Below are positions 1 through 64,000 of a stretch of 64,000 bases of DNA, piece after piece. Each line of letters starts with the position of its first letter. Positions within the stretch are counted from its first letter, which is position 1. The translations under genes were made by a program, and so were the position numbers. The notes beneath the pieces were generated by a model that was not told where the DNA came from, ran no database searches, and saw nothing but the letters and a program-made list of their open reading frames with translations. Source of the DNA: an uncultured archaeon (GTDB lineage Archaea; Aenigmatarchaeota; Aenigmatarchaeia; QMZP01; JAFGSV01). Location: contig CAZLFZ010000001.1 of the NCBI GenBank assembly GCA_964559215.1, positions 75,287-139,286 on the forward strand, given 5' to 3'.

Positions 1-60
1 ATAAACGGTGCCAGGGAAAAACATCCTGGGCAGCATCATCAAAATCTTATCATCGGTCAT
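1..60 (-). CDS. 5' start of a CDS running off the window edge (MTDDKILMMLPRMFFPGTVY...), product unknown
   Basis: ATG at 60-58 preceded by a GGAG/GGTGA-like SD, just downstream of the ligase stop; open to the window edge. Confidence 0.4.
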   Translation of the reverse strand, partial: MTDDKILMMLPRMFFPGTVY

Positions 61-77
61 GCAACATCACCAACTCC

Positions 78-1601
78 TCATGCATCCAATTTAGCTCCAA
101 TTTCAAGCAATTTTCTCTTCTGAACCTTCCCGAATGTGTTCTTGGGTATTTCCTTTACCAAGGTCACGTCCCGCGGCACTTTGAACGGCGGGAGATTTTG
201 CTTGCAGAAAAGCAGAACCGAGTCCTCGGTCACGCCATTGGATTCCGGGACCGCAAAGAGCCTTACGGCTTCCCCCGTGACATCATCCGGAACCATGAGC
301 GCGGCTGCTTCGCTTATCCCGGGCATGGAATTAGCCACGTCTTCTATATCCGTCAACGAGAATCTCTTCCCCGCAACCTTGACGAAATCCTTCCTTCTTC
401 CAACGATATAGATGAATCCGTCGCTGTCGACCCTGGCAAGGTCTCCCGTGTAGAGCCAGCCGTTCCTGAATGTCTCCTTGGTCTTCTCTTCATCGTTCCA
501 GTAACCCGGGGATATGTTATCGCCCCTGGCTATGATTTCCCCCACTTCGCTTGGCTTTACGTCTTTTTCTGACTCGTCCACGACCCTGAGTTCAACTCCA
601 GGGATACCCTTTCCTATCGAGCCCAGCTTTGAGTTATAGAACTCGTATGGCAAATACGACAAGCGGGGCGAGGCCTCGGTCTGCCCGTAAAACAGTATTA
701 TCTTGCTGTGCGGCATGGCCTTTTGCAAATGCATCAGGTCTTTTTCGGAAAGTTTTCCTGCGCAGCAGTATGCCTGCCCGAGCGAACGTGTGTCCATCTC
801 CGCTATTCTGGTCATCTTCATCAGTATCTTGTAGGTTGCCGGCACGCCTGCGAATACCGTACACTTTTTCTCGACAAGCTCGTCGGCCACGCGCTGGGGG
901 AACATGAAGCTGTTGTTTATCACCATCTCCCCGCCAACCGCGGACATCATATGTAACAGGGACATCCCGTAGCAATGAAAAAAGGGCAGAACCAGCATCA
1001 GACGGTCTTCCTTGCCGAGTTCCAGATAATCGAGTATCGAGTTTGTGTTTGCCACGAGGTTCAGGTGCGTTATTTGCACGGCAACGGGCTCCCCTGTCGT
1101 GCCCGATGTGTGCAGCAACATAGCCAGCTCGTTCGGTTTAATTCCAGACGGTGCATAGCCGGTATCCGCTTCTTGCAGGTTTTTTTGTATAATGCCGTTC
1201 AGTGGATGGATAATTTTGATATCCTTGAATTTTGAGTGCACCCTCCCTGAGGCGAGCAATATCTTTGTTTGGGTGTTGCTTATCATGAAATCCAGGCTTA
1301 ATCTAGAGACTTCGATGTCTATCGGTACCAGGACGAATCCCGATGACATGCACGCAAAATGCGCAGCGATGTAATCCAGGCTGTTGGCTGACAGCAGGCC
1401 CACCCTGTCTCCCCTCTTTACACCAGCCGTTGAGAGGAACCTTTTAACGGCGTTTATCCGCTGAAACAAGTCGCCGCGAGTGTATTTCTCATCTCCTTGA
1501 AGCATGTAGGTTTTACCCGGCGATTCTCCCCCTCTCATCAGTATGTTGTCTGCCAATGTCAAGCTGAAATCAAGTTTAAGTTGTAGTTTATTTGCATGCA
1601 T
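78..1601 (-). CDS. AMP-binding (ANL superfamily) acyl-CoA/acyl-ACP ligase
   Basis: HTSGTTGEP P-loop, YGQTE, TGDLARVD and C-terminal PKNTFGKVQK motifs; 507 aa. Confidence 0.9.
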   Translation of the reverse strand: MHANKLQLKLDFSLTLADNILMRGGESPGKTYMLQGDEKYTRGDLFQRINAVKRFLSTAGVKRGDRVGLLSANSLDYIAAHFACMSSGFVLVPIDIEVSRLSLDFMISNTQTKILLASGRVHSKFKDIKIIHPLNGIIQKNLQEADTGYAPSGIKPNELAMLLHTSGTTGEPVAVQITHLNLVANTNSILDYLELGKEDRLMLVLPFFHCYGMSLLHMMSAVGGEMVINNSFMFPQRVADELVEKKCTVFAGVPATYKILMKMTRIAEMDTRSLGQAYCCAGKLSEKDLMHLQKAMPHSKIILFYGQTEASPRLSYLPYEFYNSKLGSIGKGIPGVELRVVDESEKDVKPSEVGEIIARGDNISPGYWNDEEKTKETFRNGWLYTGDLARVDSDGFIYIVGRRKDFVKVAGKRFSLTDIEDVANSMPGISEAAALMVPDDVTGEAVRLFAVPESNGVTEDSVLLFCKQNLPPFKVPRDVTLVKEIPKNTFGKVQKRKLLEIGAKLDA

Positions 1602-1827
1602 GTTTATCGACCGTTTCCACGATCTTTTTTACCGTGTCCATTTCCGAGATTTCGTCCACGCTGAGACTTATCTTGAACTCCTCCTCTATCGCTGATACAA
1701 GGGACATATGGTTGAGCGAATCCCAGTTTTCGAAATCATCGTGGGCCTTAGCAAAGCCAAAATCTTTGTCTTCGACCGCGAAGACCTTCATAAAGATTTT
1801 CTTCACCCTTTCCTTGCGCTCTTCCAT
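1588..1827 (-). CDS. Acyl carrier protein
   Basis: 79 aa acidic protein with WDSLNHMSLV phosphopantetheine-attachment motif; overlaps the ligase start. Confidence 0.85.
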   Translation of the reverse strand: MEERKERVKKIFMKVFAVEDKDFGFAKAHDDFENWDSLNHMSLVSAIEEEFKISLSVDEISEMDTVKKIVETVDKHACK

Positions 1828-1831
1828 CGTA

Positions 1832-2590
1832 TTACCTCTTATCGGACTGCTCCTTGAACCTGTCCTTTTTCATGACCACTCCGCAAAATTTCGCTGGATT
1901 CCCCATTACGATCTGGAAGTCCTCGACATCCTCAAAGACAACCGAGCCTGCAGCTATCGCCGAGTCCTCCCCTATCGTCACTCCAGGCAATATCGCTGAA
2001 TTGCCTCCGATGCGGCATTTATCCTTTATTATGGGAGGGTTGCATGTGTTCCCGCCCCTTGCCATTTTTTTGTCCGACACGGTTGACACGTCTGGCCCTA
2101 TAAAGACGTTATTGCCTATCTGTGTCTTTCCGGTTATCTGGCTGTTTCCCATTATTCTGGTGTGGTGCCCGATCTTTGTCCCGAACTCCATCGTGACTTT
2201 CCGGCCGATTGTGCACCAGTCGCCAATCTCGCATCCCTCCCTGATGCCAGCGTCATCGGCCACGAAACAGTTGTCCCCAATCCTCGTCCCGGCATAGATT
2301 ATTGTCCTGGTGCCTATGAGGTTGTTTTTCCCTATTGTTGTTCCTCCCTGTTCTTCTATCTTGTAGGTTGACCTGGGCCCTGGCCTCGGTTGTTTGCCTA
2401 CGATCACGTCCTCTTGGATAATCGTGTTCTCACCAATGAGCGTGTTCTTATGTATAATTGCCCTGTTTTCAATCAAAACATTGTCTTTTATCTGGCATCC
2501 CTTCTCGATTATGACAAAGTGTCCTATCTTCACATTTTCGCCCAGCACAACATCCCTGGCGATTATGGAGCTTGTGCTCTTCATCTTCAT
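1832..2590 (-). CDS. Hexapeptide-repeat (left-handed beta-helix) acyl/acetyltransferase, probably acting on sugars
   Basis: Many [LIV]-G-x4 repeats (IGENTII, IGKNNLIG, IGDNCFV); C-terminal IAAGSVV...GNPAK. Confidence 0.85.
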   Translation of the reverse strand: MKMKSTSSIIARDVVLGENVKIGHFVIIEKGCQIKDNVLIENRAIIHKNTLIGENTIIQEDVIVGKQPRPGPRSTYKIEEQGGTTIGKNNLIGTRTIIYAGTRIGDNCFVADDAGIREGCEIGDWCTIGRKVTMEFGTKIGHHTRIMGNSQITGKTQIGNNVFIGPDVSTVSDKKMARGGNTCNPPIIKDKCRIGGNSAILPGVTIGEDSAIAAGSVVFEDVEDFQIVMGNPAKFCGVVMKKDRFKEQSDKR

Positions 2591-2676
2591 CCAGTTAATA
2601 TTTTGGCTGGTGCCTTTATAAAGCTTAATATATTTAATTAATTATATGTAAAAAGGTTGAAAAAATTAAGATTGGT
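2591..2676. promoter_or_regulatory. AT-rich divergent promoter region
   Basis: Lies between divergent genes; TATA-like TTTATAAA at 2615-2622. Confidence 0.45.
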
Positions 2677-3102
2677 ATGAAATTAACGCCTTCCCTTAAG
2701 AGGATTTTGAGCCTGATAGAAGAAAAGAATGCTACAAAAATTGCCGATTTTGCTAAAAATCTTAACATCACCCCCGCGGGGGTTCACGGGCATATCAAGA
2801 AACTCAAAAATGGCGGGGTGATAAAAAAGAGCTATCTTGTAAACTATTCTGTGTTCGGTCTCATCCCAGTTTTGTTCATGCTTGAATTCTTCCAGCCCAT
2901 TGACAAGGAATTCATCCGGAAAATAAACGAACATTCGAGCGTTAAAAAGATTCTCAAGGTTGGCGGTGATTTCGATTGCATCGTATTCACGGTGTTCGAA
3001 AACGAGGAGCAGATGAGGCATTTTCTGACCTCGGTGCTTGCGCACAACGACAAGATAAGGAATTTCAAGACCATCATGCTCGGGAAGGAGGGATACATGT
3101 GA
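2677..3102 (+). CDS. Lrp/AsnC family transcriptional regulator
   Basis: N-terminal HTH (AKNLNITPAGVHGHIKKLKNGGVIK) and RAM-like C-terminus (KVGGDFD); 141 aa. Confidence 0.8.
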   Translation: MKLTPSLKRILSLIEEKNATKIADFAKNLNITPAGVHGHIKKLKNGGVIKKSYLVNYSVFGLIPVLFMLEFFQPIDKEFIRKINEHSSVKKILKVGGDFDCIVFTVFENEEQMRHFLTSVLAHNDKIRNFKTIMLGKEGYM

Positions 3103-3935
3103 AGGCCGTTGTTGTAGGGACTGACTACTTTGCCGACAGGTTCCTCTACCTAATCAAAAATATGGGTGTACACGCTGAAAGGGTGTCGAAAATTCCTGCA
3201 AAACTGGATTTTGACGCCGTATTCTTTTCCGGTGCGGCGTGCACGATGAGAAACATCAGCCGTTCCCTTAAAGAAGGTCTACACGTCTTTTCGGAGCAGA
3301 TTCTGTTTGATTCGGGGGATGTTACGGGATTTGTTGATTATGCAAAGAGGCGTGGGTTGAAATTATACCTCGGCTCCTTTGATATCTTCAATCCGGTTGT
3401 CAGACAGGTTATGGAGCTGCTAAAAAATCAGGACATCTTCGGTGTGCGTCTGGACAGGATTGGACCGGTCAGCCATTCCAATATTAATCTTATCGAAGAT
3501 TCCGTTCTGCACGGCATTGGGACATTGCGTTATATTTTGGGCGATAAAAGGCCCGTCGAAATTCAAGCGTGTTTTTCGGACAAGGCACACAGCCAATGCA
3601 CACTCGTGCTGAAAATCGGTGATGTTGACGGCGTGATATACGCAAGCAATAAGAATCGATACAAGGAAAGGACCGTTGATGTTTTTTGCAGGTCCATGAG
3701 GGCGAGGGTGGACATCACCCGGCAGGAAATCTATGTTCTGGACAGCAGGAATAGCGACATCAACTTGTGTGAAGCAGGTGTCTGGAGCTTCAGGAGATAC
3801 TATGTGAAAAAAGAGGAGCCTCTCAAGGTTTTGATAAGGGATTTCTTGGAAAAGGATGGGAATCCGCTTGATTATGGTTTCATCAAGGGCGTGCTCAGGA
3901 CGACATTTGAGGTGAAGAGGAAGTTTTTGGAGTAG
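3099..3935 (+). CDS. Gfo/Idh/MocA-like oxidoreductase (divergent)
   Basis: In-frame GTG at 3099 overlaps the Lrp stop; Rossmann-like KAVVVG start; EKP motif degenerate (SEQ); DSVLHGI resembles the DxxxH motif. Confidence 0.6.
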   Translation: MKAVVVGTDYFADRFLYLIKNMGVHAERVSKIPAKLDFDAVFFSGAACTMRNISRSLKEGLHVFSEQILFDSGDVTGFVDYAKRRGLKLYLGSFDIFNPVVRQVMELLKNQDIFGVRLDRIGPVSHSNINLIEDSVLHGIGTLRYILGDKRPVEIQACFSDKAHSQCTLVLKIGDVDGVIYASNKNRYKERTVDVFCRSMRARVDITRQEIYVLDSRNSDINLCEAGVWSFRRYYVKKEEPLKVLIRDFLEKDGNPLDYGFIKGVLRTTFEVKRKFLE

Positions 3936-4011
3936 GTGGGGCATGGCAGTTATTAATAAAAATGCGTGTAAAATAAAGAGTGTGAAAATTTCAGCAACTT
4001 GGTGATGCTCA

Positions 4012-5046
4012 ATGGAATGGGTCTTGTTTTTATGCTTCATGATATCTTTCATAACAACCCTGCTCATTGTGCCTAAATGGATCAAGAAAGCAAAAACCGT
4101 TGGGTTGGTAGGAACTGACATGAACAAGTTTCACAAACCCAAGGTGGCGGAGGCAGGCGGCATAACGGTGATAATCGGCACTGTCTTTGGCATCCTCTTT
4201 TACATATTCATAAAGACCTTTTATTTTTCTTCCCCGGAAGGCCTTGTGGAGATTTTTGCCGTAATCGCAACCATCTTGCTGGCGGGCTTTATCGGCTTTA
4301 TCGATGATATCCTCGGATGGAAAACTGGTATGAGTCAGACACACAAGGTTCTTTCAACATTGCCGATAGCGATACCGCTGGCTGTGGTGAATGCAGGAGA
4401 TTCTGTCATGGCCCTGCCTCTTTTAGGCGCCGTGGATTTCGGTGTCATATTCCCTCTTGTGTTAATCCCGGCCGGCATCATCGGAGCCACGAACGGCTTC
4501 AATATGCTCGCCGGCTACAACGGACTGGAATCAGGGATGGGCATTATCATCCTCTCAGCACTTGGCATAATCATGTGGCTTTCCAGCTCCAGTTGGGTAA
4601 CTATGCTGTCACTGACCATGGTTTTTGCCTTGCTGGCCTTTCTGTGGTATAACAAATCGCCAGCCAGGGTTTTCCCTGGCGACAGCCTTACTTATCCGGT
4701 CGGTGCCACTATAGCATGTATTGCAATACTCGGTAACACGGAAAGGGTAGCGCTGATCCTGTTCATCCCTTACATATTTTTCGAGGCGCTGGGATTCATG
4801 AAGTTTCTCATCGAAAAGCACCGCGACAGCAGGGTTGAACTTCCCGAGGCATTTGCTACCAAGGTCTATCCTGATGGCCGCCTGGAGTACACGGACAAAA
4901 TCTACGGATTCGAGCCCATTGGATACAAAATTGCGAAAAGGTTCAAGCAAAAGGTTTACGAGAATGACGTGGTCATGAGCATCTGGGGCGTCGAGATACT
5001 GATTGCGGCAATTGCGCTGTGGTTGTGGCTGCAGCATATTATTTAG
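4012..5046 (+). CDS. aglH: UDP-GlcNAc:dolichyl-phosphate GlcNAc-1-phosphotransferase (GPT/AglH-like, MraY family)
   Basis: DMNK...VAEAGG, GFIDDILG, NGFNMLAGYNGLE and FPGDS motifs; polytopic membrane protein next to aglB. Confidence 0.85.
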   Translation: MEWVLFLCFMISFITTLLIVPKWIKKAKTVGLVGTDMNKFHKPKVAEAGGITVIIGTVFGILFYIFIKTFYFSSPEGLVEIFAVIATILLAGFIGFIDDILGWKTGMSQTHKVLSTLPIAIPLAVVNAGDSVMALPLLGAVDFGVIFPLVLIPAGIIGATNGFNMLAGYNGLESGMGIIILSALGIIMWLSSSSWVTMLSLTMVFALLAFLWYNKSPARVFPGDSLTYPVGATIACIAILGNTERVALILFIPYIFFEALGFMKFLIEKHRDSRVELPEAFATKVYPDGRLEYTDKIYGFEPIGYKIAKRFKQKVYENDVVMSIWGVEILIAAIALWLWLQHII

Positions 5047-5083
5047 TTCATGCTTTCTCTTTATGACACAATCTTGGAAATAA

Positions 5084-7303
5084 CTAGGAAGAACTTGCCG
5101 TTTCGTTGATCTCCAGCTTGTATATCTTTATCAACTGGTTGTCGAAGACCTTCTCGACGTCGGGTATGCCGTAGCCGTCCATGAACATGAGGTTTGTGAA
5201 TATGGTAAATTCGGCCTCTTGGGGTATGTAAAACAATCCGTAGGCAGCGATAGCCACGCAGCCGGGCATGGTGTCCGCATCGTCCGAGCTTTGCATCCTG
5301 ATGATCCCGTTAGTCGTGCATATGTCGTTGATATAGGTCCGCCCGATGTATTGCTCCCCCCTGGATACCATGAACATCGGCGGCCCCGCTATATTTCCAT
5401 TATCTCCCACTGGCATCCATATAGTGTACTGTCCGGCCTTGTATTCGATGATGGTCTTGTTCTGCTGGGGGTAGACTGCGCTCTGCTGGAACTGCAACAT
5501 GCCGATTACCTGCTTGCCCCTGCTGGCAATCTTCGATATGGCCCCGTATTTCCCGGGCAGGGTATAATCCATGAGTATGTAGCTTACGTCCTTGCCCCTC
5601 AGCCATGGCCTGAAATCCGTCCAGTTTTTGCCATCTGACGTGAACCAGTCAGCGATTTGCTCGTCCACACTGCCGTTGATATTGCCGCCGTCAGCCGTGC
5701 TTGGCCTGTGCCCCCTGGTCTGGAACCAGTACCCGAAATCCCACCAGGACAGGACGCTCGCATTTTCCGGCGTCTCTTCTGCGAGATATTCCATGGACTC
5801 TTTCCACCAGTTGTTGAAAGATGGCCCCACGCTGTTGCAGAACACATAACCCGTCGCCAGGTTTGTTAGTATCAAAAATGAGACCAGCGCCATAAGGGGT
5901 AGCGACACCACATTCAGTTTTTTTATGCCATCTTTGCTTTTCATATACCCTAGTCGTGAAACCCTGTTTATGCCATCGGCCAGGAAATATCCTGCCACGA
6001 GGGCCGCGGGAGGGGCGAGGAAGAAAACCAGCCTTACCATGTAGAACACAGTCTGTATCGACATTACCAGCCACAGCAACGGCAGCAAGAGCAACCATTC
6101 CCTTCTCGAATAAATATTAAGCAGTATCATGCATGAACCCAGCAGGAACAGAAACCATATGCTGAAAAGCGTATCGAACGGTGCAGTCAATGGTACCAGT
6201 GAGCGCGAAAAAGCCACGTTGGACCTTGAGACTATGTCGTTCCAGCTGCCTGACATCTGCTCCGCGACCGTGCTCCCGATATGGCCCTTTTCTCCCAGCT
6301 GAATCAACTGCAAACCCCTGTTGATAATCCCCCAGCAGAAGTCCGAGAACATGGAGCCTATCAGCAGCGCAACGAATATCATGATCAGCGTCGCGGGTAT
6401 CACGTACGGCATCTGCTCGTCTTTTACTATCTTGTATCTTTCGCTTGCAAAACGAATAACGATTAAAGCTATGGTGAGCATGGCCAGGATCTGCTCAAGG
6501 GGCCAGCCGGTGACACCTAACAAGTAACGTTGTGCGAGAATTGCAGCGGCCAGGCTTGGCAGTGCACATTTGAGCATGGATTCCCTGTACCGGTTGAGCA
6601 GTAGTTTTATGATCAAGAAACCCGAAACGAAGTAAACGAAGAACTGTGCCCCTCCCCATGAACCAATCGCCAGAAACACGGAAACGCCGGACAGCAGGCC
6701 CCATTTCCACGAATTCTTGTTGTACGACTTGACGAACAGGTAAACCGCCAACAGCAAGAAGGTCCCTCCGGTTGCCTCCTTGTCGAAAAAACCGGCGGAT
6801 GTCCTGGATATGTAAGCCGGTATGGTAGCAAGAAAAATCGCTGCGAACAGGCCCGCTTTGTTGTCTTTGAAAATCTCTTTCCCTATCCAGAATATTATGA
6901 ACACGGACACCGCTCCCATGATGGCTGGATATAGTATCGCGAAATCGAGGAACGGCATGCTGATCCCGAAGAAGACGAATACGAGATAGAGAAGGACCGG
7001 GACGTAAAAATAGACAATGGGGCCGTAGTTGCCGATGGATACGCCGTCCGGCCAGTACCTCATATGGTCATGCGGAGGCAATTGAAGGTTGTGTTCCAGC
7101 ATGTACTCGTTCAGCCTGTATGCGTAGAAAGGGTCGAGGGCCTGCAATTCGCCGTATTTTGCAGGGATGCTCCTTGACCACAAAGCAAAAACAGTTATAA
7201 GAATCAGGCACCACACCCACCAGTATTTGATGATTACGGCCGGGCTAGCCACGCTTCTCATTTTTTCAATGATGTCGGGAAATTGCATAGTATCTAATTT
7301 CAA
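5084..7303 (-). CDS. aglB: Oligosaccharyltransferase AglB (STT3 family)
   Basis: DPFY, GFFDKE, STVAE and SWWDFGYW (WWDYG variant) motifs; multi-TM N-terminal half plus soluble C-terminal domain. Confidence 0.93.
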   Translation of the reverse strand: MKLDTMQFPDIIEKMRSVASPAVIIKYWWVWCLILITVFALWSRSIPAKYGELQALDPFYAYRLNEYMLEHNLQLPPHDHMRYWPDGVSIGNYGPIVYFYVPVLLYLVFVFFGISMPFLDFAILYPAIMGAVSVFIIFWIGKEIFKDNKAGLFAAIFLATIPAYISRTSAGFFDKEATGGTFLLLAVYLFVKSYNKNSWKWGLLSGVSVFLAIGSWGGAQFFVYFVSGFLIIKLLLNRYRESMLKCALPSLAAAILAQRYLLGVTGWPLEQILAMLTIALIVIRFASERYKIVKDEQMPYVIPATLIMIFVALLIGSMFSDFCWGIINRGLQLIQLGEKGHIGSTVAEQMSGSWNDIVSRSNVAFSRSLVPLTAPFDTLFSIWFLFLLGSCMILLNIYSRREWLLLLPLLWLVMSIQTVFYMVRLVFFLAPPAALVAGYFLADGINRVSRLGYMKSKDGIKKLNVVSLPLMALVSFLILTNLATGYVFCNSVGPSFNNWWKESMEYLAEETPENASVLSWWDFGYWFQTRGHRPSTADGGNINGSVDEQIADWFTSDGKNWTDFRPWLRGKDVSYILMDYTLPGKYGAISKIASRGKQVIGMLQFQQSAVYPQQNKTIIEYKAGQYTIWMPVGDNGNIAGPPMFMVSRGEQYIGRTYINDICTTNGIIRMQSSDDADTMPGCVAIAAYGLFYIPQEAEFTIFTNLMFMDGYGIPDVEKVFDNQLIKIYKLEINETASSS

Positions 7304-7350
7304 AATGCTATTTTAAATCTTTGTTTGCTACATCAGACGGAGAGATTCTG

Positions 7351-8292
7351 CTACGCGGAAATTATGAATAACTTTAGATACAGGAAAAATCCGTACATGA
7401 GCAGCAACGCGAGGCCGTCAAGCCTGCTCAGCTTGTTCTCCACCCGCATGAAAAGGAGCAGCAGCGCTGTGAACAGCAACATCAGCGGTATGCTGTAAGT
7501 CAGCAGCATACTTTCCACTGCTATTGTTCCCACCATCGCGCTCGCTCCGAGAACCATCAGCAAATTAAAAACATTCGAGCCTATTATGTTGCCGAGCGCT
7601 ATTCCTTGCAGCTTTTTGAGCGCCGCCGTAACGGATGTGGCAAGCTCGGGTAATGAGGTTCCTATCGCCACTATGGTCAACCCTATGACTGTTTCAGAGA
7701 TGCTGAAACTCCTCGCCAGACTTAGGCTGGATGTGATCAGAAGCTCGGCTCCTACCATCACCCCCGCACCGCCAACTACACAAAGCGCCAACCCACGCGG
7801 CAAACTTTCCCTTTCAACGATTTTTGTGATAATGTTCTCCTGCAGGCTCTTCTCTTTTGCCAGATAGTAGATGTATAAAAAGAGCATGGTCACCAAAATG
7901 GCTCCTTTAATCAGGGAGAGCCCGTCAACAATAAAAAGCACCGCTATCAGCGTGACCGCCAACATGATGTATCCCTGCTTGAGTTCTGCCTTCCCCCCCG
8001 GTATATCGGGCGTCAGCAACGCCGCAACCCCCAGAACGAGGCCTATGTTTGCTATGTTTGAACCTATCACGTTGCCTATGGCTATTCCCGAGGCTCCCCT
8101 GAGCACAGACATTACGCTGACCGACAGCTCAGGCAACGATGTTGTAAACGCCACCAATGTAAGTCCGATTACTATATCAGAGACTCCTAAACTCCTTGCT
8201 ATTCTCGATGCGTTCCCGGTGAATAAGGCTGCCCCCTTCAGCAGCACAATCAATCCCAAAAAGAACAGCAGGACATCGATAACGATTTGCAT
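7351..8292 (-). CDS. Ca2+/Na+ antiporter (CaCA family, YrbG-like)
   Basis: Two alpha repeats, AFTTSLPEL...GNVIGSNIAN and AIGTSLPEL...GNIIGSNVFN. Confidence 0.92.
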   Translation of the reverse strand: MQIVIDVLLFFLGLIVLLKGAALFTGNASRIARSLGVSDIVIGLTLVAFTTSLPELSVSVMSVLRGASGIAIGNVIGSNIANIGLVLGVAALLTPDIPGGKAELKQGYIMLAVTLIAVLFIVDGLSLIKGAILVTMLFLYIYYLAKEKSLQENIITKIVERESLPRGLALCVVGGAGVMVGAELLITSSLSLARSFSISETVIGLTIVAIGTSLPELATSVTAALKKLQGIALGNIIGSNVFNLLMVLGASAMVGTIAVESMLLTYSIPLMLLFTALLLLFMRVENKLSRLDGLALLLMYGFFLYLKLFIISA

Positions 8293-8316
8293 AGTATTAT
8301 GTTGATATCGTTGCTT

Positions 8317-10908
8317 TTATTTTATTCTGGTGTTTATCGTCTTGGAAATGGATATGGCGCTGAACCACCCAATCACAGCGAACAACAGCAGAACCGCCCA
8401 CTGTGAAACGTTCAGGGGGACTATGCCGAAGTAGATGTTCAGCGGGGTGTAGACAACCATGAGCTGCAACGCCAAAGACGCTATAAGGGCCAGGACCAGC
8501 ATCCTGTTGGCAAAGAATCCGAGCTTTTCCTGGTGCCGGATCACACCTATCCTCAGGAACTCGTACAACACAAAGCCCATGAACAAGGCCGTCCTTGCGT
8601 CACCTATGACCAGATAGATGTTAAGGAAGAAGACCAGCAAAAGGAAGGCGCTTTTTACAAGGCCTATGGACACTATGCTGTATAACGTTCGCTTGTCCAG
8701 TATCCCCTCTCCCCTTTTTCTCGGCTTCCTCTCCATGATATCGGGCGCGGGTGGATCGATTCCGAGCGCCAGGGCCGGCAGGCCGTCCGTGAGCAGGTTT
8801 ATCCACAATATATGCACCGGCAACAGTATGGGCTCGTCCAATGCCAGCAGCAGGGTCCCCATGAATATCACGAAGACCTCTGCGAAGTTGCAGGTCAGCA
8901 GGTAATTCACAAACTTCCGGATGTTGTCGAATATCCTTCTCCCTTCCTTGACGGCGTTTTTTATGGTGGCGAAATTGTCGTCTACGAGTATGATGTCGCT
9001 TGCCTCCTTGGCAACCTCCGTGCCCCTCTCTCCCATCGCTATCCCAACGTCCGCCTTCTTCAATGCCAGGGCATCGTTGACGCCGTCGCCTGTCATGGCT
9101 ACCCTGTTGTCGTGCTGCAGGACCTTCAATATGCGCAGCTTGTCAAACGGCGATGTTCTGGCAAAGATATTGGTTCCCTCTTCTATTCTCTCCTGGAGAG
9201 TCTCGTCGCTCATTCCGGCAAGTTCGTTCCCTGACACGGTTCCCTTGCTCCTTAGACCGACTTCGTTCGCGATCGCCTTTGCCGTCTCCATGTTGTCCCC
9301 TGTGATCATAATGACCCGGATGCCGGCCGTCTTGCATTCACGTAACGCATCTTTCGCTTCTTCCCTGGGTGGGTCCAGCATGCCGGCAAGACCGATGAAC
9401 ACCAAATCCCTTTCTATATTCTTTTCCACTATCTCCGTCCTGGACTCCTTGTAGGCGAACGCCAGAACCCTCAGCGCATGGGCGGCGAACTCGTTGTCCT
9501 GCTTCAGTATCTTCTCCCTCGTCTTCTTGTCCATACGCTGAACTTTCCCCTCTCTGAACATCTTCGTGCACCTTTCAAGCAAGACTTCTGGAGCTCCCTT
9601 GGAAAAAACGTATCTCTTGTTCCTGTGCTTGCAAACCACGCTCATCCTCTTTCTTTTCGAGGTGAAAGAGATTTCGTTCACCCTTCTGTACATCTCGTTC
9701 AACTCGTTTTTTCCAAAGCCGAAGCGCTCGGAAAACTCTGTTATCGCAACCTCTGTCTGGTCTCCGATTATCTTTCTCTTCCCATGCTCGTCCAGCACAA
9801 CGCTCGAGTTGTTACACAATGCCCCGCACAACATGAGCAGCTCCATCCTGTGCGCATCCTGCTTGTTCATCTCGCGCCTGTCGTACACGACCTCATCAAA
9901 CAAGACCTTCGTCACGGACATCCTGTTCTTCGTGAGTGTGCCTGTCTTGTCTGTGCATATCACGTTCACCGAACCTATGGATTCCACGACTGGAAGCTTC
10001 CTTATGAGCGCCTTGCTCCTGACCATGAACTTGGCCCCGAAGGTCAAGGCGAGCGTCACGACCGCCGGCAATCCCTCTGGTATGGCTGCAACCGCAAGCG
10101 ACACGGCTGTCAAAAAGGCCGTATAAAGCCCGTATTTGAAATAGCCGAGCAGGAAGATTGCGGCGGCGATACAAATCACCAGCCAGAAAATGCGCTTGCT
10201 GAAATCCGCGAGCTCAAGCTGGAATGGTGTCTTTGTCTCTTCGATCTCCTGCATCTTCTCGGCGAGCTTCCCAACCTCGGTGTGCATGCCCGTCTCAAAG
10301 ACCAGCATCTTCGCTCTTCCGGAAATAAGACTCGTGTTCATGAAAGCTGCGCCTGATCCGCCCTTTCTTATCGCCCTTGATTCACCCGTCAGTATGGACT
10401 CATCAAGCATCATGTCAAAGGCCTGGATTATCTTTCCGTCGGCTGGGACTATGTCCCCCCCTTCCATCAAAACGACATCTCCCGGCACGATATCTGTTGC
10501 AGGGATCTCTTTTTCCTTGCCGTTCCGGATAACCCTCGCATTCGGGGTTGACATGCTCCTTAGCGCCTCTATGGCCCTCTCGGCCTTCCAGTCCTGGAAA
10601 AATCCCGAGATTCCGGCGGCAAGGACTATTATCAGAATAAGGGCGGTGTCTACAAGATTTGATTCAGAACCTGGCAAGAATGAGAGACCAGACAAGACCA
10701 TGGCGGCTGCTATGAGTATGATGATGAGGGGGGATGTGAACTGGGACAGGAATATCCTGACGGGTGATATTTTTTTTGTCCGGCTTATCTCGTTACGCCC
10801 GTGCCTTCGCAAGCGCTTGGCCGCCTCTTCCTCGGAAACGCCGGCCTTGCCGCTGGCAAGGCGCTTGTACGCAACAGAAAGCTTTATCTTTTCCCATTCC
10901 TTGTGCAT
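8317..10908 (-). CDS. P-type Ca2+-transporting ATPase (P2A)
   Basis: TGES, IPEGLP, DKTGTLT, KGAPE, MITGD and TGDGVND motifs; M5 NFAE, M6 NLLTDG, M8 E. Confidence 0.95.
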   Translation of the reverse strand: MHKEWEKIKLSVAYKRLASGKAGVSEEEAAKRLRRHGRNEISRTKKISPVRIFLSQFTSPLIIILIAAAMVLSGLSFLPGSESNLVDTALILIIVLAAGISGFFQDWKAERAIEALRSMSTPNARVIRNGKEKEIPATDIVPGDVVLMEGGDIVPADGKIIQAFDMMLDESILTGESRAIRKGGSGAAFMNTSLISGRAKMLVFETGMHTEVGKLAEKMQEIEETKTPFQLELADFSKRIFWLVICIAAAIFLLGYFKYGLYTAFLTAVSLAVAAIPEGLPAVVTLALTFGAKFMVRSKALIRKLPVVESIGSVNVICTDKTGTLTKNRMSVTKVLFDEVVYDRREMNKQDAHRMELLMLCGALCNNSSVVLDEHGKRKIIGDQTEVAITEFSERFGFGKNELNEMYRRVNEISFTSKRKRMSVVCKHRNKRYVFSKGAPEVLLERCTKMFREGKVQRMDKKTREKILKQDNEFAAHALRVLAFAYKESRTEIVEKNIERDLVFIGLAGMLDPPREEAKDALRECKTAGIRVIMITGDNMETAKAIANEVGLRSKGTVSGNELAGMSDETLQERIEEGTNIFARTSPFDKLRILKVLQHDNRVAMTGDGVNDALALKKADVGIAMGERGTEVAKEASDIILVDDNFATIKNAVKEGRRIFDNIRKFVNYLLTCNFAEVFVIFMGTLLLALDEPILLPVHILWINLLTDGLPALALGIDPPAPDIMERKPRKRGEGILDKRTLYSIVSIGLVKSAFLLLVFFLNIYLVIGDARTALFMGFVLYEFLRIGVIRHQEKLGFFANRMLVLALIASLALQLMVVYTPLNIYFGIVPLNVSQWAVLLLFAVIGWFSAISISKTINTRIK

Positions 10909-10981
10909 GAATAATTATTTGCTTTTTAGTGTATTAAGTTTTTAAACAATCCGCGATTTCAAAGGGACAGAGCACGCGTTT

Positions 10982-11311
10982 TCACTTTTTCAGCTTGAGT
11001 ATAGCAGCCGCGATGTCTCCCTCTTCCAGCAGCGCTTTCCTTGCCTCTTCCTCGCCCGTTCCTGCCTTTTCCATCACCAACTTGACATCATCGTCTGTGA
11101 AGCGTTCATGTCCCCTTTCCTCGACTTCCCCTGTTATCTGGTACGTCTGCTGGCCCATCATGTTGATGCTGGTGACCTGCGGGTTTGATATCACGATGTC
11201 CTTTTCAGGGGTCTTTATCACAACCTCATCTGCCTCCATGGGCACCGCCTGCATCCCCATCCTCTTCATCGCCTTCTCTATCTGCCGCGGATTTATCCTC
11301 ATATCATTCAC
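10982..11311 (-). CDS. nac: Archaeal nascent polypeptide-associated complex protein
   Basis: NPRQIEKAMKRMG, GQQTYQITG and UBA-like C-terminus (GDIAAAILKL). Confidence 0.9.
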   Translation of the reverse strand: MNDMRINPRQIEKAMKRMGMQAVPMEADEVVIKTPEKDIVISNPQVTSINMMGQQTYQITGEVEERGHERFTDDDVKLVMEKAGTGEEEARKALLEEGDIAAAILKLKK

Positions 11312-11442
11312 TTATCGGACTGGTTTAAATTTTATTTGGGGTATTGAAAGTCTGTATTTCAAAATTTTGTTTTGATTATATATAACAGGGGATATTCATG
11401 TTTTTATCTTTTTACCGCCAAACTTTTACTCAGTGGTTTTAG

Positions 11443-14091
11443 ATGGAGTTCCAGGTGCTTGATGCGGACTATGTCTTGGTGAATGAGAAGCCTGTAATCA
11501 GGGTGTTCGGCAAGAATTTGCAGGGCGAGACCGTTTGCGGGTTCTATGAGGGATTCAGACCCTATTTTTATGCTATTGGGGAAGGCATCGAGGAAAAGCT
11601 GGCCGACAATCCCCAGGTCGTATCGATAGAAAAGGTTAAAAGGTGCCTGCCGGTGGGATACCAGGAACCGTCTGATGTTTACATGATAACACTGAAAAAT
11701 CCGGCAAGGACCGTGGAAGTCAGGGAGATGCTCAGGTCAGCTGGCATCGTTCCATACGAAGCTGACATACTCTTCAAGTACAGGTGGATGAACGATTTTG
11801 GCGTTGGTGGCATGAAATGGGTGAGCACTCCAGAAAGCAATGGTGTATCAACCGACAGTGTCTCCTGCCAGAGAAAAATACAGATGAAGAAGGTGAAAGG
11901 GTTAGCGCTGGAATATGATGCGCCGCTGAAATACTTGGCGCTGGATATAGAGACGGTCGGCGAGGACGAAAGCAAAATGCCTGAAGCCGGCAGGGATCCA
12001 ATAGTCATGATATCGCTCGTTTTCGAACCTTTTTACATGGGAAAGAAATCCCTTGTTCTATCAACCAGAACCGGCGATGGCGTCGAACCATGCAATGATG
12101 AAAAGGGGATGCTGCAGAAACTGGTGGAGATAATCAATGATTACGACCCTGACGTTATGACAGGTTACAACATAATCAATTTCGACCTGCCTTACATCCT
12201 GGAGAGGATGAAAAAGAACAGCGTCAAGCCCATTTTTGGCCGGTGCAAACTCAAGTATGTCAGGGCTGACAAATTCGCCAACCGATACAGGATCTCCATC
12301 GTGGGCCGTATTATCGCAGACTCTTTTCAGATTGTCAAGAGGGGGTGGAATCTCAAAAGGTATGGGCTGGACTTCGTCGCACATGAATTGCTCGGAGAAG
12401 AAAAGGGAGATGTGAAGAAGTCCGAGATAGGCAAATTGTGGAAAGGCTCAGCGGAACAGTTCAGACGGCTTGCCAGTTATTGTCTGAAAGACAGCATACT
12501 GGCCATGAACCTCTTGCTCAAAAGGGACTTGTTGGACAAGTACGTTGCGCTGTCTAAAATATCAGGTTCCCTGTTAAATGACATACTTGGCGGGGGCGAA
12601 ATCCAGAGGATCGAGAACTATCTGCTCAGGGAGTTCAACAAGGAGGGCTACATACTCCCTTCTAAGCTGGACAGGAGCCATATCGAAAAGGTGAATGGCG
12701 ACAAAAAGGAGGAGCTGAAGGGGGGCTTTGTGCTGGAACCCAAAAGGGGTATTCATTCAATGGTTCTGGTGCTTGACTTCAAGTCCATGTATCCTTCGCT
12801 CATCAGGACCTACAACATATGCCCTACAACGCTTGTCACGGACGACGGTACGCATGATGTCATAGCAACGCCCATGGGTGCCAAGTTCGTTTCCAAAGGG
12901 GTGAGGTACGGTATAATGCCGAGGATACTTGAAAATCTCATGCATGAAAGGGGGAAGGTGAAGGAGGAGATGAAGCACGCAGATGATAAAGTGAAGAAAG
13001 GGCTTGACATGAAGCAGCTCGCCCTGAAGGTTATGTCAAACGCCTTTTACGGTTATTTTGGCTATTCCAGAGCCAAGATATACAATCTGGACATCGCCGG
13101 CGCAATAACTTCCCTGGGCAGGCACACGATACAGGAAACCGTCAAGACCGTGGAGGATGAATTCGGATACGAGGTTGTTTACGGCGATACCGATTCTGTG
13201 ATGATAAAGGTTCCCACCAAGAACCTGGACGAGGCCGAGGGAATGGGCAGGGATATGTCTGAGAAAATTACGAAAAAGTTGCCGGGGGTGATGGAACTGG
13301 AATTCGAGAAGATATTCAAGAGGTTTCTCCCCCTGACCAAAAAAAGGTACATGGCATGGTCTGTGGAAAGGGGGGAAGATGGGAAGTGGAAAGAAGAGAC
13401 CATCATGAAAGGCATAGAAACTGTGAGGAGGGATTGGTGCGAGCTGACATCAGAAACGATGGGACAGATAATAGAAATAATATTGAAGCACAACGACGTG
13501 AAGGAGGCTGTGCGCTATTTCAGGGATGTGGTGAAAGGCCTGCTGGCTGGCAAGATAGACATAGAAAAGCTCGTGATAACCAAGACCATAACAAAGAAAC
13601 CGGAATCCTACGTCGGTGTCCAGCCTCATGTAGAGGTGATAAAGAAAATGAGGCAGAGAAGTGTTCTGGATCTGCCGGGTGTGGGAGACAGGATAGGTTA
13701 TGTTATAGTCAAGGGAACGCAGCTCTTGTCAAAAAGGGCCGAGGATCCGGCATATATAAAAGAAAAGGGTCTCATGGTGGATTCCCAGTATTATATCAGT
13801 AATCAGATGTTGCCTCCGCTGGAGAGAATATTCTGCGCTATTGGTGTCGACAGGGAGGAGTTGTTTGGTATGGGAAAACAGATGGGCATCACAGAAGCTA
13901 TAAACAATCATAACCAAAGGCATGCTGAACGTGAACCTCTGGTAGTCAACGTGAAGGACATGAACGGCTTCATATGCAAAAAATGCAACAGATCCTACAG
14001 GAGACCACCTCTGATCGGCCGGTGTGAGTGCGGTGGTTCCTTTCTGTTTTCTTCTCCGATTGGGACTGCAGACCGGATCAGAATATCCTAG
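11443..14091 (+). CDS. polB: Family B DNA polymerase with exonuclease domain, uracil-pocket-like N-terminus and a C-terminal Zn-finger extension
   Basis: LDIET, GYNIINFDLPY, YCLKDS, LDFKSMYPS, KVMSNAFYGY, YGDTDS and KKRY motifs; no intein; extension CKKC...CECGG. Confidence 0.97.
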   Translation: MEFQVLDADYVLVNEKPVIRVFGKNLQGETVCGFYEGFRPYFYAIGEGIEEKLADNPQVVSIEKVKRCLPVGYQEPSDVYMITLKNPARTVEVREMLRSAGIVPYEADILFKYRWMNDFGVGGMKWVSTPESNGVSTDSVSCQRKIQMKKVKGLALEYDAPLKYLALDIETVGEDESKMPEAGRDPIVMISLVFEPFYMGKKSLVLSTRTGDGVEPCNDEKGMLQKLVEIINDYDPDVMTGYNIINFDLPYILERMKKNSVKPIFGRCKLKYVRADKFANRYRISIVGRIIADSFQIVKRGWNLKRYGLDFVAHELLGEEKGDVKKSEIGKLWKGSAEQFRRLASYCLKDSILAMNLLLKRDLLDKYVALSKISGSLLNDILGGGEIQRIENYLLREFNKEGYILPSKLDRSHIEKVNGDKKEELKGGFVLEPKRGIHSMVLVLDFKSMYPSLIRTYNICPTTLVTDDGTHDVIATPMGAKFVSKGVRYGIMPRILENLMHERGKVKEEMKHADDKVKKGLDMKQLALKVMSNAFYGYFGYSRAKIYNLDIAGAITSLGRHTIQETVKTVEDEFGYEVVYGDTDSVMIKVPTKNLDEAEGMGRDMSEKITKKLPGVMELEFEKIFKRFLPLTKKRYMAWSVERGEDGKWKEETIMKGIETVRRDWCELTSETMGQIIEIILKHNDVKEAVRYFRDVVKGLLAGKIDIEKLVITKTITKKPESYVGVQPHVEVIKKMRQRSVLDLPGVGDRIGYVIVKGTQLLSKRAEDPAYIKEKGLMVDSQYYISNQMLPPLERIFCAIGVDREELFGMGKQMGITEAINNHNQRHAEREPLVVNVKDMNGFICKKCNRSYRRPPLIGRCECGGSFLFSSPIGTADRIRIS

Positions 14092-14175
14092 TTCACGGCA
14101 TCACGGCGTCCCAGCATTCATGTTTTAGTCTATGTTTATGATACTTCACCAATACATGCAGAACTGGGCGTGAAT

Positions 14176-14310
14176 TTCCACTTGAAATGAGGGGGTCGGT
14201 TTTTGCATCCACCACCATTTCTTCATCTCAAACTTCATATATTCGCGCTTGGTGACTGTTTTTCCTGCAGGGGACCGAAAAATACAGTCTTCCACTTGAA
14301 ATAGGGGGGT
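14176..14310 (+). promoter_or_regulatory. Pair of direct ORB (origin recognition box) repeats
   Basis: TTCCACTTGAAATGAGGGGGT (14176-14196) and TTCCACTTGAAATAGGGGGGT (14290-14310) match the TTCCAsTnGAAA + G-string ORB pattern. Confidence 0.75.
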
Positions 14311-14372
14311 AACATCGTCATATGAAGGTGGAAAGACTTTATGTTAACTTTCAAAATCCAGGAAAAATTTAT

Positions 14373-15605
14373 CTATAAGCCAAGTAAAAGCAGGAGAGGT
14401 ATCGACATTCCTGAAAAGTATAGCATAGTCGGTATCATCAAGACCCCCATCAAGTACATCCTCTTCACACCCATTCTCGTGCAGGCCAGCCCCAGCATGG
14501 TGCACACCGCTGCTATTATCATGCCATAGATGCCTGAAAAGGCGATTACAAGGGACAGCAATATCAGCAGAACGGCTGCGTTGAGCTTCCTGTAGTTCAT
14601 CCTTTCCACGGCCCTCAAGCATGACTGGCCCAGCTTAAGCGTTATCAGGCTGGTAATGAAGCAGGACAACAAGGAGACCAGCAATATGAAATAAACTTCA
14701 TTTAACGTGATTCTCCCGATAATTTCCGAGACCGCCCAAGCGGCCCCTGATCTTGTTTTGCCAATGGCATGCAAAGCTATGAATGTGAAAATTATGTTTG
14801 ATGTGTTTATTCCACCCAAAGCCAACAAGAAGTCATGCTCCTTCCCTCTGAGCGCCCTGCTTGCAAGCACCCCCGCCTGCGCAGAGCCAATTCCTGGGAG
14901 AACTCCCACGAACATGCCTGCAAGCCAGCCTGCCAGAGCGCCCCTCATCCAATTCCAGGCAGGCTTTGCGGCCATGCTTTGCGCCGGCAGTGACATCTTC
15001 TGGATTATGCTTGTTATAATTATAGACAAGCCGAAAAGTCCGCTCAGAGCAGGAAAAAGTACTTGTTCTGCTGGCAGAACTGACAGCAGCATAAACCCTA
15101 CCATCCCTGATATGAAGAATAACAGCAAGGAGTAAAGCCTCTTCATCCCTCTCTCCTGGTATAAGAGCAGGAGGAGAACGGCAAGCAGCAACCAGTGTAT
15201 GTACGTGTGAATATGGGTGTAAAGAAAGGGGATGAACCATAGAATGAACGGCAGCGCCAGTACGGTCAACAGCATTACAGAAACCCCACCCATAACCGTT
15301 AGAAAAAGGGCCTCGTATCCTTTTCCCTGCAACAGGAATCTGTGGCCAGGGAGGACAGACAAGCAGCTGTCCGGCTCCGGGGCGCCGAGAAATATGCTTG
15401 GTATGAAATTTGCGATGGTGTTGCTGACTGACATGGAAACCACCAGGGCCAGAACAGCGTATGCTGACTGTCCATGCACAAGCCAGCTAAGGGAAACCAA
15501 AACAATGAGGACCGTATTGGGATGTAGCCCAGGCACGAGCCCTGCCAAGACGCCAAGCGCCGTTCCTACTATGAAAAAGAAAACTACTTCTATAATCATG
15601 TACAT
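14373..15605 (-). CDS. TctA-like tripartite tricarboxylate transporter family membrane protein (archaeal DUF112 type); start uncertain (15599, 15605 or 15638)
   Basis: AGLVPGLHPNT, FLGAPEPDSCLSVLPGHRFLLQGKGYEA and GVLPGIGSA motifs. Confidence 0.8.
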   Translation of the reverse strand: MYMIIEVVFFFIVGTALGVLAGLVPGLHPNTVLIVLVSLSWLVHGQSAYAVLALVVSMSVSNTIANFIPSIFLGAPEPDSCLSVLPGHRFLLQGKGYEALFLTVMGGVSVMLLTVLALPFILWFIPFLYTHIHTYIHWLLLAVLLLLLYQERGMKRLYSLLLFFISGMVGFMLLSVLPAEQVLFPALSGLFGLSIIITSIIQKMSLPAQSMAAKPAWNWMRGALAGWLAGMFVGVLPGIGSAQAGVLASRALRGKEHDFLLALGGINTSNIIFTFIALHAIGKTRSGAAWAVSEIIGRITLNEVYFILLVSLLSCFITSLITLKLGQSCLRAVERMNYRKLNAAVLLILLSLVIAFSGIYGMIIAAVCTMLGLACTRMGVKRMYLMGVLMIPTMLYFSGMSIPLLLLLGL

Positions 15606-15747
15606 CGTGCATCGGTTTTGCTGTTTATTCCAACACATGAAAGAAGTAAAATATGCTTGGTTTCAGAAAAATCAACCGGGTGGTTTAAAAAGCATCTAAC
15701 AGGACCGCGTTATGCGCGCTGCGAGAGAATTGTTGTGCCGGGATTCC

Positions 15748-16680
15748 CTAGGCGATTTCAATTTTTCTGGTCTTGAGGTCGATGAGCGCGTGATGCCCTC
15801 TTCCAAAAGACACCAGCGTCACTCCTTTGTAATTTTCCGTCCAGGGCTCGTTTTCGGCCGCAACCCATAATATATCAGGGATCGTTTCCAGTATTCTTTC
15901 ACTGCTCGGCGCGGGTATCTTATCTGTCCCTATGTATCTCTTCTTTAGCCATGCCAGGGCGTCTTCCTTCCTTGTCTGTTCATGCGGCCTGTATACGATT
16001 ATCGCCATTTTTTTGTTTCCCTTCTCCAGGAATATCCAAGCTGGATTTGGGATGTCTTTTTCATTTCCTTCCACATCCGTCACGGTGAGGGGGGTCAGTA
16101 CTATGTCAGCGCTTTTGGCTTGGCTGCCCGGCTCTCCTGCCAAAAGCAGCGTGTTGTCCAGGTTGTTAACCACCCTGTTCATGGGGATGTCCGGATATAC
16201 TACTTCCTCCCCAAACAGCGTTTTCTCCCGGACCCAGCCCCGGACACCAACGACGTCGTCAAGCTCCACCTTTTCCTGGCTTCTCACTTCAACCTCTCCC
16301 GTGCCATCCTCGAGAACGAACCCCTGGCTTGTACGCTCTTTTACCATGCCCACTACAGATAACTTGCTGTTGGTTCTTCCTATGTTGTTAATGGAAACTG
16401 CCTCAATTTTTCTCAACAGAAAATCCCTTATCCTTTTATATTTTTCAGCGTTGAGCTGGATGATGTCATCGGGGGTCAGCTCTAACTTGGTTGCAGCGCC
16501 CCTGACGCAGCAGCTCAGCTTTTCAGCGGCTTCCTCATCTACCTGAATAACCATGCCCCTGTTTTTCTTTGTTTTTTCCAGAAAAGCGTCGAGGCCCGTT
16601 GTCTCTATTTTTTTCAAAATCTCTGGCGTTGCCATGACGCCAAGGCTCAACAGCTTCCGGACTATAGCTTCCCTTTCCAT
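15748..16680 (-). CDS. Degenerate PolD small subunit (DP1) homolog: N-terminal helical domain, OB fold and inactivated phosphoesterase remnant
   Basis: OB fold (VVGMVKERT...LEDGTG...DDVVGVRG), YPDIP, NP, WLKKRY, PDIL and YKGVTLV echo DP1; metal-binding motifs absent; directly downstream of cdc6. Confidence 0.72.
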   Translation of the reverse strand: MEREAIVRKLLSLGVMATPEILKKIETTGLDAFLEKTKKNRGMVIQVDEEAAEKLSCCVRGAATKLELTPDDIIQLNAEKYKRIRDFLLRKIEAVSINNIGRTNSKLSVVGMVKERTSQGFVLEDGTGEVEVRSQEKVELDDVVGVRGWVREKTLFGEEVVYPDIPMNRVVNNLDNTLLLAGEPGSQAKSADIVLTPLTVTDVEGNEKDIPNPAWIFLEKGNKKMAIIVYRPHEQTRKEDALAWLKKRYIGTDKIPAPSSERILETIPDILWVAAENEPWTENYKGVTLVSFGRGHHALIDLKTRKIEIA

Positions 16681-16694
16681 AATAAAATCATGTA

Positions 16695-17918
16695 TCAGAA
16701 ATTAATAAAAGCTTCAGGGAACTCGGAGCCCAGCGTTTTCGACATGAGTGAAACGATCTTTTGACTCAGTTGTATGTTTATTTTTCTTGTCCGGCCGTAT
16801 CTTCCCTTGGATATGACCGAGGCGTTTATCACCCCCAGTACATCGAGCTCGGATATGAGGTCGGATACCCTCCTCTGGGTGAGTGTTTTCAGGCCGTTCT
16901 GAATGGCAACTTTCTCGTACAATTCGTAGACTTCGCCTGTTTGCATGTTTTTCTTCTCTTTTTTATGCAAGGATAGTATGGAGAGCATAACCAGTTTGGA
17001 CTGCTTGGGCTGGGCCCGTATTATCTCTATTATCCGGTCTTTGTCGAGTTTTTCCTCCGCCGCGTCAACGTGGTGCTCTGTGACCTTCCTGCCGTTCTCT
17101 CTTTCAGTAAGTTCCGCTGCCACCCTCAGCAGATCCAATGCCTTTCTGGCGTCGCCGTGCTCCTGCGCAGCCAGCGCCGCGCACTTCGTTATCACCGCGT
17201 AATCCACGCCTTCCTCACTGAAGGCTGTCTTGGCTCTCTCAATCAGTATGTCCCGGAGTTCGTTTGCGTTGTAGGGGGGGAATATCATTTCCTCCTCCGA
17301 GAGGGAGGATCTGATTCTGGGATCCAGATTATCTATGAATGAGACCTTGTTGGATATGCCTACTATGGTAGTTTTTGCTCCGCGCAACTCTTGGTTGATT
17401 CTCGTGAGAGTATATAGAATGTCGTCGCCGACCTTCTCCAGCAAGGCGTCTATTTCGTCCAGAACCAGAATAACGTTGCCGCCGTTCTTTTCCAATATTT
17501 TAGAAAGCTGTTTGTACAGGGTGTTTGTAGGCAGGCCCGTGAAGGGAACTTCAAGTCCGAAGCAAGACAGGAGCTGGGCCAGCAGCCTGTACTCCGTGTC
17601 TGCCACCTTTCTCATTTTGCAGTTCACATAAATTATCTTCACCTTTTTGCTGGAGTTGCTGGCGGTCTCCTGCAAGGTGTTGCTTACCTTTTTTATACAC
17701 AGGCTTTTTCCTGTTCCTGTTTTCCCGTAAATGAACACATTGGATGGCTTTTCTCCCCTCAGAACGGGCGCCAGCATCAGGGCCAGTTCCCGTATTTGTT
17801 TTTCTCTGTGTGGGATGTTCTCCGGTGTAAAATCAGCTGACAGCGTGTCCTTGGCCCTGAACAAACCAACACCGTTTGCGTAGGAGCTGAAGATCTCACT
17901 CAGGGAGCGTTGTGTCAT
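16695..17918 (-). CDS. cdc6: Orc1/Cdc6 replication initiator
   Basis: Walker A GKTGTGKS, Walker B LVLDEID, FPPYNANEL, HGDARKALDLL and winged-helix GRYGRTR. Confidence 0.97.
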   Translation of the reverse strand: MTQRSLSEIFSSYANGVGLFRAKDTLSADFTPENIPHREKQIRELALMLAPVLRGEKPSNVFIYGKTGTGKSLCIKKVSNTLQETASNSSKKVKIIYVNCKMRKVADTEYRLLAQLLSCFGLEVPFTGLPTNTLYKQLSKILEKNGGNVILVLDEIDALLEKVGDDILYTLTRINQELRGAKTTIVGISNKVSFIDNLDPRIRSSLSEEEMIFPPYNANELRDILIERAKTAFSEEGVDYAVITKCAALAAQEHGDARKALDLLRVAAELTERENGRKVTEHHVDAAEEKLDKDRIIEIIRAQPKQSKLVMLSILSLHKKEKKNMQTGEVYELYEKVAIQNGLKTLTQRRVSDLISELDVLGVINASVISKGRYGRTRKINIQLSQKIVSLMSKTLGSEFPEAFINF

Positions 17919-17976
17919 TAAAACATCACCGTTTTTAGAGGAATTATTATATTGCTTCCCTGTTTAAAAAGCTTTA

Positions 17977-26855: not shown

Positions 26856-27374
26856 CTACCACACAACGACTTCAATCGTTGCGATTTTGTTATCGGCTGG
26901 AATAAAACCGAATCTGGTAACTGTGGCACGTGATGCAATGTGATGCCAGATTGTAATATTTTCGGGAGGCGTACGACCGCACACGACGTATTCATGACCG
27001 TCAGTCCCATTCACCACCACATGCATGTGGTGCAATTCGGTGTATGGAAGGTCCTCAATCATACTGAAGTTGTACAACACATCAAGATAGTTGTAGTAGC
27101 ATGTATGGTTAAAATCCTGCATTTTGGTCTTGTCCAATAAAGGCCATTCACTGACAATTCCATTCACAGGATCGTTTAACAAAACCTCGGATATCTGTAT
27201 AGCCTTGCTTTCCAAAAAATTGGACAGAAAGCGCGCATGATATAGGTTCATGTTGATGGACAAATAATTGACGGCATAGACTATGATGCCAAAGAGTATG
27301 AATATCGCTATCACAAATTCGAAGACAAGCTGACCCTTCATTTTATCCATCCCGTATTCCGCTTCGACTCTCAT
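26856..27374 (-). CDS. Type IV pilin-like protein (class III signal peptide)
   Basis: MKG/QLVFEF with Glu at +5, followed by a hydrophobic helix; ATGA-coupled to the upstream platform gene. Confidence 0.7.
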   Translation of the reverse strand: MRVEAEYGMDKMKGQLVFEFVIAIFILFGIIVYAVNYLSINMNLYHARFLSNFLESKAIQISEVLLNDPVNGIVSEWPLLDKTKMQDFNHTCYYNYLDVLYNFSMIEDLPYTELHHMHVVVNGTDGHEYVVCGRTPPENITIWHHIASRATVTRFGFIPADNKIATIEVVVW

Positions 27375-28294
27375 GACGGAAACATGCCCATCTTAGCCAA
27401 AAATATGAAAATGAATATGGAAACAGAAATCATTATCAGGGAATGTTTGGTGCCGGCAACAACGGAGTTCTCTCCCAGCTGCCCTGCTATGAGACCCGAA
27501 GATAGTCCCTGTATCAGCAAAACATAGAAAAACAGCGCTACATAGTAACATGCCATCGATTCAGGGGAGATGTCAAGCATCGAGCAGGTCAAGGAGAATA
27601 ACCCGCATGGAAATGGAATCGCCAACTGGGTGCAAGGATTGCTAAAGCTTGTGAAGCCCATACCTCCCATATCCCCCATTTCGGTTTCTGGCCCTCCCAT
27701 AGATGTAGGACTCATCATAGGCACCAAGATGTATATTATCATAATAACGATGCCGAGGAAAAGGAAGAAAATGCCATAGGTTATCATGACATGCTGGTTG
27801 GTGACACTCTTTCTTTGCTCCTCCGCTTCCCTCAGCATATTCATGTTCTTGGCAGCGGAGTCAAGCGTGGCAACCACGTTCCCCCCGGATTTGTAGGACT
27901 CCTTTATTATGTTCAGAACTTCGATTATGGACGGAGAATCCTTAACCCCCTGCTCGAATATTTCCAGAACCCTCAGAAAAGGCACACCCCAGGATAACTT
28001 ATTGGACATAGTCTTTATTTGGCCAGTCAGCTTTCCATAATTCGTTCTAGCTGCCATGTCTATTGCCGATTCCAGTGTCATCCCCGACCTCTTCGAATCG
28101 GCGAGGTCTCTGATGAAATTCGGAAACTGCCTTTCCACGCTCTTCAGCCATGCGTACTTTGAATACCTGTAGGCAAAATACGGGACAACGGCTATGAACA
28201 TGGCTATTATGACAGAGTTGCCAACAACGCCCGGATCCCCGGCGAGGAGAAGGGAAACCGCAATCACCACAACTCCTATTGCAATTGGTATCAA
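27371..28294 (-). CDS. Type IV pilus/T2SS F-family (TadC-like) membrane platform protein
   Basis: FPNFIRDLADSKRSGMTL...NYGKL...LSWGVPF...SGG; C-terminal GLIAGQLGE. Confidence 0.88.
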   Translation of the reverse strand: MIPIAIGVVVIAVSLLLAGDPGVVGNSVIIAMFIAVVPYFAYRYSKYAWLKSVERQFPNFIRDLADSKRSGMTLESAIDMAARTNYGKLTGQIKTMSNKLSWGVPFLRVLEIFEQGVKDSPSIIEVLNIIKESYKSGGNVVATLDSAAKNMNMLREAEEQRKSVTNQHVMITYGIFFLFLGIVIMIIYILVPMMSPTSMGGPETEMGDMGGMGFTSFSNPCTQLAIPFPCGLFSLTCSMLDISPESMACYYVALFFYVLLIQGLSSGLIAGQLGENSVVAGTKHSLIMISVSIFIFIFLAKMGMFPS

Positions 28295-28339
28295 CGTTGT
28301 TTTTGCTCTGATTCCTAGCTCTATTTTGAATCACCTAAG

Positions 28340-29188
28340 TTATTTTAATGGGGAAAGACCCTTCAATAAAATAATGAATCCCATGGATGTGATAGGAACA
28401 AAAAAGAAAACCAGAAAGGTCTGTACCAGCAGTATGTCTCCGCCTACGAGTGGCGACATCACGCTCGATAAAACGATGAAAAAAAGCGTCCCCACGATGA
28501 TGAGCGTTATGTATATTTCGGTATAAAAGTTTATCTGGTTGGAATAGGAGTCCAGCATCCTTTTATATTGCTGCATGCTCACCGCTGTTTTTTCAGAAAG
28601 ATATTTATAAATGTCCCCCCCTGTCGTTATGACAGATATCATCCCCCACAGTAGCTCAGACCAGACCACTGATGGGGTCCTGTTGGCAACCTTTGCCAAG
28701 GCCGAAGATATGTCAGTGCCAAACATCTTAACATCCCTGTATATCCTGTTGGAGTCTTCCCCGATAACACCTCTCCTTACACTAAGCATCTTGAATATTT
28801 CCATGGGATGGGTTCCCGAGCTTGCCGCTGCAGTCATGGAAGCCACAGCAAAAGGCAAATCCTGTTCTATGCGCGACTGCATGTTCTTTGCTTTCATGCT
28901 GGGATACCAGTAAAAAGCCACAAATGTCGCGCCAGACAACAAAAAAGAAATTATTATGCTGAGGGTGTACGAAAAAATCGCCTTGGCGGTAAAAACCGTT
29001 ACGAAAAAAGAGCCAATCGGCATAGATATGATGAAGGCCAGCAACGAAGAAAAGAGGGAGATTGAAAGATATTCCTGCAAACTCAACTTTATGTGCGCAC
29101 TCTTAATCTTAACCTCAAGGGGATCGAAATAATCAAGATAGGGAGCAACTATACCACCAAACATTCTGACAGACAATTCCCTGAACAT
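28340..29188 (-). CDS. Second T2SS F-family (TadB/TadC-like) platform protein
   Basis: IEQDLPFAVASM...DVKMFGTDISSAL...TPS...TTGGD. Confidence 0.88.
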   Translation of the reverse strand: MFRELSVRMFGGIVAPYLDYFDPLEVKIKSAHIKLSLQEYLSISLFSSLLAFIISMPIGSFFVTVFTAKAIFSYTLSIIISFLLSGATFVAFYWYPSMKAKNMQSRIEQDLPFAVASMTAAASSGTHPMEIFKMLSVRRGVIGEDSNRIYRDVKMFGTDISSALAKVANRTPSVVWSELLWGMISVITTGGDIYKYLSEKTAVSMQQYKRMLDSYSNQINFYTEIYITLIIVGTLFFIVLSSVMSPLVGGDILLVQTFLVFFFVPITSMGFIILLKGLSPLK

Positions 29189-29196
29189 GTTAATTC

Positions 29197-31047
29197 CTAT
29201 CCAGCAGGCTCTTCAATAAATGACATGACATTTTCCGGATTTGTGTAATAACCATTCACAATTCTGCTAACCTCGTTGTAGTCGAACATCTTGAGGTCCC
29301 GCATCCATTGCAATATCCTCTTCCTCCTCAGAATCTCCACTTGCACACTTTCCTGAGTCATCCCGGACATCCTCGCAACGTTTTCCAAGACCTTTGAATC
29401 CATCTTTGTAACAAACCTGTCCTTTATGGGCACCCACTCGAAAATTTTTACGGCAAAAGGCCTGTCATTCTTAATCCCCACCACTTCACGTATTTCAACA
29501 GCCCTCCTGACATCCCTTCCCCTAACCTTCACCCTTTGCAGGAATATTATTATATCGATATTTTCTATGAGCGCGGGAGGCAACGAAATTGGCGGTGTTA
29601 TCAGTCTGTCCACGAGCTGGGGCAATGAGGCAGCGTGTATTGTTGCGAGTGATGGGTGTCCTGTAGCGATCTGCTGGAACAGCACGAAGGCCTCCCGGCC
29701 CCTGACCTCCCCCACCACCAGATAGTCAGGCCTCTGCCTCAGACTCGATTTTAGCAAATCGAACAAGGTCACTTCCCCAACTTTTCCTTTGACGGAAAGG
29801 GGAGACCTGGCAACTTCAGGGACCCAGTGGGTATGGGGCAGCCTGAGCTCGGGGGTGTCTTCAATGGACAATATCTTCAGGTCGGGCTTTATAAAAAGAG
29901 ACAGGGCATTCAGTAACGATGTCTTGCCGGTCGCTGTGCCGCCAGATATGAGGATAGACTTGCCACTCTCTATGGCCATCCACAAATACGCCAGTTGCAT
30001 GCTGTTCAGCGTTCCGTAGTGCAACATGTGCGTCGGAGTCAGTGGGTAGAAGGTGAATTTCCGGATGGTGAAATTCGAGCCCCTCCTAGCTATATCCGTG
30101 CCCATGGTGCACTGCACCCTGCTTCCGTCCGGCAGGGCGGCATCAAGCAGAGGCTCGGCGATTGATATGGACTTTCCGCACTTCTGGGCCAGCTTTAAAA
30201 CGTACTCATCTAACTCGCTTTTGCTCTCGAACCAGAGATTGGTCCTCATTGACCCGAATTTCGGATTTCTGTGATAGACATAGATAGGTATTTTCTCCCC
30301 GTCGCAGCTAATGTCCTCTATCTCGGTGTCTTTCATCATGGGGGTTATCATACTAAGCCCGATTATCTCCTTTTCTATGTTATACTGCAGGATAGGGATT
30401 TTCGCGGGGTCTACATTCGGCATTTCCACGAGAGAGGCCTGAACCTCTTTTCTCAGCATTTGCTTGGCCTTTATTTCTCCTAGCTTGGAAAAATTGACAT
30501 CAAGCCTTTCTTCGACATTCCTTTTTATCCTTTCTATTACCTCTTTGTCTTGGGGTGACATTCTGGGCTCTACGACATTGTAAACCACTGCACCAATTTT
30601 TTCGTCCCATAATATATGGGCATATGCAAAAACAAACTCCCCTCTCTTTGGTTGTGCCGGTATAAGAGGGTACTTCATATCCACATCTCGTAATTCTCGC
30701 ACCTCTATAGGCAGGCCAAATCGCATGCCCTTGATATGAGCCATTCCTGTCGGCAAAGGGACGCCTGCGTACACAATTTCTTTGGTCTCCCCTTCCTTAC
30801 CGCCAGCCTCCTCGGCACCCTTCCCCTTCTCTCCCCCTTTCAACTGTATATTGAGTGCCTGGGAAAGGGGAAAGGGCATCCCCATGAATTGATCCACGGC
30901 CATGCTCTGCACCCTCTCCTGATTTTTCTGAACTTCCTTTTCCTTTAAAGCGATATAACCCGTTTTGAACTTTTTCGCAATGCGCCTGGCACTGAGAGAA
31001 GAAAGTTTTATGTTCTTTTTTTTCACTTTTGGCAATTTTAGGCGCAT
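29197..31047 (-). CDS. Type IV pilus assembly ATPase (TadA/VirB11/FlaI-like)
   Basis: IEDISCDG, LDAALPDGSRVQ, Walker A GGTATGKT, SIEDTPE, RQRPDYLVVGEVRG and TGHPSLATIHA; likely start MRLKLP at 31047. Confidence 0.95.
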   Translation of the reverse strand: MRLKLPKVKKKNIKLSSLSARRIAKKFKTGYIALKEKEVQKNQERVQSMAVDQFMGMPFPLSQALNIQLKGGEKGKGAEEAGGKEGETKEIVYAGVPLPTGMAHIKGMRFGLPIEVRELRDVDMKYPLIPAQPKRGEFVFAYAHILWDEKIGAVVYNVVEPRMSPQDKEVIERIKRNVEERLDVNFSKLGEIKAKQMLRKEVQASLVEMPNVDPAKIPILQYNIEKEIIGLSMITPMMKDTEIEDISCDGEKIPIYVYHRNPKFGSMRTNLWFESKSELDEYVLKLAQKCGKSISIAEPLLDAALPDGSRVQCTMGTDIARRGSNFTIRKFTFYPLTPTHMLHYGTLNSMQLAYLWMAIESGKSILISGGTATGKTSLLNALSLFIKPDLKILSIEDTPELRLPHTHWVPEVARSPLSVKGKVGEVTLFDLLKSSLRQRPDYLVVGEVRGREAFVLFQQIATGHPSLATIHAASLPQLVDRLITPPISLPPALIENIDIIIFLQRVKVRGRDVRRAVEIREVVGIKNDRPFAVKIFEWVPIKDRFVTKMDSKVLENVARMSGMTQESVQVEILRRKRILQWMRDLKMFDYNEVSRIVNGYYTNPENVMSFIEEPAG

Positions 31048-31106
31048 AAAAACCTCGTTAAACGTTGGATATGGGATTAAAACCCTCTTATTCAGGCATG
31101 CAAGTA

Positions 31107-31523
31107 TCACTCTAATATAATATTATATCCTCTCTTATAAATTATAATTTCACCTTTACTGCTTGTCGAATTTCCTGAAAATGTGTACCTCTTACCCAGT
31201 TGATATAAATCCGAAGTGGCGGTAATCCCTGTCTCCCTGATAGTTACATTGAGCCTTGAACCTGTAAAGAGCATATCATATCCCTCACCGCTTATTTTTT
31301 TCGGTATTTTCAATTCAGCAGAAACGTTCAAATGCTCGAATTTGCTGAGCTGCAGGACCTGAGCAGAAATAAGGTCTCTCACGGCCTTTACCTGGTCATT
31401 TGCCGATACATCAGTAAAATAGGACTGGTAGAGCTGAAAAAGCCCGAAGCAAACTATAAATATTGCCACAGAAATCATGAATATCAGCACCTGCTCAAAA
31501 ATAAGTGTCTGGGCTTTTCTCAT
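31107..31523 (-). CDS. Pilin-like protein (class III-like signal peptide)
   Basis: MRKA/QTLIFEQ followed by a hydrophobic helix; lies in the pilus operon. Confidence 0.65.
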   Translation of the reverse strand: MRKAQTLIFEQVLIFMISVAIFIVCFGLFQLYQSYFTDVSANDQVKAVRDLISAQVLQLSKFEHLNVSAELKIPKKISGEGYDMLFTGSRLNVTIRETGITATSDLYQLGKRYTFSGNSTSSKGEIIIYKRGYNIILE

Positions 31524-31634
31524 AATAATTGTATATGAAAGCTGGAGTTATATGTTTTAGGCATGCCGACTCCGTCAAGCAAACCCGGAAAATCCCCAAA
31601 AGAATTAGCCTGCATATTTTAGTGGCAGGAGCAA

Positions 31635-32249
31635 CTATCCTATTTTCACATCAATCAAGGTTTTGAGCACCTCTACATCACCAACGGTTTCCGTCTTGGT
31701 TCCCTTGTAAGAGACGCTGACCTTGTCGTTGCCGGTTTTACCACCCGATTCCACAACTATCTTGTAACCTTTCTTCGGGACGACGTTTGCATGCAGTTCC
31801 CTGTAGGTCAGCTTCAGCGTGAACAAAAATTGGGTCTCGTAAGGTTTGCTCTCCAGCGTTATGATCCTGGGGGATTCCCCGTATGTACCGTTTGGCTCTA
31901 TGTGTTCGGTTTCTATCGGTATTGGTACGCTCTTGTCGCCTATCGCCAGCATGGGCTGATTACTAAGGAATTGGAAAGTAATACCGTTCTCGGACTCGTT
32001 CACAAACAAGTATGCGCCGGGAATGGCGGGGATGTTTAGCGCCTTCTCGCCCCTGTTCCTGGCCACATCCAGTATTTCACCGTTAAGTTGCATTATGAAA
32101 GACTCTGCTGTAGCGATGTCGGTGATGGCAGACCTCTTCTCTATAAGAGGTTTCCCCCAGAAATAAGCGGCACCCGCCAATGACATCACGATGCCTGTTA
32201 TCAACACCAGGGAAATGGCCTGGACCTGTGCTTTGCGCATCTTCATCAC
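31635..32249 (-). CDS. Pilin-like protein (class III-like signal peptide)
   Basis: MRKA/QVQAISLVLITGIVMSLAGAAYFWG. Confidence 0.65.
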   Translation of the reverse strand: MMKMRKAQVQAISLVLITGIVMSLAGAAYFWGKPLIEKRSAITDIATAESFIMQLNGEILDVARNRGEKALNIPAIPGAYLFVNESENGITFQFLSNQPMLAIGDKSVPIPIETEHIEPNGTYGESPRIITLESKPYETQFLFTLKLTYRELHANVVPKKGYKIVVESGGKTGNDKVSVSYKGTKTETVGDVEVLKTLIDVKIG

Positions 32250-32299
32250 CTATAAATAATATTTGCCAGCCAGATATAAAAATAAGGGCTTATTTGTCC

Positions 32300-32707
32300 C
32301 TAGCACTGCACTGAAGCGGTCAGGGTTCTGCCGCCTGCCAAAAACCTGAAGAGGCAGAGACGCGCGCAGCTCATGTTGTATCTGACCACCTGACCCGGGG
32401 TAATTGTATCGCCTTTCGTTGCATTAAGGTAATTGCCGCCCAGGTCATACCATTTACCTTGTGGGTCTGAACCACTGGTGGTGTTTATCACGGTTATGTC
32501 GGCCACTTTAATCTCCTGCGTACCTGTATTGCGTACTAAAATAATGCCTTCATCCCCCGCAATGCAGTAGGAATCCATGACTTGTATGTTCTTGCCCACG
32601 ATACCCTGCCAGTACGATAACAGATATGTCCATGTGGCACCGGCCAAGGCTACCGTTATCAGCAGCAGCACTATTATCGCTATAATTGGTGTTATGCCCT
32701 TTCTCAT
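32300..32707 (-). CDS. Archaeal type IV pilin with archaellin-like N-terminus
   Basis: MRKG/ITPIIAIIVLLLITVALAG; IILVRNTG; likely start 32707. Confidence 0.85.
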   Translation of the reverse strand: MRKGITPIIAIIVLLLITVALAGATWTYLLSYWQGIVGKNIQVMDSYCIAGDEGIILVRNTGTQEIKVADITVINTTSGSDPQGKWYDLGGNYLNATKGDTITPGQVVRYNMSCARLCLFRFLAGGRTLTASVQC

Positions 32708-32751
32708 TTTTCCACCATCATTAACTGTGCCGCACTGCACCATTTCATTAC

Positions 32752-33210
32752 TCACCTTCGGTACATGCTGGCAAATCCCAAATAAATCCTTTTCAGTCTT
32801 TTGTCTATTGTTTCCATAGCTGAGAGCATCGTGTGGCTGGCTTCCAGCGACTTTTTGTTCTGTTCTACCATTTCGCCCAGCTTGTCGGCGAGGGGTTTCA
32901 TCACCTCTGGCCCTATTCCTGCCCCAGCCGTTTCCTCTTGTGACGCCTCTTTCAGAATATTCATGAAATCGTTAAGAGTGCCCATCAGCGTGTCTATCTT
33001 CCCTGGCACTTTTGCCAATTCGTCTCTCAGCTCCGCGTTTGCCTTTACAACGTCATCTATTATCCGCTGATTGCTTTTTATGAGTTCTATTACCTGCTCC
33101 ATCAGCTTTTGGACCTGGCTTGTGCTTGAAGTATCTTCTACCTTTTCGAGCCTTTTCTCAATCCTTCTTATGGGAGAAGTCGGTATCACCTCGTATTCAT
33201 CATTGCCCAT
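32752..33210 (-). CDS. Hypothetical coiled-coil protein at the head of the pilus cluster
   Basis: 152 aa ORF with heptad-rich helices; normal gene spacing. Confidence 0.7.
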   Translation of the reverse strand: MGNDEYEVIPTSPIRRIEKRLEKVEDTSSTSQVQKLMEQVIELIKSNQRIIDDVVKANAELRDELAKVPGKIDTLMGTLNDFMNILKEASQEETAGAGIGPEVMKPLADKLGEMVEQNKKSLEASHTMLSAMETIDKRLKRIYLGFASMYRR

Positions 33211-33313
33211 GTTATATTAATTGGCTGTTTTACAATATAAATGTTTTGCTCAATGCTGGCGCTTAAACCGGGAACAAGAATTCCATAACACCGGAATAGA
33301 GAAATCAACGGCT

Positions 33314-34981
33314 CTAGTACTCGGGCATGCCACCGGGAGGCATACCCCCACCGGGAGGCATCCCGCCTCCTGCTCCTCCAGCCGAACCGCTCGATGCTAT
33401 GAGGTCGTCTATCCGCAATATCATTTCCGCGGCTTCTGTTGCCGATTTCACAGCCTGCAATTTTATTTTGAGAGGTTCTACGACGCCTTCCCTTAACATG
33501 TCAACAACCTTTCCCGAGAAGACATCAAGGCCGCTTGCAGACTTTCCCTTTTCATGCTCTGAGCGGAGCATAGCGAGCTTGTCTATAGGATCCATGCCAG
33601 CGTTTTCCGCCAGGCATCTCGGTATTGTCTCCATGGCATTGGCGAATGACAGTATGGCCAGTTGCTCCCTGCCGCTGAAAGAGTCCGCGTACTTCCTGAC
33701 AACCCTCGCTATCTCTATCTCTGATGCACCGCCTCCAGGAACCATTTTGCCAAGTTCCAGAGTCGCTGCAACGTCTTTTACCGCATCTTCTATGGCCCTC
33801 TCTACTTCGTCCACGACGTGCTCTGTTCCGCCTCTTATAAGGATGGTTACAGCCTTGGGGTCTTTACATTTCTCAACGAATATCATTTTGTCCGTGCCCA
33901 CCTTCCTTTCTTCTACGTCCCCTGCGTATCCAAGGTCGTTACTTGAAAGTTCGCTAATATTGCTTGCTATTTTGGCTCCAGTGGCTCTTGCCAGTTTCTC
34001 CATGTCGGATTTCTTGACCCTTCTGGCCGCGAGAACGCCTTTCTTGGCCAGAAAATGCTGAGCTACATCATCTATCCCTTTCTGGCACAGCACCACGTTT
34101 GCCCCGACTTTGATTATATTTTCCACCATAGCCCTCAGCATTTTTTCCTCCTCGTTCAAGAAGGCCTGCATCTTTTCCGGGGAGTCTATGCTTATTTTTG
34201 CATCACCCTCCAGCTCCTTGACCTCTACCGCAGCATCTATCAACGCTACTTTCGCATTTTTTACGTATCTTGGCATGCCGCTGTGAACAACTTCCTTGTC
34301 TATAAGTATGCCCTCTATGAGCACGGTGTCCACAATTGAACCGCCATGCTTTTTTTCCATTTTGATATTTTCAGTATCTATCTCGGTCTTGTTGCCGTTC
34401 ACCACCGCTACCCTCTTAGCGGCCTTTACAGTAAGATCTGACAAGTATTCTGAGGCCCTCTCGGCAGACTTACCAGTCATGGCTGTATTCGCTATCTGCC
34501 TGAGACTCTTTTCATCCCCGATACCAACATCACTGGCAATCTTTTCCAAGGCCTGCAGAGCCTTTGTTTTGGCCAGTTTGAATCCCCTTGTAACAATTAT
34601 GGGGTGAATCTCCTGTTCCAGCAAGTCACCGGCCTTTTTCAGCAACTCGCCCGCCAAGACTACGGCAGTGGTGGTCCCGTCGCCAACCGCCTCGTTCTGG
34701 GCCTTGGCAACCTCTACCATCATCTTGGCTGCAGGATGCTCTATCTGCATTTCCTCGAGTATGGTCACACCATCGTTGGTTATTGTTATGTCACCCAGCG
34801 AGTCCACCAACATCTTGTCCATACCCTTCGGACCCAGTGTGGTCTTAACGGTGTCTGCCACGGCCTTTGCCGCAGCTATGTTGTTTGTCTGAGCGTCCTT
34901 ACCCTTGGACCTGAGAGTGCCCTCGGGCAAAATTAGAATAGGCTGTACGCCTGCTTGACCTGATTGTGCGAAATTTACCAT
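33314..34981 (-). CDS. ths: Thermosome subunit (group II chaperonin)
   Basis: [33 protein letters not shown] and GGM-repeat tail. Confidence 0.98.
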
Positions 34982-35092
34982 ACTTCCACCTTCCTTTTAT
35001 TTTGATTTTTAAACACAATTATCGCTAATTTTTATGAGTATTAATATTAACAGGGTTTAAAAAGTTATGTGTTTGGCGGTATATACTTCTCT

Positions 35093-35992
35093 TTACCGCC
35101 TCTCAGCAACGTGGTCCATGAATTCTTTGCAAGTGTCCATGCCTTTTACTTCTCTCAGAGAGATAACAGGTATGCCACGCATGTTTTTCACATCCCCACA
35201 CGCGGTTATGAATAGAGGGCGCAGATCAAACTCGCTTTCCAGTTCCTGCAGCACATCCGCATGCGCAACAAGCCTTTTTTTGTCCCGAGACACCAACGAA
35301 ACCAGCGCTCCCCGCTCTTTTATTACGAGGTTAAACGGCGACCTGGACAGAAAAGAAAACATGAAGCCCATTCTTTCCAGGTGGCTGCTAAGAATTTTCT
35401 TGAACGAGCTTCGTGGCTCTTTGTTAACAGCGCCATAAGCCCTTTCTATGTTTATATCGCTGTTTATTTTGACACCCATGGCCCTTTCAATCACCTTGCA
35501 TGTTCCCCTGTCAATTATTCCCCCTTTGCCGCACTTGTACAACGTCTTCAAGCTCAAGCCGGAAATAGAAGAAAGTTCACCCAGGGAAATCTCCATCTCG
35601 TCCATACCACTTTTCAGTTTTTTTGCATTCACCCTGACTGTGAATCCCCCTCTCCTGCTTTTTACTGCTGGCATCACACCATTGACAAACTTGGTGAATG
35701 TCTGGGGCGACATGGCCGCTACCCCGAACCGCTCATATATAACGGATTCTTCCAGCTCGTATCTGTTGGCCTTTCCCCCTACTAAAAAGGGGAACGTGTC
35801 CAGAAAAAATGAAAGCGCTTTGAGGTCGTCTGCCTCGCTAAGGGTGAACGAATCAACATTCATGAGAACCTTCAGCGCGATAGAAACATTTTTCCTCGCT
35901 AGCAGATCAAAACAGCCGGAACCAGATGAAACCTTGTAGCCTTCGTCGACAAGGCATCTTTCCATGCTCTCTATTATCATTTCCCGTTCCAT
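35093..35992 (-). CDS. Archaeal HTH-type transcriptional regulator (COG1395-like)
   Basis: CFDLLARK...LKVLMNVDS...VIYERFGV...RRGG followed by an XRE-like HTH. Confidence 0.82.
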   Translation of the reverse strand: MEREMIIESMERCLVDEGYKVSSGSGCFDLLARKNVSIALKVLMNVDSFTLSEADDLKALSFFLDTFPFLVGGKANRYELEESVIYERFGVAAMSPQTFTKFVNGVMPAVKSRRGGFTVRVNAKKLKSGMDEMEISLGELSSISGLSLKTLYKCGKGGIIDRGTCKVIERAMGVKINSDINIERAYGAVNKEPRSSFKKILSSHLERMGFMFSFLSRSPFNLVIKERGALVSLVSRDKKRLVAHADVLQELESEFDLRPLFITACGDVKNMRGIPVISLREVKGMDTCKEFMDHVAERR

Positions 35993-36114
35993 GTAATGAA
36001 TAAGTGCATGATAGCTTTAAAAACAATAAATAATTATATTCTAAACCCCATAAAGAATAATACAAGCTTTTAGAAAAAGCTTGAGCAAAGGCATGTGACT
36101 ATCTAGACACCGAT

Positions 36115-36275
36115 GGGCTCGTAGCTCAGCTTGGCTAGAGCGCCAGTCTTATAAGGCTGCCGGGCGTTTCGGCCCGGTAAACGTAGAAGCTGAAGGTCGA
36201 GGGTTCAAAGAGCGGCCGTGAAGGAGCGGTGTTAAAATTTAACATTGTGGCTGCCTGGAATTCCCTCCGAGCCCA
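36115..36275 (+). tRNA. tRNA-Ile(UAU) with two introns: ~36154-36187 (37/38 or 38/39) and 36210-36261 (59/60, T-loop); CCA not encoded
   Basis: Acceptor GGGCUCG/CGAGCCC+A, D-stem GCUC/GAGC, loop CU-UAU-AA, short variable loop AGGUC, T-stem GAGGG/CCCUC; the T-loop intron forms a BHB with H = UUCA/UGGA. Confidence 0.88.
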
Positions 36276-36276
36276 T

Positions 36277-36585
36277 TCATTTTCTTTTTAGTAACCCAAA
36301 AAGCCAAGGCAGGTGCTCGTACACGTAGATCGTTATCGCAACGCAGAATCCCTCAGTCAGCGTCATGCTGAGAGGAACAGTGAAGAAGAAGATCAAATAA
36401 TGTTGAACTGAATATCCATAATAACCAAGAATCGAGCTTGGAACATCAAAAACGAAGAAGGCTGTGAGCGAACCGAACACGAAATAGAAGAAGAATCTCA
36501 CATTCCTCTCCCTCCACATGATGAAAATAAACGCCGCTAAAAACGCAACAAGCGACAGAAACCAGAAAAGGGCTGGACTGATCAT
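36277..36585 (-). CDS. Small three-TM membrane protein
   Basis: 102 aa hydrophobic ORF, ATGA-coupled to its upstream neighbour. Confidence 0.65.
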   Translation of the reverse strand: MISPALFWFLSLVAFLAAFIFIMWRERNVRFFFYFVFGSLTAFFVFDVPSSILGYYGYSVQHYLIFFFTVPLSMTLTEGFCVAITIYVYEHLPWLFGLLKRK

Positions 36586-36863
36586 TTTTTGAACCTCCCG
36601 CTAATCCTGTTCCCAAGGAAATACGAGAAACTTACCCAGTGGAAATACAACAAAAGGGTAAGCACGGAAACCCCGAAGAATTGCGGTTGGGAAACGTAAT
36701 ACCAAAGACCAATATAAGCACCGACAGGCTCCCAAACAGCGGCCAGAATAACGGTAAAAACGCCCAGGCAAACATAATTTTTTATGTTCTTCCGCTCGAT
36801 CCACAGTATTAAAAACAGCGGCAAGGTAACAATCAAAAAGAACGCTGCATGTTCGAGGGTCAT
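36582..36863 (-). CDS. Small three-TM membrane protein with weak lycopene-cyclase-domain-like pattern
   Basis: 93 aa; WE...IGLWYY...FFGV pattern; apparent paralog of the downstream gene. Confidence 0.6.
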   Translation of the reverse strand: MTLEHAAFFLIVTLPLFLILWIERKNIKNYVCLGVFTVILAAVWEPVGAYIGLWYYVSQPQFFGVSVLTLLLYFHWVSFSYFLGNRISGRFKK

Positions 36864-36952
36864 GCTATGATTTTATCGGCGGCGAAATAAATATGACAAA
36901 GGGGTATAAGCGACTTTGAGCGACTTAAAAACCCAATCGATAATATAAATCC

Positions 36953-38230
36953 ATGCGGGTTATAGCCGATTTGCACATCCACAGCCCTTATTCTAGGGCC
37001 ACGAGTAGAAGCATAACAATCCAGAATCTGGAGAAATACGCCAGAATCAAAGGTTTGAATCTGCTCGGCAGCGGCGACTTTACCCATCCGATGTGGTTGC
37101 ACGAGCTCAGGGAAAATCTAACACCTGACGGTTCTGGGATTTTGAAATCCAAGAACGGTTTCAATTTCATTCTTTCCACCGAAGTTTCGAATGTTTACGA
37201 ACAGGAAAAGAAAACCAGAAAGATACACAATGTGATACTCGCTCCGGATTTCGCTACAGTCAGCCAGATAAATGAATTTCTCTCCAAGCACAGCGACCTG
37301 AATTCCGACGGAAGGCCAGTCTTTTACGGGATGCCCTGTCCAGATTTGGTGGAGAATCTGATTTCCATATCAAGAGACATAGTAATAATCCCGGCCCATG
37401 CTTGGACACCCTGGTATGGGATTTTTGGTTCGAAATCCGGTTTCGACTCCGTTGGGGAATGTTTCAAGGACCAGACAAGGCACATTTTCGCCTTGGAAAC
37501 AGGGTTGTCCAGCGACCCGGCGATGAACTGGAGATTATCGGGACTGGACAAGTACGGCCTGGTCTCGAACTCGGACGCTCATTCGTTCTGGCCTTGGAGA
37601 ATCGGGAGAGAAGCCAATATCTTTGAACTGGAAAAAGCGAGTTATGATGATATAGTAAAAGCAATCAAGGAGAGGGATGCTCGAAAATTTAAGTACACTA
37701 TAGAAGTCAATCCCGCCTACGGCAAATACCACTTCGATGGTCACAGGGACTGCGATGTGCATCTAGAACCAATGGAATCGATCAAAATGAACAATATTTG
37801 CCCTGTGTGCAGCCGGCCCCTGACCATAGGAGTGATGCACAGGGTAGAAGAGCTCGCGGACAGGCCAGAAGGCTACAAACCCAAAGGAGCTGTGCCATTC
37901 AAGACGTTGATCCCTCTGACCGAAATTATCGCGACAGCGACCGGGATAGGGCAGCTTTATTCAAAGAAAATATGGGATGATTACAACGGATTGATAAAGG
38001 CATTTGGTTCTGAGTTGGACGTGTTGCTGCATGCGGAACAGGAGGAGCTGAAAAAGGTGGTTCACCCCAAGATAGCGGAACTGGTCTTGAGGGTCAGGCA
38101 CGGAAATGTGAGAATCAAGCCCGGTTTCGATGGGGTTTACGGTCAAATGGTTTTCGGAAATTCCGAAGAATCTGAAGAAAAAAAGAGCAAAAAATCAACT
38201 TCGCCACAGACCAGGCTGGACCAGTTCTAG
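36953..38230 (+). CDS. PHP-domain protein, endonuclease Q family
   Basis: DLHIHSPYSRATS, PAHAWTPW, ETGLSSDP, SNSDAHS, GKYHFDGHRDC and CPVC Zn ribbon. Confidence 0.88.
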   Translation: MRVIADLHIHSPYSRATSRSITIQNLEKYARIKGLNLLGSGDFTHPMWLHELRENLTPDGSGILKSKNGFNFILSTEVSNVYEQEKKTRKIHNVILAPDFATVSQINEFLSKHSDLNSDGRPVFYGMPCPDLVENLISISRDIVIIPAHAWTPWYGIFGSKSGFDSVGECFKDQTRHIFALETGLSSDPAMNWRLSGLDKYGLVSNSDAHSFWPWRIGREANIFELEKASYDDIVKAIKERDARKFKYTIEVNPAYGKYHFDGHRDCDVHLEPMESIKMNNICPVCSRPLTIGVMHRVEELADRPEGYKPKGAVPFKTLIPLTEIIATATGIGQLYSKKIWDDYNGLIKAFGSELDVLLHAEQEELKKVVHPKIAELVLRVRHGNVRIKPGFDGVYGQMVFGNSEESEEKKSKKSTSPQTRLDQF

Positions 38231-38282
38231 GATTGTAAAAAAAACAGAAAATGTCCGAAATAAACGATACGTATCGGCTATT

Positions 38283-39179
38283 TTATCTGCCGTGAACTTC
38301 CACATTGGTCGAGGCGTCTACACAGTATCTGTATCTAGCTGTAATCTCAATTTCATTCTGCACGAGATTCGGGGTCCTGGAGTGCATACTCATATCGCAC
38401 GTCACTTCGCCCCTGTTGCTCCAGATAAGGAGTTCCGCAGGACATTCCACCACACTGGCCGTTGTGGATTTGATTTCCAGTCCAACCTTGTTCATCTTTT
38501 CACTATCGATGCAACTTTTCTGCCCACCGGGAAGGCACAACATACCCCCGCCACCGTTATCAACCGATATTTTCACAGGGAAGGTGACCTGCGTCTCTGT
38601 CACGATTATGGGAGAAGGGGTGGAGGCGGATATGGACACGGGGCTGTCGCCGGATATCGTACTCTGAGACGGCAAACCGGAGCCAGAATCCTGCAACCTT
38701 TTCAGTTCATACCTTGAAATGCTGGGGGTTCTCAGAACGGTTCTTCCCACGTAGTCATAACAGACCGTGATTTTGGGGGTGTACACCATGTGCAGGCCAG
38801 CTTCAATCTCAGGAGATGTCGCTGTCCACGAGCACATTTTTTCTTCCCCCTCCGTCCCGTATTGCAGATTTGGCGCCAACAGTTCGATATTGCCGCTTTC
38901 ACAATCCCGGTCGCTGACTTTCACATTACTCCAGCCATCCAGGTCAGTTAACTGGAAATAAACGTTTCTGGCCTGGAATGAACCCACATTTTTCACATTC
39001 GAATAGAGCGTAACATCTTCGTTAGGATAGACCCGCGAGAAGTCTGGCTTCCAGCCGCTTATTACAATGCCCTGACCGGATAGAGGCGGGTTTAATCCGG
39101 GAATCACGCATCCAGATGTCGTGACAGTTGCCAAAAACAGTAGAAGCAACATGCCGGACCTGATACTGCCGCCTGACAT
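38283..39179 (-). CDS. Secreted or lipoprotein-like SGC-motif protein, paralog 1
   Basis: N-terminal hydrophobic stretch ending TSGC; beta-rich body with YDY...IS..E..R...SP motif. Confidence 0.75.
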   Translation of the reverse strand: MSGGSIRSGMLLLLFLATVTTSGCVIPGLNPPLSGQGIVISGWKPDFSRVYPNEDVTLYSNVKNVGSFQARNVYFQLTDLDGWSNVKVSDRDCESGNIELLAPNLQYGTEGEEKMCSWTATSPEIEAGLHMVYTPKITVCYDYVGRTVLRTPSISRYELKRLQDSGSGLPSQSTISGDSPVSISASTPSPIIVTETQVTFPVKISVDNGGGGMLCLPGGQKSCIDSEKMNKVGLEIKSTTASVVECPAELLIWSNRGEVTCDMSMHSRTPNLVQNEIEITARYRYCVDASTNVEVHGR

Positions 39180-39330
39180 AATATATAATATGACTCAAAG
39201 TTTTTATATCGTTTCTGTAGCAGGATTTCATGAATTTGCCCCAGCCCTATCCAATTTACCAAAGGCTTTTAAGAACATCTATTTTCATGTCGTCATTCAA
39301 AGCCCAGAGGCGAGGATAGAAACAAAGGAC

Positions 39331-40302
39331 TCAGAAAAAGCCCCATTCTTCGGTGCCCGTAACGTCGATTTGAGTCGACTGGTCGGTGTAATAAATATAC
39401 TTCAAGGTGACCGTGAGTTCCCTCTCCTGCCTGTAATCAGGTGGGGTTATGACCTTCAGCTCACATGTTACCTTAGTGTCCCGGCCGTTCCACATAACAA
39501 TGGTCTTGGGCGAAACGGGCCTTGTCAGGCCGACAGGCAAGTGCATGTCATAAAATGTCCCGCCCCACTCGGTTTGGGACCTTGGTGGGCAATCCCCCTT
39601 GAACATGGTTCCCGCTGGCGGTTCTATCTCTATTCCGATCGGGTAGTTCTCGCCGGCAATCAGGCCGCCACCAGTGTTTTCTATATCAATCTGGACGGGG
39701 AAGTATGACTGCTGCCAGTTGTCCTTCGTCCTTACGAACTCGCCGGTTCTTACTTCTACCGATAAGGGGCCTGCGCTCGTGATGGTTGGATCAGCATACA
39801 GCGACTCCCCATTCTGCACGATTCTTCTCAGCTCGTCTGAGGTCACGAATGTTATTGGCTTTGTCACCTTCGTTTCATATGAATAGAACACCCTTACCAT
39901 GGGATCATAAGTCCTCCTCTCGCCCCTTTTGAGGTCAGGTGTCGTCAACCTCCAGTCGGCCGTCGCTATCTGGCCCTCTGTCCCCCTCTCGCGGTCGGCT
40001 GGCCGCAACTCATCCAGCAACTGATCCGTCTGGAAAACCCCCCAGTCCTGGGGATAGATTCCTATCAGCTTGGCTGCAGCCCTGCCGATGACATCGCCCT
40101 GGTTTTGGACCTCCAGATGCAGAATCAGATCATCGGCCGATTCAACGGATTTCAGGCTTGGTTCAAACTTCGTGATAACTATGCCATTGCCTGTTACCCC
40201 AGTGTCGCCACCGAGGTTGATGCATCCTGATACTAAGACAACGGCAACTGGAAGAATCAGCAGCCATTCCAGGTTTTTACCCATTTTTACCTTATTCATC
40301 AT
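39331..40302 (-). CDS. Secreted or lipoprotein-like SGC-motif protein, paralog 2
   Basis: VLVSGCIN; YSY...FVTSDELRR...AGP motif. Confidence 0.75.
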   Translation of the reverse strand: MMNKVKMGKNLEWLLILPVAVVLVSGCINLGGDTGVTGNGIVITKFEPSLKSVESADDLILHLEVQNQGDVIGRAAAKLIGIYPQDWGVFQTDQLLDELRPADRERGTEGQIATADWRLTTPDLKRGERRTYDPMVRVFYSYETKVTKPITFVTSDELRRIVQNGESLYADPTITSAGPLSVEVRTGEFVRTKDNWQQSYFPVQIDIENTGGGLIAGENYPIGIEIEPPAGTMFKGDCPPRSQTEWGGTFYDMHLPVGLTRPVSPKTIVMWNGRDTKVTCELKVITPPDYRQERELTVTLKYIYYTDQSTQIDVTGTEEWGFF

Positions 40303-40387
40303 ATCTCCTTTATTACTTGGTTCAATAACTTTATAAATTTTATTACTGTCTGCCGACTAATATAAGCCTTTGTTCTGGGCACTTTGA

Positions 40388-41398
40388 TTATCCAGTGAAC
40401 TTGGGATTTACCACAACCTGAACGGTTTTGATGAATGTGTACTCATAGTCATCGATGGACACTTCGAGGTGCCTTGTTGCCGTTTTTATCACTTCCTGCT
40501 CAAGGTCCGAAAGGTCAATCCTGCATGTCAGGGGAGCGGATTGCTTGCCTATTAGCCTCACATCCTCGTTCACCTTCCCCCCCAGTTTGCATTCAGTGTC
40601 CGAAATCGGTTTCAAACCGTCGCTTCCTATCCCTTTGACTGTAATATACTCACCTTTCTCCAGGCCGACAACATCATTGCCTTTCGAGTCTTTGAATTTG
40701 GAGGCCAGGTTTCCCGAGCCAGCGTTTTTCACCACCAGTTGCAACATAGTCCTGGCGCCATTATAGACGGGTACAGGCTGTTTGTCCTCGACTGTGAGGT
40801 ATGGCTTTATCGGCCCCTGTCCGACCACTATGTAGGATTCGGTGGACCTGTACTCCCTCTGCTCCAGCGTCCTTTCAAGTTCGGCCTTGCTTATGAAAGA
40901 GATGGTAGTGAGGCTGCTCGTCGTGTAGGGATATGTCACTGATACCTTCATCCCGTCCGGGGGGCATATTGTCCTGAGCTTGACGGGGTTTGACTCATCC
41001 TGCTCCAAGGTCCATACAACCCGCACGATTTCATCTGGAAGCATTCCGTTTATTTCGCACTCAGTGTCGGCCTTTTCACTCCCCTCGCACATTACTTTCG
41101 GGATATTGAAAAGCCCCTGGCAATAGTCATACAGCTCAACAGTGATTGTTTCTTCGATGCTCTTGTCCCCATTGTTTTGGATATAGGCTATTAGCTTTGT
41201 GGTTTGGCCAGCGTCTATTTCAGCCGGGATAGCCTCGAGGCTATTTATCACCACGATGTCATGCTCGTACTGGACCACGGTCGGGCCGCCAAAGCCGGGT
41301 ATGTCCGGAAGTCCTGGGATTTCGATGTTGAGAATGGGAACGGTGCAGCCGGAGCCCATAGCAACCAAAATCAGCACAAAAGGCAGCAACTTCTTCAT
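40388..41398 (-). CDS. Secreted or lipoprotein-like SGC-motif protein, paralog 3
   Basis: GSGCTVP; YPY...FISKAELER...QGP motif. Confidence 0.75.
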   Translation of the reverse strand: MKKLLPFVLILVAMGSGCTVPILNIEIPGLPDIPGFGGPTVVQYEHDIVVINSLEAIPAEIDAGQTTKLIAYIQNNGDKSIEETITVELYDYCQGLFNIPKVMCEGSEKADTECEINGMLPDEIVRVVWTLEQDESNPVKLRTICPPDGMKVSVTYPYTTSSLTTISFISKAELERTLEQREYRSTESYIVVGQGPIKPYLTVEDKQPVPVYNGARTMLQLVVKNAGSGNLASKFKDSKGNDVVGLEKGEYITVKGIGSDGLKPISDTECKLGGKVNEDVRLIGKQSAPLTCRIDLSDLEQEVIKTATRHLEVSIDDYEYTFIKTVQVVVNPKFTG

Positions 41399-41449
41399 AG
41401 TTAATAATAGCCTCGGAACAAATATAAATTTGCCTGAAGTTTATATGAT

Positions 41450-42430
41450 ATGGACGTGCTTTACCAGTATTTCTTGCTGCCTATCATGAGGAACGGGTGG
41501 TTCAACCCCGTGAACAGCCTGGTTTACGGACTGTTTTTGGTAGCGGGCAGCTGGCTTGTCTTCAAGCTTTTGCGTCGCCTGAAAATCCCGATAGACGGCA
41601 GGCTCTATCTATCCTTGCTGCCGTTCATAGCTTTCGCGGGCGTTACAAGGACCTTGAGGGACTACATTTACTTCTCCGTGGCTGGTGCTGGTGAAGCCGG
41701 CTTTTACCAGTCTTTTCTTGGACACATGCAAATTATACAAGAAAAAGCCTACGATTACACCTTTGGCGCCACGGGAAACAGTGTGCTTGCGTCCATAAAC
41801 TCACATGTCATAGCATGGTTCCCCACCCCTGGCTCCTATCTCATAACATTTCTGCTTGCGCTGTCGTCCCTTTTCGTTTCTTTGATAATAGAGAAATATG
41901 GGAAAATACCTTACTGGAAAACGCTGTTTGCGTTCGGTTTTGCATTACTTTTGCTCAACGGCGCCCTGCTGCCGGTAAATTCTTACACGCCACTGCTTTA
42001 CATAGGTATCGTTTCAATTGGATGGACGGTGCTGTTTTTCTCAATCCAGCCAATCGCCAGCATAAACAGAATTAAAAAAATGAGCAAGCGATGCGCAAAG
42101 ATCCTGCAAGACATCTTTACGAAAATCAATTCAGCCATACTCTCAGCACATTTCTTCGATGCGACAGCAACCTTCTTCGCCATAGCCGTGTTCAGCACCA
42201 TGGCGGGCCAGGGATACGCTGAGCAGCACTTCCTGTCGAGGGCGCTGATACCTTTCCTAGGTCCCCAGGTCATGTTCCTGCTGAAGTTCGCGGTCGTTAT
42301 CCCTGTTCTATACTTCACAAACAAATATGTCGAAGAGAAAGAATTCAGGAACTTCCTGCTCCTCGTTATCCTGATTCTGGGACTGGCACCGGCCACCAGG
42401 AACCTCGCCAGGCTGTTAGTGGGGGTTTGA
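41450..42430 (+). CDS. DUF63-family archaeal membrane protein
   Basis: FNPVNSLVYG, SAHFFDATAT, EQHFL and LILGLAPATRNL motifs. Confidence 0.8.
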   Translation: MDVLYQYFLLPIMRNGWFNPVNSLVYGLFLVAGSWLVFKLLRRLKIPIDGRLYLSLLPFIAFAGVTRTLRDYIYFSVAGAGEAGFYQSFLGHMQIIQEKAYDYTFGATGNSVLASINSHVIAWFPTPGSYLITFLLALSSLFVSLIIEKYGKIPYWKTLFAFGFALLLLNGALLPVNSYTPLLYIGIVSIGWTVLFFSIQPIASINRIKKMSKRCAKILQDIFTKINSAILSAHFFDATATFFAIAVFSTMAGQGYAEQHFLSRALIPFLGPQVMFLLKFAVVIPVLYFTNKYVEEKEFRNFLLLVILILGLAPATRNLARLLVGV

Positions 42431-42549
42431 AGGCAGCCAGTTATATCGAATATTATTACAGTATATTGTAAGGATTTGAAAGCAGTAAAACGACATTTTT
42501 TTAAAACTTCCTGCCAATTCTATACTCAATCAAGCTATGGAGTGGTTCC

Positions 42550-43596
42550 ATGGGCATTGCAAATTACAGAAAGGGATTCAACGGCTGGGTAGAAGATCAC
42601 GTACCTGGCGGGCAATACCTCACGATGGATGTCGGGGATGTGGCAAAGGCGGTCGGCAGATATGCCGTTAAAGGAATGAAGGCTGGAGTATACTCACTAC
42701 CATTCGTTCTCGCAGGAAACGCCCTTGCAGATGTGCAGCCAACTACAGCCAGCGACGAGGTTAAGCTGCTTGACAAATTCCATGTGAGGGAGGTTTATTT
42801 CGATGGCAGTTTCGCGGCATGCGATCTGCTGTCAGGAAATAAGTCGGTGTCCGGAGAAATGGTATTGGTGGCCGAGCCGGTCGGTAAGGATTATCTCAAA
42901 CCCGCGCCAGAAGCAAAGGGGGAGCCAGCCAAGCCAATCTTCTTCAAAGGAACACACGGCCCTAAAACAGAACCGGTTGCACCTCCAACCAGCACTGTGA
43001 CCCCTCCAAAGACCTACAGGTTGCACGTTTCGATTCCGAGGACACAGGCATGCCTCAATGATATCAATAAGTTCGTGGGTTATCTCTCCAGGAATTGCGG
43101 TGTCATCCAGCTCGTTAACAACACCCCGGAGAAAGATGACAAAGGAACGCCGGACCCAAACGATGATTTCTACCGTATTAACCATAACGGTTTCGAGATA
43201 GACATGGTGCATGTCGTCGGCGGAATTCCGGAAGGCTTCGATGACAAATGGTATGGCAATGTGAATAATGGGGAGAACCTTGCCGTTGTGGGAGCAGTGT
43301 ATGACACCGGTTTGGATTGGCGCTGCGGAAACCCAAAGGGCAACGGCTATCTGACGCTGTTCTTGGACAAGCCGGACGCTGTAAAAGAAACCCATAGGCT
43401 TGATGTCTTCCTCCCAAAGGAGAGCGGATACAGGACAGGTCAGTCACTGGCAGAGAAAATCAACGGAAGCGGCGTTATTGTCGAGAAGAAACCCGAGAAA
43501 TGGCCACAGCATAATCACCATGGAATAGAGCTGAATGACCTGAAGGTGCAAGTCAAACAGCAGTGGTATCCCAAATCCAGCAGGAAGTGTAGGTAA
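42550..43596 (+). CDS. Hypothetical protein, probably exported
   Basis: 348 aa ORF; LAGNALA/D signal-like segment after a charged leader; beta-rich body. Confidence 0.65.
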   Translation: MGIANYRKGFNGWVEDHVPGGQYLTMDVGDVAKAVGRYAVKGMKAGVYSLPFVLAGNALADVQPTTASDEVKLLDKFHVREVYFDGSFAACDLLSGNKSVSGEMVLVAEPVGKDYLKPAPEAKGEPAKPIFFKGTHGPKTEPVAPPTSTVTPPKTYRLHVSIPRTQACLNDINKFVGYLSRNCGVIQLVNNTPEKDDKGTPDPNDDFYRINHNGFEIDMVHVVGGIPEGFDDKWYGNVNNGENLAVVGAVYDTGLDWRCGNPKGNGYLTLFLDKPDAVKETHRLDVFLPKESGYRTGQSLAEKINGSGVIVEKKPEKWPQHNHHGIELNDLKVQVKQQWYPKSSRKCR

Positions 43597-43696
43597 AAGA
43601 CCTTTCTTCACCCCTTCTTTGTACACACGGTTAGTAAGAACATTCATATATTGGACATCTCATAATGGAAAGTCATTCAACTTGTTGGGTGCTAGT

Positions 43697-46600
43697 TTAC
43701 TTAGGCATACATCCGTGACTTATGACTTTACACACATCTGAATAATCCCTGGTGCATACCTCTTCCGACAGGTCATTACAAATGGCTGTTTTGAAAGTCC
43801 CCCCAGTTTCTTCTCTTGTCTCGCTCTTTACCTTGTATTCGTAATCTGTATCAAGGTCCAGCGACTTAAGGATAACGCTATGGTCTGTGCTTATACCGCC
43901 GGTGCCTGTCACGGACGTGTAGGAAGTATCAGCAGATTTCTTGTAGCTCACCATGGAATCCGCTGGAATCGATGACATCCATGTTACCGTGACCTCGTTT
44001 GTTGTTCTTTCTAGTGCGTCATTTATTGCTGTTATCCTCAGGTAACAGGTGTCTGATTGCCACTGGCATTTAGAGCTGTACGTGACCTTGCATGACGAAT
44101 CGCTGAGCTTGGTACACCCTGCTGTTGTGAAGGAGCCGCCAGACCTTTCTTTCCCATCGCTCTTCACCTTGAAATCGTATTTTGTCCTCAGATCCAGGCT
44201 TGGGAGCAAGAGCGAATGTTTCTTTTTTGGTTCAGTGGACGCCGGTTCCATCGCACTCCTCCAAGAGGAATCTTCAGACCTCTTGTAGAGAACACGATTA
44301 TCGCTAGTTGGATCCTTGGTTTGCCATTTGATGGTCACACCACTGGTTGTTTCATCGATATTGTATTCTATGTTCCCTATACCGGAATCATCAAACGGGA
44401 CCACCGATGGCTCTTGGCAGACATCGCTGAAAGCGAACAGCGTGTCCTTGGTTTCCCATTTTTTGAACCTAAACGTTGCATTTCCCCTCACGTAATACGT
44501 CTTGGTTGGCCCCCCCGGGTCTGGGGTTGAGGCGAATGTACAGAATATGGCCTGGCCTCTGTTATATTCCAGGCCTTCCCATACATGCGGAGGTCCTCTT
44601 GTTGTGGGCTTTATGGTGCATTTCGGATCCTCGCCGGTCGCTCCCACTTTTTCAAGCTCCTTCGGATAGTCGAGTGTAATCTTGACATACTCCCAGATTA
44701 TTGCGGATTTCTTACCCTCCGCCGATGTGAGGTTGAAGCCTAAGTAGAAGGGTCTCTCTCCCGCAATCAGCGGCTGGTCGAAGGACCCTATGGAGAGCTT
44801 TACGGGGGAGGTTGATATGTGCGAGGGAACTTTCGACAGGGTGAATGTACCCTTCGCTGACCTGTCTCTCCATTCCTGGTCGCTTATGACCGTCAGGGGC
44901 ATCCATGAGCTGACCTCGTAGTCATATTCCACGCTCACGTTGACCCGGATGTACATGTTTCTGTCCGACAATCTTGAAATAACACCACTTTTCATTATCC
45001 TGTCACAGTCGGTATCGAGAGTGAAAAACAAGGGAATTATAAAACCCTTTTCGATCTCATCGGTATTGTATGTTCCTCCATTCCCTATTGTGATCACATC
45101 CTTCAGATTATCCGGCACCTCGACCTTCACCTCGACCATCTTCCCGTCTTCGGGGCCGACATCATGTATGTTCAATGTCATCATAGCCGTGGTCCCTGGA
45201 TATATGGCAGGAACCTGCAGATTCTCTATCTCAACCCCGAATGCACCGGTAGGACCATGGGGGTTCGGCTCATACGTCCCTACCATTATCTGTTGTGCAA
45301 ATCCCATGGGATTGGTGAGCAGCAGGAAGGTCTGGCCGAAGGTGTTCCCCAGCGTACCAAACAGTTCTCCCAGAGGTTCGGTTATGGTCGATACGGCATT
45401 ATGCACCGTTGGCCACCATGCACCGAAGAACCCCTGCCCGACAATCTGCTCACCGGCACCCGCAGAGTAGAAAACAAAAACAACTATCAGCATCAATACA
45501 CCAGTGTAAGGCCTGACCTGTGCGGGAGACGTAATCCCACCTATCAGGCAGATTATCCAGAAGGGCAAGAACACGTTCCCTGCAAGCGTCCCGATGTCGA
45601 GATTTAGTCCAACCCCACCCATAACGCTAATCAGGCCGAATACCATCAGAACCACGAATATGATCTTGTCAAACATCTCGTAGTTCGCTGAGACACCGCT
45701 TCCTGCATGGCCTATGGCCCTTGCGAGGTTCTCCTTCTCTGCTGCTATCGGAAGGATAGCGAAGAACGCCAGCGACAGCCATCCCAGCTCTATGCTCTTG
45801 AAAATGACAAGGAAAACAAATGCCAGCAGAATGGCAACCGGGATTCTGATCAGCCCTTCCATGAATTTGTACGCCTCTTCAGTGCTGTACTCCCCAGGCA
45901 GGCTGAAGTAGGCCGCGAAGCAGAAACCAAGCAGCAGAATGCCCCTGAACGGCAGCTCGGTCGCGAAAAAGCCCCAGCCAAAGAAGAAAAGCATAAAAAT
46001 CTTAAGCAGCGACTTCGTCGCGGCAATGCCCGTGGAATACCTGTTGTCGTAGCCTTTGCCGCTTGCCAGCAGGCTGCCCATATGCCAGGGTTGCCCCTCC
46101 CAATTTTTCACGAGTTTTATCGGCTTGGGGTTAGGCAGTATGTTCATTCCAGCCCAGCAAGCGAAACCTACCAAGAACGGCCAGCCGAACATAGCACCGA
46201 CAACCAGCCCAATCAGGGCAAGGATGAGGCTGAAAGCCGTTCTTTCTGTGTGCTCCCCAATGCCACGGAAAAATTTGCTCATAGCCTTCTCTTTAGACTT
46301 ATACTGATCATACGAATCCTTTTTTGCCCTTTGCTCCTCTGTCAAGAACTTTTCACCCCCCTTTTCTTCCCTACCCAATGACTCCCTGAGGGCTTTCTGT
46401 GCGTTCTCCGAGAAATGTTTGGACTCGTCAGGGTCAAGCCCGTATTGACTTCTCGCGGTGGCCTTGTCAATACCCAGCCTCTTTAAAAAGACGTCAGTAA
46501 TGCCGTGTTTATTTACGTTGGCAGTTATCCTATCCATTTCCCTTTTTATTGACCATTCCTTACCGGATTTTGGGTTATCAATGTCGTAACCCTGATTACG

Positions 46601-47302
46601 CATATCTGTCTTCAGCCTTTCGATTCCCTCAAGCTTTCTCCGCTTTCTCAACTCGAGCCATTGTTGGTAGTCCCTATCTGACAAATCGATGAACCACGGC
46701 TGCGTATGCCCAGGTCCCCTCGGACAATTCCTGTTAACGCAGTACAACCTATATACAACTCCAATTGGCGTACTTTTCTCATCCTCGTATATCTCCTCGT
46801 GGCAATAAGGACACAACTCAGGGATGACCTCTCCTGGATGAACAAGCACAAGTTCGCCTTTCGCGTTTCTCACATAATCGTTATCGCACCTGTCGCAATG
46901 ATATTCACCAAGTGCACCGGCTATTGGATGCAGGGGATACTTCTCATGGCTGAAGCTAAGGCACGAAGGACACCAGAGTGCTCTTGACTTAGGTGGTGGT
47001 GCCTCAGGCGGAGGTTCTGGAGGCGGCTTCGGTGGGGGTCTTTCCCTTCGTTTCTTTGGCAAGTCCTCATCCAAAGCAACACTTTCTGCTCCAACCTCTT
47101 GCATTTCTGCCCTGGCAGCATCAGCCATCCTCCTTAGCTCTTCGGAACTAACATAAGCTTTGGGGTCAGGGTTATAACATGGACAGGATCTTCCAGTTCC
47201 GCCATAATCTTTATTGTCACATCTAAAAAGTCCTCTTCTCACATAAAGCGGCTCTCCGCAAAAAGGACACAAGGGTTTCGAATCCGCTCCTTCTTCTGAC
47301 AT
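43697..47302 (-). CDS. Large multidomain membrane protein: N-terminal Zn ribbons, multi-TM core, SGC-paralog-like domain and two FN3-like/Cys repeats
   Basis: CPFC...C, CPSC...CDRC and CPYC...CVNRNC; about 9-10 hydrophobic helices; YDY...VISDQEWRDR...SP motif; duplicated VT.tW...HS.lL.sLDL.T.Y.yKVKS repeat. Confidence 0.75.
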   Translation of the reverse strand: MSEEGADSKPLCPFCGEPLYVRRGLFRCDNKDYGGTGRSCPCYNPDPKAYVSSEELRRMADAARAEMQEVGAESVALDEDLPKKRRERPPPKPPPEPPPEAPPPKSRALWCPSCLSFSHEKYPLHPIAGALGEYHCDRCDNDYVRNAKGELVLVHPGEVIPELCPYCHEEIYEDEKSTPIGVVYRLYCVNRNCPRGPGHTQPWFIDLSDRDYQQWLELRKRRKLEGIERLKTDMRNQGYDIDNPKSGKEWSIKREMDRITANVNKHGITDVFLKRLGIDKATARSQYGLDPDESKHFSENAQKALRESLGREEKGGEKFLTEEQRAKKDSYDQYKSKEKAMSKFFRGIGEHTERTAFSLILALIGLVVGAMFGWPFLVGFACWAGMNILPNPKPIKLVKNWEGQPWHMGSLLASGKGYDNRYSTGIAATKSLLKIFMLFFFGWGFFATELPFRGILLLGFCFAAYFSLPGEYSTEEAYKFMEGLIRIPVAILLAFVFLVIFKSIELGWLSLAFFAILPIAAEKENLARAIGHAGSGVSANYEMFDKIIFVVLMVFGLISVMGGVGLNLDIGTLAGNVFLPFWIICLIGGITSPAQVRPYTGVLMLIVVFVFYSAGAGEQIVGQGFFGAWWPTVHNAVSTITEPLGELFGTLGNTFGQTFLLLTNPMGFAQQIMVGTYEPNPHGPTGAFGVEIENLQVPAIYPGTTAMMTLNIHDVGPEDGKMVEVKVEVPDNLKDVITIGNGGTYNTDEIEKGFIIPLFFTLDTDCDRIMKSGVISRLSDRNMYIRVNVSVEYDYEVSSWMPLTVISDQEWRDRSAKGTFTLSKVPSHISTSPVKLSIGSFDQPLIAGERPFYLGFNLTSAEGKKSAIIWEYVKITLDYPKELEKVGATGEDPKCTIKPTTRGPPHVWEGLEYNRGQAIFCTFASTPDPGGPTKTYYVRGNATFRFKKWETKDTLFAFSDVCQEPSVVPFDDSGIGNIEYNIDETTSGVTIKWQTKDPTSDNRVLYKRSEDSSWRSAMEPASTEPKKKHSLLLPSLDLRTKYDFKVKSDGKERSGGSFTTAGCTKLSDSSCKVTYSSKCQWQSDTCYLRITAINDALERTTNEVTVTWMSSIPADSMVSYKKSADTSYTSVTGTGGISTDHSVILKSLDLDTDYEYKVKSETREETGGTFKTAICNDLSEEVCTRDYSDVCKVISHGCMPK

Positions 47303-47346
47303 TTATCCACTATAAGTTAATTGGACAGGAATGTATAAATTCATTT

Positions 47347-49407
47347 TCACGTGTCATCCTCTATTTTTCTGGCCCTTCTCTTTGCCTCTTCCCTCTCCTT
47401 TTCCATAATCTCTCTGGCCCTTTCCCGCGCCTGTCTGGTTTGCTCATCGGCTATTTCCCTCGCCTGGCGAACAGACCCCTCAAATTCCTTGAAGCTCCCT
47501 ATCGGCTTTTTCTTCCCCTCCAGATAGGGAAGGTCGCCCAGGCCAAAGGCCCCCTGCTTCCTTAATTCCTCCAAATCACCACCAGCTTCTATGAATTCTT
47601 TAACCTCAGAATACCCACCGAAATACACCCAGTCCTTGACAAAGCCCCCCGGCTTTTTGCTATCTCTCAGGCCCCTCTTCGCCCTGAATGTAGCCATCCA
47701 ACATTCCTCATCCGATATCCCATATGACTTGAGCTTTACGAAAAGGTCGTGAAACCCCATTTTCAAGGCATAATGTGTGGCGATGACCCTCAGGGCATAG
47801 GCAAATTCAGGCTCTTTAGTCTCTCCCCCTGCCTGTGCATGCAGTGCCCCGCCTTCCTCCGTGGGCCAGTAACCGGAAGTTCCGTAGCGCAGAGTGCCGT
47901 AACCCCTTTCCGCCCCCCTGGCGCTCCTCTCTACATGCCACCCGACTTCGTGCCTGACAAGCCCCTCCGTGTATTTCTCTAAGGGGACATTCAAGACCTT
48001 TTTTCTTGGAACCTCTACCATCTTCTCGGAGAAATGAACCCTGGTTATGGGCGTCTCTGTTATCTCGACCTTCCACCCCTTTATGCCCCTTTCATGCATG
48101 TATTCTTCCATTCTTTTTTTGACAAATTCGGGGTTATACGGATAGGTCTTTCCACTCCCGCCCATTTCGGATTCCGCGTGTTTTTTACAAACCCCTTCCG
48201 CTTTTTTCACAGTCCCAGAATTTGGAAGCCCATAAACCCGAATGGAATATTTCGTTATCGCGGGGGTTCCTATCAGCCTTAAAAATTTCAACTTGCTCAT
48301 GAGGTCTATCCTCTTCTTCTCGATAATCCTCCCCCACGGGCTCTCCTTATAATCAATGCGCAGGTCCCTCAAGGACCTCATTATTTCTCCGGTCTCCCTC
48401 ATCACATCCTTCTCGACGAATTTAAGGCCCTCGTACTCAAACCTCGGATTATAGACCTCGCCCTTCATTAATGCCTCAAAGAATTTCCCCTTTTCCTCGT
48501 TCAGATTTGTCGGCGTTAAAAATATGTAAAGATTGTTTATGTCATATTTCTCGATTATTTCGGTAAGCTTTTCGTCCACCCCCCTCAGAACCGCATCGCT
48601 TTCAGGCAACCCCGGCCCGACACCGCCCATTTTACCTGCAATATCCCTGGCCCTTCTCTCTGCCACTTCCCCCTCTTTTTTCACAATCTCTCTGGCCCTT
48701 TCCCTTGCCTGTCTGGTTTCTTCTTCAGCTATTTTCCTCGCCCGTTTCTCAGCCTCCGATTTCCCGGCGTCAGCCAACTCCTGCTTCCTCGATAGCGCTT
48801 TTAACCCTCTTTTTTGCTGTATGCTGCCCATCGGCCCGACCTCCCAGTGCCTGTGATACACCATTCTACCATGCCCTGGGAATACGAGGGCTTCCCCCCT
48901 CCCATGCTTTTTCGCTTCTTCTGCGCTTTCCATCAGTTCGTGTGTCTTCGCCAGCTTGCCCTTTTTGTACAGATTCTCTGCTTGGCTTTTGCTTATGCCG
49001 TCAGGATTCTGTTGTGAGAACCCCCGCGGTCCCCAGTACCGCACCATAGACCAGGCACCCGGAATGGCACTTGACTCAACAACAAGCTTTCCTGGGTCTT
49101 TGATAACAATCTCTTCAAGCACACCCTTCTTCGCCAGGTTGCTTGCCCTGACCCATATGTTAACAGCTTTTCTGAGCGGTATATCATCCATTACCGCTTC
49201 CTTAACGCTGGGATTCGCCTCTACTACGTCCTTTAAGCGCTCACTGGTTTCAGAACTCAAGGCATTTGATAATTTTTTCAGCTTGCCAAATTCAAAATAA
49301 TCTTCGGTGCGCACCGGGCATAGGGGATTGCTGCACTTGTAAAGTTCCCCTCCCGACTCGAATTTTCTGGCTTCCAGTTCATCATTGCAGTACGGACATT
49401 TTGGCAT
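47347..49407 (-). CDS. Zn-ribbon plus DUF1704/MATCAP-like gluzincin metallopeptidase
   Basis: N-terminal CPYC...CSNPLC; YNPRFEY; HEVGWH (HExxxH); TEEGGA; RAKRG; F.KD.VY..GY. Confidence 0.75.
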   Translation of the reverse strand: MPKCPYCNDELEARKFESGGELYKCSNPLCPVRTEDYFEFGKLKKLSNALSSETSERLKDVVEANPSVKEAVMDDIPLRKAVNIWVRASNLAKKGVLEEIVIKDPGKLVVESSAIPGAWSMVRYWGPRGFSQQNPDGISKSQAENLYKKGKLAKTHELMESAEEAKKHGRGEALVFPGHGRMVYHRHWEVGPMGSIQQKRGLKALSRKQELADAGKSEAEKRARKIAEEETRQARERAREIVKKEGEVAERRARDIAGKMGGVGPGLPESDAVLRGVDEKLTEIIEKYDINNLYIFLTPTNLNEEKGKFFEALMKGEVYNPRFEYEGLKFVEKDVMRETGEIMRSLRDLRIDYKESPWGRIIEKKRIDLMSKLKFLRLIGTPAITKYSIRVYGLPNSGTVKKAEGVCKKHAESEMGGSGKTYPYNPEFVKKRMEEYMHERGIKGWKVEITETPITRVHFSEKMVEVPRKKVLNVPLEKYTEGLVRHEVGWHVERSARGAERGYGTLRYGTSGYWPTEEGGALHAQAGGETKEPEFAYALRVIATHYALKMGFHDLFVKLKSYGISDEECWMATFRAKRGLRDSKKPGGFVKDWVYFGGYSEVKEFIEAGGDLEELRKQGAFGLGDLPYLEGKKKPIGSFKEFEGSVRQAREIADEQTRQARERAREIMEKEREEAKRRARKIEDDT
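47369..48743. repeat. Dispersed ~96-nt duplication (47369-47464 and 48647-48743, offset 1278 nt) encoding a charged helix
   Basis: AREIADEQTRQARERAREIMEKEREEAKRRAR versus ARKIAEEETRQARERAREIVKKEGEVAERRAR; shared DNA words such as ATCTCTCTGGCCCTTTCCC. Confidence 0.8.
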
Positions 49408-49464
49408 ATACTTATATTGGTTTTTCGTTCTATTAAATAAAATTAATAATTTAACTACCAGTTA

Positions 49465-49839
49465 ATGAAAAAATTTATAAAACCATATCCGCATTATCTT
49501 ACTATGCATCAAAAACTCAAAAGATACGCCACCAGTTTGGGAAACGCCTTCAGAAACGCGTATAGCGGCGGAATAGACCTGGGCAAGCTTTATGAATTTG
49601 GCGAGAATATAAGCACCCAGTTAGCCGCTGATGTAGTTAAACACAGGATTAGCGAAGATGACGAAGGATATGACCTGCTTACCTGGGCGACAGGCATCAC
49701 CCACCAGCTACATGACGCAGGTGCTAGGCAGCACTTCATGGAAAATCCACAAGAGCTTGACGAATACTCGAAAATGCTGCTGGGTGAGAAAGAGCCAGTT
49801 TTTTCGTTCGGATCAGACACGGTTAATACACAAAAATGA
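49465..49839 (+). CDS. Hypothetical protein
   Basis: 124 aa ORF after an AT-rich divergent intergenic region. Confidence 0.55.
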   Translation: MKKFIKPYPHYLTMHQKLKRYATSLGNAFRNAYSGGIDLGKLYEFGENISTQLAADVVKHRISEDDEGYDLLTWATGITHQLHDAGARQHFMENPQELDEYSKMLLGEKEPVFSFGSDTVNTQK

Positions 49840-49880
49840 TGTAAAACCAAATTAAATTAGTTAACGACCTATAAGTTCAT

Positions 49881-50870
49881 ATGCAACTACCTTTTCGAAA
49901 ACCCTCCCAACCATCATGCAGGGAATATTATGGATGCAAATGCATAGATGACCCGAAAACGATTAGGAAGCACGTCTTCATCGAGTTGACGTCCAAATGC
50001 AACTTCAGCTGCGATTACTGTGTTTACAGACATTCAAAAAGAAAAAAGGATTTTATAAGCCTACCCTTTCTCGAAAAAATCCTACTAGACCTGAAAAAGC
50101 TGAAACCAATAGATTATGTCATGTTCTCTGCATTCGGGGAACCTATGTTACATCCACAATTTAGTGAAGCCTGCAGGTTAGTGAAAAAATACGGTTACCA
50201 TTTAATCGTTACCACCAACGGTAGCCTGTTAAATGAAGAAACGAAGAATTTGCCAATAGACGAGTTATACATCCGCCTGGAAACTGTAACGAAAAGGTCC
50301 TTCAGGTTGAGAAACGCCGGAAATTTGAAATTAGGAGATTATCTAAATAAGGTTTGCGATTTTGCAAAAGAGGTTCCTTTCAAAACCACATTATATTTTT
50401 TGAAAGAAAACAGAAAAGCGTTCCCGAATTACAAGGATTTCATCAGCACGAAAGATAAGAAGAAATCAATAAAATTATTAGAAAATATCGGAAAGAAGAT
50501 AAACCCGGATTTTAAGGTTTTTTTAGATAATTTTGATTTCTTCCCCAATTCAATACATATTTCGCCTAATGTGAAGTTTTACTTCAAGAATCTGGTTGCA
50601 AGGCCCCATTGCTGGATCCCCGAGCATTTAAACTTGATAGAATCCGAATCGGTTCCGGATTGCGGTTACTACAAGCACCACATAAATATCCTGAGCAATG
50701 GAGAAGTGACCGTTTGTTGCACGGATTATGATGGAAGTATGAGCCTTGGCAACGCAAGGCTTGAAAGCCTGAAAAAAATTTATGGCAGGAATAAAAGAGA
50801 CATAAATCTGGCTGTATTTCCAATATGCAGAAAATGTAGAGGGACGCTCATTCCAAAACAAAAAAGCTGA
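49881..50870 (+). CDS. Radical SAM protein with SPASM/twitch-like C-terminus
   Basis: CNFSCDYC, FGEPMLHP, TTNGSLL, CGYY...ILSNGEVTVCCTDY and CRKC. Confidence 0.88.
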   Translation: MQLPFRKPSQPSCREYYGCKCIDDPKTIRKHVFIELTSKCNFSCDYCVYRHSKRKKDFISLPFLEKILLDLKKLKPIDYVMFSAFGEPMLHPQFSEACRLVKKYGYHLIVTTNGSLLNEETKNLPIDELYIRLETVTKRSFRLRNAGNLKLGDYLNKVCDFAKEVPFKTTLYFLKENRKAFPNYKDFISTKDKKKSIKLLENIGKKINPDFKVFLDNFDFFPNSIHISPNVKFYFKNLVARPHCWIPEHLNLIESESVPDCGYYKHHINILSNGEVTVCCTDYDGSMSLGNARLESLKKIYGRNKRDINLAVFPICRKCRGTLIPKQKS

Positions 50871-50877
50871 ATTTGAC

Positions 50878-51996
50878 TCAGGCAACTTCCACGCTGACGT
50901 CACCGATGTCAAACGTCCCAGTTCCGCTGATTTCGAGCCAGTTGGTGTCGATATCCAGCAGATCAGCGCTGAAGGGAATCCTGTTCCAGCCAGGCTTTGC
51001 ATCAACGGATCCCGCACTCTGTTCGTTGAGCTTTATTTGCAGCCTACCTGGTCTTTCCACATCTTCCACGTACATCCGGACCACGCTGCCTTTCGCTTTC
51101 AACGAGTTCAGCTGAGACTCGGTCAGCTCGAAGCGCTCGCGCATTACCCTCTGGTTCTTGCTAACGTACGTCTTCAGTATCACGTCCTGCAACTCGAACG
51201 AGCCATCCACAGCCAGGAAGGTCAGCCTGTTGTCACCGGGGATAATCGAAGCCGTTTGCAGGCCGGTGTCCGTGAACTCGACGCTGTCCTGCCTCTCAGG
51301 CTCTGCACTGTAGATTCCTTCGCCGTTCACCTTTACTACGAGGGTACCTAACCTGCTTGCCGTGAACCAGCTCAGATCGAACCTGTCAAGGGACTCCAGC
51401 TCGTCCTGCGAAACAGCGAAATCCAGGAACTTCGCAGGGCCGTATTCAGCGTTCATCTTGAAGTCCCTTATGTTGTAAATGGTCGCCGCCCAAAACATGA
51501 CGCCAGGCCCCTGGGCAGCTATTTCCATGCCGTTTTCTTCTTTTATCTGGGAAGGCAGAACGGTAACGGTATGCTTGCCCGTGTCTGCCATCTCGTTGTA
51601 CAACTCTGCGCCGTTCCATGTTATGACGAGGTTGCCGTACTGGTTCGTGTCATCGACGGTGAAGGTGATCTCCCCGCTCTTGAGCCATTCAAGAATGTGC
51701 GAGGGAACAAGTACGGTGAAGCGCTCGCTGCTCAATCCGAACAGGCCAGCTGTTATTTCCATCCTGGGAACGGATTTCAGATTTTCTAGCTGCGGCAGGC
51801 CCACGCCGAATGAGCCGAAATCCTGCACCCTTGACACGTAGTTCTCTGAGTACCCTATCGTGCCCGCGCTGAATTCGTGAATCACCCTGATGTCTGCGGG
51901 AACGCCCTCCGGATAGTAAGGGAAATAAGCGGAAACTGCTAGGAGAATGATAAGAACAACGGCAATTATTATCAGCGACCCTATGAACGTGTCCAT
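50878..51996 (-). CDS. Membrane-anchored beta-rich surface protein of unknown function
   Basis: Single N-terminal TM helix; 372 aa. Confidence 0.7.
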   Translation of the reverse strand: MDTFIGSLIIIAVVLIILLAVSAYFPYYPEGVPADIRVIHEFSAGTIGYSENYVSRVQDFGSFGVGLPQLENLKSVPRMEITAGLFGLSSERFTVLVPSHILEWLKSGEITFTVDDTNQYGNLVITWNGAELYNEMADTGKHTVTVLPSQIKEENGMEIAAQGPGVMFWAATIYNIRDFKMNAEYGPAKFLDFAVSQDELESLDRFDLSWFTASRLGTLVVKVNGEGIYSAEPERQDSVEFTDTGLQTASIIPGDNRLTFLAVDGSFELQDVILKTYVSKNQRVMRERFELTESQLNSLKAKGSVVRMYVEDVERPGRLQIKLNEQSAGSVDAKPGWNRIPFSADLLDIDTNWLEISGTGTFDIGDVSVEVA

Positions 51997-52155
51997 ATTA
52001 ATTATTCAACCCCAAATCTATTAAAATTAATACCCTCTATTGGCAGCCAGGATAAAAGGATACGAATAGTAAAAAAGGCCGATTTAGACATTCCCTAGCA
52101 AAACAATGTTGTAAGTTACATCTTACCAGGAGGTGAAAGTAAATCAGGCAGCTGA

Positions 52156-52701
52156 TTATTTCTTAGATTTTAACACGCCTATTAGAGTTTTGATTAATTT
52201 TGCATTGTTTTCGTTAGATTGCTTCACTTCCTTCCCCAGTTCTTTCATTTCTTTGGAGATTTCACCATATTTTTCAGCCATTTGATTAAAATTTTCCCCT
52301 GTACTCTCTCTGAGTTCGATACCAGCCAATGCTATAATTTCCGATCTCTCAAGACTCTGGGCCTCGAATCCCGGGTTTATTTTTTCAGCATCGGTATAGT
52401 CTATGTAGAATTGAGATCTAAACTTTTTTTGAGGAGGTTTCTCGAAACCATTGTAAAATACCTTAACTTTTGCATTAATCTTAAACCATCCATGCGTAGT
52501 TCTAATCTTCAGTTCTTTCCTTAGTTTTTCTAGCACGGCTTTATTTCCTTGACAAAACGCTTCAACCCTTCCATTCTCCAGGTTTTTCACAAACCCCTTT
52601 ATGCCTAAATTTTGAGCAGATTGTTTAACAAATGCTCTATACCCAACACCCTGCACATTACCAGAAATAACAAATCTAGCCGTAACCAGACCTTTGTCCA
52701 T
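52156..52701 (-). CDS. acyP: Acylphosphatase with C-terminal coiled-coil extension
   Basis: [23 protein letters not shown]; likely start MDKG at 52701. Confidence 0.8.
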
Positions 52702-52721
52702 AGCTTTATTTTTAGCCACAA

Positions 52722-54101
52722 TCAGACACCAAGACCTTCCCAGCTCGCTCCGCCTTCCACCATGGTCTTCTTGTAGATGATGAATATCATCAGCACGATG
52801 ACAACCACGACGATTCCGATGACTGCCCACAAGAATATGTTTGGTCCAGGTGCTGGTTCGGGACCGATTGGAATCTCATCGCCGCCAGCTGGAGCGGCAC
52901 CAGTCACTGATCTCAGCTCTTCCCAGTCCTCAAGGCTTGCGCCTCCGCCTGCGTCATATTCCGCGATGAAGCCATCCTGGTCCAGCTTTGAGGCGTCTGC
53001 AACCATTTCGTCAACGGTCAGCCAGGCATCCGCTGACCTCTTGGTGCCGTCAGCTCCCGTGACCACGGCCGACAATTTGTAGGTTTTCCTGTCGGTCGTC
53101 GTCGGCCTGACAGTGAACGTTATGCTCTTGCTCTCCCCCTTGGCGAGATACACCGAATAAGGGCTGAAATCGGACTCGAGGCCGACCTCAAGCGAGACAG
53201 AGGCGGTCAGTTGCTGGCTGTCGCCATAATTCTGGAATTTCAATACATACATGGTGCTCTGCTGGCCGATTATGCTCTTTGTTTCAGGGGTAAGCCAGGC
53301 ATAGAAGCCTGCCTGAGGCTTTTCAGCAGCTTTTCTGACATGCAAGACACCCCTGACGGCCTTCTGGCAGTCTGCTATGTTGCACCCCTGGACTGAAACC
53401 ATGACGATGAAATCGTAATCCCCGGCCGTGCTGGGCGCAGCAATCTGCAGCGGGACCTGCTGCTGGCCGGCTCCCGCTTCAACGCTCGTCTTGCTGGCCG
53501 TTATCCGCATAGCTTCGGTGCCCTTGGCTATTTCGAGCGTCAGGGGCAGGCTCGAGTCCAGAACCAGCGTGTAAGTCACGATTTCCCCTGGGTCGGCATA
53601 CCGCTCCGGCTGGGCGAGGGCGGCGCTGAAGATGTCCGTATGCCCTCCCATTCTGTCGCAGGCGTTTCCTGTGGCTTCGCCTTCGACAACATCCACGTCT
53701 TCATATTTGCTTACGCAGACGCCGTAATCGTAGGTCAGATTGCCGGAGCTCGGCGTTGATAGCGTGACGTGTATGTTCGCCTGATCTTCCACTTTCCTGC
53801 CTTTAGCGCTGAAGCAGATGGGCACTACTATGATATTGTCGGGACCCGCCACGAAGGAGGTGAAGTGATTGTCGATCCAGCCGCCGCCGGTAACCGGTTC
53901 CTTGGCCGTCAGGGTATATTCCCCCCTGCCGTGCTGGCCGAATACGATGGTCGTGCACAACTCCTTATCCGGCTTAACGGAAAAGTACGTCGCCGCCTGG
54001 ACACCGGCAAACAGCAATGACAGGGATACAAGCAGGGCTGTGAAAATCAGGAAAACCCCGTTTTTGACTGCAAACTTGTTTCTTTTTTTGCTTTCCATCA
54101 T
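52722..54101 (-). CDS. Secreted protein with C-terminal TM anchor (paralog of 61903-63234)
   Basis: Signal peptide, GRGEYTLT...GGGW.D, C-terminal TM plus YKKTMV tail. Confidence 0.8.
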
Positions 54102-54118
54102 ATCACATTTATTAACCT

Positions 54119-57100
54119 TTAAGCCACCATTCCAGCCTCATATGAGCATGCGTAGTCCAGGCAGGACAAGGCTTTATGACCATAGTCGTCCTCTTCGCCA
54201 CAATCGTCTATAGTGCAACAGTTTATTCCACCGAAGATGCATTTACCAAAACAGCAGTTTCCTACGTCACCAACAAAGACATATTCCATACCTTTCCTTG
54301 GCCCTATGAACAGCCTTTCTTTCTCAGTCGCCCTGCAGTCGCTCAGATTAGGCTGACCGTCGCAGCGGTTACATGGGCTGTCCTCGGTATAGGTATAGCA
54401 TATATCATTCACATATTCGTGACTTCTGACTGACTCCCCTGTTGGTTTATAAGGGTCGGTGGCGGTTCCTTTGCCAGTATACGCAGCTGGCTCCGCATAA
54501 CTACCACTAGCCTGGGAATTAAATCCGAATTGATAAAAACAACTGCTTCTCCTTTCATCGCATGGTTTCCATCTAACAGTGATCGTACCTTCAAGTACTG
54601 CGCCTTTGCATTGAGCCTCTTTGTCAGCAGCAGTTTCACCCGACACATATTGTGTGCACGCCAGCGCTATCAGATTGTCTCCTTCTCCCCGATATCCGGC
54701 ATAAGGATCGCTGCAATCCAGGCCGTAACCATCAGACCTGACTGTGCATTTAATTTGCCCGCTGCTTTGAGCAAGCCTGAAAGTCCTAGTTGGAGACTGT
54801 TTTCCTATAATTCCCTTTGCAGTAATCCACCAATTCTCAAATGTGATGTAAATTTGCCCGTATTCCCCCCGCCCTCCGTACGATGGGTAGTCGTAGGTAA
54901 TCGTTAATGGATCTCCGCGTCCCAAGGTTGCTGGAGGTCTTGGACTGGTACTAACACCCGTGTCACTCCAGCCCGTGGATGCGCCAAGATTATACGAGAA
55001 CTGGGCCCACCTCTCCATCAGCCTTGCTGTGTCGCCCTCAAGCTGCTGATGGCATGCCGCCAGCTGCCTGTAGTAATCCGCTATTCTGCGGGACCTGTCA
55101 TATCCCGTTTCCCCCTTTCTAAGCCTTGTCGACAGCTGCGATTCCGCCTGCATCATGCACGCCTCGTAGTTAAGCGTCACGCTTCTGAGATTGTTTATCA
55201 TCATCAGCAACTGCAGAGCCATGCTCAACAGGTTGCATATCTTTGCTACCGGCTCTAGGGCGCTTCGTCCCTTAAAATACATAATAAGCCCACATATTAC
55301 CGTTGCAGCTATTACCGCGGTCTTGAAGCTGTCCTCGCAGTCAAGCATCTCGCCCATGACCCAGGCGAACCCTAGCCCTGCTATCAGTCCGACCACTCCA
55401 GCACCAGTTTTCCCCATGCCACTCGTGGCGCTCATCAGCTGGGTAAAGATTTCCATCGGAAGGCCGGTACCAGTCTGGGCTGTCACGCTGGGCAGTATAG
55501 CATTTACAACAAAGGACGGGGCAGGAGACGCCTTCTCTGTAGGGGTGTATGGCACATATTCAAATTTAGGGGTGGTACTCAACTCATCCCAACCTTTACG
55601 ACCGAAATCATCAGGAACCACGATAATAGTCGGTTTTTCAGGTGTCGTAGGTGGTTTCTCCTTTACAGCAGCCATCAGGGAGCAGACGGTGCATATCGCA
55701 AGAATGGTGACGATAGAGCAAACAATCCTGTTCGCCTTTTCCATGGCTTTCTTTGCATCCTTAAGAGCCTTTTCAAGCTCCAGCAGATCCTCGTGCTTGA
55801 CCTCGTTGACCGTGACCCTGACATCGTTTACGCTGGTTACCTTTATTACCTTCTCGTACTCGCCTGTGTGGCTAGGAACCTGAATAGTGAGGGTGGCGTC
55901 TTTTATCTGGTGCTGGCTTACATGCTTGTCGCCTGAGAAGGCTGATATGACATAAGAGCCGTCAGGGTTGAGTATGACGTATAGGTTCCAGCCGTCAGCT
56001 ATGTCCTCGCCCGAAGAAATGGCGTCGGAGAAGGCTTCTTCACCGTTCCAGACATAGGACGTGGAAATTACACTCGCCATCCAGGGCTTGTGGCTCAGGT
56101 GGGCCCTCAGCTTCACCGGGTCCTGGAAAACGCACTGGTATGTCAAAACCTTGTAGGTGTCCATGTCCCATGGGGCGAGCTGGCAGTTTGTCGTCAGGGC
56201 GGCCGGCTCTATTGTCATGGTTATCTCGCTTTCCGAGTAGCAGGTGCCTTCAACGGTACATACGTCTTGCTTGTTGGCGCACCCGCAGTCCTGGCAGCAG
56301 TTGTCTTGTGTTTCGCCTAGGCTCTTGTCGCATTTGCCGTTCCCGCAGTTCGGCAGGCCTGCTGTGCCGACGTTGACAGTGAAGTCGTCGCTGACCTCTT
56401 GCTGGAATATCTGCCCCCTGTAGTCGCTGTACGTGATCCTAGCGGAAATGTCTAGGCTGTGGCTGCCCTCTTCTGCGCAGGCAGGAAAGAAATAAACAGG
56501 GATTTCGCACCTGTAGGAGCTTGACTGCAGCCCCCCGTACATCAGGGGCTCGCACGTGAAGTACTGCTCGGTGAATGTGTTCCCGGCATATTCCATGAAC
56601 CACTCTATGTAATGCGTGTCGTAAGGCATGTTGTCTATATGGACCGTCACAACGATGTTGTTTTCGGGGTCGTCCTTCACGGAGCAGTCCAGCGCATCGG
56701 GGCTGACATCATCAACTATCAATGAAATCTGGTCAGGGTCAACACAGACTATCTCTTTCGTGCACACCCTGCCGCCGCTGCACCCCGCGTCAGGGCAGCA
56801 CTGGTCTATTATCTCACCGAGCTCGGGGTCCTGAAAGCCGTCAGGAACACACTGCCTCTCCCTGGGTATTTCAACTGAAAACGATACAGGCTTGATTATC
56901 CTCTTGGTAATCCTGTTCCCGCTCTTGTCCTGCCATGTTATGGTGGTCTCGAAATTCGGTGTGTAGGAGCCGGCCGACCAGCAGAACGGATTGAAGTCCG
57001 AGACAGGGATCGAGCATCTCCATGCATAAACGCTGTACTCCGTGCTATTCACCACTGGCTCGCATATCCCTCCCATCTCCTCGATTCTGCTGTCATCCAG

Positions 57101-59878
57101 ATAAGCGTCGCCAAACTCGATGCCGCCCGTGGCCGGGGAATATGGCTTCTTGGTAACTGATGCCAGGATTATGACCTGCTTGTGTCCCCTCTGCTCTTGG
57201 GGCACCCTGCTGCAGTCTATGTTCGCCGGGTTGACGCTCACAGCGAGGTCTACCTGGCCCTGGTCGACGCACCCGGAATACAGGGTGCACACCTTGTTGT
57301 CAGGGCAGCCCATGTCCCTGCAGCAGTTGTCACTGGTCTCGCCAAGCTCCGGGTTCGGCTCCCCGTTCCCGCACAGCGGCAATCCTTGCACGTAATCCAG
57401 CTCGAATTCCGCTGACACAGGCTTTCCCTCATATGGGGCGTAATGACCACCCAGGCCGCCGCCCAGGATGTTAAGCGTGAGTTTCAGATCAGCGGGAGGC
57501 AGGTTCGGACAGGCCGGGAACATGGATACGGGGACGGAACACTCAACATCCCCTGTATGGTGGCCATATTCCGTTATCATGGGCTGGCACGTGAACCCCG
57601 GGATGTTCTGGGCCGTGTAGATCTTCGAGTTGTATTCGAGCTTCCAGTTGAGAACGTTGAAAGGTTCGTATGCGCTCTCGGGAACGTTCTGCACGTGGGA
57701 CCTGAAGGTGAAATCATCACTTGGTTGCATGCCGTTTTTTGGGGAGCAGTCGATGTTGTTCCTTGCCGGTAGGTCTTCGGGATTTACAGCCAGGGAGATT
57801 TCAATTTCGTCCTTGCACCCGGACGCCGTGCAGACGAGGCCACCCTCGCACTGGCAGTCCCAGCAGCACGTCTCGGGAGTTTCCCCGATTCCCGGCTCGC
57901 ACGCCCCGTTCTTGTTGCATGTCCTCTGCCTGGCCTTCATCACCTCAAAGGAGAAAGGAACTGTCAATTCCTTGTATTTCAAATCGTTCGACTTCCTGCC
58001 CGCGGCGTCGTCAAAGTACGTGAACAGCACGGTGAAAAGCACATCCTTGATTCCCAGCTTGAAGCATCCCGGGAAGGTCTCTGGGCCGGCGAGGGGCAGC
58101 TTGCACAGGTATATGTCGCCCTGCTGAACGCACTGTGACAGCCTGTACCTGCTGTTATCGTACGTGTAGGCAATGGTTTCGAAGGAGCTGAAGAAGGCAG
58201 GCCCCTTGGCAAACGTGAACCTGATGTCAACCTCCCCACCCTGGGTGCAGTCAACCGTCTCGGGCAGGATCTTCACCCTCATCCCCATTTCGGATTCGCT
58301 TTTGCAGGCGCCGCTCACGGAGCAGTAGCCATCGATGCATCCTGTGTCCTGGCAGCACGTTTCCGGGGTTTCGACGGGGCTTTCTATATGGCCATTGCCG
58401 CACAGGTGACAGATGTTCTGCGTGCAGGTCTGCAGCTGGCCGGTGTATGGGTCGGCAGGACAGCCGTCGCAGTCAAGGCAGCAGTTCGTGTAGTCCTCCC
58501 CTAGCTCGCATTTGCCGTTCCCGCACGTCGGCGCCATGCAGACCCCGTTCGGGACCTGCTCGGTGTTGCAGTATTCTCCGGTCGGGCATCCGTCGCAGTC
58601 AAGGCAGCAGTTCGTGTAGTCCTCCCCTGGCTCGCATCCTCTCTTCCCGCATTCAGCTAAGATACACTCCTGCAGCTGGGAGCTGTAGTAGTATCCATGG
58701 CCATAGACATCGTCACACCTCTTCCCGGGGGTATTATGGCAGTCAACAGGGCAAGTGCCTGAGTCCTCTGACAGCTCGCAGTTCCCGTTCCCGCATTCAG
58801 GGGCGATGCATTTGCCGTGGGGTATGTTAATGTTGGGGTCGCAGTCCAGCCCGGCCGGACAGCCAGCGTCAACACAGCAGTTCGTCTCGTCTTCGACGGG
58901 GTCTTTTACACCGTCCCCGCATACGTGGCAAAGACCGTTCGGATACTCGCTGTTCGCAGAACATTCCTGTCCTGAGACCGGACAGCCGCAGTCAAGGCAG
59001 CAGTTTTCTGTATTTTCCCCGACATCACAGGCGCCGTCTCCGCAGCTTGGCAGGGGATTGGAAAAGAATGTGACGGGGTTCGATACGCTCCCCTTGGCGA
59101 ATGCCAGCAGATAATCCTTCGCCACTTTTTCAATCACCCTTCTTGACGGCTTGTACTTTTCAAAGTACGGCACGTCTATTTCTGTTTTGTCAGCAACGAT
59201 TTCGTAAAGCTCGGTCGTCTGCTTCCCGTTCACAGCACCAAGGGCAGCCCTTTCCATCCAGCTTGCCGGTATCATGTAATAAGTCTCGATGAATTCCCTG
59301 ATCCAGGACGGCTCTATTCCAGGATTGGCATAAACATCGATATGTGAAATGTCATAATCCTTGTGCTCGAAATTCTGGACGCCCGATCTGGTGGCCTGGT
59401 CCCAGTACCCGACCCAGAAGTCCACCTCATCATAGCTGAATTTTATCATGGTCAAGAAGTTGGCCGCATTGTTCCTTGATACGTCCCCCCAATAAAAGGT
59501 GCCCTTCTCCCCCGAGAGATAGGAGTCGGCCTCGACTGGCTCGTAATCAACGCAGTCAAGCGGGTTGTTGTCCTTGCATTTGAACAGGTAGATTTTCTTG
59601 ACGGAATAAAGGGGGTCCTTTCCTATAACCTCGATTTTCACCTGCACGTTTTCCCATTTGTAGTCTGACGGATCATGGACAAATTCAAAGCTTTTGTCGA
59701 CGAGAAGGTTGGCATCGAGTGTTATTTCCACCTTTTCACCCGTTGTCGTGACGGTGGCGCCTCTCATAATCTGCTGATATATGGAGATTTGGATGGCCGA
59801 TGCAAAGGAGATACTGATCACTAGGTAAGTGCATACGACCGCTATTACCTGCAGCAATATCTTTTCTACGCTGTCCAT
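54119..59878 (-). CDS. Giant (~1,920 aa) Cys-rich surface protein
   Basis: N-terminal signal/TM; ten CGNG..C..GE...CC.D.GC-type repeats interspersed with ~130-aa beta domains; C-terminal coiled-coil plus hydrophobic helices; likely start 59878 or 59884. Confidence 0.85.
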   Translation of the reverse strand: MDSVEKILLQVIAVVCTYLVISISFASAIQISIYQQIMRGATVTTTGEKVEITLDANLLVDKSFEFVHDPSDYKWENVQVKIEVIGKDPLYSVKKIYLFKCKDNNPLDCVDYEPVEADSYLSGEKGTFYWGDVSRNNAANFLTMIKFSYDEVDFWVGYWDQATRSGVQNFEHKDYDISHIDVYANPGIEPSWIREFIETYYMIPASWMERAALGAVNGKQTTELYEIVADKTEIDVPYFEKYKPSRRVIEKVAKDYLLAFAKGSVSNPVTFFSNPLPSCGDGACDVGENTENCCLDCGCPVSGQECSANSEYPNGLCHVCGDGVKDPVEDETNCCVDAGCPAGLDCDPNINIPHGKCIAPECGNGNCELSEDSGTCPVDCHNTPGKRCDDVYGHGYYYSSQLQECILAECGKRGCEPGEDYTNCCLDCDGCPTGEYCNTEQVPNGVCMAPTCGNGKCELGEDYTNCCLDCDGCPADPYTGQLQTCTQNICHLCGNGHIESPVETPETCCQDTGCIDGYCSVSGACKSESEMGMRVKILPETVDCTQGGEVDIRFTFAKGPAFFSSFETIAYTYDNSRYRLSQCVQQGDIYLCKLPLAGPETFPGCFKLGIKDVLFTVLFTYFDDAAGRKSNDLKYKELTVPFSFEVMKARQRTCNKNGACEPGIGETPETCCWDCQCEGGLVCTASGCKDEIEISLAVNPEDLPARNNIDCSPKNGMQPSDDFTFRSHVQNVPESAYEPFNVLNWKLEYNSKIYTAQNIPGFTCQPMITEYGHHTGDVECSVPVSMFPACPNLPPADLKLTLNILGGGLGGHYAPYEGKPVSAEFELDYVQGLPLCGNGEPNPELGETSDNCCRDMGCPDNKVCTLYSGCVDQGQVDLAVSVNPANIDCSRVPQEQRGHKQVIILASVTKKPYSPATGGIEFGDAYLDDSRIEEMGGICEPVVNSTEYSVYAWRCSIPVSDFNPFCWSAGSYTPNFETTITWQDKSGNRITKRIIKPVSFSVEIPRERQCVPDGFQDPELGEIIDQCCPDAGCSGGRVCTKEIVCVDPDQISLIVDDVSPDALDCSVKDDPENNIVVTVHIDNMPYDTHYIEWFMEYAGNTFTEQYFTCEPLMYGGLQSSSYRCEIPVYFFPACAEEGSHSLDISARITYSDYRGQIFQQEVSDDFTVNVGTAGLPNCGNGKCDKSLGETQDNCCQDCGCANKQDVCTVEGTCYSESEITMTIEPAALTTNCQLAPWDMDTYKVLTYQCVFQDPVKLRAHLSHKPWMASVISTSYVWNGEEAFSDAISSGEDIADGWNLYVILNPDGSYVISAFSGDKHVSQHQIKDATLTIQVPSHTGEYEKVIKVTSVNDVRVTVNEVKHEDLLELEKALKDAKKAMEKANRIVCSIVTILAICTVCSLMAAVKEKPPTTPEKPTIIVVPDDFGRKGWDELSTTPKFEYVPYTPTEKASPAPSFVVNAILPSVTAQTGTGLPMEIFTQLMSATSGMGKTGAGVVGLIAGLGFAWVMGEMLDCEDSFKTAVIAATVICGLIMYFKGRSALEPVAKICNLLSMALQLLMMINNLRSVTLNYEACMMQAESQLSTRLRKGETGYDRSRRIADYYRQLAACHQQLEGDTARLMERWAQFSYNLGASTGWSDTGVSTSPRPPATLGRGDPLTITYDYPSYGGRGEYGQIYITFENWWITAKGIIGKQSPTRTFRLAQSSGQIKCTVRSDGYGLDCSDPYAGYRGEGDNLIALACTQYVSGETAADKEAQCKGAVLEGTITVRWKPCDERRSSCFYQFGFNSQASGSYAEPAAYTGKGTATDPYKPTGESVRSHEYVNDICYTYTEDSPCNRCDGQPNLSDCRATEKERLFIGPRKGMEYVFVGDVGNCCFGKCIFGGINCCTIDDCGEEDDYGHKALSCLDYACSYEAGMVA
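58464..58637. repeat. Near-perfect 48-bp direct repeat inside the giant gene (58464-58511 and 58590-58637)
   Basis: CCGTCGCAGTCAAGGCAGCAGTTCGTGTAGTCCTCCCCT(A/G)GCTCGCAT, one mismatch, offset 126 nt (42 codons). Confidence 0.9.
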
Positions 59879-61773
59879 GAGCATCCCACAACATTTGAAC
59901 ATTCGGCCGTTGATATCGGCTCCATCCCACAGCTTGTGTACAGGCTGCGCACGTTTTCCAGGTTGGATTCGTCGAAGCCGTCGAGGCTGGGCGCGTAAAC
60001 ATACAGGTCTGAGCCTGCCGGGGTAAATCCTGTCATGTTCACGAACCCTCCCAGGTTCTGGCCGTCGTAGGTTTCGATGCCGACATAGTATTCATCAACG
60101 GGCAGGTTGGCCACATCAAGCTCCGAGACAAAAGAGCCGGCATCGTTCACGTTCACAACGATCTCGGGCTCAGGGGGAGCGCATGCATCCCCCATCCTCG
60201 ACATGCCCACTTCGATTCTTTCATTGGCTGGCGACACCGAATCTATCGTATATGTTGAGCCTGTCTTGCTTATACCGACCATGTAAAAATTGAACGTGAA
60301 GTGCTTACTTCTCGGTATGTCAATCTGGATGTTTCTGAGGTCTGAATATGAATAGCATTCCGTGTACTCGTTTTGTCCGTCTCTCACCTTTAATGCTCCC
60401 CACACGGGCGGCACCTTTGCTTGGATGGGCAGTCCCCGGCCGGTTGTTCCCAGCTCGCATCCATAAAAAGAAACGGTGGCACCTGTCACATCAGAACCGT
60501 CTTTGTATCGAACAAATATGTTAGCATCTTCCGTTGCTTCTTCAACACAAGTATCACCATATGTTCTCGAGAATTCGCTCTGATCTGCAGCGGTGAGAGT
60601 CGGTATAGCGGTGCATGCGCCGGGAGCGCTGTTGTCTATGTAAACAAGGACAGCGAACTTGAAACTCTTTCTCAATGAACTGTCCCACACGTTGACCACG
60701 ACGGGATACCGCATGCTGTATGTCTGACTGTATTCGGCAACCCTCATTCCCTGCATGAATCTCATGAAGGGCCCGACACGTGGCTGGATTCTCAAATGCT
60801 CAGGGGCCGAGAACTCGCTCCTGTCCAGCCCATTGTCGTCACCGAAGTAAAAGTTCACGTTCAGGTCATCGTATTTTTTGCTGTTCGTCTCTGCGTTCCC
60901 GCTGCAGACGCCAGACCCGCTTGATACGGTGCTGTAGTCTATGACAGCCGGAACAGGGAAAAACTCTATCCCCCACTTCTGTATTTTCCCCTCGTCACTA
61001 ATCGGGAACTCCTTTCCCAGCAGCGTGTTGGACAGCGAGTATTTGATGTGCAGTTCCATGCAGTCCCGCAGATTACTCCATGTGAACGTGTACGACCTTT
61101 CTGCATTCCCTATGGTCGGAATCCAGCACGGCCTTGAATATTCATTTGACTGCATGAGCGACATCAGCAGGTGGTTGTCTAGGACCCGGCAGTCGGCCTG
61201 CATCCGGGCAAAGTTCTTTGCAAAATCATAAATCCTGCCCATTTTCGTGGCAATCTCCACGACGTAGGGCTGGGGCATCGCCTGGCCCTGCACCGTTGTC
61301 GGCAGGTTGACAGACAGGGTTATCTTGTTGTCGTAGAAGCTGGGGGTTATGGTCATGGACTGCTTCCCGAATGTGACGGTCCGGCCTCCTATTACCTGGG
61401 AGTCAGGCATGTGCGATTCGATATATTCCTTCACGCCTTTGGCAAACCCCTGCTGCAAATCCGGGATGTTGTAATTGCCGCATAGCTGCCACAGCGCTAT
61501 CTTGTTCCCCAGTGCCTTGTGATTCACGTATCCCAACGCAGGCGTTGAGTCGGCAAGATAGCCGCCGTTCTTGTACATCTCCGATATGGTGCTCGTGGCC
61601 GCTCCCCTGATCATATCCCCGACATAGCTTGCAACTGATTTCTGCTCCTCGGTCAGCGCAGACGGTTGGATAGATGGCGGCGTGACGGTGGAGTAGGAGT
61701 AGACGCCGACTACAATTGCGATTATGACCAGTCCAAGAATCAATGCAAACTCAGCCTGAGCTTTTCTAGGCAT
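59866..61773 (-). CDS. Large protein with a class III-like (prepilin) N-terminus; putative pilus-associated adhesin
   Basis: MPRKA/QAEFALILGLVII; 635 aa; overlaps the giant gene start. Confidence 0.7.
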   Translation of the reverse strand: MPRKAQAEFALILGLVIIAIVVGVYSYSTVTPPSIQPSALTEEQKSVASYVGDMIRGAATSTISEMYKNGGYLADSTPALGYVNHKALGNKIALWQLCGNYNIPDLQQGFAKGVKEYIESHMPDSQVIGGRTVTFGKQSMTITPSFYDNKITLSVNLPTTVQGQAMPQPYVVEIATKMGRIYDFAKNFARMQADCRVLDNHLLMSLMQSNEYSRPCWIPTIGNAERSYTFTWSNLRDCMELHIKYSLSNTLLGKEFPISDEGKIQKWGIEFFPVPAVIDYSTVSSGSGVCSGNAETNSKKYDDLNVNFYFGDDNGLDRSEFSAPEHLRIQPRVGPFMRFMQGMRVAEYSQTYSMRYPVVVNVWDSSLRKSFKFAVLVYIDNSAPGACTAIPTLTAADQSEFSRTYGDTCVEEATEDANIFVRYKDGSDVTGATVSFYGCELGTTGRGLPIQAKVPPVWGALKVRDGQNEYTECYSYSDLRNIQIDIPRSKHFTFNFYMVGISKTGSTYTIDSVSPANERIEVGMSRMGDACAPPEPEIVVNVNDAGSFVSELDVANLPVDEYYVGIETYDGQNLGGFVNMTGFTPAGSDLYVYAPSLDGFDESNLENVRSLYTSCGMEPISTAECSNVVGCSWTA

Positions 61774-61902
61774 GCCGCACTCCTGTTATAATGTTATTAG
61801 ATGTTATAAATATATATTTTACCAGCCATTTTATATAAACCTGTATAGCTTTAACGGTTGACCCTGTAAATCTCCTTTTACCAAACATCCTTTTGCAAAG
61901 TC

Positions 61903-63234
61903 TCAATATCCGGAGTAAGGCTGTTCCGTTTCCTGGACGACCATAGTCTTTTTGTATACGTAAAGAATGATGGCGGCTATTGCCACCACAGCCGCAAATA
62001 TAAGCAGCCAGTTTAGCGGTCCTGACTGGCCATTTGGCGGCTTTGGTTTGTCATCATGCACGCTAGTAGCTTCTTGGATACCCTTCCAGTCATCCAGGCT
62101 TGGCCCTGCATTGTATTTGGCAGCATAATCATCCGCATCGGGTCTGAGGCCAGGATCACTTTCAGCCATCCTCTGAACATCCGCTACAGGCTCTTCCACG
62201 GTCAAGAAGGATTCCGCTGTTTTTTTACCGCCGGTCTCACCCTCAACTTCCGCCCTGATTATATACAGCTTATGCTCGTCTGATAGTGGAACGATGGTGA
62301 AGTCTATCTGCTTGCTCATGTCCTTGCCAACCCTTACATCTAGAGGGATGAAATTGGTGTTGAGCGATTCGTCCAGATCGAGGTTCACGCTGAAACCCTG
62401 CTCGGGGGCGAAGTTGTGTATGGTGAGGAAAAACTTCGCAGACTGAGTCCCCATGACGTTTTTGCTCTTCGGCGACAACTCGACCCTGAAGCCCTCCAGG
62501 CCGGGAGCAGTGGAAACGTGCAGAGTTCCAGTCACCCTCTTTTCGCATGAGGGATAGTCGCAATCATTCGCCCTGGCCACGATGGTGAAGGCATGATCGC
62601 CAGGCTCCTGGGGGGAATCCACGACAATCTCGACTGTATATTCGCCGGGCGTTTCGATTGTGGTGCTGGATATGTCCATCTTGGGCCCGCTCTCCTTGTC
62701 CAGGGATATTGACAGATCGAATTCGCTTGATAACAAAAGCGTGTACGTGACCTTTTCACCGGGGATCGAAAACATCTCCGATTCCAGCAGGTCCACGCTG
62801 AACAGATCGGTGTGCGAGCTGGCAGCCTTGCATGGATCTTCGCTGGACTCCACCACATCCACATCTTCGTGCTTGCTCACGCATATACCGTAATCATATC
62901 TTATCTCACCCTCGGGGGTTTCCAGCGTGAAGTGCAGGACGGCCTCGTCGCCTACCCTTCTGTTCTTTGTGCTGAAGCAGACAGGGTTTATGACTGGATT
63001 GTTTGGACCTGAGGTGAAGCTAGTCCTGTGCGTGTCGACCCATCCACCGCCCGGATAAGCAGGGTCGTCCACGGTGAGCGTGTACTCTCCCCGGCCGTTA
63101 TCCCCGAAGATAACGGAGATGCAGAATTGTGTGTCGGGGTTCATGGAAAGGTATGTGATGGACTGAGCCGAAGCGGTGGGAAGGAAAAGCGCCAGAAAGA
63201 GGGAGAAGAGGACAAGCGATTTTTTACCCTCCAT
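61903..63234 (-). CDS. Secreted protein with C-terminal TM anchor (paralog of 52722-54101)
   Basis: Signal peptide MEGKKSLVLF...; GRGEYTLT...GGGWVD; C-terminal TM plus YKKTMV; likely start 63234. Confidence 0.8.
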   Translation of the reverse strand: MEGKKSLVLFSLFLALFLPTASAQSITYLSMNPDTQFCISVIFGDNGRGEYTLTVDDPAYPGGGWVDTHRTSFTSGPNNPVINPVCFSTKNRRVGDEAVLHFTLETPEGEIRYDYGICVSKHEDVDVVESSEDPCKAASSHTDLFSVDLLESEMFSIPGEKVTYTLLLSSEFDLSISLDKESGPKMDISSTTIETPGEYTVEIVVDSPQEPGDHAFTIVARANDCDYPSCEKRVTGTLHVSTAPGLEGFRVELSPKSKNVMGTQSAKFFLTIHNFAPEQGFSVNLDLDESLNTNFIPLDVRVGKDMSKQIDFTIVPLSDEHKLYIIRAEVEGETGGKKTAESFLTVEEPVADVQRMAESDPGLRPDADDYAAKYNAGPSLDDWKGIQEATSVHDDKPKPPNGQSGPLNWLLIFAAVVAIAAIILYVYKKTMVVQETEQPYSGY

Positions 63235-64000
63235 ATTCCCCGCCCTGCCCGTAATAGAATGACAGATCATCCCCGACCTCGGCCTTCGCCAGAGAGATGT
63301 CCTTTTGTATGTCATTTTTGACTTCAGCTTTTGTATCTTTCATCTTGTTCATTATGAAGAGCATAGCCGCAGCAGCTATGATAGAAATCACAACACAGGG
63401 TTTTGTCAGCCAAGTGCAGCACTTCCACAGAGTGGCATGACATAAGGCCGTCCCCGCTGCAAGCCCAATAGCATATGCCCCAAGAAAACCTGCGGTGCTT
63501 GCAGCAAAAATGCCTATCCCCGCTGCAATACTATAACCAAATATGATAGGAGCGAACCAGCCGAAAATATCAACGAGCAAACCCCATGCACCGATAATTA
63601 ACTCCGACTCTAGAAGAGCATAACCGAAGCATGGCGTGCAGAACCCAAAGATGAAAAATATTATTTTAATGTAGCCCTCCAGCTTTTTCATTCCTTCTTT
63701 ATAATCCCCCAGTTGGTTCTCCACGGAAATCAGCTTGTCGCTTTCCTTGACGTTGTAGTCCAGCCCGATTTCGTTCTTGCTTTCAAGAGGGATTATGATT
63801 TCATTTTCTTGGTCGTAAACCACAAGGGTGAAGCCGAGGGCAAGCTTGTGATCCCTTTTTATGTTTTTGGTGCTTGATTCCACTGGCTTGGGCAGCACCT
63901 TAAGCAGCCAACCAGTCGCGGTCTTTTCTGTCGAGGCTATGGAATCCTGTATTTTGCCGCTTTTATTGCCATCAAGATAGTAGAACAGATCTATTGGATC
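63224..64000 (-). CDS. 3' part of a large gene entering from beyond the window; paralog of the giant protein's C-terminal module
   Basis: Frame is open from 64000 (DPIDLFYYLDGNKSGKIQDSIASTEKTATGWLLKV...), matching SYVWNGEEAFSDAISSGEDIADGWNLYV of the giant protein; coil, then CxxC hydrophobic helices. Confidence 0.75.
   Translation of the reverse strand, partial: DPIDLFYYLDGNKSGKIQDSIASTEKTATGWLLKVLPKPVESSTKNIKRDHKLALGFTLVVYDQENEIIIPLESKNEIGLDYNVKESDKLISVENQLGDYKEGMKKLEGYIKIIFFIFGFCTPCFGYALLESELIIGAWGLLVDIFGWFAPIIFGYSIAAGIGIFAASTAGFLGAYAIGLAAGTALCHATLWKCCTWLTKPCVVISIIAAAAMLFIMNKMKDTKAEVKNDIQKDISLAKAEVGDDLSFYYGQGGEYGG

Follow-up and report, generated by a model that had tools for sequence, protein, structure and literature searches.

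A further DNA polymerase of probable group B6 from the Aenigmatarchaeota with a C-terminal zinc finger related to PolD DP2, encoded close to a DP1-like protein and Orc1/Cdc6

The combination of a family-B DNA polymerase with the C-terminal zinc finger of DP2, from the unrelated PolD, is already known in the Archaea: it was described in 2020 (PMC7544198) and the interaction of its subunits was tested by experiment in 2025 (PMC12680538). Kazlauskas, Krupovic et al. (NAR 48:10142, PMC7544198) defined the PolB subgroup “B6-aenigma1”, in the genomes of which DP2 is mostly absent and DP1 is inactivated. The later study reports that DP2 is missing from the Aenigmatarchaeota lineage, and that in AlphaFold3 models and yeast two-hybrid assays the DP1 of these organisms binds PolB-DP2CTD, whereas PolBs lacking the CTD are not bound (PMC12680538). 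It calls the Aenigmatarchaeota CTD “degenerate”, with “a different predicted structure”, and re-assigns the two-finger “B6-aenigma2” forms to Baldrarchaeia. In PolD itself, the KxRRxP loop of the DP2 Zn-III finger occupies the OB-PDE groove of DP1, a peptide of 20 residues from Zn-III is enough for nanomolar binding of DP1, and the DP2 helices alpha1' and alpha3' likewise contact DP1 (PMC6355029).

Here we analyse a further example of this arrangement in a 64-kb stretch of archaeal DNA (hereafter the window; features are listed in Table 1). The original prediction, of a PolB fused to a DP2-type finger, is supported, and its suspicion that such a fusion had perhaps been reported before from DPANN lineages was correct, as the protein corresponds to B6-aenigma1 (PMC7544198). 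Recomputed coordinates of the finger agree exactly with those first assigned. We consider it probable (roughly 0.85) that the locus encodes a replicative module of the Aenigmatarchaeota, in which an active B6 PolB that has acquired DP2 Zn-III docks on a dead DP1-like protein.

Table 1. Positions of the features discussed, numbered from the first nucleotide of the window
Feature	Position	Strand	Remarks
Family-B DNA polymerase, probable PolB group B6 (“B6-aenigma1” type)	11443..14091	+	882 aa; Pfam and motifs
PolB Exo I, LDIET	11941-11955	+	intact
PolB Exo II	12169-12195	+	intact
PolB Exo III	12478-12495	+	intact
PolB motif A, DFKSMYPS	12775-12798	+	intact
PolB motif B, KVMSNAFYG	13027-13053	+	intact
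PolB motif C, YGDTDS	13180-13197	+	intact
Degenerate PIP-like motif KQMGITEAI, residues 812-820	13876..13902	+	position of the Thermococcales-type PolB C-terminal PIP region
Linker, residues 821-842, PolB body to finger	13903..13968	+	variable, low-confidence; pLDDT 56-65 (AF2)
C4 zinc finger FICKKCNRSYRRPPLIGRCECGG, residues 843-865	13969..14037	+	Cys 845, 848, 861, 863; DP2 Zn-III homologue
C-terminal beta-strand tail SFLFSSPIGTADRIRIS, 17 residues	14038..14088	+	conserved; HMMER alignment
PolB stop codon	14089-14091	+	after the 17-residue tail
Inactivated, shortened DP1/B-subunit homologue	15748..16680	-	310 aa; NCBIfam, AF2, Foldseek
DP1-like N-terminal three-helix domain	16570-16680	-	part of the 310-aa protein
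DP1-like OB fold	~16195-16383	-	part of the 310-aa protein
DP1-like reduced phosphodiesterase-like domain	~15751-16173	-	without catalytic motifs
Orc1/Cdc6 initiator	16695..17918	-	Pfam Cdc6_C 4.9e-28, Cdc6_lid 1.1e-22

The polymerase matches Pfam DNA_pol_B (1.3e-109) and DNA_pol_B_exo1 (1.7e-33) and, with all of its Exo and Pol motifs intact, is on sequence grounds an active-looking enzyme of the proofreading type. Its closest solved structure is the catalytic subunit of human Pol delta (6e-118), with Thermococcales PolB marginally behind (2.6e-114); this is a similarity ranking and not a phylogeny, although it fits the placement of group B6 beside the eukaryotic Delta-like clade. We assembled a set of 120 homologues with overall identities of 52-95%. 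The upper value is that of the nearest JGI metagenome protein, and the named homologues (52-65% identical) all derive from Aenigmatarchaeota MAGs, with the exception of one labelled Nanoarchaeota.

Alignment to the Thermococcales PolB structures stops at around residue 815-821, some 4-9 residues short of the C-termini of the Pfu and KOD enzymes, so that about 60 residues extend past the usual PolB end, as had been proposed. The PIP-like motif lies at the junction, and its identification stands in part: it is the positional equivalent of the C-terminal PIP of other PolBs, but QMGITEAI lacks the aromatic pair, and none of the 120 homologues matches the canonical Qxx[LIVM]xx[FYW][FYW], the family pattern at this site being Q-x-x-[LI]-[FML]-x-[AIV]-[IL]. 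It is possible that this degenerate motif mediates PCNA binding. The 22-residue linker that follows is weakly conserved and varies in length across the family alignment.

Exactly four cysteines are found beyond residue 798, that is, one Cys4 cluster, and they are invariant in the alignments, as are, entirely or nearly, the flanking P, L, G and GG. The arrangement CxxC-x12-CxC is present in 118 of the 120 homologues and CxxC-x12-CxxC in one, with the pattern absent from the remaining one; since the finger is conserved in about 119 of 120 sequences, it is not a chance pattern of cysteines. In a departure from the DP2 consensus that was originally invoked, the second pair is CxC (C-E-C) and not the CxxC of DP2, which is one residue longer. 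The finger is basic in character (KK, R, RR, R) and includes an RRxP loop, the counterpart of the PolD loop that contacts DP1. Only 16 of the 120 homologues, the present PolB among them, retain both arginines of the KxRRxP loop; a further 63 have a single basic residue ahead of xP and 40 have none. As the loop varies across the family, the interface may differ in detail. In the AF2 model the finger has a pLDDT of ~90 and the strands of the tail (77-81, 84-86 and 88-90 of the CTD model) of 86-92; the family consensus of this tail is LFSSxxGPA.

Evidence for descent from DP2 comes mainly from profile comparisons. Pfam is blind to the finger, returning only a sub-threshold match to zf-DPOE (0.056); its recognition required the NCBIfam DP2 models and a profile of the family run against the PDB. 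The NCBIfam DP2 models recognise all 48 tails examined, the matched stretch being ~1042-1070 of the 1125 profile positions, and the full-length PolB also matches DP2 at positions 1042-1070. A profile built from the same 48 tails finds DP2 Zn-III (residues 1120-1165) as its sole match among solved structures, with E-values of 2.2e-6 for Thermococcus kodakarensis DP2 (6knb_B) and 6.8e-5 for Pyrococcus abyssi DP2 (6hms_B and 6t8h_B), the next E-value being ~0.1 and DP2 alone standing below 0.09. Other families account for one borderline match (E 0.0096) to one tail. The segment CKKCNRSYRRPPLIGRCEC of the finger aligns with the part of DP2 Zn-III that bears the basic KxRRxP loop, and the C-terminal tail aligns with the DP2 strands after Zn-III when the tail profile is compared with DP2 by HMMER. 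In a Foldseek search with the AF2 model of the finger, P. abyssi DP2 gave the best superposition (35 columns, rmsd 1.6 Å, 43% identity), and the Pol epsilon and Pol alpha CTDs rank 6-16 among its matches; the E-values for this 35-residue finger (0.02-0.04) are non-significant alone, and the structural search serves as a consistency check only. The helical bundle of DP2 (alpha1'N/C to alpha3') is absent from the AF2 model of the CTD. The finger without the bundle is therefore DP2-CTD-derived and not a full DP2 CTD; the C-terminal domain of this PolB amounts to a DP2 CTD in minimal and degenerate form.

The 310-residue protein encoded nearby is the presumed partner of the finger. It matches the NCBIfam DP1 model NF003118 (2.9e-16) in its N/OB part only, and its AF2 model (pLDDT 87, pTM 0.76) gives 49 Foldseek matches at E<=1e-3, all of which are DP1 or the B-subunits of Pol alpha, delta, epsilon or zeta (best 6e-13, TMq ~0.6). 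There is no Pfam match to Metallophos or DNA_pol_E_B in this protein, which lacks the five metallophosphoesterase motifs, with catalytic His and Asp, of an active DP1 exonuclease. By comparison with P0164, a DP1-like relative that retains it, the motif I/II segment has been lost, AENE stands in place of GNTHE, and none of the three histidines of the protein is family-conserved. Judged by sequence and model together, and in agreement with its earlier designation as DP1-like, the protein is homologous to DP1 and the B-subunits, and its phosphodiesterase domain is dead. Its homologues are also from Aenigmatarchaeota.

The DP1-like gene lies 1.66 kb from the polymerase gene, in the order PolB> <TctA <DP1-like <Cdc6. 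The gene for Orc1/Cdc6 is directly upstream of it on the same strand, with a 14-bp gap, and the two appear to form an operon. The arrangement Cdc6, DP1-like, TctA, convergent with PolB, recurs in two further Aenigmatarchaeota contigs (L001 and L002), the 742-kb CP070804.1 and one JGI contig; PolB identity between these syntenic relatives is 55-65%. Many of the PolB and DP1-like matches also come from contigs of equal length. Among the open reading frames of at least 200 aa in the window there is no gene for DP2 or for another polymerase. An Rfam scan of the window found no RNA families.

An oriC-like region (ORB/DUE) is situated beside Orc1/Cdc6, with ORB-like boxes at 17977-18180, and two further ORB-like boxes occur immediately 3' of PolB (14176-14310). 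An intact metallophosphoesterase gene (18295-18975) is divergent from cdc6 and also adjoins cdc6 in L002. We considered whether its 226-aa product might be the active nuclease domain of DP1, split off as a separate protein, and rejected this: the protein is a generic YfcE/aq_1956-like phosphodiesterase and is unlike P0164 (E 2.3), which keeps a Metallophos_2 match and the motif I/II segment.

It is conceivable that the finger is a generic zinc ribbon, either independent or of the RpoP, Nop10 or TFIIE type, and that its likeness to DP2 reflects convergence on a short motif. The domain comprises just 35-40 residues or so, its Foldseek E-values are weak and its Pfam match to zf-DPOE is below threshold, HHpred searches with such fingers also return RpoP and other ribbons (PMC7544198), and the CxC spacing departs from the CxxC of DP2. 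We nevertheless regard convergence as very improbable, given that DP2 is the only family matched across the 48 independent tails, and at the correct Zn-III position, that the 43% identity of the finger includes F-x-C-x-K-C-N, Y/F-RRPPL-x-G-x-C, CGG and the next strand, and that the finger is accompanied by a DP1 homologue in a lineage from which DP2 has been lost. This comparison between DP2 and unrelated zinc ribbons had been set in advance as the means of refuting the assignment, and both the 48-tail profile and the NCBIfam models favour DP2. Slightly less probable still is that the PolB and the DP1-like protein stem from an integrated mobile element or virus and are not the chromosomal replicase, even though Kazlauskas et al. 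have proposed that B6 polymerases may have come from viruses or mobile elements (PMC7544198). The neighbours are housekeeping genes (NAC, a P-type ATPase, the thermosome, H+-PPase and acetyl-CoA synthetase), the genes adjoin Orc1/Cdc6 and the oriC-like region, their gene order persists across the phylum in relatives whose PolBs are 55-65% identical, and the window shows neither integrase nor capsid genes.

Somewhat more credence, while still unlikely, is due to the alternative that the finger is of DP2 origin and is not a docking site for DP1, with the DP1-like protein working apart from it, for instance with GINS or Cdc6 alone. Zn-III and the adjacent strands of PolD touch the nascent duplex and the basic residues of clamp-1 line the DNA (PMC6355029), which would suit a finger of basic character, and variation of the RR loop across the family points in the same direction. 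Against this, yeast two-hybrid and AF3 results have DP1 binding PolB-DP2CTD and not CTD-less PolBs (PMC12680538), the isolated PolD Zn-III peptide suffices for DP1 binding (PMC6355029), and the DP1-like gene is tightly associated with finger-bearing PolB, both in occurrence and in gene order. Moreover, contact with DNA and docking on DP1 are not mutually exclusive.

We therefore retain docking of the finger on the DP1-like protein as the preferred reading. According to this proposal an active, proofreading PolB of group B6 acquired the last zinc finger (Zn-III) of PolD DP2, and the finger and short strand tail most likely enter the groove that the OB fold of the DP1-like protein forms with its dead phosphodiesterase-like domain. 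The interface used would be that shared by DP2 and DP1 in PolD and by the CTD and B-subunit in eukaryotic Pol alpha, delta and epsilon, its exact form in the present pair probably following these precedents. The exonuclease of DP1 may have been lost because PolB carries its own, which would leave the remnant as a scaffold. Binding of DP1N to Gins51 is among the results presented in PMC9023282, and the N-terminal helical domain of the DP1-like protein could plausibly tether the polymerase to GINS/CMG, as do DP1N and eukaryotic Dpb2.

A bolder and decidedly tentative extension is that this is the smallest natural pair of PolB and B-subunit, in which a 40-residue finger-plus-strand docks a 310-aa DP1 remnant, and that the pair is hard-wired to the origin, since the apparent operon of cdc6 and the DP1-like gene lies beside the ORB/DUE region. 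To our knowledge, neither the origin linkage nor the minimal interface is discussed in PMC7544198 or PMC12680538. If true, this would provide a useful minimal model of the interface between catalytic subunit and B-subunit in eukaryotes, and of the recruitment of polymerases at origins. More generally, the arrangement illustrates, in present-day archaea, the step by which the eukaryotic replicative polymerases are thought to have arisen, whereby the PolD core was exchanged for a family-B core and the C-terminal docking element of DP2 was retained together with a deactivated DP1, the B-subunit. This significance was drawn out both in the 2020 analysis (PMC7544198) and in the 2025 paper (PMC12680538); the window contributes one more well-assembled example with a clear gene context and no new idea.

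In comparison with the DP2 CTD of PolD (P. abyssi 6HMS/6T8H and T. kodakarensis 6KNB), the finger F-x-C-x-K-C-N-x-x-[YF]-RRPPL-x-G-x-C-x-CGG and the beta-strand after it are shared, and in DP2 this element docks in the OB-PDE groove of DP1. The catalytic body, however, is a family-B polymerase, whereas that of DP2 is a two-barrel polymerase; DP2 also has a four-helix bundle (alpha1'-alpha3') and a C-terminal PIP box that are missing here, and the whole CTD amounts to about 60 residues as against about 200 in DP2. The predicted eukaryote-like architecture holds with qualification. Like eukaryotic Pol alpha, delta, epsilon and zeta (for example 4Y97, 5VBN and 6TNY), the pair combines a PolB core that ends in a metal-binding module with a B-subunit that descends from DP1, has OB and PDE-like domains and is catalytically dead. 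In contrast, the eukaryotic CTD has CysA and CysB around a helical bundle, of which only the CysB/Zn-III equivalent is found here, with no CysA module, helical bundle or Fe-S cluster, and the solved eukaryotic B-subunit chains are roughly 390-575 residues long, compared with 310 in the DP1-like protein.

Baldrarchaeia, which belong to the Asgard archaea, have likewise lost DP2, kept DP1 and fused PolB to a DP2-derived CTD; their PolB3-DP2CTD is phylogenetically related, and binds DP1 by yeast two-hybrid and AF3 (Nat Ecol Evol 2025, PMC12680538). The Baldrarchaeia CTD is full-length and resembles those of DP2 and eukaryotes, whereas that of the Aenigmatarchaeota is shorter and has been described as degenerate (PMC12680538). 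The closest counterpart is B6-aenigma1 (PMC7544198), with which the present PolB shares its origin in the Aenigmatarchaeota, active exonuclease and polymerase domains, a single C-terminal Cys4 motif most like DP2 Zn-III, co-occurrence with an inactivated DP1 and, probably, a relationship to the eukaryotic Pol delta/alpha/zeta clade. Nothing substantive differs between the two, and the protein is a further member of this group, to the description of which we add the CxC spacing of the finger, the degenerate PIP-like motif upstream of it and a conserved place beside Cdc6 and a candidate origin.

The PolB of the window has an exonuclease domain (residues 104-311) and a polymerase domain (residues 380-799) recognised by Pfam, with Exo I-III and polymerase motifs A-C all intact. 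Alignment with Thermococcales PolB structures ends at residues 815-821, so that about 60 residues lie beyond the normal PolB end. The final 70 residues (...GMGKQMGITEAINNHNQRHAEREPLVVNVKDMNGFICKKCNRSYRRPPLIGRCECGGSFLFSSPIGTADRIRIS) include the zinc finger FICKKCNRSYRRPPLIGRCECGG, exactly where the original prediction had placed it.

Several searches identify this finger as Zn-III, the last zinc finger of the PolD large subunit DP2. The full PolB and its tail match NCBIfam DP2 models at profile positions ~1042-1070 of 1125 (the tail alone scores E 1.5e-5). The same model is matched by 48/48 diverse tails; an unrelated model, of a hypothetical protein, is a borderline second match of one tail (E 0.0096). 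When a profile built from the 48 tails was run against all PDB sequences, T. kodakarensis DP2 came first (6KNB_B, residues 1128-1165, E 2.2e-6), followed by two P. abyssi DP2 chains, 6HMS_B and 6T8H_B (both at E 6.8e-5); below them the best E is 0.1. The aligned DP2 region is Zn-III. The AF2 model of the tail has a pLDDT of ~90 across the finger and the strands that follow it. In Foldseek the top-ranking structures are chains of P. abyssi DP2 (superposed over 35 columns with rmsd 1.6 A and 43% identity), with Pol epsilon and Pol alpha C-terminal domains (CTDs) at ranks 6-16 mixed with unrelated zinc proteins; for such a short domain the E-values are weak. The extension thus does not turn out to match unrelated Zn ribbons in place of DP2, the outcome that would have counted against the original prediction.

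A database search (E<=1e-20) returned 994 PolB homologues, and motifs were counted in the best 120, which share 52-95% identity and are almost all 870-900 aa long; those that are named are Aenigmatarchaeota MAG proteins. CxxC-x12-CxC is present in 118 of these 120 tails and CxxC-x12-CxxC in one, and a single homologue (P0048) is without the second Cys pair. In two independent alignments the four finger Cys never vary, and the neighbouring P, L, G and GG vary little or not at all. The tail motif is therefore a conserved domain, shared by a protein family that spans the phylum. The PIP-like QMGITEAI occupies the position of the C-terminal PIP region in Thermococcales PolBs; the family pattern there is Q-x-x-[LI]-[FML]-x-[AIV]-[IL], and an aromatic pair is absent from QMGITEAI and from all of the best 120 homologues. 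Binding of PCNA through this motif is possible.

The protein proposed as a DP1-like partner matches NCBIfam DP1 (PolD small subunit) over its N-terminal/OB part only (2.9e-16). Its 46 homologues (265-361 aa) are from Aenigmatarchaeota, a few being named 'DNA polymerase II small subunit/delta subunit B' by JGI. The AF2 model (pLDDT 87, pTM 0.76) gave 49 PDB matches at E<=1e-3 (best 6e-13), all of them either DP1 of PolD or B-subunits of eukaryotic Pol alpha/delta/epsilon/zeta. Pfam detects no metallophosphatase in this ORF, the phosphodiesterase motif I and II segment is deleted, GNTHE is replaced by AENE, and the family alignment shows no conserved His. Judged from alignment and model, motif loss together with a B-subunit-type fold marks it as a catalytically dead, shortened DP1 and predicted functional analogue of the eukaryotic B-subunit.

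P0164 (361 aa, Logan contig), a distant outlier of this short family in alignment A3, retains the motif I/II segment (FISDLHLE...FIAGDTGD), the GNTHE motif and a Pfam Metallophos_2 match, and may represent a transitional stage from active DP1 to the truncated form.

The PolB-DP2 finger fusion is already described for Aenigmatarchaeota, as the original prediction had cautioned for DPANN lineages. Kazlauskas et al. 2020 define the PolB subgroup 'B6-aenigma1', which occurs together with a group of inactivated DP1 proteins (Aenigma_GB_GCA_002789635-like), and find DP2 missing from most Aenigmarchaeota (PMC7544198). According to a later study (Nature Ecology & Evolution 2025, PMC12680538), Aenigmatarchaeota and Baldrarchaeia are the only archaeal lineages with DP1 but without DP2; the study speaks of a 'degenerate DP2CTD' in Aenigmatarchaeota and moves the two-finger 'B6-aenigma2' sequences into Baldrarchaeia. 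The checks proposed originally have therefore all been published for this phylum; the biology is important, though the arrangement is already known as a discovery.

The gene order is NAC (leftward), PolB (rightward), then a TctA-family membrane protein, the DP1-like protein and Orc1/Cdc6 (all leftward). This arrangement recurs on CP070804.1 (L001), a 742-kb contig from Aenigmatarchaeota, and on a JGI contig (L002) in which a few additional genes are inserted; many PolB and DP1-like matches lie on contigs of equal size. No DP2 or other polymerase was found among window ORFs of at least 200 aa. The remainder is a normal stretch of chromosome, with genes for thermosome, H+-PPase, acetyl-CoA synthetase, a type IV pilus/archaellum-type ATPase and membrane proteins, and large surface-type proteins. 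The PolB/DP1-like/cdc6 cluster appears to lie at a replication origin.

The intergenic region upstream of cdc6 has an oriC-like layout, with ORB-like boxes on both sides of an AT-rich stretch (GC 0.29). Where 1.3 copies of the core TTCCANNNGAAA would be expected, the window has six, five of them in this cluster of boxes. The intergenic region 3' of PolB contains a 21-nt ORB-like box, TTCCACTTGAAAT(G/A)(A/G)GGGGGT, twice in direct orientation and 114 bp apart (0.03 expected by chance); matching boxes occur in L001 (9883-9902), likewise between PolB and TctA, and in L002 (16075-16094), just upstream of cdc6.

An intact calcineurin-like metallophosphoesterase gene is divergent from cdc6, and a similar gene adjoins cdc6 in L002; its product is of the generic YfcE/aq_1956-like type and shows no detectable relationship to the nuclease domain of DP1. 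Three very large ORFs have no Pfam match, or only a purple-acid-phosphatase N-terminal (FN3-like) one, and probably encode DPANN surface or adhesion proteins. Another ORF encodes, in an archaeon, a MATCAP domain (microtubule-associated tyrosine carboxypeptidase/DUF1704; PF08014, E 4e-24). Five members of a six-ORF run (~300-425 aa each) are without a Pfam match at 1e-5.

Features of the window discussed in the text
Feature	Position	Strand	Remark
PolB	11443-14091	+	ORF, 882 aa
KQMGITEAI (PIP-like)	13876-13902	+	PolB ORF translation
Zinc finger	13969-14037	+	PolB ORF translation
21-nt ORB-like boxes	14176-14196, 14290-14310		3' of PolB
DP1-like protein	15748-16680	-	ORF, 310 aa
Intergenic region	17919-18294		upstream of cdc6
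ORB-like boxes	17977-17988, 18014-18025	-	
ORB-like box TTCCACTAGAAACACGGGGGCGGGG	18043-18054	-	with G-string
AT-rich stretch	~18070-18140		
TCCACTGGAAA...GGGGGCGGGG	around 18145-18180	+	oppositely oriented
Metallophosphoesterase	18295-18975	+	226 aa
Six-ORF run	36953-43596		
Run members	36953-38230, 38283-39179, 39331-40302, 40388-41398, 42550-43596		
Run member, DUF63 protein	41450-42430		
Very large ORF	43697-47302	-	1201 aa
MATCAP-domain ORF	47347-49407	-	686 aa
Very large ORF	54119-59902	-	1927 aa
Very large ORF	59866-61773	-	635 aa

The Zn-III loop of PolD, which carries R1131/R1132, occupies an acidic groove where the OB and PDE parts of DP1 meet, and a 20-residue Zn-III peptide has nanomolar affinity for DP1 (PMC6355029). 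Given its homology with Zn-III, the PolB finger most likely binds the DP1-like protein by this mode of docking. The pair would then form an enzyme of two subunits, resembling Pol delta, with proofreading by the PolB exonuclease and with the DP1 remnant as a scaffold. Thermococcus DP1N links to GINS (PMC9023282), and by analogy the N-terminal helical domain of the DP1-like protein may perhaps do so, a step that we infer. The observation of a finger beyond PolB is confirmed and its interpretation supported; of the PolB-DP2-CTD chimera originally proposed, the DP2-type finger stands, with the qualification that only a minimal remnant of the CTD, one finger, is present. The KxRRxP loop has its RR in the window PolB, and only 16 of the best 120 homologues keep it. 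The second Cys pair is CxC in the window PolB, whereas it is CxxC in DP2; the window protein has a single metal module, unlike DP2, and it is without the helical bundle that borders Zn-III both in DP2 and in eukaryotic CTDs.

Follow-up and report, generated by a model that had tools for sequence, protein, structure and literature searches.

A shortened, nuclease-dead DP1 homologue encoded next to cdc6 in an Aenigmatarchaeota genome, a predicted B-subunit for a zinc-ribbon PolB

The stretch of archaeal DNA analysed here (64 kb, hereafter 'the window') encodes, next to the replication initiator gene orc1/cdc6, a 310-residue homologue of DP1 ('mini-DP1') that we consider, with a probability of roughly 85%, to be the non-catalytic B-subunit of a neighbouring B-family DNA polymerase (PolB). 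A mini-DP1/PolB replicase was already predicted in 2020 (Kazlauskas et al., NAR; PMC7544198) and an interaction was reported in 2025 (Feng et al., Nat Ecol Evol; PMC12680538); judged against the available text of those two papers, the reading given here is a rediscovery. What follows from the window is a detailed view of one such pair, its reduced domains and its genomic setting (Table 1).

The mini-DP1 reading frame begins 14 nt past the cdc6 stop codon on the same strand, where it had been placed by a first-pass annotation made from the sequence alone. Its membership in the DP1/DNA polymerase B-subunit superfamily is evident from an OB fold and a calcineurin-like fold, the phosphodiesterase (PDE) part of which is a reduced remnant. 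An hhalign comparison pairs residues 1-296 with a canonical 510-residue DP1 (P0041) at a probability of 99.7 and an E-value of 1.3e-26, while profile matches of the OB region include the DP1 chains 6knb_A (133-259) and 5ihe_A (75-202), and a second HMM stretch equates residues 232-295 with DP1 428-495; the HMM matches to solved DP1 chains reach an E-value of 1.7e-14. The NCBIfam DP1 model NF003118 matches the OB region only (E 1.7e-16), scoring 60 bits where the equivalog cut-off is 445, and neither Pfam PF04042 (DNA_pol_E_B) nor Metallophos gives a match. When the AF2 model of the protein (pLDDT 84.6, pTM 0.75) was compared with the PDB by Foldseek, the top 44 matches were all DP1 or B-subunits of the eukaryotic polymerases alpha, delta, epsilon and zeta (TMq about 0.6), with E-values for eukaryotic B-subunits running from 2e-10 to 5e-5. 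The DP1-like fold foreseen in the first-pass annotation thus held up in both the structural search and the profile alignment.

Within that alignment, the N-terminal domain pairs with residues 1-45 of P0041, IVRKLLSLGVMATPEIL facing IVRKLLDEGVLVSPEIV, and a YPDIP connector (162-166), which follows directly on the OB fold, faces FPDFP. Further motifs aligned with P0041 are PNP (211-213), LKKRY (245-249, opposite LRKRH), IPDI (267-270) and, towards the C-terminus, YKGVT (284-288) and IDLKTRK (300-306), so that every DP1 hallmark quoted from first inspection of the sequence is present and has its counterpart. The short form is the norm for the family, whose best 150 matches span 161-378 residues and which comprises at least 230 clusters at 50% identity (E<=1e-30). 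The nearest non-identical homologues share at most 66% identity, and one member (P0009) is assigned to Candidatus Aenigmarchaeota. An alignment of 29 members, 31-66% identical to the window protein, contains 14 invariant and 21 near-invariant positions, and the invariant residues fall in the motifs held in common with DP1. Two other settings for the family were considered and rejected: carriage by viruses or mobile elements, on a scan of IMG/VR viral contigs that returned no relatives, and a role in defence, on the lack of a PADLOC match.

The PDE domain has shrunk to about 140 residues, approximately half of it having been lost and a beta-rich remnant kept. Mapping of the catalytic motifs by hhalign places the DxH of motif I opposite G185/Q187, the GNHD opposite L-T-V-T (198-201), the motif IV histidine opposite R230, the GHxH opposite A-A-E-N (274-277) and the RH opposite R248-Y249, with the segment of motif II deleted altogether. 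The strings DxH, GD, GNH and GHxH do not occur in mini-DP1, whose only histidines are residues 233, 296 and 297; none of the 29 family members carries metal-ligand motifs at the aligned positions, and two of them have no histidine at all. String search and motif mapping therefore both confirm the earlier observation that the calcineurin-like metal ligands are missing and, judged from its sequence, mini-DP1 is a non-catalytic, structurally minimised DP1 homologue.

The neighbouring PolB, separated from mini-DP1 by 1,656 nt, has intact exonuclease motifs (ExoI DIET168, ExoII NIINFD243 and ExoIII YCLKD346) and intact polymerase motifs (motif A at 445, motif B at 529 and motif C YGDTDS580). Its best PDB sequence match is the catalytic subunit of human Pol delta (6e-118), with Thermococcales PolB marginally behind (2.6e-114). 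Near its C-terminus it carries a G[KR]Qxx[LIM] motif that is kept in all PolB orthologues and that, by comparison with the known C-termini of Thermococcales PolB, we take to be a putative PIP-like box. Beyond this lies a zinc ribbon with four invariant cysteines and P-L-G and CGG motifs across 15 orthologues. In a comparison of the ribbon profile with the PDB, the sole significant matches were to the Zn-III module of DP2 (6knb_B 1129-1165, E 9.5e-9; 6hms_B 1121-1157, 2e-7), and NCBIfam DP2 models match the PolB C-terminus at an E-value of 3e-4. The ribbon is followed by some 15 residues, and the remainder of the DP2 C-terminal domain (CTD) is absent. The first-pass description of a 'DP2-CTD-bearing PolB 1.7 kb away' was right about the distance, but of the DP2 CTD the PolB has the Zn-III ribbon and not the whole.

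Table 1. Features of the window discussed in the text (positions in the window; '.' marks a feature without strand).
Feature	Position	Strand	Evidence or remark
B-family DNA polymerase (PolB), 882 aa	11443..14091	+	Pfam DNA_pol_B 1.3e-109, exo1 1.7e-33
PIP-box-like motif GKQMGITEAI, PolB residues 811-820	13873..13902	+	Sits where canonical archaeal PolB ends
Zinc ribbon CKKCNRSYRRPPLIGRCECGG and short tail, PolB residues 845-882	13975..14088	+	Homology to DP2 Zn-III
ORB-like box, PolB/TctA 3' intergenic region	14177..14195	+	Pattern search
Second intergenic ORB-like box, direct repeat 114 nt from the 14177..14195 box	14291..14309	+	Pattern search
Mini-DP1 gene (nuclease-dead, B-subunit-like, 310 aa)	15748..16680	-	ORF, profile and model evidence
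Calcineurin-like PDE remnant, codons 170-310, metal-ligand motifs lost	15751..16173	-	hhalign motif mapping
OB fold, codons 96-161 (LEDGTGE 123-129)	16198..16395	-	Five model strands within 106-161; profile and NCBIfam match
DP1N-like three-helix N-terminal domain, codons 1-40	16561..16680	-	Model helices 3-12, 19-28, 30-39
orc1/cdc6 initiator, 407 aa	16695..17918	-	Pfam Cdc6_C, Cdc6_lid, AAA; NCBIfam NF001625, 500 bits
ORB-like box TCCACTAGAAACACGGGGG upstream of cdc6	18035..18053	-	Pattern search
AT-rich stretch between inverted ORB-like boxes; candidate DNA-unwinding element	18075..18140	.	Sequence reading
ORB-like box TCCACTGGAAACGATGGTGTGGGGG, inverted relative to the 18035..18053 box	18151..18175	+	Pattern search

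The homology of the ribbon points to a manner of assembly. In PolD, a KxRRxP loop of DP2 fits into the groove that separates the OB and PDE domains of DP1 (PMC6355029), and a YRRPP loop in the PolB ribbon is its counterpart. By inference from published structures of PolD and of eukaryotic polymerases, together with published yeast two-hybrid work on an Aenigmatarchaeota pair, the PolB ribbon would dock on mini-DP1 where a groove runs between its OB fold and its PDE remnant, to form a two-subunit replicase, in which PolB would provide both the polymerase and the exonuclease activities and mini-DP1 would act as a scaffold. The RR pair is not strictly kept in the docking loop: several orthologues have AR, PR, AL or DT instead, and the interface may therefore not be the same as in PolD. 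In DP2, the CTD has a helical bundle that normally touches loops of the PDE domain; bundle and contacting loops would both be gone from the PolB/mini-DP1 pair, which looks as if both sides of the interface had been reduced together to a zinc-ribbon core. The DP1N of mini-DP1 probably tethers the polymerase to GINS/CMG, a role that we assign purely by analogy to Thermococcus DP1N and to the N-terminal domains of eukaryotic B-subunits. Fold, linkage and ribbon homology together support the two-subunit PolB/B-subunit replicase put forward in the first-pass annotation; it remains a prediction for the window pair, and the idea is already in print.

The gene neighbourhood was compared across 20 related genome loci, mostly from Aenigmatarchaeota MAGs (11 labelled Aenigmatarchaeota or Aenigmarchaeota, seven labelled uncultured archaeon and two Nanoarchaeota). 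Orthologues at 59-60% identity, in conserved synteny, point to the same lineage for the window. The cdc6 and mini-DP1 genes lie on one strand in all 19 loci that show both and probably form an operon; in 18 of these loci the spacing between them is -4 to 129 nt. Wherever the C-terminus of PolB is visible (15 loci of 15), it bears a single CxxC-x12-CxC motif and the gene lies within 3.2 kb of mini-DP1; the block of cdc6, mini-DP1 and zinc-ribbon PolB is accordingly kept in 15/15 informative loci, and the expected co-occurrence of mini-DP1 with a CTD-bearing PolB is borne out for a ribbon homologous to DP2 Zn-III. In the two most divergent loci (L019 and L020), PolB comes after mini-DP1 on the same strand, 48 nt and 106 nt away respectively; cdc6 adjoins mini-DP1 in L019 but not in L020. 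This order could conceivably preserve an ancestral oriC-cdc6-DP1-DP2 operon, in which PolB with its Zn-III module replaced DP2 in situ.

The same region has the appearance of a replication origin. The ORB-like pattern has four matches in the window, against none expected by chance. Two of these are inverted boxes that flank an AT-rich stretch directly upstream of cdc6, which is the layout of an archaeal oriC, and the AT-rich stretch may be read as the DNA-unwinding element. Boxes on the PolB/TctA side recur at the equivalent position in L001-L006, L008-L010, L015 and L018. The four boxes and the AT-rich stretch probably mark an origin, in support of the location around oriC that had been proposed at the outset.

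Several other explanations for mini-DP1 deserve to be weighed against that of a PolB B-subunit. The whole neighbourhood of about 12 kb is syntenic throughout, so that closeness to PolB is, on its own, weak evidence; mini-DP1 might instead be a scaffold of the replisome or origin that acts independently of PolB (bridging, for example, Orc1/Cdc6, GINS or primase by way of its DP1N and OB fold), with the linkage to PolB reflecting conserved gene order at the origin. Its probable co-transcription with cdc6, at the short spacing found in 18 loci, fits such a role, as does the retention of DP1N, a known GINS-binding module that binds the C-terminal domain of Gins51 (PMC9023282, in the part of that paper available). 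We nevertheless regard this explanation as unlikely, given that PolB has gained precisely the Zn-III module that docks on DP1, that the positions at which the family agrees best with true DP1 are not confined to DP1N but occur in the OB fold and the PDE remnant, and that a yeast two-hybrid interaction between DP1 and the PolB CTD has been reported from Aenigmatarchaeota (PMC12680538). A scaffolding role is also compatible with a B-subunit, as an additional role. Very improbable, in our view, is that mini-DP1 serves as the small subunit of a conventional PolD, with an intact DP2 gene lying outside the window and some other role for the PolB ribbon. The search for DP2 covers 64 kb of the genome, and DP2 is described as missing from 'most', not all, Aenigmarchaeota, DP2 sequences from which are included in the alignment of Kazlauskas et al. 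(PMC7544198, as far as its available text goes). Against this, no DP2 gene was found within the 64-kb window, two independent surveys report Aenigmatarchaeota that are without DP2 and yet retain DP1 (PMC7544198 and PMC12680538, in their accessible parts), a PolD built on mini-DP1 would be without proofreading, mini-DP1 lacks the PDE loops that meet the helical bundle of DP2, and close linkage ties its gene to a PolB with the Zn-III docking module. Window reading frames of 1201 and 1927 residues were checked as DP2 candidates and rejected.

The loss of the catalytic motifs and the large domain deletion might also be expected of a functionless DP1 relic, decaying after the loss of DP2. That explanation is effectively refuted by the pattern of conservation: the frame is intact and its length stable over the family's 230 or more clusters, the 14 invariant and 21 near-invariant positions are maintained among members as little as 31% identical to the window protein, the model is confidently folded and the operon position is conserved. 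The number of clusters, the stable length and the invariant residues support selection on mini-DP1, as far as sequences can indicate it, and not decay.

Also encoded nearby is a 226-residue metallophosphoesterase (18295-18975, plus strand) that keeps all five calcineurin motifs. It is linked to the cdc6/mini-DP1 pair in two arrangements, being divergent from cdc6 in some loci and, in L011, L015, L016 and L018, following directly after mini-DP1 on its strand. Its BLASTP similarity to true DP1 is of the generic GD...GNHD kind only (E 0.022), the PDB yields a single sequence match to it, the hypothetical protein aq_1956, and the L019 and L020 neighbourhoods do not contain it; on these grounds, an origin as a DP1 PDE domain split off by gene fission was rejected as unsupported. 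The kept motifs and the linkage in two arrangements make it a possible trans-acting nuclease or phosphatase of the replisome. That the phosphodiesterase chemistry of DP1 has passed to this protein, as a functionally 'split' DP1, is distinctly unlikely.

As a predicted B-subunit, mini-DP1 has close counterparts. The available text of the published surveys reveals no essential difference between the window pair and the inactive DP1 of Aenigmarchaeota ('Aenigma_GB_GCA_002789635-like') with its B6-aenigma1 PolB: they have in common their lineage, an inactive DP1, no DP2 seen (over 64 kb, for the window) and a PolB with one C-terminal Zn motif that is most like DP2 Zn-III. From these shared properties, the window pair appears to belong to the published Aenigma DP1 group. 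Canonical DP1 (Pyrococcus abyssi, 5ihe/6hmf/6t8h) has the same order of DP1N, OB and PDE domains, the same YPDIP/FPDFP, NP, LKKR, PDI and YKGV motifs and C-terminal beta-hairpin, and docks Zn-III, as mini-DP1 is predicted to do; however, it is far larger (about 480-720 residues against 310) and it pairs with DP2, whereas the predicted partner of mini-DP1 is PolB. In comparison with it, mini-DP1 has lost all seven metal ligands of motifs I-V, with motif II deleted and other PDE loops shortened. The eukaryotic B-subunits (Pol delta p50/Pol31, Pol epsilon p59/Dpb2 and Pol alpha p70/Pol12) likewise combine an inactivated PDE domain with an OB fold, and bind the C-terminal Zn module of a B-family catalytic subunit that has its own active sites, as predicted for mini-DP1. 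They differ in retaining a full-size PDE fold (about 410-570 residues) where that of mini-DP1 is halved, and their partner CTD has two metal sites and a helical bundle where the window PolB has a single zinc ribbon. The PolB3-DP2CTD/DP1 pair of Baldrarchaeia, as presented in the accessible part of PMC12680538, follows the same logic (DP2 is gone, DP1 remains, and PolB bears a fused CTD that derives from DP2), and its interaction was seen by yeast two-hybrid; its CTD is of full length and resembles those of DP2 and of eukaryotes, whereas the Aenigmatarchaeota CTD is shorter and is termed degenerate.

Much of this ground has been covered before, as far as the available text of both papers goes. 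Kazlauskas et al. described an inactive DP1 and a B6 PolB with a DP2-like Zn motif in Aenigmarchaeota without DP2, and proposed that a PolB-CTD/DP1 complex replaces PolD there (PMC7544198). Feng et al. used AlphaFold3 models and yeast two-hybrid experiments to report that Aenigmatarchaeota DP1 binds PolB-DP2CTD, the predicted structure of the Aenigmatarchaeota PolB CTD being unlike that of the DP2 CTD (PMC12680538). The two-hybrid result in the available text of that study concerns interaction, not reconstitution, and the published pair consists of different proteins from those of the window. The details added here, which may themselves already be published in parts of the two papers beyond the available text, are how far the PDE domain has been deleted and its apparent reduction in step with the CTD helical bundle, the probable cdc6 operon, the ORB boxes and the same-strand order of mini-DP1 and PolB in divergent loci.

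Among archaeal arrangements, the combination of an inactivated DP1 and a PolB with a DP2-derived zinc module comes closest in its logic to the eukaryotic polymerases alpha, delta and epsilon, and it therefore bears on the origin of the eukaryotic replicases, a significance that the available text of earlier work has already recognised and partly tested (PMC7544198, PMC12680538). The window offers a clean, well-assembled example of it, in the context of an origin. Its pair suggests that the interface has shrunk to a zinc ribbon that docks on an OB fold and a half-size PDE remnant; if so, the pair would lend itself well, as a minimal system, to structural and biochemical work on the purpose of a B-subunit.

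Searches of the short protein encoded downstream of cdc6 (‘mini-DP1’, a homologue of DP1, the small subunit of archaeal PolD) against Pfam returned no significant match, neither PF04042 nor Metallophos being detected, and the NCBIfam DP1 model NF003118 covered residues 62-171 only (the OB region) at an E-value of 1.7e-16, far under its cut-off. Deeper profile and structure comparisons place the protein unambiguously with DP1 and its eukaryotic non-catalytic homologues, the B-subunits. A profile of 29 members of its family (alignment A1) matched solved DP1 chains over two segments, of which residues 61-169 correspond to the DP1 OB domain and residues 232-295 to the final stretch of the DP1 phosphodiesterase (PDE) domain (6knb_A 428-495, E 1.7e-14), and an end-to-end profile alignment paired residues 1-296 with residues 1-473 of a genuine DP1 of 510 aa (P0041, which carries PF04042, PF00149 and PF01336) at a probability of 99.7 and an E-value of 1.3e-26. 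The AlphaFold2 model computed from A1 was confident (mean pLDDT 84.6, pTM 0.75). Structure prediction and structure search, the check proposed in the first-pass annotation, returned a DP1-like fold: the 44 highest-ranking Foldseek matches among PDB entries were without exception DP1 or B-subunits, including P. abyssi DP1 (E 5e-13, TMq 0.6) and the B-subunits of Pol delta, epsilon, alpha and zeta from human and yeast; isolated OB folds such as those of RPA and Ten1 ranked next.

Residues 1-40 form three helices that, by model and alignment, are homologous to the DP1 N-terminal domain. In the model, a disordered segment (39-51) and a long helix (70-89) precede an OB fold of five strands (approximately residues 96-161), whose LEDxTG motif is invariant across the family, and YPDIP (162-166) joins this fold to the C-terminal domain (170-310), which is rich in beta structure and has one helix only (238-247). 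The C-terminal domain is a PDE remnant, of approximately 140 residues versus approximately 270 in P0041. The profile alignment locates the strands that normally bear motifs I, III, IV and V, with the metal ligands missing: DxH of motif I is replaced by G185/Q187, the motif II (GD) segment is wholly deleted, GNHD becomes L-T-V-T (198-201), the motif IV histidine becomes R230, GHxH becomes A-A-E-N (274-277) and the conserved RH becomes R248-Y249. Because these ligands are gone and histidines are so few (three in mini-DP1, none in two family members), canonical two-metal phosphoesterase chemistry is excluded on the strength of the alignment. The top conserved positions of the family lie in non-catalytic motifs shared with DP1 (the OB core, YPDIP, NP, LKKR, PDI, YKGV and the terminal hairpin). 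Every DP1 hallmark that had been listed for the protein was found in its place, and the claimed loss of the calcineurin-like metal ligands was borne out for all of the motifs.

The location of the gene also proved to be as described: the 310-aa reading frame begins 14 nt after the cdc6 stop codon (spacer TACATGATTTTATT), and the PolB gene, which is convergent with a TctA-family transporter gene that separates it from mini-DP1, lies at the claimed distance of 1.7 kb. The gene upstream of mini-DP1 is identified unambiguously as Orc1/Cdc6 by its domain and family matches. The window contains four ORB-like boxes, each consisting of TCCACTNGAAAY and then a run of G, versus none expected from shuffles. 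Two of these are inverted around an AT-rich stretch just upstream of cdc6, as in the classical layout of an archaeal oriC, and two are direct repeats; both equivalent positions carry boxes in related loci, the PolB/TctA position being conserved in about 11 of them. Thus the statement that the system is ‘encoded around oriC’ is supported at the level of sequence, by boxes in an oriC layout whose positions are conserved in relatives. The direct boxes, distinct from the inverted pair, may bind Orc1 as a second site or may mark the actual origin.

Coordinates of the features discussed, in window positions
Feature	Position	Strand	Remarks
PolB (B-family DNA polymerase)	11443..14091	plus	882 aa; 1,656 nt from mini-DP1
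G[KR]Qxx[LIM]xx element of PolB	13873-13902	plus	residues 811-820
Direct ORB-like boxes	14177-14195, 14291-14309	plus	114 nt apart; between 3' ends of PolB and TctA genes
mini-DP1	15748..16680	minus	310 aa
Orc1/Cdc6	16695..17918	minus	407 aa; Pfam Cdc6_C, Cdc6_lid, AAA; NCBIfam NF001625, 500 bits
Inverted ORB-like pair	18035-18053, 18151-18175	minus, plus	directly upstream of cdc6
AT-rich stretch	18075-18140		between inverted ORB-like boxes
Calcineurin-like metallophosphoesterase	18295-18975	plus	226 aa
XRE-type HTH protein	18979-19782	minus	267 aa
Pilus or archaellum-like cluster	27371-31110	minus	
ORF	43697-47302	minus	1201 aa
MATCAP protein	47347-49407	minus	686 aa
ORF	54119-59902	minus	1927 aa

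PolB retains intact exonuclease motifs (DIET168, NIINFD243 and YCLKD346) and intact polymerase motifs A, B and C, and its best sequence match in the PDB is the human Pol delta catalytic subunit (6e-118), narrowly ahead of Thermococcales PolB. Residues 811-816 carry a conserved motif, G[KR]Qxx[LIM], at what we take, from Thermococcales sequences, to be the position where canonical archaeal PolB ends in a PCNA-binding box; a linker of approximately 25 residues, a single zinc ribbon (C845-x2-C-x12-C-x-C-GG) and approximately 15-18 further residues follow, and the arrangement suggests that a Zn-III module was appended after a pre-existing PIP-like C-terminus. Searched against the whole PDB, a profile of the tail from 15 orthologues (A3) gave three significant matches and no more, each of them to the Zn-III module of DP2, the catalytic subunit of PolD (including T. 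kodakarensis DP2 1129-1165, E 9.5e-9, and P. abyssi DP2 1121-1157, 2e-7). The alignment spans FxCxKCNxxYRRPPLxGKCxxCGG, and therefore includes the KxRRxP docking loop. [quoted passage not shown] That bundle is missing from the window PolB and the matching PDE loops are missing from mini-DP1; we infer that the interface has been co-reduced to its zinc-ribbon core. The earlier description of this PolB as bearing a DP2 C-terminal domain (CTD) consequently holds for the Zn-III ribbon, but not for the helical bundle.

An exhaustive profile search over 1.84 billion representatives recovered 230 clusters of mini-DP1 relatives at E<=1e-30, of which the best 150 matches were all 161-378 aa long; judged by these lengths, a short protein is thus what a sizeable clade normally encodes, and mini-DP1 is no truncated gene call. 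A scan of IMG/VR viral contigs found no relative. Across A1, 14 columns are invariant and 21 near-invariant, among members 31-66% identical to the window protein. Such invariance at that level of identity, together with stable length and a confident fold, argues for purifying selection, and the view of mini-DP1 as a relic gene is not favoured.

Nor is it favoured that mini-DP1 is a scaffold independent of PolB, or a residual subunit of PolD. A GTDB scan, with one genome per species, yielded 20 loci with mini-DP1 (11 titled Aenigmatarchaeota or Aenigmarchaeota, seven ‘uncultured archaeon’ and two Nanoarchaeota). In each of the 19 loci that show both genes, cdc6 and mini-DP1 share a strand, and in 18 of these loci the gap measures -4 to 129 nt; a zinc-ribbon PolB lies 48-3,140 nt from mini-DP1 wherever the contig includes the PolB C-terminus. 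The co-occurrence anticipated between mini-DP1 and a CTD-bearing PolB was thus found in every informative locus (15/15), four loci without a PolB match being contigs of 3-8 kb that end before PolB would be reached. The larger reading frames of the 64-kb window include no DP2 and no other replication gene. In the most divergent loci (L019, 9983-13753, and L020, 9989-14678), PolB comes next after mini-DP1 in the same orientation, with gaps of 48 and 106 nt, respectively; cdc6 is directly upstream of mini-DP1 in L019, overlapping its start by 4 nt, and lies approximately 2.4 kb off in L020. The L019 order mirrors the oriC-cdc6-DP1-DP2 operon of Thermococcales. The PolB reading frame of L020, of at least 1235 aa, runs off the contig with no recognisable YGDTDS in its visible part, and possibly contains an intein.

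The metallophosphoesterase beside cdc6 keeps all five catalytic motifs (D-x-HG, GDFTD, PGNH, H-PP and AHIHE) in 16 orthologues. In most loci its gene is transcribed away from cdc6, and in four (L011, L015, L016 and L018) it follows mini-DP1 directly; the neighbourhoods of L019 and L020 lack it. The protein shows generic similarity only to the DP1 PDE domain (BLASTP E 0.022), and matches the PADLOC candidate model PDC-S10 (E 4e-18). Syntenic with it in nearly all related loci is a gene whose product has an XRE-type HTH at residues 53-104 and, at its C-terminus, an uncharacterised domain. Elsewhere in the window, two T2SSF-like proteins and a T2SSE/PilB-like ATPase form an archaeal type IV pilus or archaellum-like assembly cluster, and one protein matches Pfam MATCAP (microtubule-associated tyrosine carboxypeptidase, PF08014; E 4e-24), to our knowledge an unexpected family in a DPANN archaeon. 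The two longest reading frames listed probably encode surface proteins, and neither is DP2: the one of 1927 aa has no match in Pfam, and that of 1201 aa has just a purple-acid-phosphatase-N/fn3-like domain at its C-terminus.

The pairing of mini-DP1 with PolB is already known, and its appearance here is a rediscovery of a published, partly tested system. Kazlauskas, Krupovic, Guglielmini, Forterre and Venclovas (NAR 2020, PMC7544198) defined PolB group B6, described a ‘B6-aenigma1’ PolB with one C-terminal Zn motif most like DP2 Zn-III, reported DP2 to be missing in most Aenigmarchaeota, and proposed that PolB replaced DP2 and that its own exonuclease permitted inactivation of DP1. Feng et al. 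(2025, PMC12680538) reported, using AlphaFold3 and yeast two-hybrid analysis, that DP1 interacts with PolB-DP2CTD in Baldrarchaeia and Aenigmatarchaeota, described the Aenigmatarchaeota PolB CTD as shorter and degenerate, and attributed two-Zn ‘B6-aenigma2’ sequences to Baldrarchaeia contamination. As far as those accounts describe the Aenigmarchaeota system, the window PolB, with its one Zn motif, and mini-DP1 fit it in every testable respect, the likeness being one of described properties.

In the mechanism with the best support, the Zn-III module of PolB would dock at the OB/PDE groove of mini-DP1, following the published PolD interface. The N-terminal helical domain of Thermococcus DP1 is reported to bind the Gins51 C-terminal domain (PMC9023282), and mini-DP1 would be a B-subunit with a structural role alone, linking PolB to the CMG helicase, with proofreading done by PolB. 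The present basis for this mechanism is the homology and fold of mini-DP1, its lost active site, a Zn-III module on a proofreading-competent PolB, and conserved linkage to cdc6 and the ORB boxes; the inference of a PolB/B-subunit replicase is sound. Incremental to the core system are the extent of the PDE deletion, an interface apparently co-reduced in both partners, the cdc6 operon with its ORB boxes, the same-strand order of mini-DP1 and PolB in divergent members, and the conserved, intact metallophosphoesterase beside cdc6 and mini-DP1.

Follow-up and report, generated by a model that had tools for sequence, protein, structure and literature searches.

Three predicted paralogous lipoproteins and a related membrane protein lie in a conserved, undescribed gene cluster of Aenigmatarchaeota

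We found three neighbouring related genes for predicted surface lipoproteins, here termed A, B and C, in the genome of a tiny salt-marsh archaeon of the Aenigmatarchaeota, together with a large membrane protein, D, whose ectodomain holds a fourth copy of their two-domain unit (Table 1; positions are those of the window, the whole stretch of 64,000 nucleotides that was analysed). The gene cluster that holds them is undescribed, is kept across the Aenigmatarchaeota and is present in other DPANN archaea, and the set is probably a core component of the cell envelope of these archaea that has yet to be explained. No family in Pfam, NCBIfam or the PDB claimed the two-domain unit. Mature A, B and C fall outside every described lipoprotein family and constitute an undescribed family, the general kind of which is familiar.

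Table 1. Positions of the lipoprotein genes, membrane protein D and their neighbours in the window
Feature	Position	Strand	Description
Pilin-like protein	26856..27374	-	172 aa; class III signal KG/Q..FE; final gene of the PilB-PilC-PilC operon
PHP-domain protein (TIGR00375 / MJ0043-like)	36953..38230	+	convergent with A; TIGR00375 E 5.9e-66
Lipoprotein A	38283..39179	-	298 aa; predicted signal peptide, lipobox TSGC, then two CARDB-like beta-sandwich domains; from ORF and paralogy
Lipoprotein B	39331..40302	-	323 aa; lipobox VSGC; two Ig-like beta-sandwiches; AF2 model
Lipoprotein C	40388..41398	-	336 aa; lipobox GSGC; conserved post-Cys extension (TVPILNIEIPGLPDIPGFGG), then the two-domain unit
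AliA/AliB-family membrane protein (DUF63, PF01889)	41450..42430	+	candidate lipoprotein-lipidation enzyme; divergent from C, 51-nt spacer
Membrane protein D	43697..47302	-	1,201 aa; Zn ribbons, TM helices, family unit, FN3 repeats
Family unit in D ectodomain	44462..45265	-	residues ~680-947; hhalign, AF2 model and Foldseek
p372	50878..51996	-	beta-rich ectoprotein, N-terminal membrane anchor; conserved first gene of the cluster

An earlier note, made from the letters of the window alone, had proposed a four-member paralogous family, and profile comparison bore this out. BLASTP aligned A with B over the full length (7e-28), B with C at 1e-5 and A with C at 0.006, and hhalign with alignments of orthologs gave 100% for A and B (E 1e-66), 98% for B and C (1.7e-13) and 98.4% for A and C (5.9e-15), so that A, B and C are, judged by profile–profile probabilities of 98–100%, true paralogs. 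Pairwise BLASTP of the family unit of D against the trio was marginal (E 0.035 to >1), while hhalign gave 94.3% for A and D (E 1e-7, 234 columns) and 95.2% for C and D (2.5e-8, 233 columns), colinear across both domains, a weak 45% for B and D, and less than 3% in a control with the reversed D sequence. That D resembles the trio through a chance motif common to unrelated beta-sandwiches, as the marginal BLASTP values and the B–D probability would allow, is highly implausible, because the independent A and C profiles ran colinear with D at 94–95% against <3% for the reversed sequence, the models of B and D agreed in the order of their elements, the D unit shares the Cys pair and the Y.Y strands with A, B and C, and D-like proteins from distant lineages matched the family HMMs directly. 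The reading of D residues ~680-947 as a colinear fourth copy of the A/B/C unit is solid by profile–profile comparison.

The shared motif of the earlier note stood in its columns and failed in its letter. Y140, Y142, E157 and P179, together with Y302/Y304 of the C-terminal Y.Y strand that had also been noticed (B numbering), were invariant or nearly so family-wide, whereas the literal expression matched nothing, since the spacer leading to [SG]P measures 17-18 residues rather than 10-14 and the first [IFV] position is occupied by S in A. A relaxed expression matched A, B, C and D only in the 1.16 million six-frame residues of the genome. In D the motif (VEYDYE...TSP) occupies residues 791-833 at window 44804-44932, close to the ~44862-44945 first claimed for it.

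Modelling with AF2 showed the unit as two CARDB-like Ig beta-sandwiches with a short linking helix, which in B (pLDDT 84.6, pTM 0.76) comprises residues 155-163 (SDELRRIVQ). What had been taken for one exported domain consists of two domains. The model of D residues 350-960 had ectodomain blocks of pLDDT 75-89 and the same order of secondary structure as B, and the Foldseek lists of the two overlapped, in agreement with the expectation that the copies share a fold. These lists returned generic tandem-Ig folds only; the best matches were tandem Ig/FN3 scaffolds with two consecutive beta-sandwiches in common (integrin alpha thigh/calf, Vibrio RbmA, alpha-2-macroglobulin MG domains, transglutaminase C-terminal barrels and complement C4b), at low TM-scores (0.16-0.25) and 8-10% identity, a resemblance of fold class that carries no functional inference. 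No known enzyme family matched the unit, and the concern that it might belong to a known unrelated enzyme fell away. The second domain of A, B and C has a conserved Cys pair that could form a disulfide, and both of these Cys are conserved in the D unit.

We compared the unit with CARDB (PF07705), DUF11 (PF01345) and NPCBM_assoc (NEW3, PF10633), which have in common with it an Ig-like sandwich and an 'x-N-x-G' strand motif and gave weak matches at the N-terminal domain in a few A/B/C and D members. The Pfam gathering threshold was not reached for any of these families: the CARDB match of C scored 17.5 bits (cut-off 22.7), A, with a sub-threshold NPCBM_assoc match, scored 13.5 bits (cut-off 24.4), and E<0.05 to CARDB was found in 4 of 24 family members, the best being 0.0016. 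No dedicated model exists for the two-domain unit that combines the linking helix, the conserved Cys pair and the Y.Y strands.

Membrane protein D begins with cytoplasmic Zn ribbons and a charged region (residues 1-351), followed by about 9 TM helices (352-622) that close with an invariant juxtamembrane motif, GQGFFGAWWPTVHN...LTNPMGF. Beyond the family unit, residues 975-1201 form two FN3/Pur_ac_phosph_N repeats with Cys-rich linkers (window 43700-44380), and PF16656 matched this C-terminus in two stretches (residues ~980-1165) at 51.4 bits against a gathering value of 30. The domains distal to the unit differ among D homologs, being FN3 here and peptidoglycan hydrolases in relatives: homolog P0051 has Peptidase_M23 at 941-1015 and P0057 has Glucosaminidase and Amidase_3 at 1211-1528, both C-terminal to the unit. 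As a single-sequence query, D (350-960) matched 146 of the 371 phylum genomes.

The survey with a family profile that the earlier note had called for revealed a wide distribution. The B profile matched 316 of 371 phylum genomes, 87 of 98 high-quality genomes and 155 of 170 genera, at a copy number of 1 to 5, and the family made up 3,810 clusters at 50% identity in the global library; homologs of B were all named Aenigmarchaeota and were without a Pfam domain. A tree split C-type from B/A-type sequences with 100/100 support, a division older than the families of the phylum, and the pair of types is retained phylum-wide. Within the order, three orthogroups corresponded to gene positions 1, 2 and 3(+4) in the fixed order C-B-A, C being the first gene and the deepest-branching paralog type and A the third gene, of the orthogroup for position 3/4. 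By the tree and the gene order, A, B and C are ancient, non-interchangeable paralogs.

The conserved cluster reads p372, D, AliA, C, B, A and PHP, and at least 20 loci, drawn from several families, showed the order from p372 to A with AliA on the opposite strand. Homologs of p372, a protein without a Pfam family and unrelated to A, B and C, lie directly upstream of D in loci L035, L037, L039 and L055-L057 and in many loci with AliA; here lineage-specific insertions split the two. AliA keeps its place next to D also in loci from which the trio has shifted. In families f5 and f6, D and the trio are unlinked, with about 110 kb between them in one genome. A p372 homolog (E 1e-19 to 2e-25), a D-like membrane protein (95.6% with D by hhalign), two to three family lipoproteins and PHP follow one another in this order in genomes titled Woesearchaeota or Nanoarchaeota; none of the Woesearchaeota-type loci examined has an adjacent AliA, and their D-like protein is shorter than D, at 460-550 aa. 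Family matches and the same order also occurred in genomes titled Nanobdellati. The recurrence of the co-directional cluster in at least 20 loci, and of its core in the genomes titled Woesearchaeota or Nanoarchaeota, gives genuine comparative support to a functional tie of the trio with D. In two DPANN phyla the PHP gene is conserved next to the final lipoprotein gene, an adjacency that is probably synteny only.

The three tandem minus-strand genes with lipobox-like SGC N-termini were present as described, each N-terminus consisting of an n-region, an h-region and an xSGC lipobox. The pattern [L/V/I][A/S/T/V/I][G/A/S]C was recognized in A (TTSGC), B (LVSGC) and C (MGSGC); orthologs of the three carried VSGC, ISGC, ASGC or TSGC, those of C having TSGC or ISGC instead of GSGC, and xSGC was found in 147 of 149 family cluster representatives. 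These N-termini are of lipoprotein type, as had been said, yet they do not mark the family, as about 17 ORFs genome-wide carry xSGC, the general lipobox of this genome. The signal peptides of A, B and C were free of a twin-arginine motif, so their export is assigned to the Sec route. As archaeal type IV pilins the three were rejected, having lipobox rather than class III signals, and as ABC-transporter substrate-binding lipoproteins likewise, the B model being all-beta and not of the alpha/beta binding-protein fold; no ABC transporter genes were found in the clusters examined.

A, B and C are probably lipid-anchored, and the adjacent AliA is the strongest support for this. The AliA (DUF63) match to PF01889 reached E 4.4e-47 and 162 bits against a cut-off of 25, the contig tables name its family AliA_AliB, and the sole copy in the genome adjoins C. 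A lipidation function of AliA has been established in Haloferax volcanii, where the lipoproteins of AliA and AliB (arCOG02177/02178, PF01889) have the n-region, h-region and [LVI..][AST..][GAS]C lipobox seen in A, B and C (PMC12462473). The same paper reports that the paralogous aliB genes are, as a general rule, often encoded close to predicted lipoproteins, much as an AliA-family gene adjoins the trio here. Unlike the known AliA/AliB lipoproteins, A, B and C belong to a fixed set of three to four paralogs with a polytopic-membrane paralog.

Although AglB is present in the genome, N-x-S/T sequons were about five-fold depleted in A, B and C. We counted 16 against 51 expected in the C group, 13 against 50 in the B group and 7 against 70 in the A group, protein A itself having none, and none of 200 shuffles was equally low. 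The neighbouring pilin-like protein was enriched in sequons, and D had a normal number of them. The depletion suggests that A, B and C are tightly packed or shielded, and the D unit, not being depleted, may sit outside this packed environment.

From gene order, the ancient non-interchangeable orthogroups and sequon depletion, we infer that all four proteins could belong to one hetero-oligomer. In the scheme that we propose, the lipobox Cys would be lipidated after export by the neighbouring AliA, and the lipoproteins would then pack mutually and with the unit of D, perhaps also with p372, into a glycan-free hetero-oligomeric platform by the outer face of the cytoplasmic membrane. D would secure the platform in the membrane, its Zn-ribbon region extending into the cytoplasm, and would point lineage-variable distal domains outward, two FN3 repeats here and peptidoglycan hydrolases in some relatives; D may be a display scaffold because its variable C-terminal domains sit distal to the unit. 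We give about an even chance to a lipid-anchored, glycan-free A/B/C platform near the membrane that is anchored by D. Lipidation, physical assembly, stoichiometry, function and any role in host contact are all putative here. The normal sequons of the D unit, the B–D probability and the unlinked D of f5 and f6 speak against an assembly, as do the AT-rich, TATA-like regions before each of A, B and C, through which fixed production ratios would not be required, and the fact that tandem paralogous lipoproteins can act independently.

A wider claim, which we advance only as a doubtful proposal, is that p372, D, C, B and A make up an undescribed, glycan-free envelope machine over several DPANN phyla, with three parts lipid-anchored via AliA and one integral with a Zn-ribbon tail, serving as a contact platform. 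If this were true, its exchangeable tips would be FN3 adhesion modules or peptidoglycan hydrolases that face the cell of a host or of prey. The earlier note's reading as a contact or secretion apparatus is speculative.

Alternatively, A, B and C might each work alone at the cell surface, as adhesins or binding modules for instance, having arisen by tandem duplication and assembling neither mutually nor with D, the cluster reflecting common ancestry and envelope expression, with AliA near abundant substrates. The separate TATA-like regions, the variable copy number with A duplicated again in f6, the unlinked D, the general placement of aliB near predicted lipoproteins and the frequency of CARDB-like domains (sub-threshold matches here) in adhesion-type proteins are consistent with this. 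Set against it, the strict C-B-A order is older than the diversification of the order and the pair of types is phylum-wide, strong conservation over 155 of 170 genera would be unexpected of variable adhesins, p372 and D accompany the lipoproteins in two phyla, and the purging of sequons from all three groups argues for constrained surfaces. We regard such independence as improbable, if still to be reckoned with.

Many archaeal S-layer proteins are built of beta-sandwiches, and the trio might be an S-layer, or its membrane anchor or stalk, in the form of a lipid-anchored lattice of Ig-like domains. The family is near-universal in the phylum, consists of beta-sandwiches only and is membrane-anchored by prediction, strong TATA-like promoters precede each gene, and no other obvious S-layer gene was identified here. 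This is nevertheless quite unlikely: the S-layer proteins of archaea, which dominate in abundance and form a 2-D lattice, tend to be large and to evolve fast and often carry N-glycans, whereas A, B and C are ~30 kDa and conserved across the phylum and into a second one. Their sequon depletion is atypical of an S-layer, though compatible with one, and a 1,067-aa type I membrane protein near the trio in a relative (L003) is more S-layer-like.

That the lipoproteins and D serve a type IV pilus machine as accessories in the envelope, such as a base or collar or a pilin-handling device, we consider very unlikely. The pilus locus, with T2SSE and T2SSF Pfam matches, does lie nearby as the earlier note had observed, at 5-7 kb from A, and its 172-aa pilin-like protein is the ortholog of pil157 (hmmsearch with the pil157 profile, 1.3e-42), which is divergently upstream of C in 10 of 13 f5/f6 loci; AliA comes immediately after PilC2 in the pilus operon of f6-type genomes, where D is convergent, and C had a weak ArlG-like match (E 0.019). 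The functional argument from this proximity is weak, since pilus genes adjoin parts of the cluster within one order only, and a single inversion with its ends between PilC2 and pil157 and between AliA and C yields both arrangements without functional selection. Moreover, the trio is separated from the pilus locus by a thermosome gene, the PHP gene and a transcription regulator, the Foldseek search gave no pilus-chaperone or alignment-complex match, and p372, D, lipoproteins and PHP occur together without pilus genes in distant families and in Woesearchaeota-type loci. As a minor observation, the database version of B begins at the second Met and comprises 322 aa.

The N-termini of A, B and C, the three tandem predicted lipoproteins, consist of a charged n-region and then a hydrophobic h-region followed by xSGC. 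Pairwise BLASTP connected A with B over the full length (E=7e-28), B with C (1e-5) and A with C (0.006), and hhalign comparison of ortholog alignments taken from synteny-defined relatives gave 100% for A and B (E=1e-66), 98% for B and C (1.7e-13) and 98.4% for A and C (5.9e-15). By these alignments A, B and C are paralogs. The large membrane protein D matched them only marginally by pairwise BLASTP (best E 0.035); profile–profile comparison was therefore used instead, with the D ectodomain aligned with 15 homologs. The profiles of A (94.3%, E=1e-7, 234 columns) and C (95.2%, 2.5e-8, 233 columns) matched D colinearly through both domains, and that of B reached 45%. When the D alignment was reversed, all the same comparisons fell below 3%, against the values obtained for A and C, making it extremely improbable that the likeness of D to the trio arose by chance. 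The four-member family claimed in the earlier note was borne out by these hhalign results and the reversed control.

Features of the locus and related genes in the window
Feature	Coordinates	Strand	Description
AglB/STT3	5084-7303	-	oligosaccharyltransferase (PF02516, 101 bits), 739-aa ORF in the same window as the trio
Pilin-like ortholog	26856-27374	-	end of PilB-PilC-PilC operon
PHP	36953-38230	+	TIGR00375/MJ0043-like
A	38283-39179	-	298 aa, ORF with xSGC N-terminus
B	39331-40302	-	323 aa, ORF with xSGC N-terminus
C	40388-41398	-	336 aa, ORF with xSGC N-terminus
AliA	41450-42430		DUF63/PF01889 (162 bits), divergent from C, 51-nt spacer
X348	42550-43596	+	348-aa ORF between AliA and D
D	43697-47302		1,201-aa membrane protein
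Juxtamembrane motif of D	45263-45454		residues ~617-680
Peptidase, 124-aa ORF, radical-SAM/SPASM gene	47347-50870		Zn-ribbon MATCAP/DUF1704-like peptidase
p372	50878-51996	-	membrane-anchored ectoprotein

The invariant residues of the family (N67, Y140, Y142, E157, P179, N209, G211, C280 and Y302 in B numbering) coincided with the columns of the motif from which the family had been proposed. The literal expression failed to match because the last spacer in the proteins is 17–18 residues and not 10–14; a relaxed version, run against all six reading frames of the genome (1.16 million residues), matched A, B, C and D alone. Internal duplication of the N-domain and C-domain was unsupported, A alone reaching 74%, and p372 was ruled out as a fifth paralog (hhalign <1%).

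AlphaFold2 modelling of B with 39 homologs (pLDDT 84.6, pTM 0.76) yielded two beta-sandwiches, in which V.Y.Y lies on a long hairpin leading to a helix (residues 155–163, SDELRRIVQ) and on to the second sandwich, with the Y.Y strand at its end. Foldseek searches of B against the PDB returned generic tandem Ig/FN3 scaffolds only, at TM-scores of 0.16–0.25 (integrin alpha, RbmA, alpha-2-macroglobulin, transglutaminase barrels and complement C4b). The model of D residues 350–960 had a pLDDT of 71.6 overall and of 75–89 in the ectodomain blocks; the comparison with B, which used the order of secondary-structure elements and the Foldseek match lists, showed the same order in the ectodomain and an overlapping list. 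Foldseek against the PDB gave no match for the membrane part of D, and TRAP-subunit matches of D were set aside as generic beta-sandwich resemblance. Pfam returned only sub-threshold CARDB, DUF11 and NPCBM_assoc matches, and no family was found in NCBIfam or PDB sequence searches. Differing folds and membership of a known enzyme family, named beforehand as arguments against the family, were thus seen neither in the B and D models nor in the family searches. Readings of the trio as ABC-transporter binding proteins or as pilins were ruled out by fold and signal type.

An exhaustive profile search (E≤1e-3) recovered 3,810 clusters at 50% identity; among the best 149 of these, 147 carried a lipobox, with lengths of 280–340 aa. 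The SGC N-termini pointed out earlier are indeed of lipobox type in A, B and C, but they are general to the genome, in which about 17 ORFs carry [LVI..][AST..]SGC, and not specific to the family. With the B profile, members were detected in 316 of the 371 species genomes of the phylum, including 87/98 high-quality genomes, and in 155/170 genera, at one to five mostly tandem copies per genome. A maximum-likelihood tree of 86 members separated C-type from B/A-type clades with 100/100 support, and both types occur in distant families. Three orthogroups corresponded, within the taxonomic order of the window, to gene positions 1, 2 and 3(+4); by this and the split, the paralogs are old and not interchangeable. 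No paper on the family or the cluster was found in the literature.

We found that the order p372, D, AliA (opposite strand), C, B, A, PHP is shared by the window's family and several distant families. DUF63/PF01889 is now named AliA_AliB after Haloferax volcanii enzymes required for lipoprotein lipidation (PMC12462473). The window's genome has a single AliA-type gene. Among 80 AliA-centred loci, found via an AliA alignment, D nearly always adjoined AliA at those of the Aenigmatarchaeota type, even where the trio lay elsewhere. No family member was present at the AliA loci of Methanosarcinales, Methanocella, Archaeoglobaceae, Hydrothermarchaeota or two genomes titled Halobacteria or 'NM3'. Two or three tandem lipobox genes matched the family profile (E 1e-9 to 1e-19 per genome) in genomes titled Woesearchaeota, Nanoarchaeota or Nanobdellati (taxon labels outside Aenigmatarchaeota are NCBI record titles); there the genes run in the order p372 homolog (E 1e-19 to 2e-25), 460–550-aa membrane protein, lipoproteins, PHP. 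This membrane protein matched the alignment of D and its homologs at 95.6% (E=1.3e-8, 320 columns). AliA was not adjacent to the Woesearchaeota-type lipoprotein arrays, nor did an array adjoin the AliA loci of that type; it lay elsewhere in the same genomes. Collectively, the four-member family, the prediction of A, B and C as lipoproteins, and a conserved cluster that includes AliA, D and p372 and extends outside the phylum are well supported.

Relative to sister genera, the window's cluster is interrupted twice: by X348 and, in the interval from p372 to D, by a MATCAP-like peptidase gene, a radical-SAM/SPASM gene and a small ORF. X348 had no family match and contains three sequons; in the sister genera (L055–L057) AliA abuts D and the ORF is not at that position, and it looks like a lineage-specific insertion. 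Since p372 lies directly upstream of D in relatives, the other three genes are taken as insertions in this genus.

The architecture of D runs from cytoplasmic Zn ribbons through about nine TM helices to the family unit, two CARDB-like beta-sandwiches joined by a short helix, and two FN3-like repeats. An invariant juxtamembrane motif, GQGFFGAWWPTVHN ... LTNP(M/V)GF ... GTYEPNP, follows the last TM helix and precedes the first sandwich; it is echoed by NPFGI and GTYNPENLW in the short D-like proteins found in genomes of the Woesearchaeota type, and could be a functional site. Distal to the unit, D homologs carried Peptidase_M23, or Glucosaminidase and Amidase_3. As the variable parts are distal, the unit would form a stalk near the membrane beneath exchangeable outer domains. 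A B/A-type member of 653 aa, with ~330 extra C-terminal residues, was seen at 7242-9203 (+) of L038 (genome G226) and as P0207, indicating distal additions on some family lipoproteins too.

N-x-S/T sequons in the mature proteins were counted against 200 shuffles. We observed 16 against 51 expected in C-type, 13 against 50 in B-type and 7 against 70 in A-type proteins, with 0/200 shuffles as low, and the window's own A, B and C had none. The pilin-like neighbour was enriched (28 against 13 expected) and the unit of D was normal (45 against 40). The depletion, with AglB/STT3 encoded in the genome, suggested that the trio is kept free of N-glycans, which would fit tightly packed or shielded surfaces.

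On the strength of the fixed gene order, the ancient orthogroups, the purged sequons and the synteny, we propose that A, B and C would be lipidated by AliA and assemble with the unit of D into a glycan-free platform, a model whose chances we consider evenly balanced. That they are instead independent lipoproteins is rather unlikely; they would still constitute a new, large family worth a model and a name. The fixed paralog set, the membrane paralog with exchangeable outer domains, which in relatives include bacterial-wall hydrolases, and the purged glycosylation sites make the cluster a candidate for a core structure of the envelope or of cell contact. DPANN archaea live attached to other cells, and to our knowledge their envelope and contact-site proteins are almost unknown; the cluster supplies a near-universal, phylum-wide predicted lipoprotein set. 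We know of a demonstrated lipidation role for AliA only from 2024–2025 and only in a haloarchaeon. Since the cluster is physically linked to AliA in Aenigmatarchaeota, the trio offers testable, natural candidate substrates for archaeal lipoprotein biogenesis outside haloarchaea. Co-evolution analysis on paired alignments and multimer modelling are directly feasible, because the synteny is fixed across several hundred genomes.

An S-layer or S-layer anchor role for the trio is improbable: a 1,067-aa protein near the trio in one relative (L003 1770-4973, -), which has a signal peptide and is anchored by a C-terminal TM segment, looks nearer to a classical S-layer candidate. Pilus accessories, as a reading of the trio and D, seem quite improbable. 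In families f5 and f6 a pilin-like gene (class III signal KGQ/..FEF, 157–181 aa) is divergent from C in 10/13 loci, and in f6-type genomes (L067, L068, L076, L103) it adjoins C, AliA directly follows PilC2 and D is convergent. In the window (region 26856-31110) the gene after PilC2 is the pilin-like one. A single inversion, with ends between PilC2 and the pilin-like gene and between AliA and C, would interconvert and explain both arrangements, so the link to pilus genes may be a matter of history, not of function; in distant lineages no pilus genes were found at the cluster. The nearness to pilus genes mentioned in the earlier note is thus a weak argument, given the sufficiency of one inversion and these distant lineages.

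The source genome is 1.36 Mb and 90% complete; the window also encodes a thermosome, Cdc6, an H+-pyrophosphatase and the PilB/PilC pilus locus, and all named protein relatives were labelled Candidatus Aenigmarchaeota or Aenigmatarchaeota, of the DPANN lineage. PHP adjoins the last lipoprotein gene here and in L035–L057, L152, L154 and L156, an adjacency common to Aenigmatarchaeota and Woesearchaeota-type genomes; this synteny has lasted very long, for no evident functional reason. Three loci titled 'Nanoarchaeota archaeon' (L072, L074, L077) had the full Aenigmatarchaeota-type AliA–D arrangement and trio matches with E-values of 1e-81 to 1e-88; the NCBI titles of these records are probably generic for DPANN, and the true phylum may differ.

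Follow-up and report, generated by a model that had tools for sequence, protein, structure and literature searches.

On the reverse strand of the window, the whole 64,000-nucleotide stretch of DNA analysed here, lies a gene whose product is a real Cys-rich surface protein of a tiny salt-marsh DPANN archaeon (Aenigmarchaeota). Its open reading frame spans 54119..59902 (-) and encodes 1927 aa; residue numbers throughout follow this frame, beginning at 59902. The ATG at 59878, chosen as the start in a preliminary description of the sequence, is the right one because homologues begin MDRIEK and the database copy is 1919 aa long. This ATG overlaps the stop codon of the upstream gene by 13 nt. None of the RNA runs carries the gene.

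From its N-terminus, the protein consists of a signal peptide, a head of two beta-sandwiches, Cys-knot repeats with beta domains, and a heptad helix running into a hydrophobic helix (TM1). Next come a variable linker, Gly/Ala-rich helices and two helices of ~42 aa, and the chain closes with an Ig-like domain and a Cys-rich tail. The gene sits within a tandemly duplicated three-gene cassette, a setting that adds to what was described before. The cassette is a conserved operon of a prepilin-like protein, the giant protein and an Ig-like anchored protein, in which the start and stop of the first two genes overlap. The region around it is an island of envelope genes. The features are listed below.

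52722..54101 (-): downstream partner, 459 aa, with signal peptide, Ig-like domains and a C-terminal membrane helix followed by KK
54119..59878 (-): gene of the giant Cys-rich protein; translation from its ATG at 59878 gives 1919 aa
54122..54502 (-): Cys-rich C-terminal end; last ~100 aa conserved between alleles
54426..55673 (-): allelic cassette, aa ~1411-1825; unrelated or very divergent replacement in a co-occurring strain
54503..54955 (-): Ig-like beta-sandwich, aa ~1650-1800 (pLDDT 70-84; Foldseek matches to arrestin, FnIII and RhoGDI-type sandwiches)
54977..55255 (-): two ~42-aa helices, aa 1550-1642: the amphipathic "TM4" with an MQAESQL extension, and the ETGYDRSRR..LAACHQ helix
55268..55462 (-): amphipathic helix and Gly/Ala-rich hairpin TM2-TM3 with acidic DCED turn, aa 1481-1545
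55463..55663 (-): hypervariable Cys-free Pro/Thr linker, aa 1414-1480; 27-33% identity between alleles
55664..55792 (-): three-heptad coiled coil running into the hydrophobic C-x8-C-x2-C helix TM1, aa 1371-1413
55808..58297 (-): stalk of beta domains and four single Cys-knot repeats (aa 662, 844, 1018, 1186)
58298..59044 (-): six clustered CGNG-type Cys-knot repeats, aa 287-535
58453..58651 (-): adjacent near-identical repeat pair, copies at 58453-58525 and 58579-58651
59048..59797 (-): conserved N-terminal head of two beta-sandwiches, aa 36-285 (AlphaFold pLDDT 78)
59798..59878 (-): Sec-type signal peptide, MDSVEK, hydrophobic core and ASA/I (..SFASA/IQ), from hydropathy and the conserved ASA
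59866..61773 (-): upstream partner, 635 aa, with prepilin-like (class III signal) N-terminus RKA/QAEFALILG
61903..63315 (-): paralogue of the 459-aa partner (38% identity), in the upstream cassette copy
63224..64000 (-): truncated by the window edge, the C-terminal end of P0013, a paralogous giant of 1495 aa

The two giants are 39% identical. A class III signal, as in archaeal type IV pilin-like proteins, would show a basic residue, G/A, the cleavage site, Q at +1 and then a hydrophobic helix. In the 635-aa partner, the N-terminus RKA/QAEFALILGLVIIAIVVG is kept in the two cassette copies and across three genomes, and has no match to a dedicated predictor or family model. The family of this partner comprises 40 proteins, which lie on the same contigs as the giants and are co-distributed with them.

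Head, stalk and family limits

The signal peptide covers aa 9-35, with its hydropathy peak at aa 15-33, and its ASA motif is kept across the family of giant proteins. A confident strand opens the AlphaFold model of the head immediately past it. Because a Sec-type signal peptide stands at the N-terminus, the head would be the free, distal end of the protein and the hydrophobic module the proximal one, so that the earlier picture of hydrophobic helices placed distal to a long stalk fails. The head is present in 14 proteins only, and its model finds generic FnIII/Ig matches alone when searched by Foldseek against PDB and BFVD.

The ten CGNG-type repeats were correctly recognized at the outset, with six clustered at aa 287-535 and four single ones at aa 662, 844, 1018 and 1186, the singles lying 489-645 nt apart in the DNA. 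The protein has 119 Cys residues (6.2%), and the description of a giant Cys-rich surface protein with a repeat stalk stands. The copies at 58453-58525 and 58579-58651 are indeed alike at the DNA level (86% identity over 73 nt, including a 39-nt identical run). However, the recent duplication proposed from this likeness does not stand, as no orthologue lacks either copy and the 39%-identical paralogue has both as well. The pair, repeats 4 and 5, is ancestral to orthologues and paralogues, and constraint or gene conversion accounts better for the local identity. The stalk is 80-100% identical among orthologues, while neighbouring genes are less conserved (~70%). Rapid variation in repeat number, which had been suggested as a check, was not seen: nearly all family members have four single-repeat units, and one has six.

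A second new finding is how tiny this lineage-restricted family is. It comprises 13-14 proteins among 1.8-5.8 billion, one of them named Candidatus Aenigmarchaeota, and an exhaustive profile search recovered only 13 members. The giant protein has no family match in Pfam or NCBIfam; a Yip1 match at E=0.033 scored 14.5 bits, below its cut-off of 28.6, and is regarded as noise. The PDB gave no match by sequence, either to the protein or to a profile of the module. Neither Pfam and NCBIfam nor Foldseek of the head indicated similarity to known S-layer proteins. Neither of the two parts modelled, the head (against PDB and BFVD) and the C-terminal module (against PDB), matched a HAP2-like or trimeric hairpin fold. 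The hydrophobic helices had been likened to pore-forming, translocator or fusion modules; Pfam, NCBIfam and the PDB profile place them in no sequence family of alpha-helical pore-forming toxins or translocators, and no fusogen was matched by Pfam, NCBIfam or PDB sequence. Foldseek of the C-terminal model against PDB likewise returned only Ig-like sandwiches at aa 1650-1800. Since the helices were modelled at low confidence (pLDDT 35-50), the lack of a fold match says little about them either way.

The C-terminal module and its allelic cassette

The heptad helix (aa 1371-1392, with L,L,L,A,M,A,V at the a/d positions by direct reading) and TM1 (aa 1393-1413) are predicted to form one continuous helix. 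TM1 has a Kyte-Doolittle value of 2.54 and an insertion-scale sum of −2.0, and its hydrophobicity is comparable with that of the membrane anchors of neighbouring genes. A signal peptide and at least one strongly hydrophobic helix (TM1), the features expected of a Sec-exported surface protein with an anchor in its own membrane, are thus both present. The linker behind TM1 ranges from 32 to 369 aa across the family and is Cys-free in 10 of 12 members, whereas the remainder of the protein contains 5-7% Cys. Three Gly/Ala-rich or amphipathic helices follow (aa 1498-1520, 1525-1544 and 1550-1591), then a further helix at aa 1600-1642; aa 1498-1544 are predicted to form a hydrophobic helical hairpin with a four-residue turn. 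The hydrophobic module occupies 72-82% of the chain length and is succeeded by further extracellular-type domains, ending in a tail with 18 Cys in 282 aa. The order first read near 55150-55800, from heptad helix and CxxC helix through Pro/Thr linker and helices to Cys-rich tail, is confirmed, and it is not due to chance because it is kept in 12 homologues.

Within the C-terminal region, homology with the shorter paralogue is confined to the coiled coil and TM1 (hhalign probability 88.7%). In that paralogue, more membrane helices follow the TM1 equivalent after 3-6 residues. Because they are shared with this 1495-aa protein, the coiled coil and TM1 appear to be the anchor of the stalk. The hydrophobic helices are therefore most likely an anchor in the cell's own membrane and not a distal weapon.

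A third new observation is that the segment behind TM1 is an allelic cassette, swapped whole between co-existing strains. Its left edge is the end of TM1. The replacement was found by blastn of the window against L004 and on contigs of the salt-marsh runs X9, X11 and X13, and it occurs in backgrounds that are 95-97% identical. Such exchange between strains suggests diversifying selection. A variable C-terminal domain with a co-varying immunity gene would characterize a polymorphic toxin of the CdiA/Rhs type. Here, the downstream gene is 95.4% identical in DNA between the two alleles and does not co-vary with the cassette, and the toxin-immunity reading was rejected.

Membrane topology and competing readings

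The stalk, linker and tail all look extracellular, yet they are separated by an odd number of credible membrane helices. The tails of the family contain 5-6.6% Cys against 1.2% in the cytoplasmic proteins of the window, hold CARDB, Ig-like and PSI-like modules, and have an ectodomain-like composition even when Cys is excluded. They also avoid the N-x-S/T sequon as exported domains do (2 forward against 50 S/T-x-N), whereas the cytoplasmic proteins of the window show no avoidance (27 against 26). N952 is the one conserved sequon. The linkers behave like the tails (2 against 12, P=0.0065), and in P0008 a Pfam PSI domain (27.7 bits, over the cut-off) lies within the linker.

These observations bear on the possibility that TM1 is a stop-transfer anchor in a single-span or three-span protein, with the whole C-terminal third in the cytoplasm, perhaps as a signalling or scaffolding domain, and the hairpin merely dipping into the membrane. 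The odd number of helices that are credible by hydrophobicity favors this arrangement: TM1 stands alone in P0008, P0009, P0010 and P0016, TM1-TM3 are present elsewhere, and TM4 is amphipathic. The basic flank behind TM3 also fits a cytoplasmic continuation, the basic amphipathic 35-aa C-terminus of the paralogue would be best placed inside, and the PSI domain of P0008 puts linker and tail on the same side. However, the Cys content, modules, composition and sequon avoidance of the tails all oppose a cytoplasmic location, and we consider it unlikely. An ordinary anchor with the remainder cytoplasmic, which had been named as the outcome that would overturn the original idea, is not what the sequence indicates either, since the remainder is Cys-rich, bears PSI, CARDB and Ig-like modules and shows the sequon avoidance of the stalk.

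We propose instead, with a probability of about one half, that the giant is a lineage-restricted cell-surface protein anchored in its own membrane, in a host- or cell-contact complex with its two partners. A cleavable signal peptide would export a rigid ectodomain of ~1,330 aa, in which the two-sandwich head is followed by disulfide-knot repeats alternating with beta-sandwich domains, and the three-heptad coiled coil would run into TM1, which would fix the stalk to the membrane of the cell itself. The variable loop would follow TM1, after which TM2-TM3 and probably TM4 would bring the chain back outside, where two long helices, the Ig-like domain and the modular Cys-rich tail would lie beside the membrane. 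The giant and the 635-aa and 459-aa partners would together form one cell-contact or host-attachment structure. The giant probably works in such a complex with its co-operonic partners, and its standing as a candidate host-contact protein is plausible. The analysis shows the protein's anatomy, the limits of its family, the duplication of the cassette and the replacement of alleles, whereas topology, complex formation and a role in adhesion or host contact are inferred.

Several features weigh on the own-membrane anchor. Two extracellular parts would call for an even number of spans between them. The target has four hydrophobic segments between stalk and tail; TM4 is amphipathic or charged in half of the family, about half of the members having two or three charges in it. 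TM2 and TM3 are marginally hydrophobic (insertion-scale sums +0.1 to +5.6) and are absent or marginal in four members, and TM1 is the only credible membrane helix of P0008, P0009 and P0010. The PSI domain and sequon avoidance of a supposedly cytoplasmic linker argue against this anchor. So does the polarity of TM1, which has a basic N-side, an acidic C-side and small residues (AGG) past the core, resembling a signal peptide and unlike the type-I anchors of neighbouring genes (..YKKT). On the supporting side, hand counts give an acidic TM2-TM3 turn (24 D/E against 9 K/R) and a basic flank behind TM3 (24 K/R against 5 D/E), fitting turn-out and flank-in. The matching lengths of the TM1-bearing helix (41 aa) and the TM4-bearing helix (42 aa) are also as expected for antiparallel helices lying half in the membrane and half outside. 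Because the charge-based rules contradict each other for TM1 and for TM2-TM3, we do not claim any topology as shown. An internal start at M1387, which would make TM1 a true signal peptide, is weak, as Met stands at that position in only ~8 of 12 members and the sole Shine-Dalgarno-like motif is badly spaced. The gradient from a most conserved head to a most variable membrane-proximal part is unlike typical adhesins and also argues against the anchored host-contact model.

A modified form of the original idea would turn the odd helix count to account. Here the hairpin would be stored, either packed within a bundle of protein or halted in the course of export, and would insert into a partner or host membrane on contact, by analogy with a fusion peptide, a translocator hairpin or CdiA with its arrested C-terminal half. 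The extracellular appearance of stalk, linker and tail, the signal-peptide-like polarity of TM1, the marginal insertion sums of the Gly/Ala-rich TM2 and TM3, the heptad helices on both sides of the hairpin and the fast-evolving allelic cassette, unusual for a mere anchor, are all in its favor, as is the fact that the organism's group lives attached to host cells through contact molecules that are unknown (PMC11329633). Nevertheless, TM1 is hydrophobic enough to be integrated during Sec export, an archaeal pathway exporting such helices unintegrated is not known, and the TM1 region is common to a paralogue with a plain multi-helix membrane end. There is also no sequence or fold similarity to a pore former, translocator or fusogen (the helices being modelled at low confidence), and the 95%-identical downstream gene lends it no toxin-immunity logic. 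We regard a stored module as quite unlikely. In its most specific form, the cassette would be a strain-specific, contact-activated membrane device with TM1 as an export-arrest or internal signal element, which we hold to be a long shot. Very doubtful, too, is the accompanying step in which the C-terminal third (the Gly/Ala-rich hairpin between heptad helices, the Ig-like domain and the Cys-rich tail) would be stored or separately exported and then inserted into the host membrane. A purely structural S-layer-like or canopy protein would dispense with host contact altogether: the conserved head would make lattice contacts, for which the conservation of head and stalk (80-100% against ~70% in neighbouring genes) is as expected, and virus-driven surface variation would account for the cassette. 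The fixed stalk length, with four units in nearly all members, and the surrounding envelope genes agree with this. In contrast, the lack of similarity to known S-layer proteins, the pairing of the gene with a prepilin-like protein rather than an S-layer anchor, and the maintenance of two divergent paralogous cassettes make a structural role improbable.

Relation to known systems and significance

The giant shares with the SPEARE proteins the character of very large, lineage-specific, membrane-associated proteins of host-dependent nano-archaea. SPEARE proteins of Nanohaloarchaeota reportedly carry protease, adhesion and endonuclease domains and are said to have been proposed as mediators of host contact. 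There is no homology, and the giant family lacks those domains, its building blocks being Cys knots, Ig-like domains and a membrane module of helices. The same overall architecture is found in the YueB/EsaA/PIP-type proteins of Firmicutes, in which a hydrophobic segment at the N-terminus is followed by a long extracellular fibre and then by a C-terminal multi-helix membrane anchor. However, there is no Pfam match to them, and they end at the membrane bundle, whereas the giant goes on into a large tail of extracellular type. With class I viral fusion proteins and archaeal fusexins (FsxA) the giant has in common a signal peptide, a large ectodomain, heptad helices beside Gly/Ala-rich hydrophobic segments, and C-terminal membrane helices, but it gives no match by Pfam, PDB or Foldseek (the last with the head and C-terminal models), and its strongest hydrophobic helix precedes the Gly/Ala-rich ones.

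CdiA resembles the giant in its conserved N-terminal filament and a variable C-terminal region swapped between strains, and its C-terminal half is said to be kept across a membrane until contact. CdiA, a bacterial protein that uses two-partner secretion across the outer membrane, is marked by a VENN-type boundary, by a toxin domain and by an immunity gene that co-varies. No such feature is seen at the giant locus, where the next gene is 95% identical between alleles. Giardia variant-specific surface proteins and integrin-type PSI/EGF stalks are eukaryotic, Cys-rich and of CXXC type, with a single C-terminal anchor. Rigid disulfide-bonded stalks and PSI modules are common to them and the giant family, but homology is limited to the small PSI module that some members possess.

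For DPANN archaea, which spend their lives attached to other cells, hardly any of the proteins that make and specify the contact are known; cryo-ET studies such as PMC11329633 reveal structures and not genes. The locus described here supplies a concrete module of three conserved genes, one of them for a giant stalk protein rich in disulfides. The exchange of one 1.2-kb segment between co-existing strains of one natural population carries the signature of specificity towards a partner, a host or a virus, and metagenomes allow it to be typed. The question of topology can be tested directly, and the answer would be informative either way. If the C-terminal module is an ordinary polytopic anchor, the giants would be a new but unsurprising family of surface proteins; if it is a contact-activated device, no earlier molecular candidate would exist for the way in which a DPANN archaeon breaches its host's envelope or fuses with it.

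Gene anatomy and distribution

The target lies in a single long minus-strand ORF (54119..59902, 1927 aa, whose residue numbers we use). Its true start is 59878, as the preliminary description had it, since homologues begin with MDRIEK and the copy in the database is 1919 aa long; between this ATG and the upstream gene's stop codon there is a 13-nt overlap. The protein contains 119 Cys and is of a known kind, a giant archaeal surface or adhesion protein. The repeats first described were recovered, six clustered CGNG-type repeats at aa 287–535 and four single ones at aa 662, 844, 1018 and 1186 (spaced 489–645 nt in the DNA), and so were the C-terminal elements:

aa 1371–1392: three-heptad helix
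aa 1393–1413: strongly hydrophobic C-x8-C-x2-C helix (TM1)
beyond TM1, in order: Pro/Thr linker, three hydrophobic/amphipathic helices, another long helix, Cys-rich tail

One neighbouring repeat pair is 86% identical over 73 nt. Both copies are present in all orthologues and in a 39%-identical paralogue, so the duplication, originally thought recent, is old.

A word-indexed search found 14 proteins with the N-terminal head and three relatives of the C-terminal part; among these is a hypothetical protein from a MAG assigned to Candidatus Aenigmarchaeota. When 1.84 billion representatives were searched exhaustively by profile, no more than 13 proteins had the C-terminal module. The gene itself was found in 23 metagenomes from salt marshes. 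The window also carries a thermosome, H+-pyrophosphatase, acetyl-CoA synthetase, a type-IV-pilus-like ATPase and two PilC-like genes, and is therefore chromosomal.

Polarity, anchoring and topology

The chain opens with a Sec-type signal peptide whose ASA motif is conserved; a confident strand follows it directly in the head model (aa 36–330, 14 sequences, pLDDT 78). With the signal peptide at this end, the head is distal and free and the hydrophobic module lies proximally, the reverse of the polarity proposed earlier. The modelled head consists of two beta-sandwiches, with only weak, generic FnIII/Ig-like Foldseek matches in PDB and BFVD. Homology between the target and its shorter paralogue extends, in profile–profile comparison (probability 88.7%), over the last strand, the coiled coil and TM1, beyond which the two diverge; in the paralogue, further membrane helices start 3–6 residues after TM1. 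Both observations suggest that TM1 anchors the stalk.

Helix hydrophobicity was summed on an approximate insertion scale, the values reportedly being those of Hessa et al. 2005, and compared across the family. TM1 scores −2.0 to +0.7, the Gly/Ala-rich hairpin TM2–TM3 +0.1 to +5.6, and the amphipathic TM4 (aa 1550–1591) +4 or more; roughly half of the members have two or three charges in TM4. In four family proteins (P0008–10 and P0016), TM1 is the sole credible membrane helix. The flanks of TM1 are basic on the N-side (KANR) and acidic on the C-side, with small residues beyond the core, unlike the KK-terminated anchors of neighbouring genes. Acidic residues mark the TM2–TM3 turn and basic ones the stretch following TM3, which fits a turn outside and a flank inside.

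Family tails carry CARDB (27.9 bits), Ig-like and PSI-like modules and resemble the stalk in composition; the linker (aa 1414–1480 in the target) lacks Cys in 10 of 12 members and holds a PSI domain in P0008 (27.7 bits). N-glycosylation sequons were counted against the reverse motif.

Sequon counts (N-x-S/T; S/T-x-N)
Cytoplasmic proteins of the window: 27; 26
Neighbouring ectodomains: 2; 15
Stalks: 31; 139
Helical modules: 0; 17
Tails: 2; 50
Linkers: 2; 12 (both sequons within 3 residues of TM1)

The motif is strongly avoided in exported domains (window 50878–63315 and family proteins), not in cytoplasmic proteins; stalks of the cassette-A paralogous giants are not depleted (31 vs 42). The 1,330-aa stalk of the target has one sequon, N952 (VVNSTEY; window 56772–56821), kept in close orthologues and a candidate for a true glycosylation site. 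Taken together, these features would put the stalk and the tail on the outer side and leave the position of the linker ambiguous.

Stalk and tail are separated by an odd number of firm membrane helices. The C-terminal model (aa 1349–1811, 4 sequences) is poor overall (pLDDT 52); it shows the coiled coil and TM1 as one unbroken 41-aa helix, a 23-aa and a 20-aa helix with a turn of four residues between them, a pair of long helices (42 and 43 aa) and, at aa ~1650–1800, a confidently modelled Ig-like sandwich, which alone gave Foldseek matches. We favour, as the simplest solution, a four-helix membrane model in which the amphipathic TM4 would be stabilised in a bundle, because of the matching 41- and 42-aa helices.

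A strain-variable segment behind TM1

Stalk identity between the target and the related protein P0003 is 93–100% as far as about aa 1200, and the last 100 aa match at 85–92%; over aa 1400–1815 identity is 27–57%, and there P0003 resembles another family member, P0005, at 70–90%.

DNA of the P0003 contig (L004) against the window
To aa ~1165: 93–99% identity
aa ~1168–1408: 76–82% identity
Window 55673–54426: essentially unalignable
54425 onward through the next two genes: 95–96% identity

The unalignable block has its left edge at the end of TM1. In three salt-marsh metagenome runs (X9, X11, X13), sequence of a second strain matches the stalk at ~97% and 54134–54425 at ~93.5%, with ~54500–56100 uncovered at 85% likeness or more. 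Coexisting strains thus share stalk, extreme C-terminus and neighbours and differ in the cassette behind TM1. Orthologous neighbours are ~70% identical among three genomes and the stalk 80–95%, which makes both the conservation of the stalk and the divergence of the cassette unusual. This allelic cassette, starting exactly behind TM1, and the parity of the topology are the two puzzling features of the target.

Neighbouring genes and function

The locus in three related genomes consists of a three-gene cassette duplicated in tandem:

Gene 1: ~610–640-aa protein, prepilin-like N-terminus KA|QAEFALILG
Gene 2: giant Cys-rich protein (cassette A, 1488–1495 aa, its end at window 63224–64000; cassette B, the target)
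Gene 3: ~445–470-aa Ig-like protein, C-terminal membrane helix, then KK

Cassette A and B paralogues are 34%, 39% and 38% identical in three pairs. The prepilin-like family has only 40 members, always on contigs with giants. The conserved N-terminus of these partners (window 59866–61773; 355–2184 and 8097–10013 on the related contig L001), KAQAEFAL(I/L)LGL, resembles a class III (prepilin) signal peptide. A type-IV-pilus-like operon (27371–31523), ~28 kb off, could process them:

27371–28294 and 28340–29188: two PilC/T2SSF-like genes
29197–31110: PilB-type ATPase
31107–31523: small DUF7266-like protein

On a 24.8-kb contig, a giant from the target's 90% cluster accompanies a prepilin-like partner (P0025) just 81% identical to the window's 635-aa protein, a sign that the cassette may be mosaic in further ways. 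A 1201-aa membrane protein (43697–47302) keeps synteny with the cassettes at every related locus; it combines Zn ribbons at the N-terminus, numerous membrane helices and, at the C-terminus, FnIII-like repeats that each precede a small PSI-like Cys motif. Next to it lies a 686-aa protein (47347–49407) with an N-terminal Zn ribbon and a MATCAP (tyrosine carboxypeptidase-like) domain (E=4e-24).

The preliminary description proposed, as a speculative analogy, a membrane-inserting module akin to pore formers, fusogens or translocators on a candidate host-contact protein. This is supported in part; its polarity fails, and the pore-former analogy finds no support, as searches of the target sequence against Pfam, NCBIfam and PDB gave no match. 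A stored membrane-active module in that spirit is improbable. A cytoplasmic C-terminal third, to be set against the stalk-like tails, is unlikely, though a little less so, and a purely structural envelope protein is an equally unlikely account. We infer a contact function from the anatomy of the target and the lifestyle of the group, whose host-contact molecules are not known (PMC11329633). The leading reading, with a probability of roughly 0.5, is that the target is a self-anchored giant surface protein, variable between strains in its membrane-proximal cassette, and forms with its two cassette partners a structure for cell contact or host attachment.
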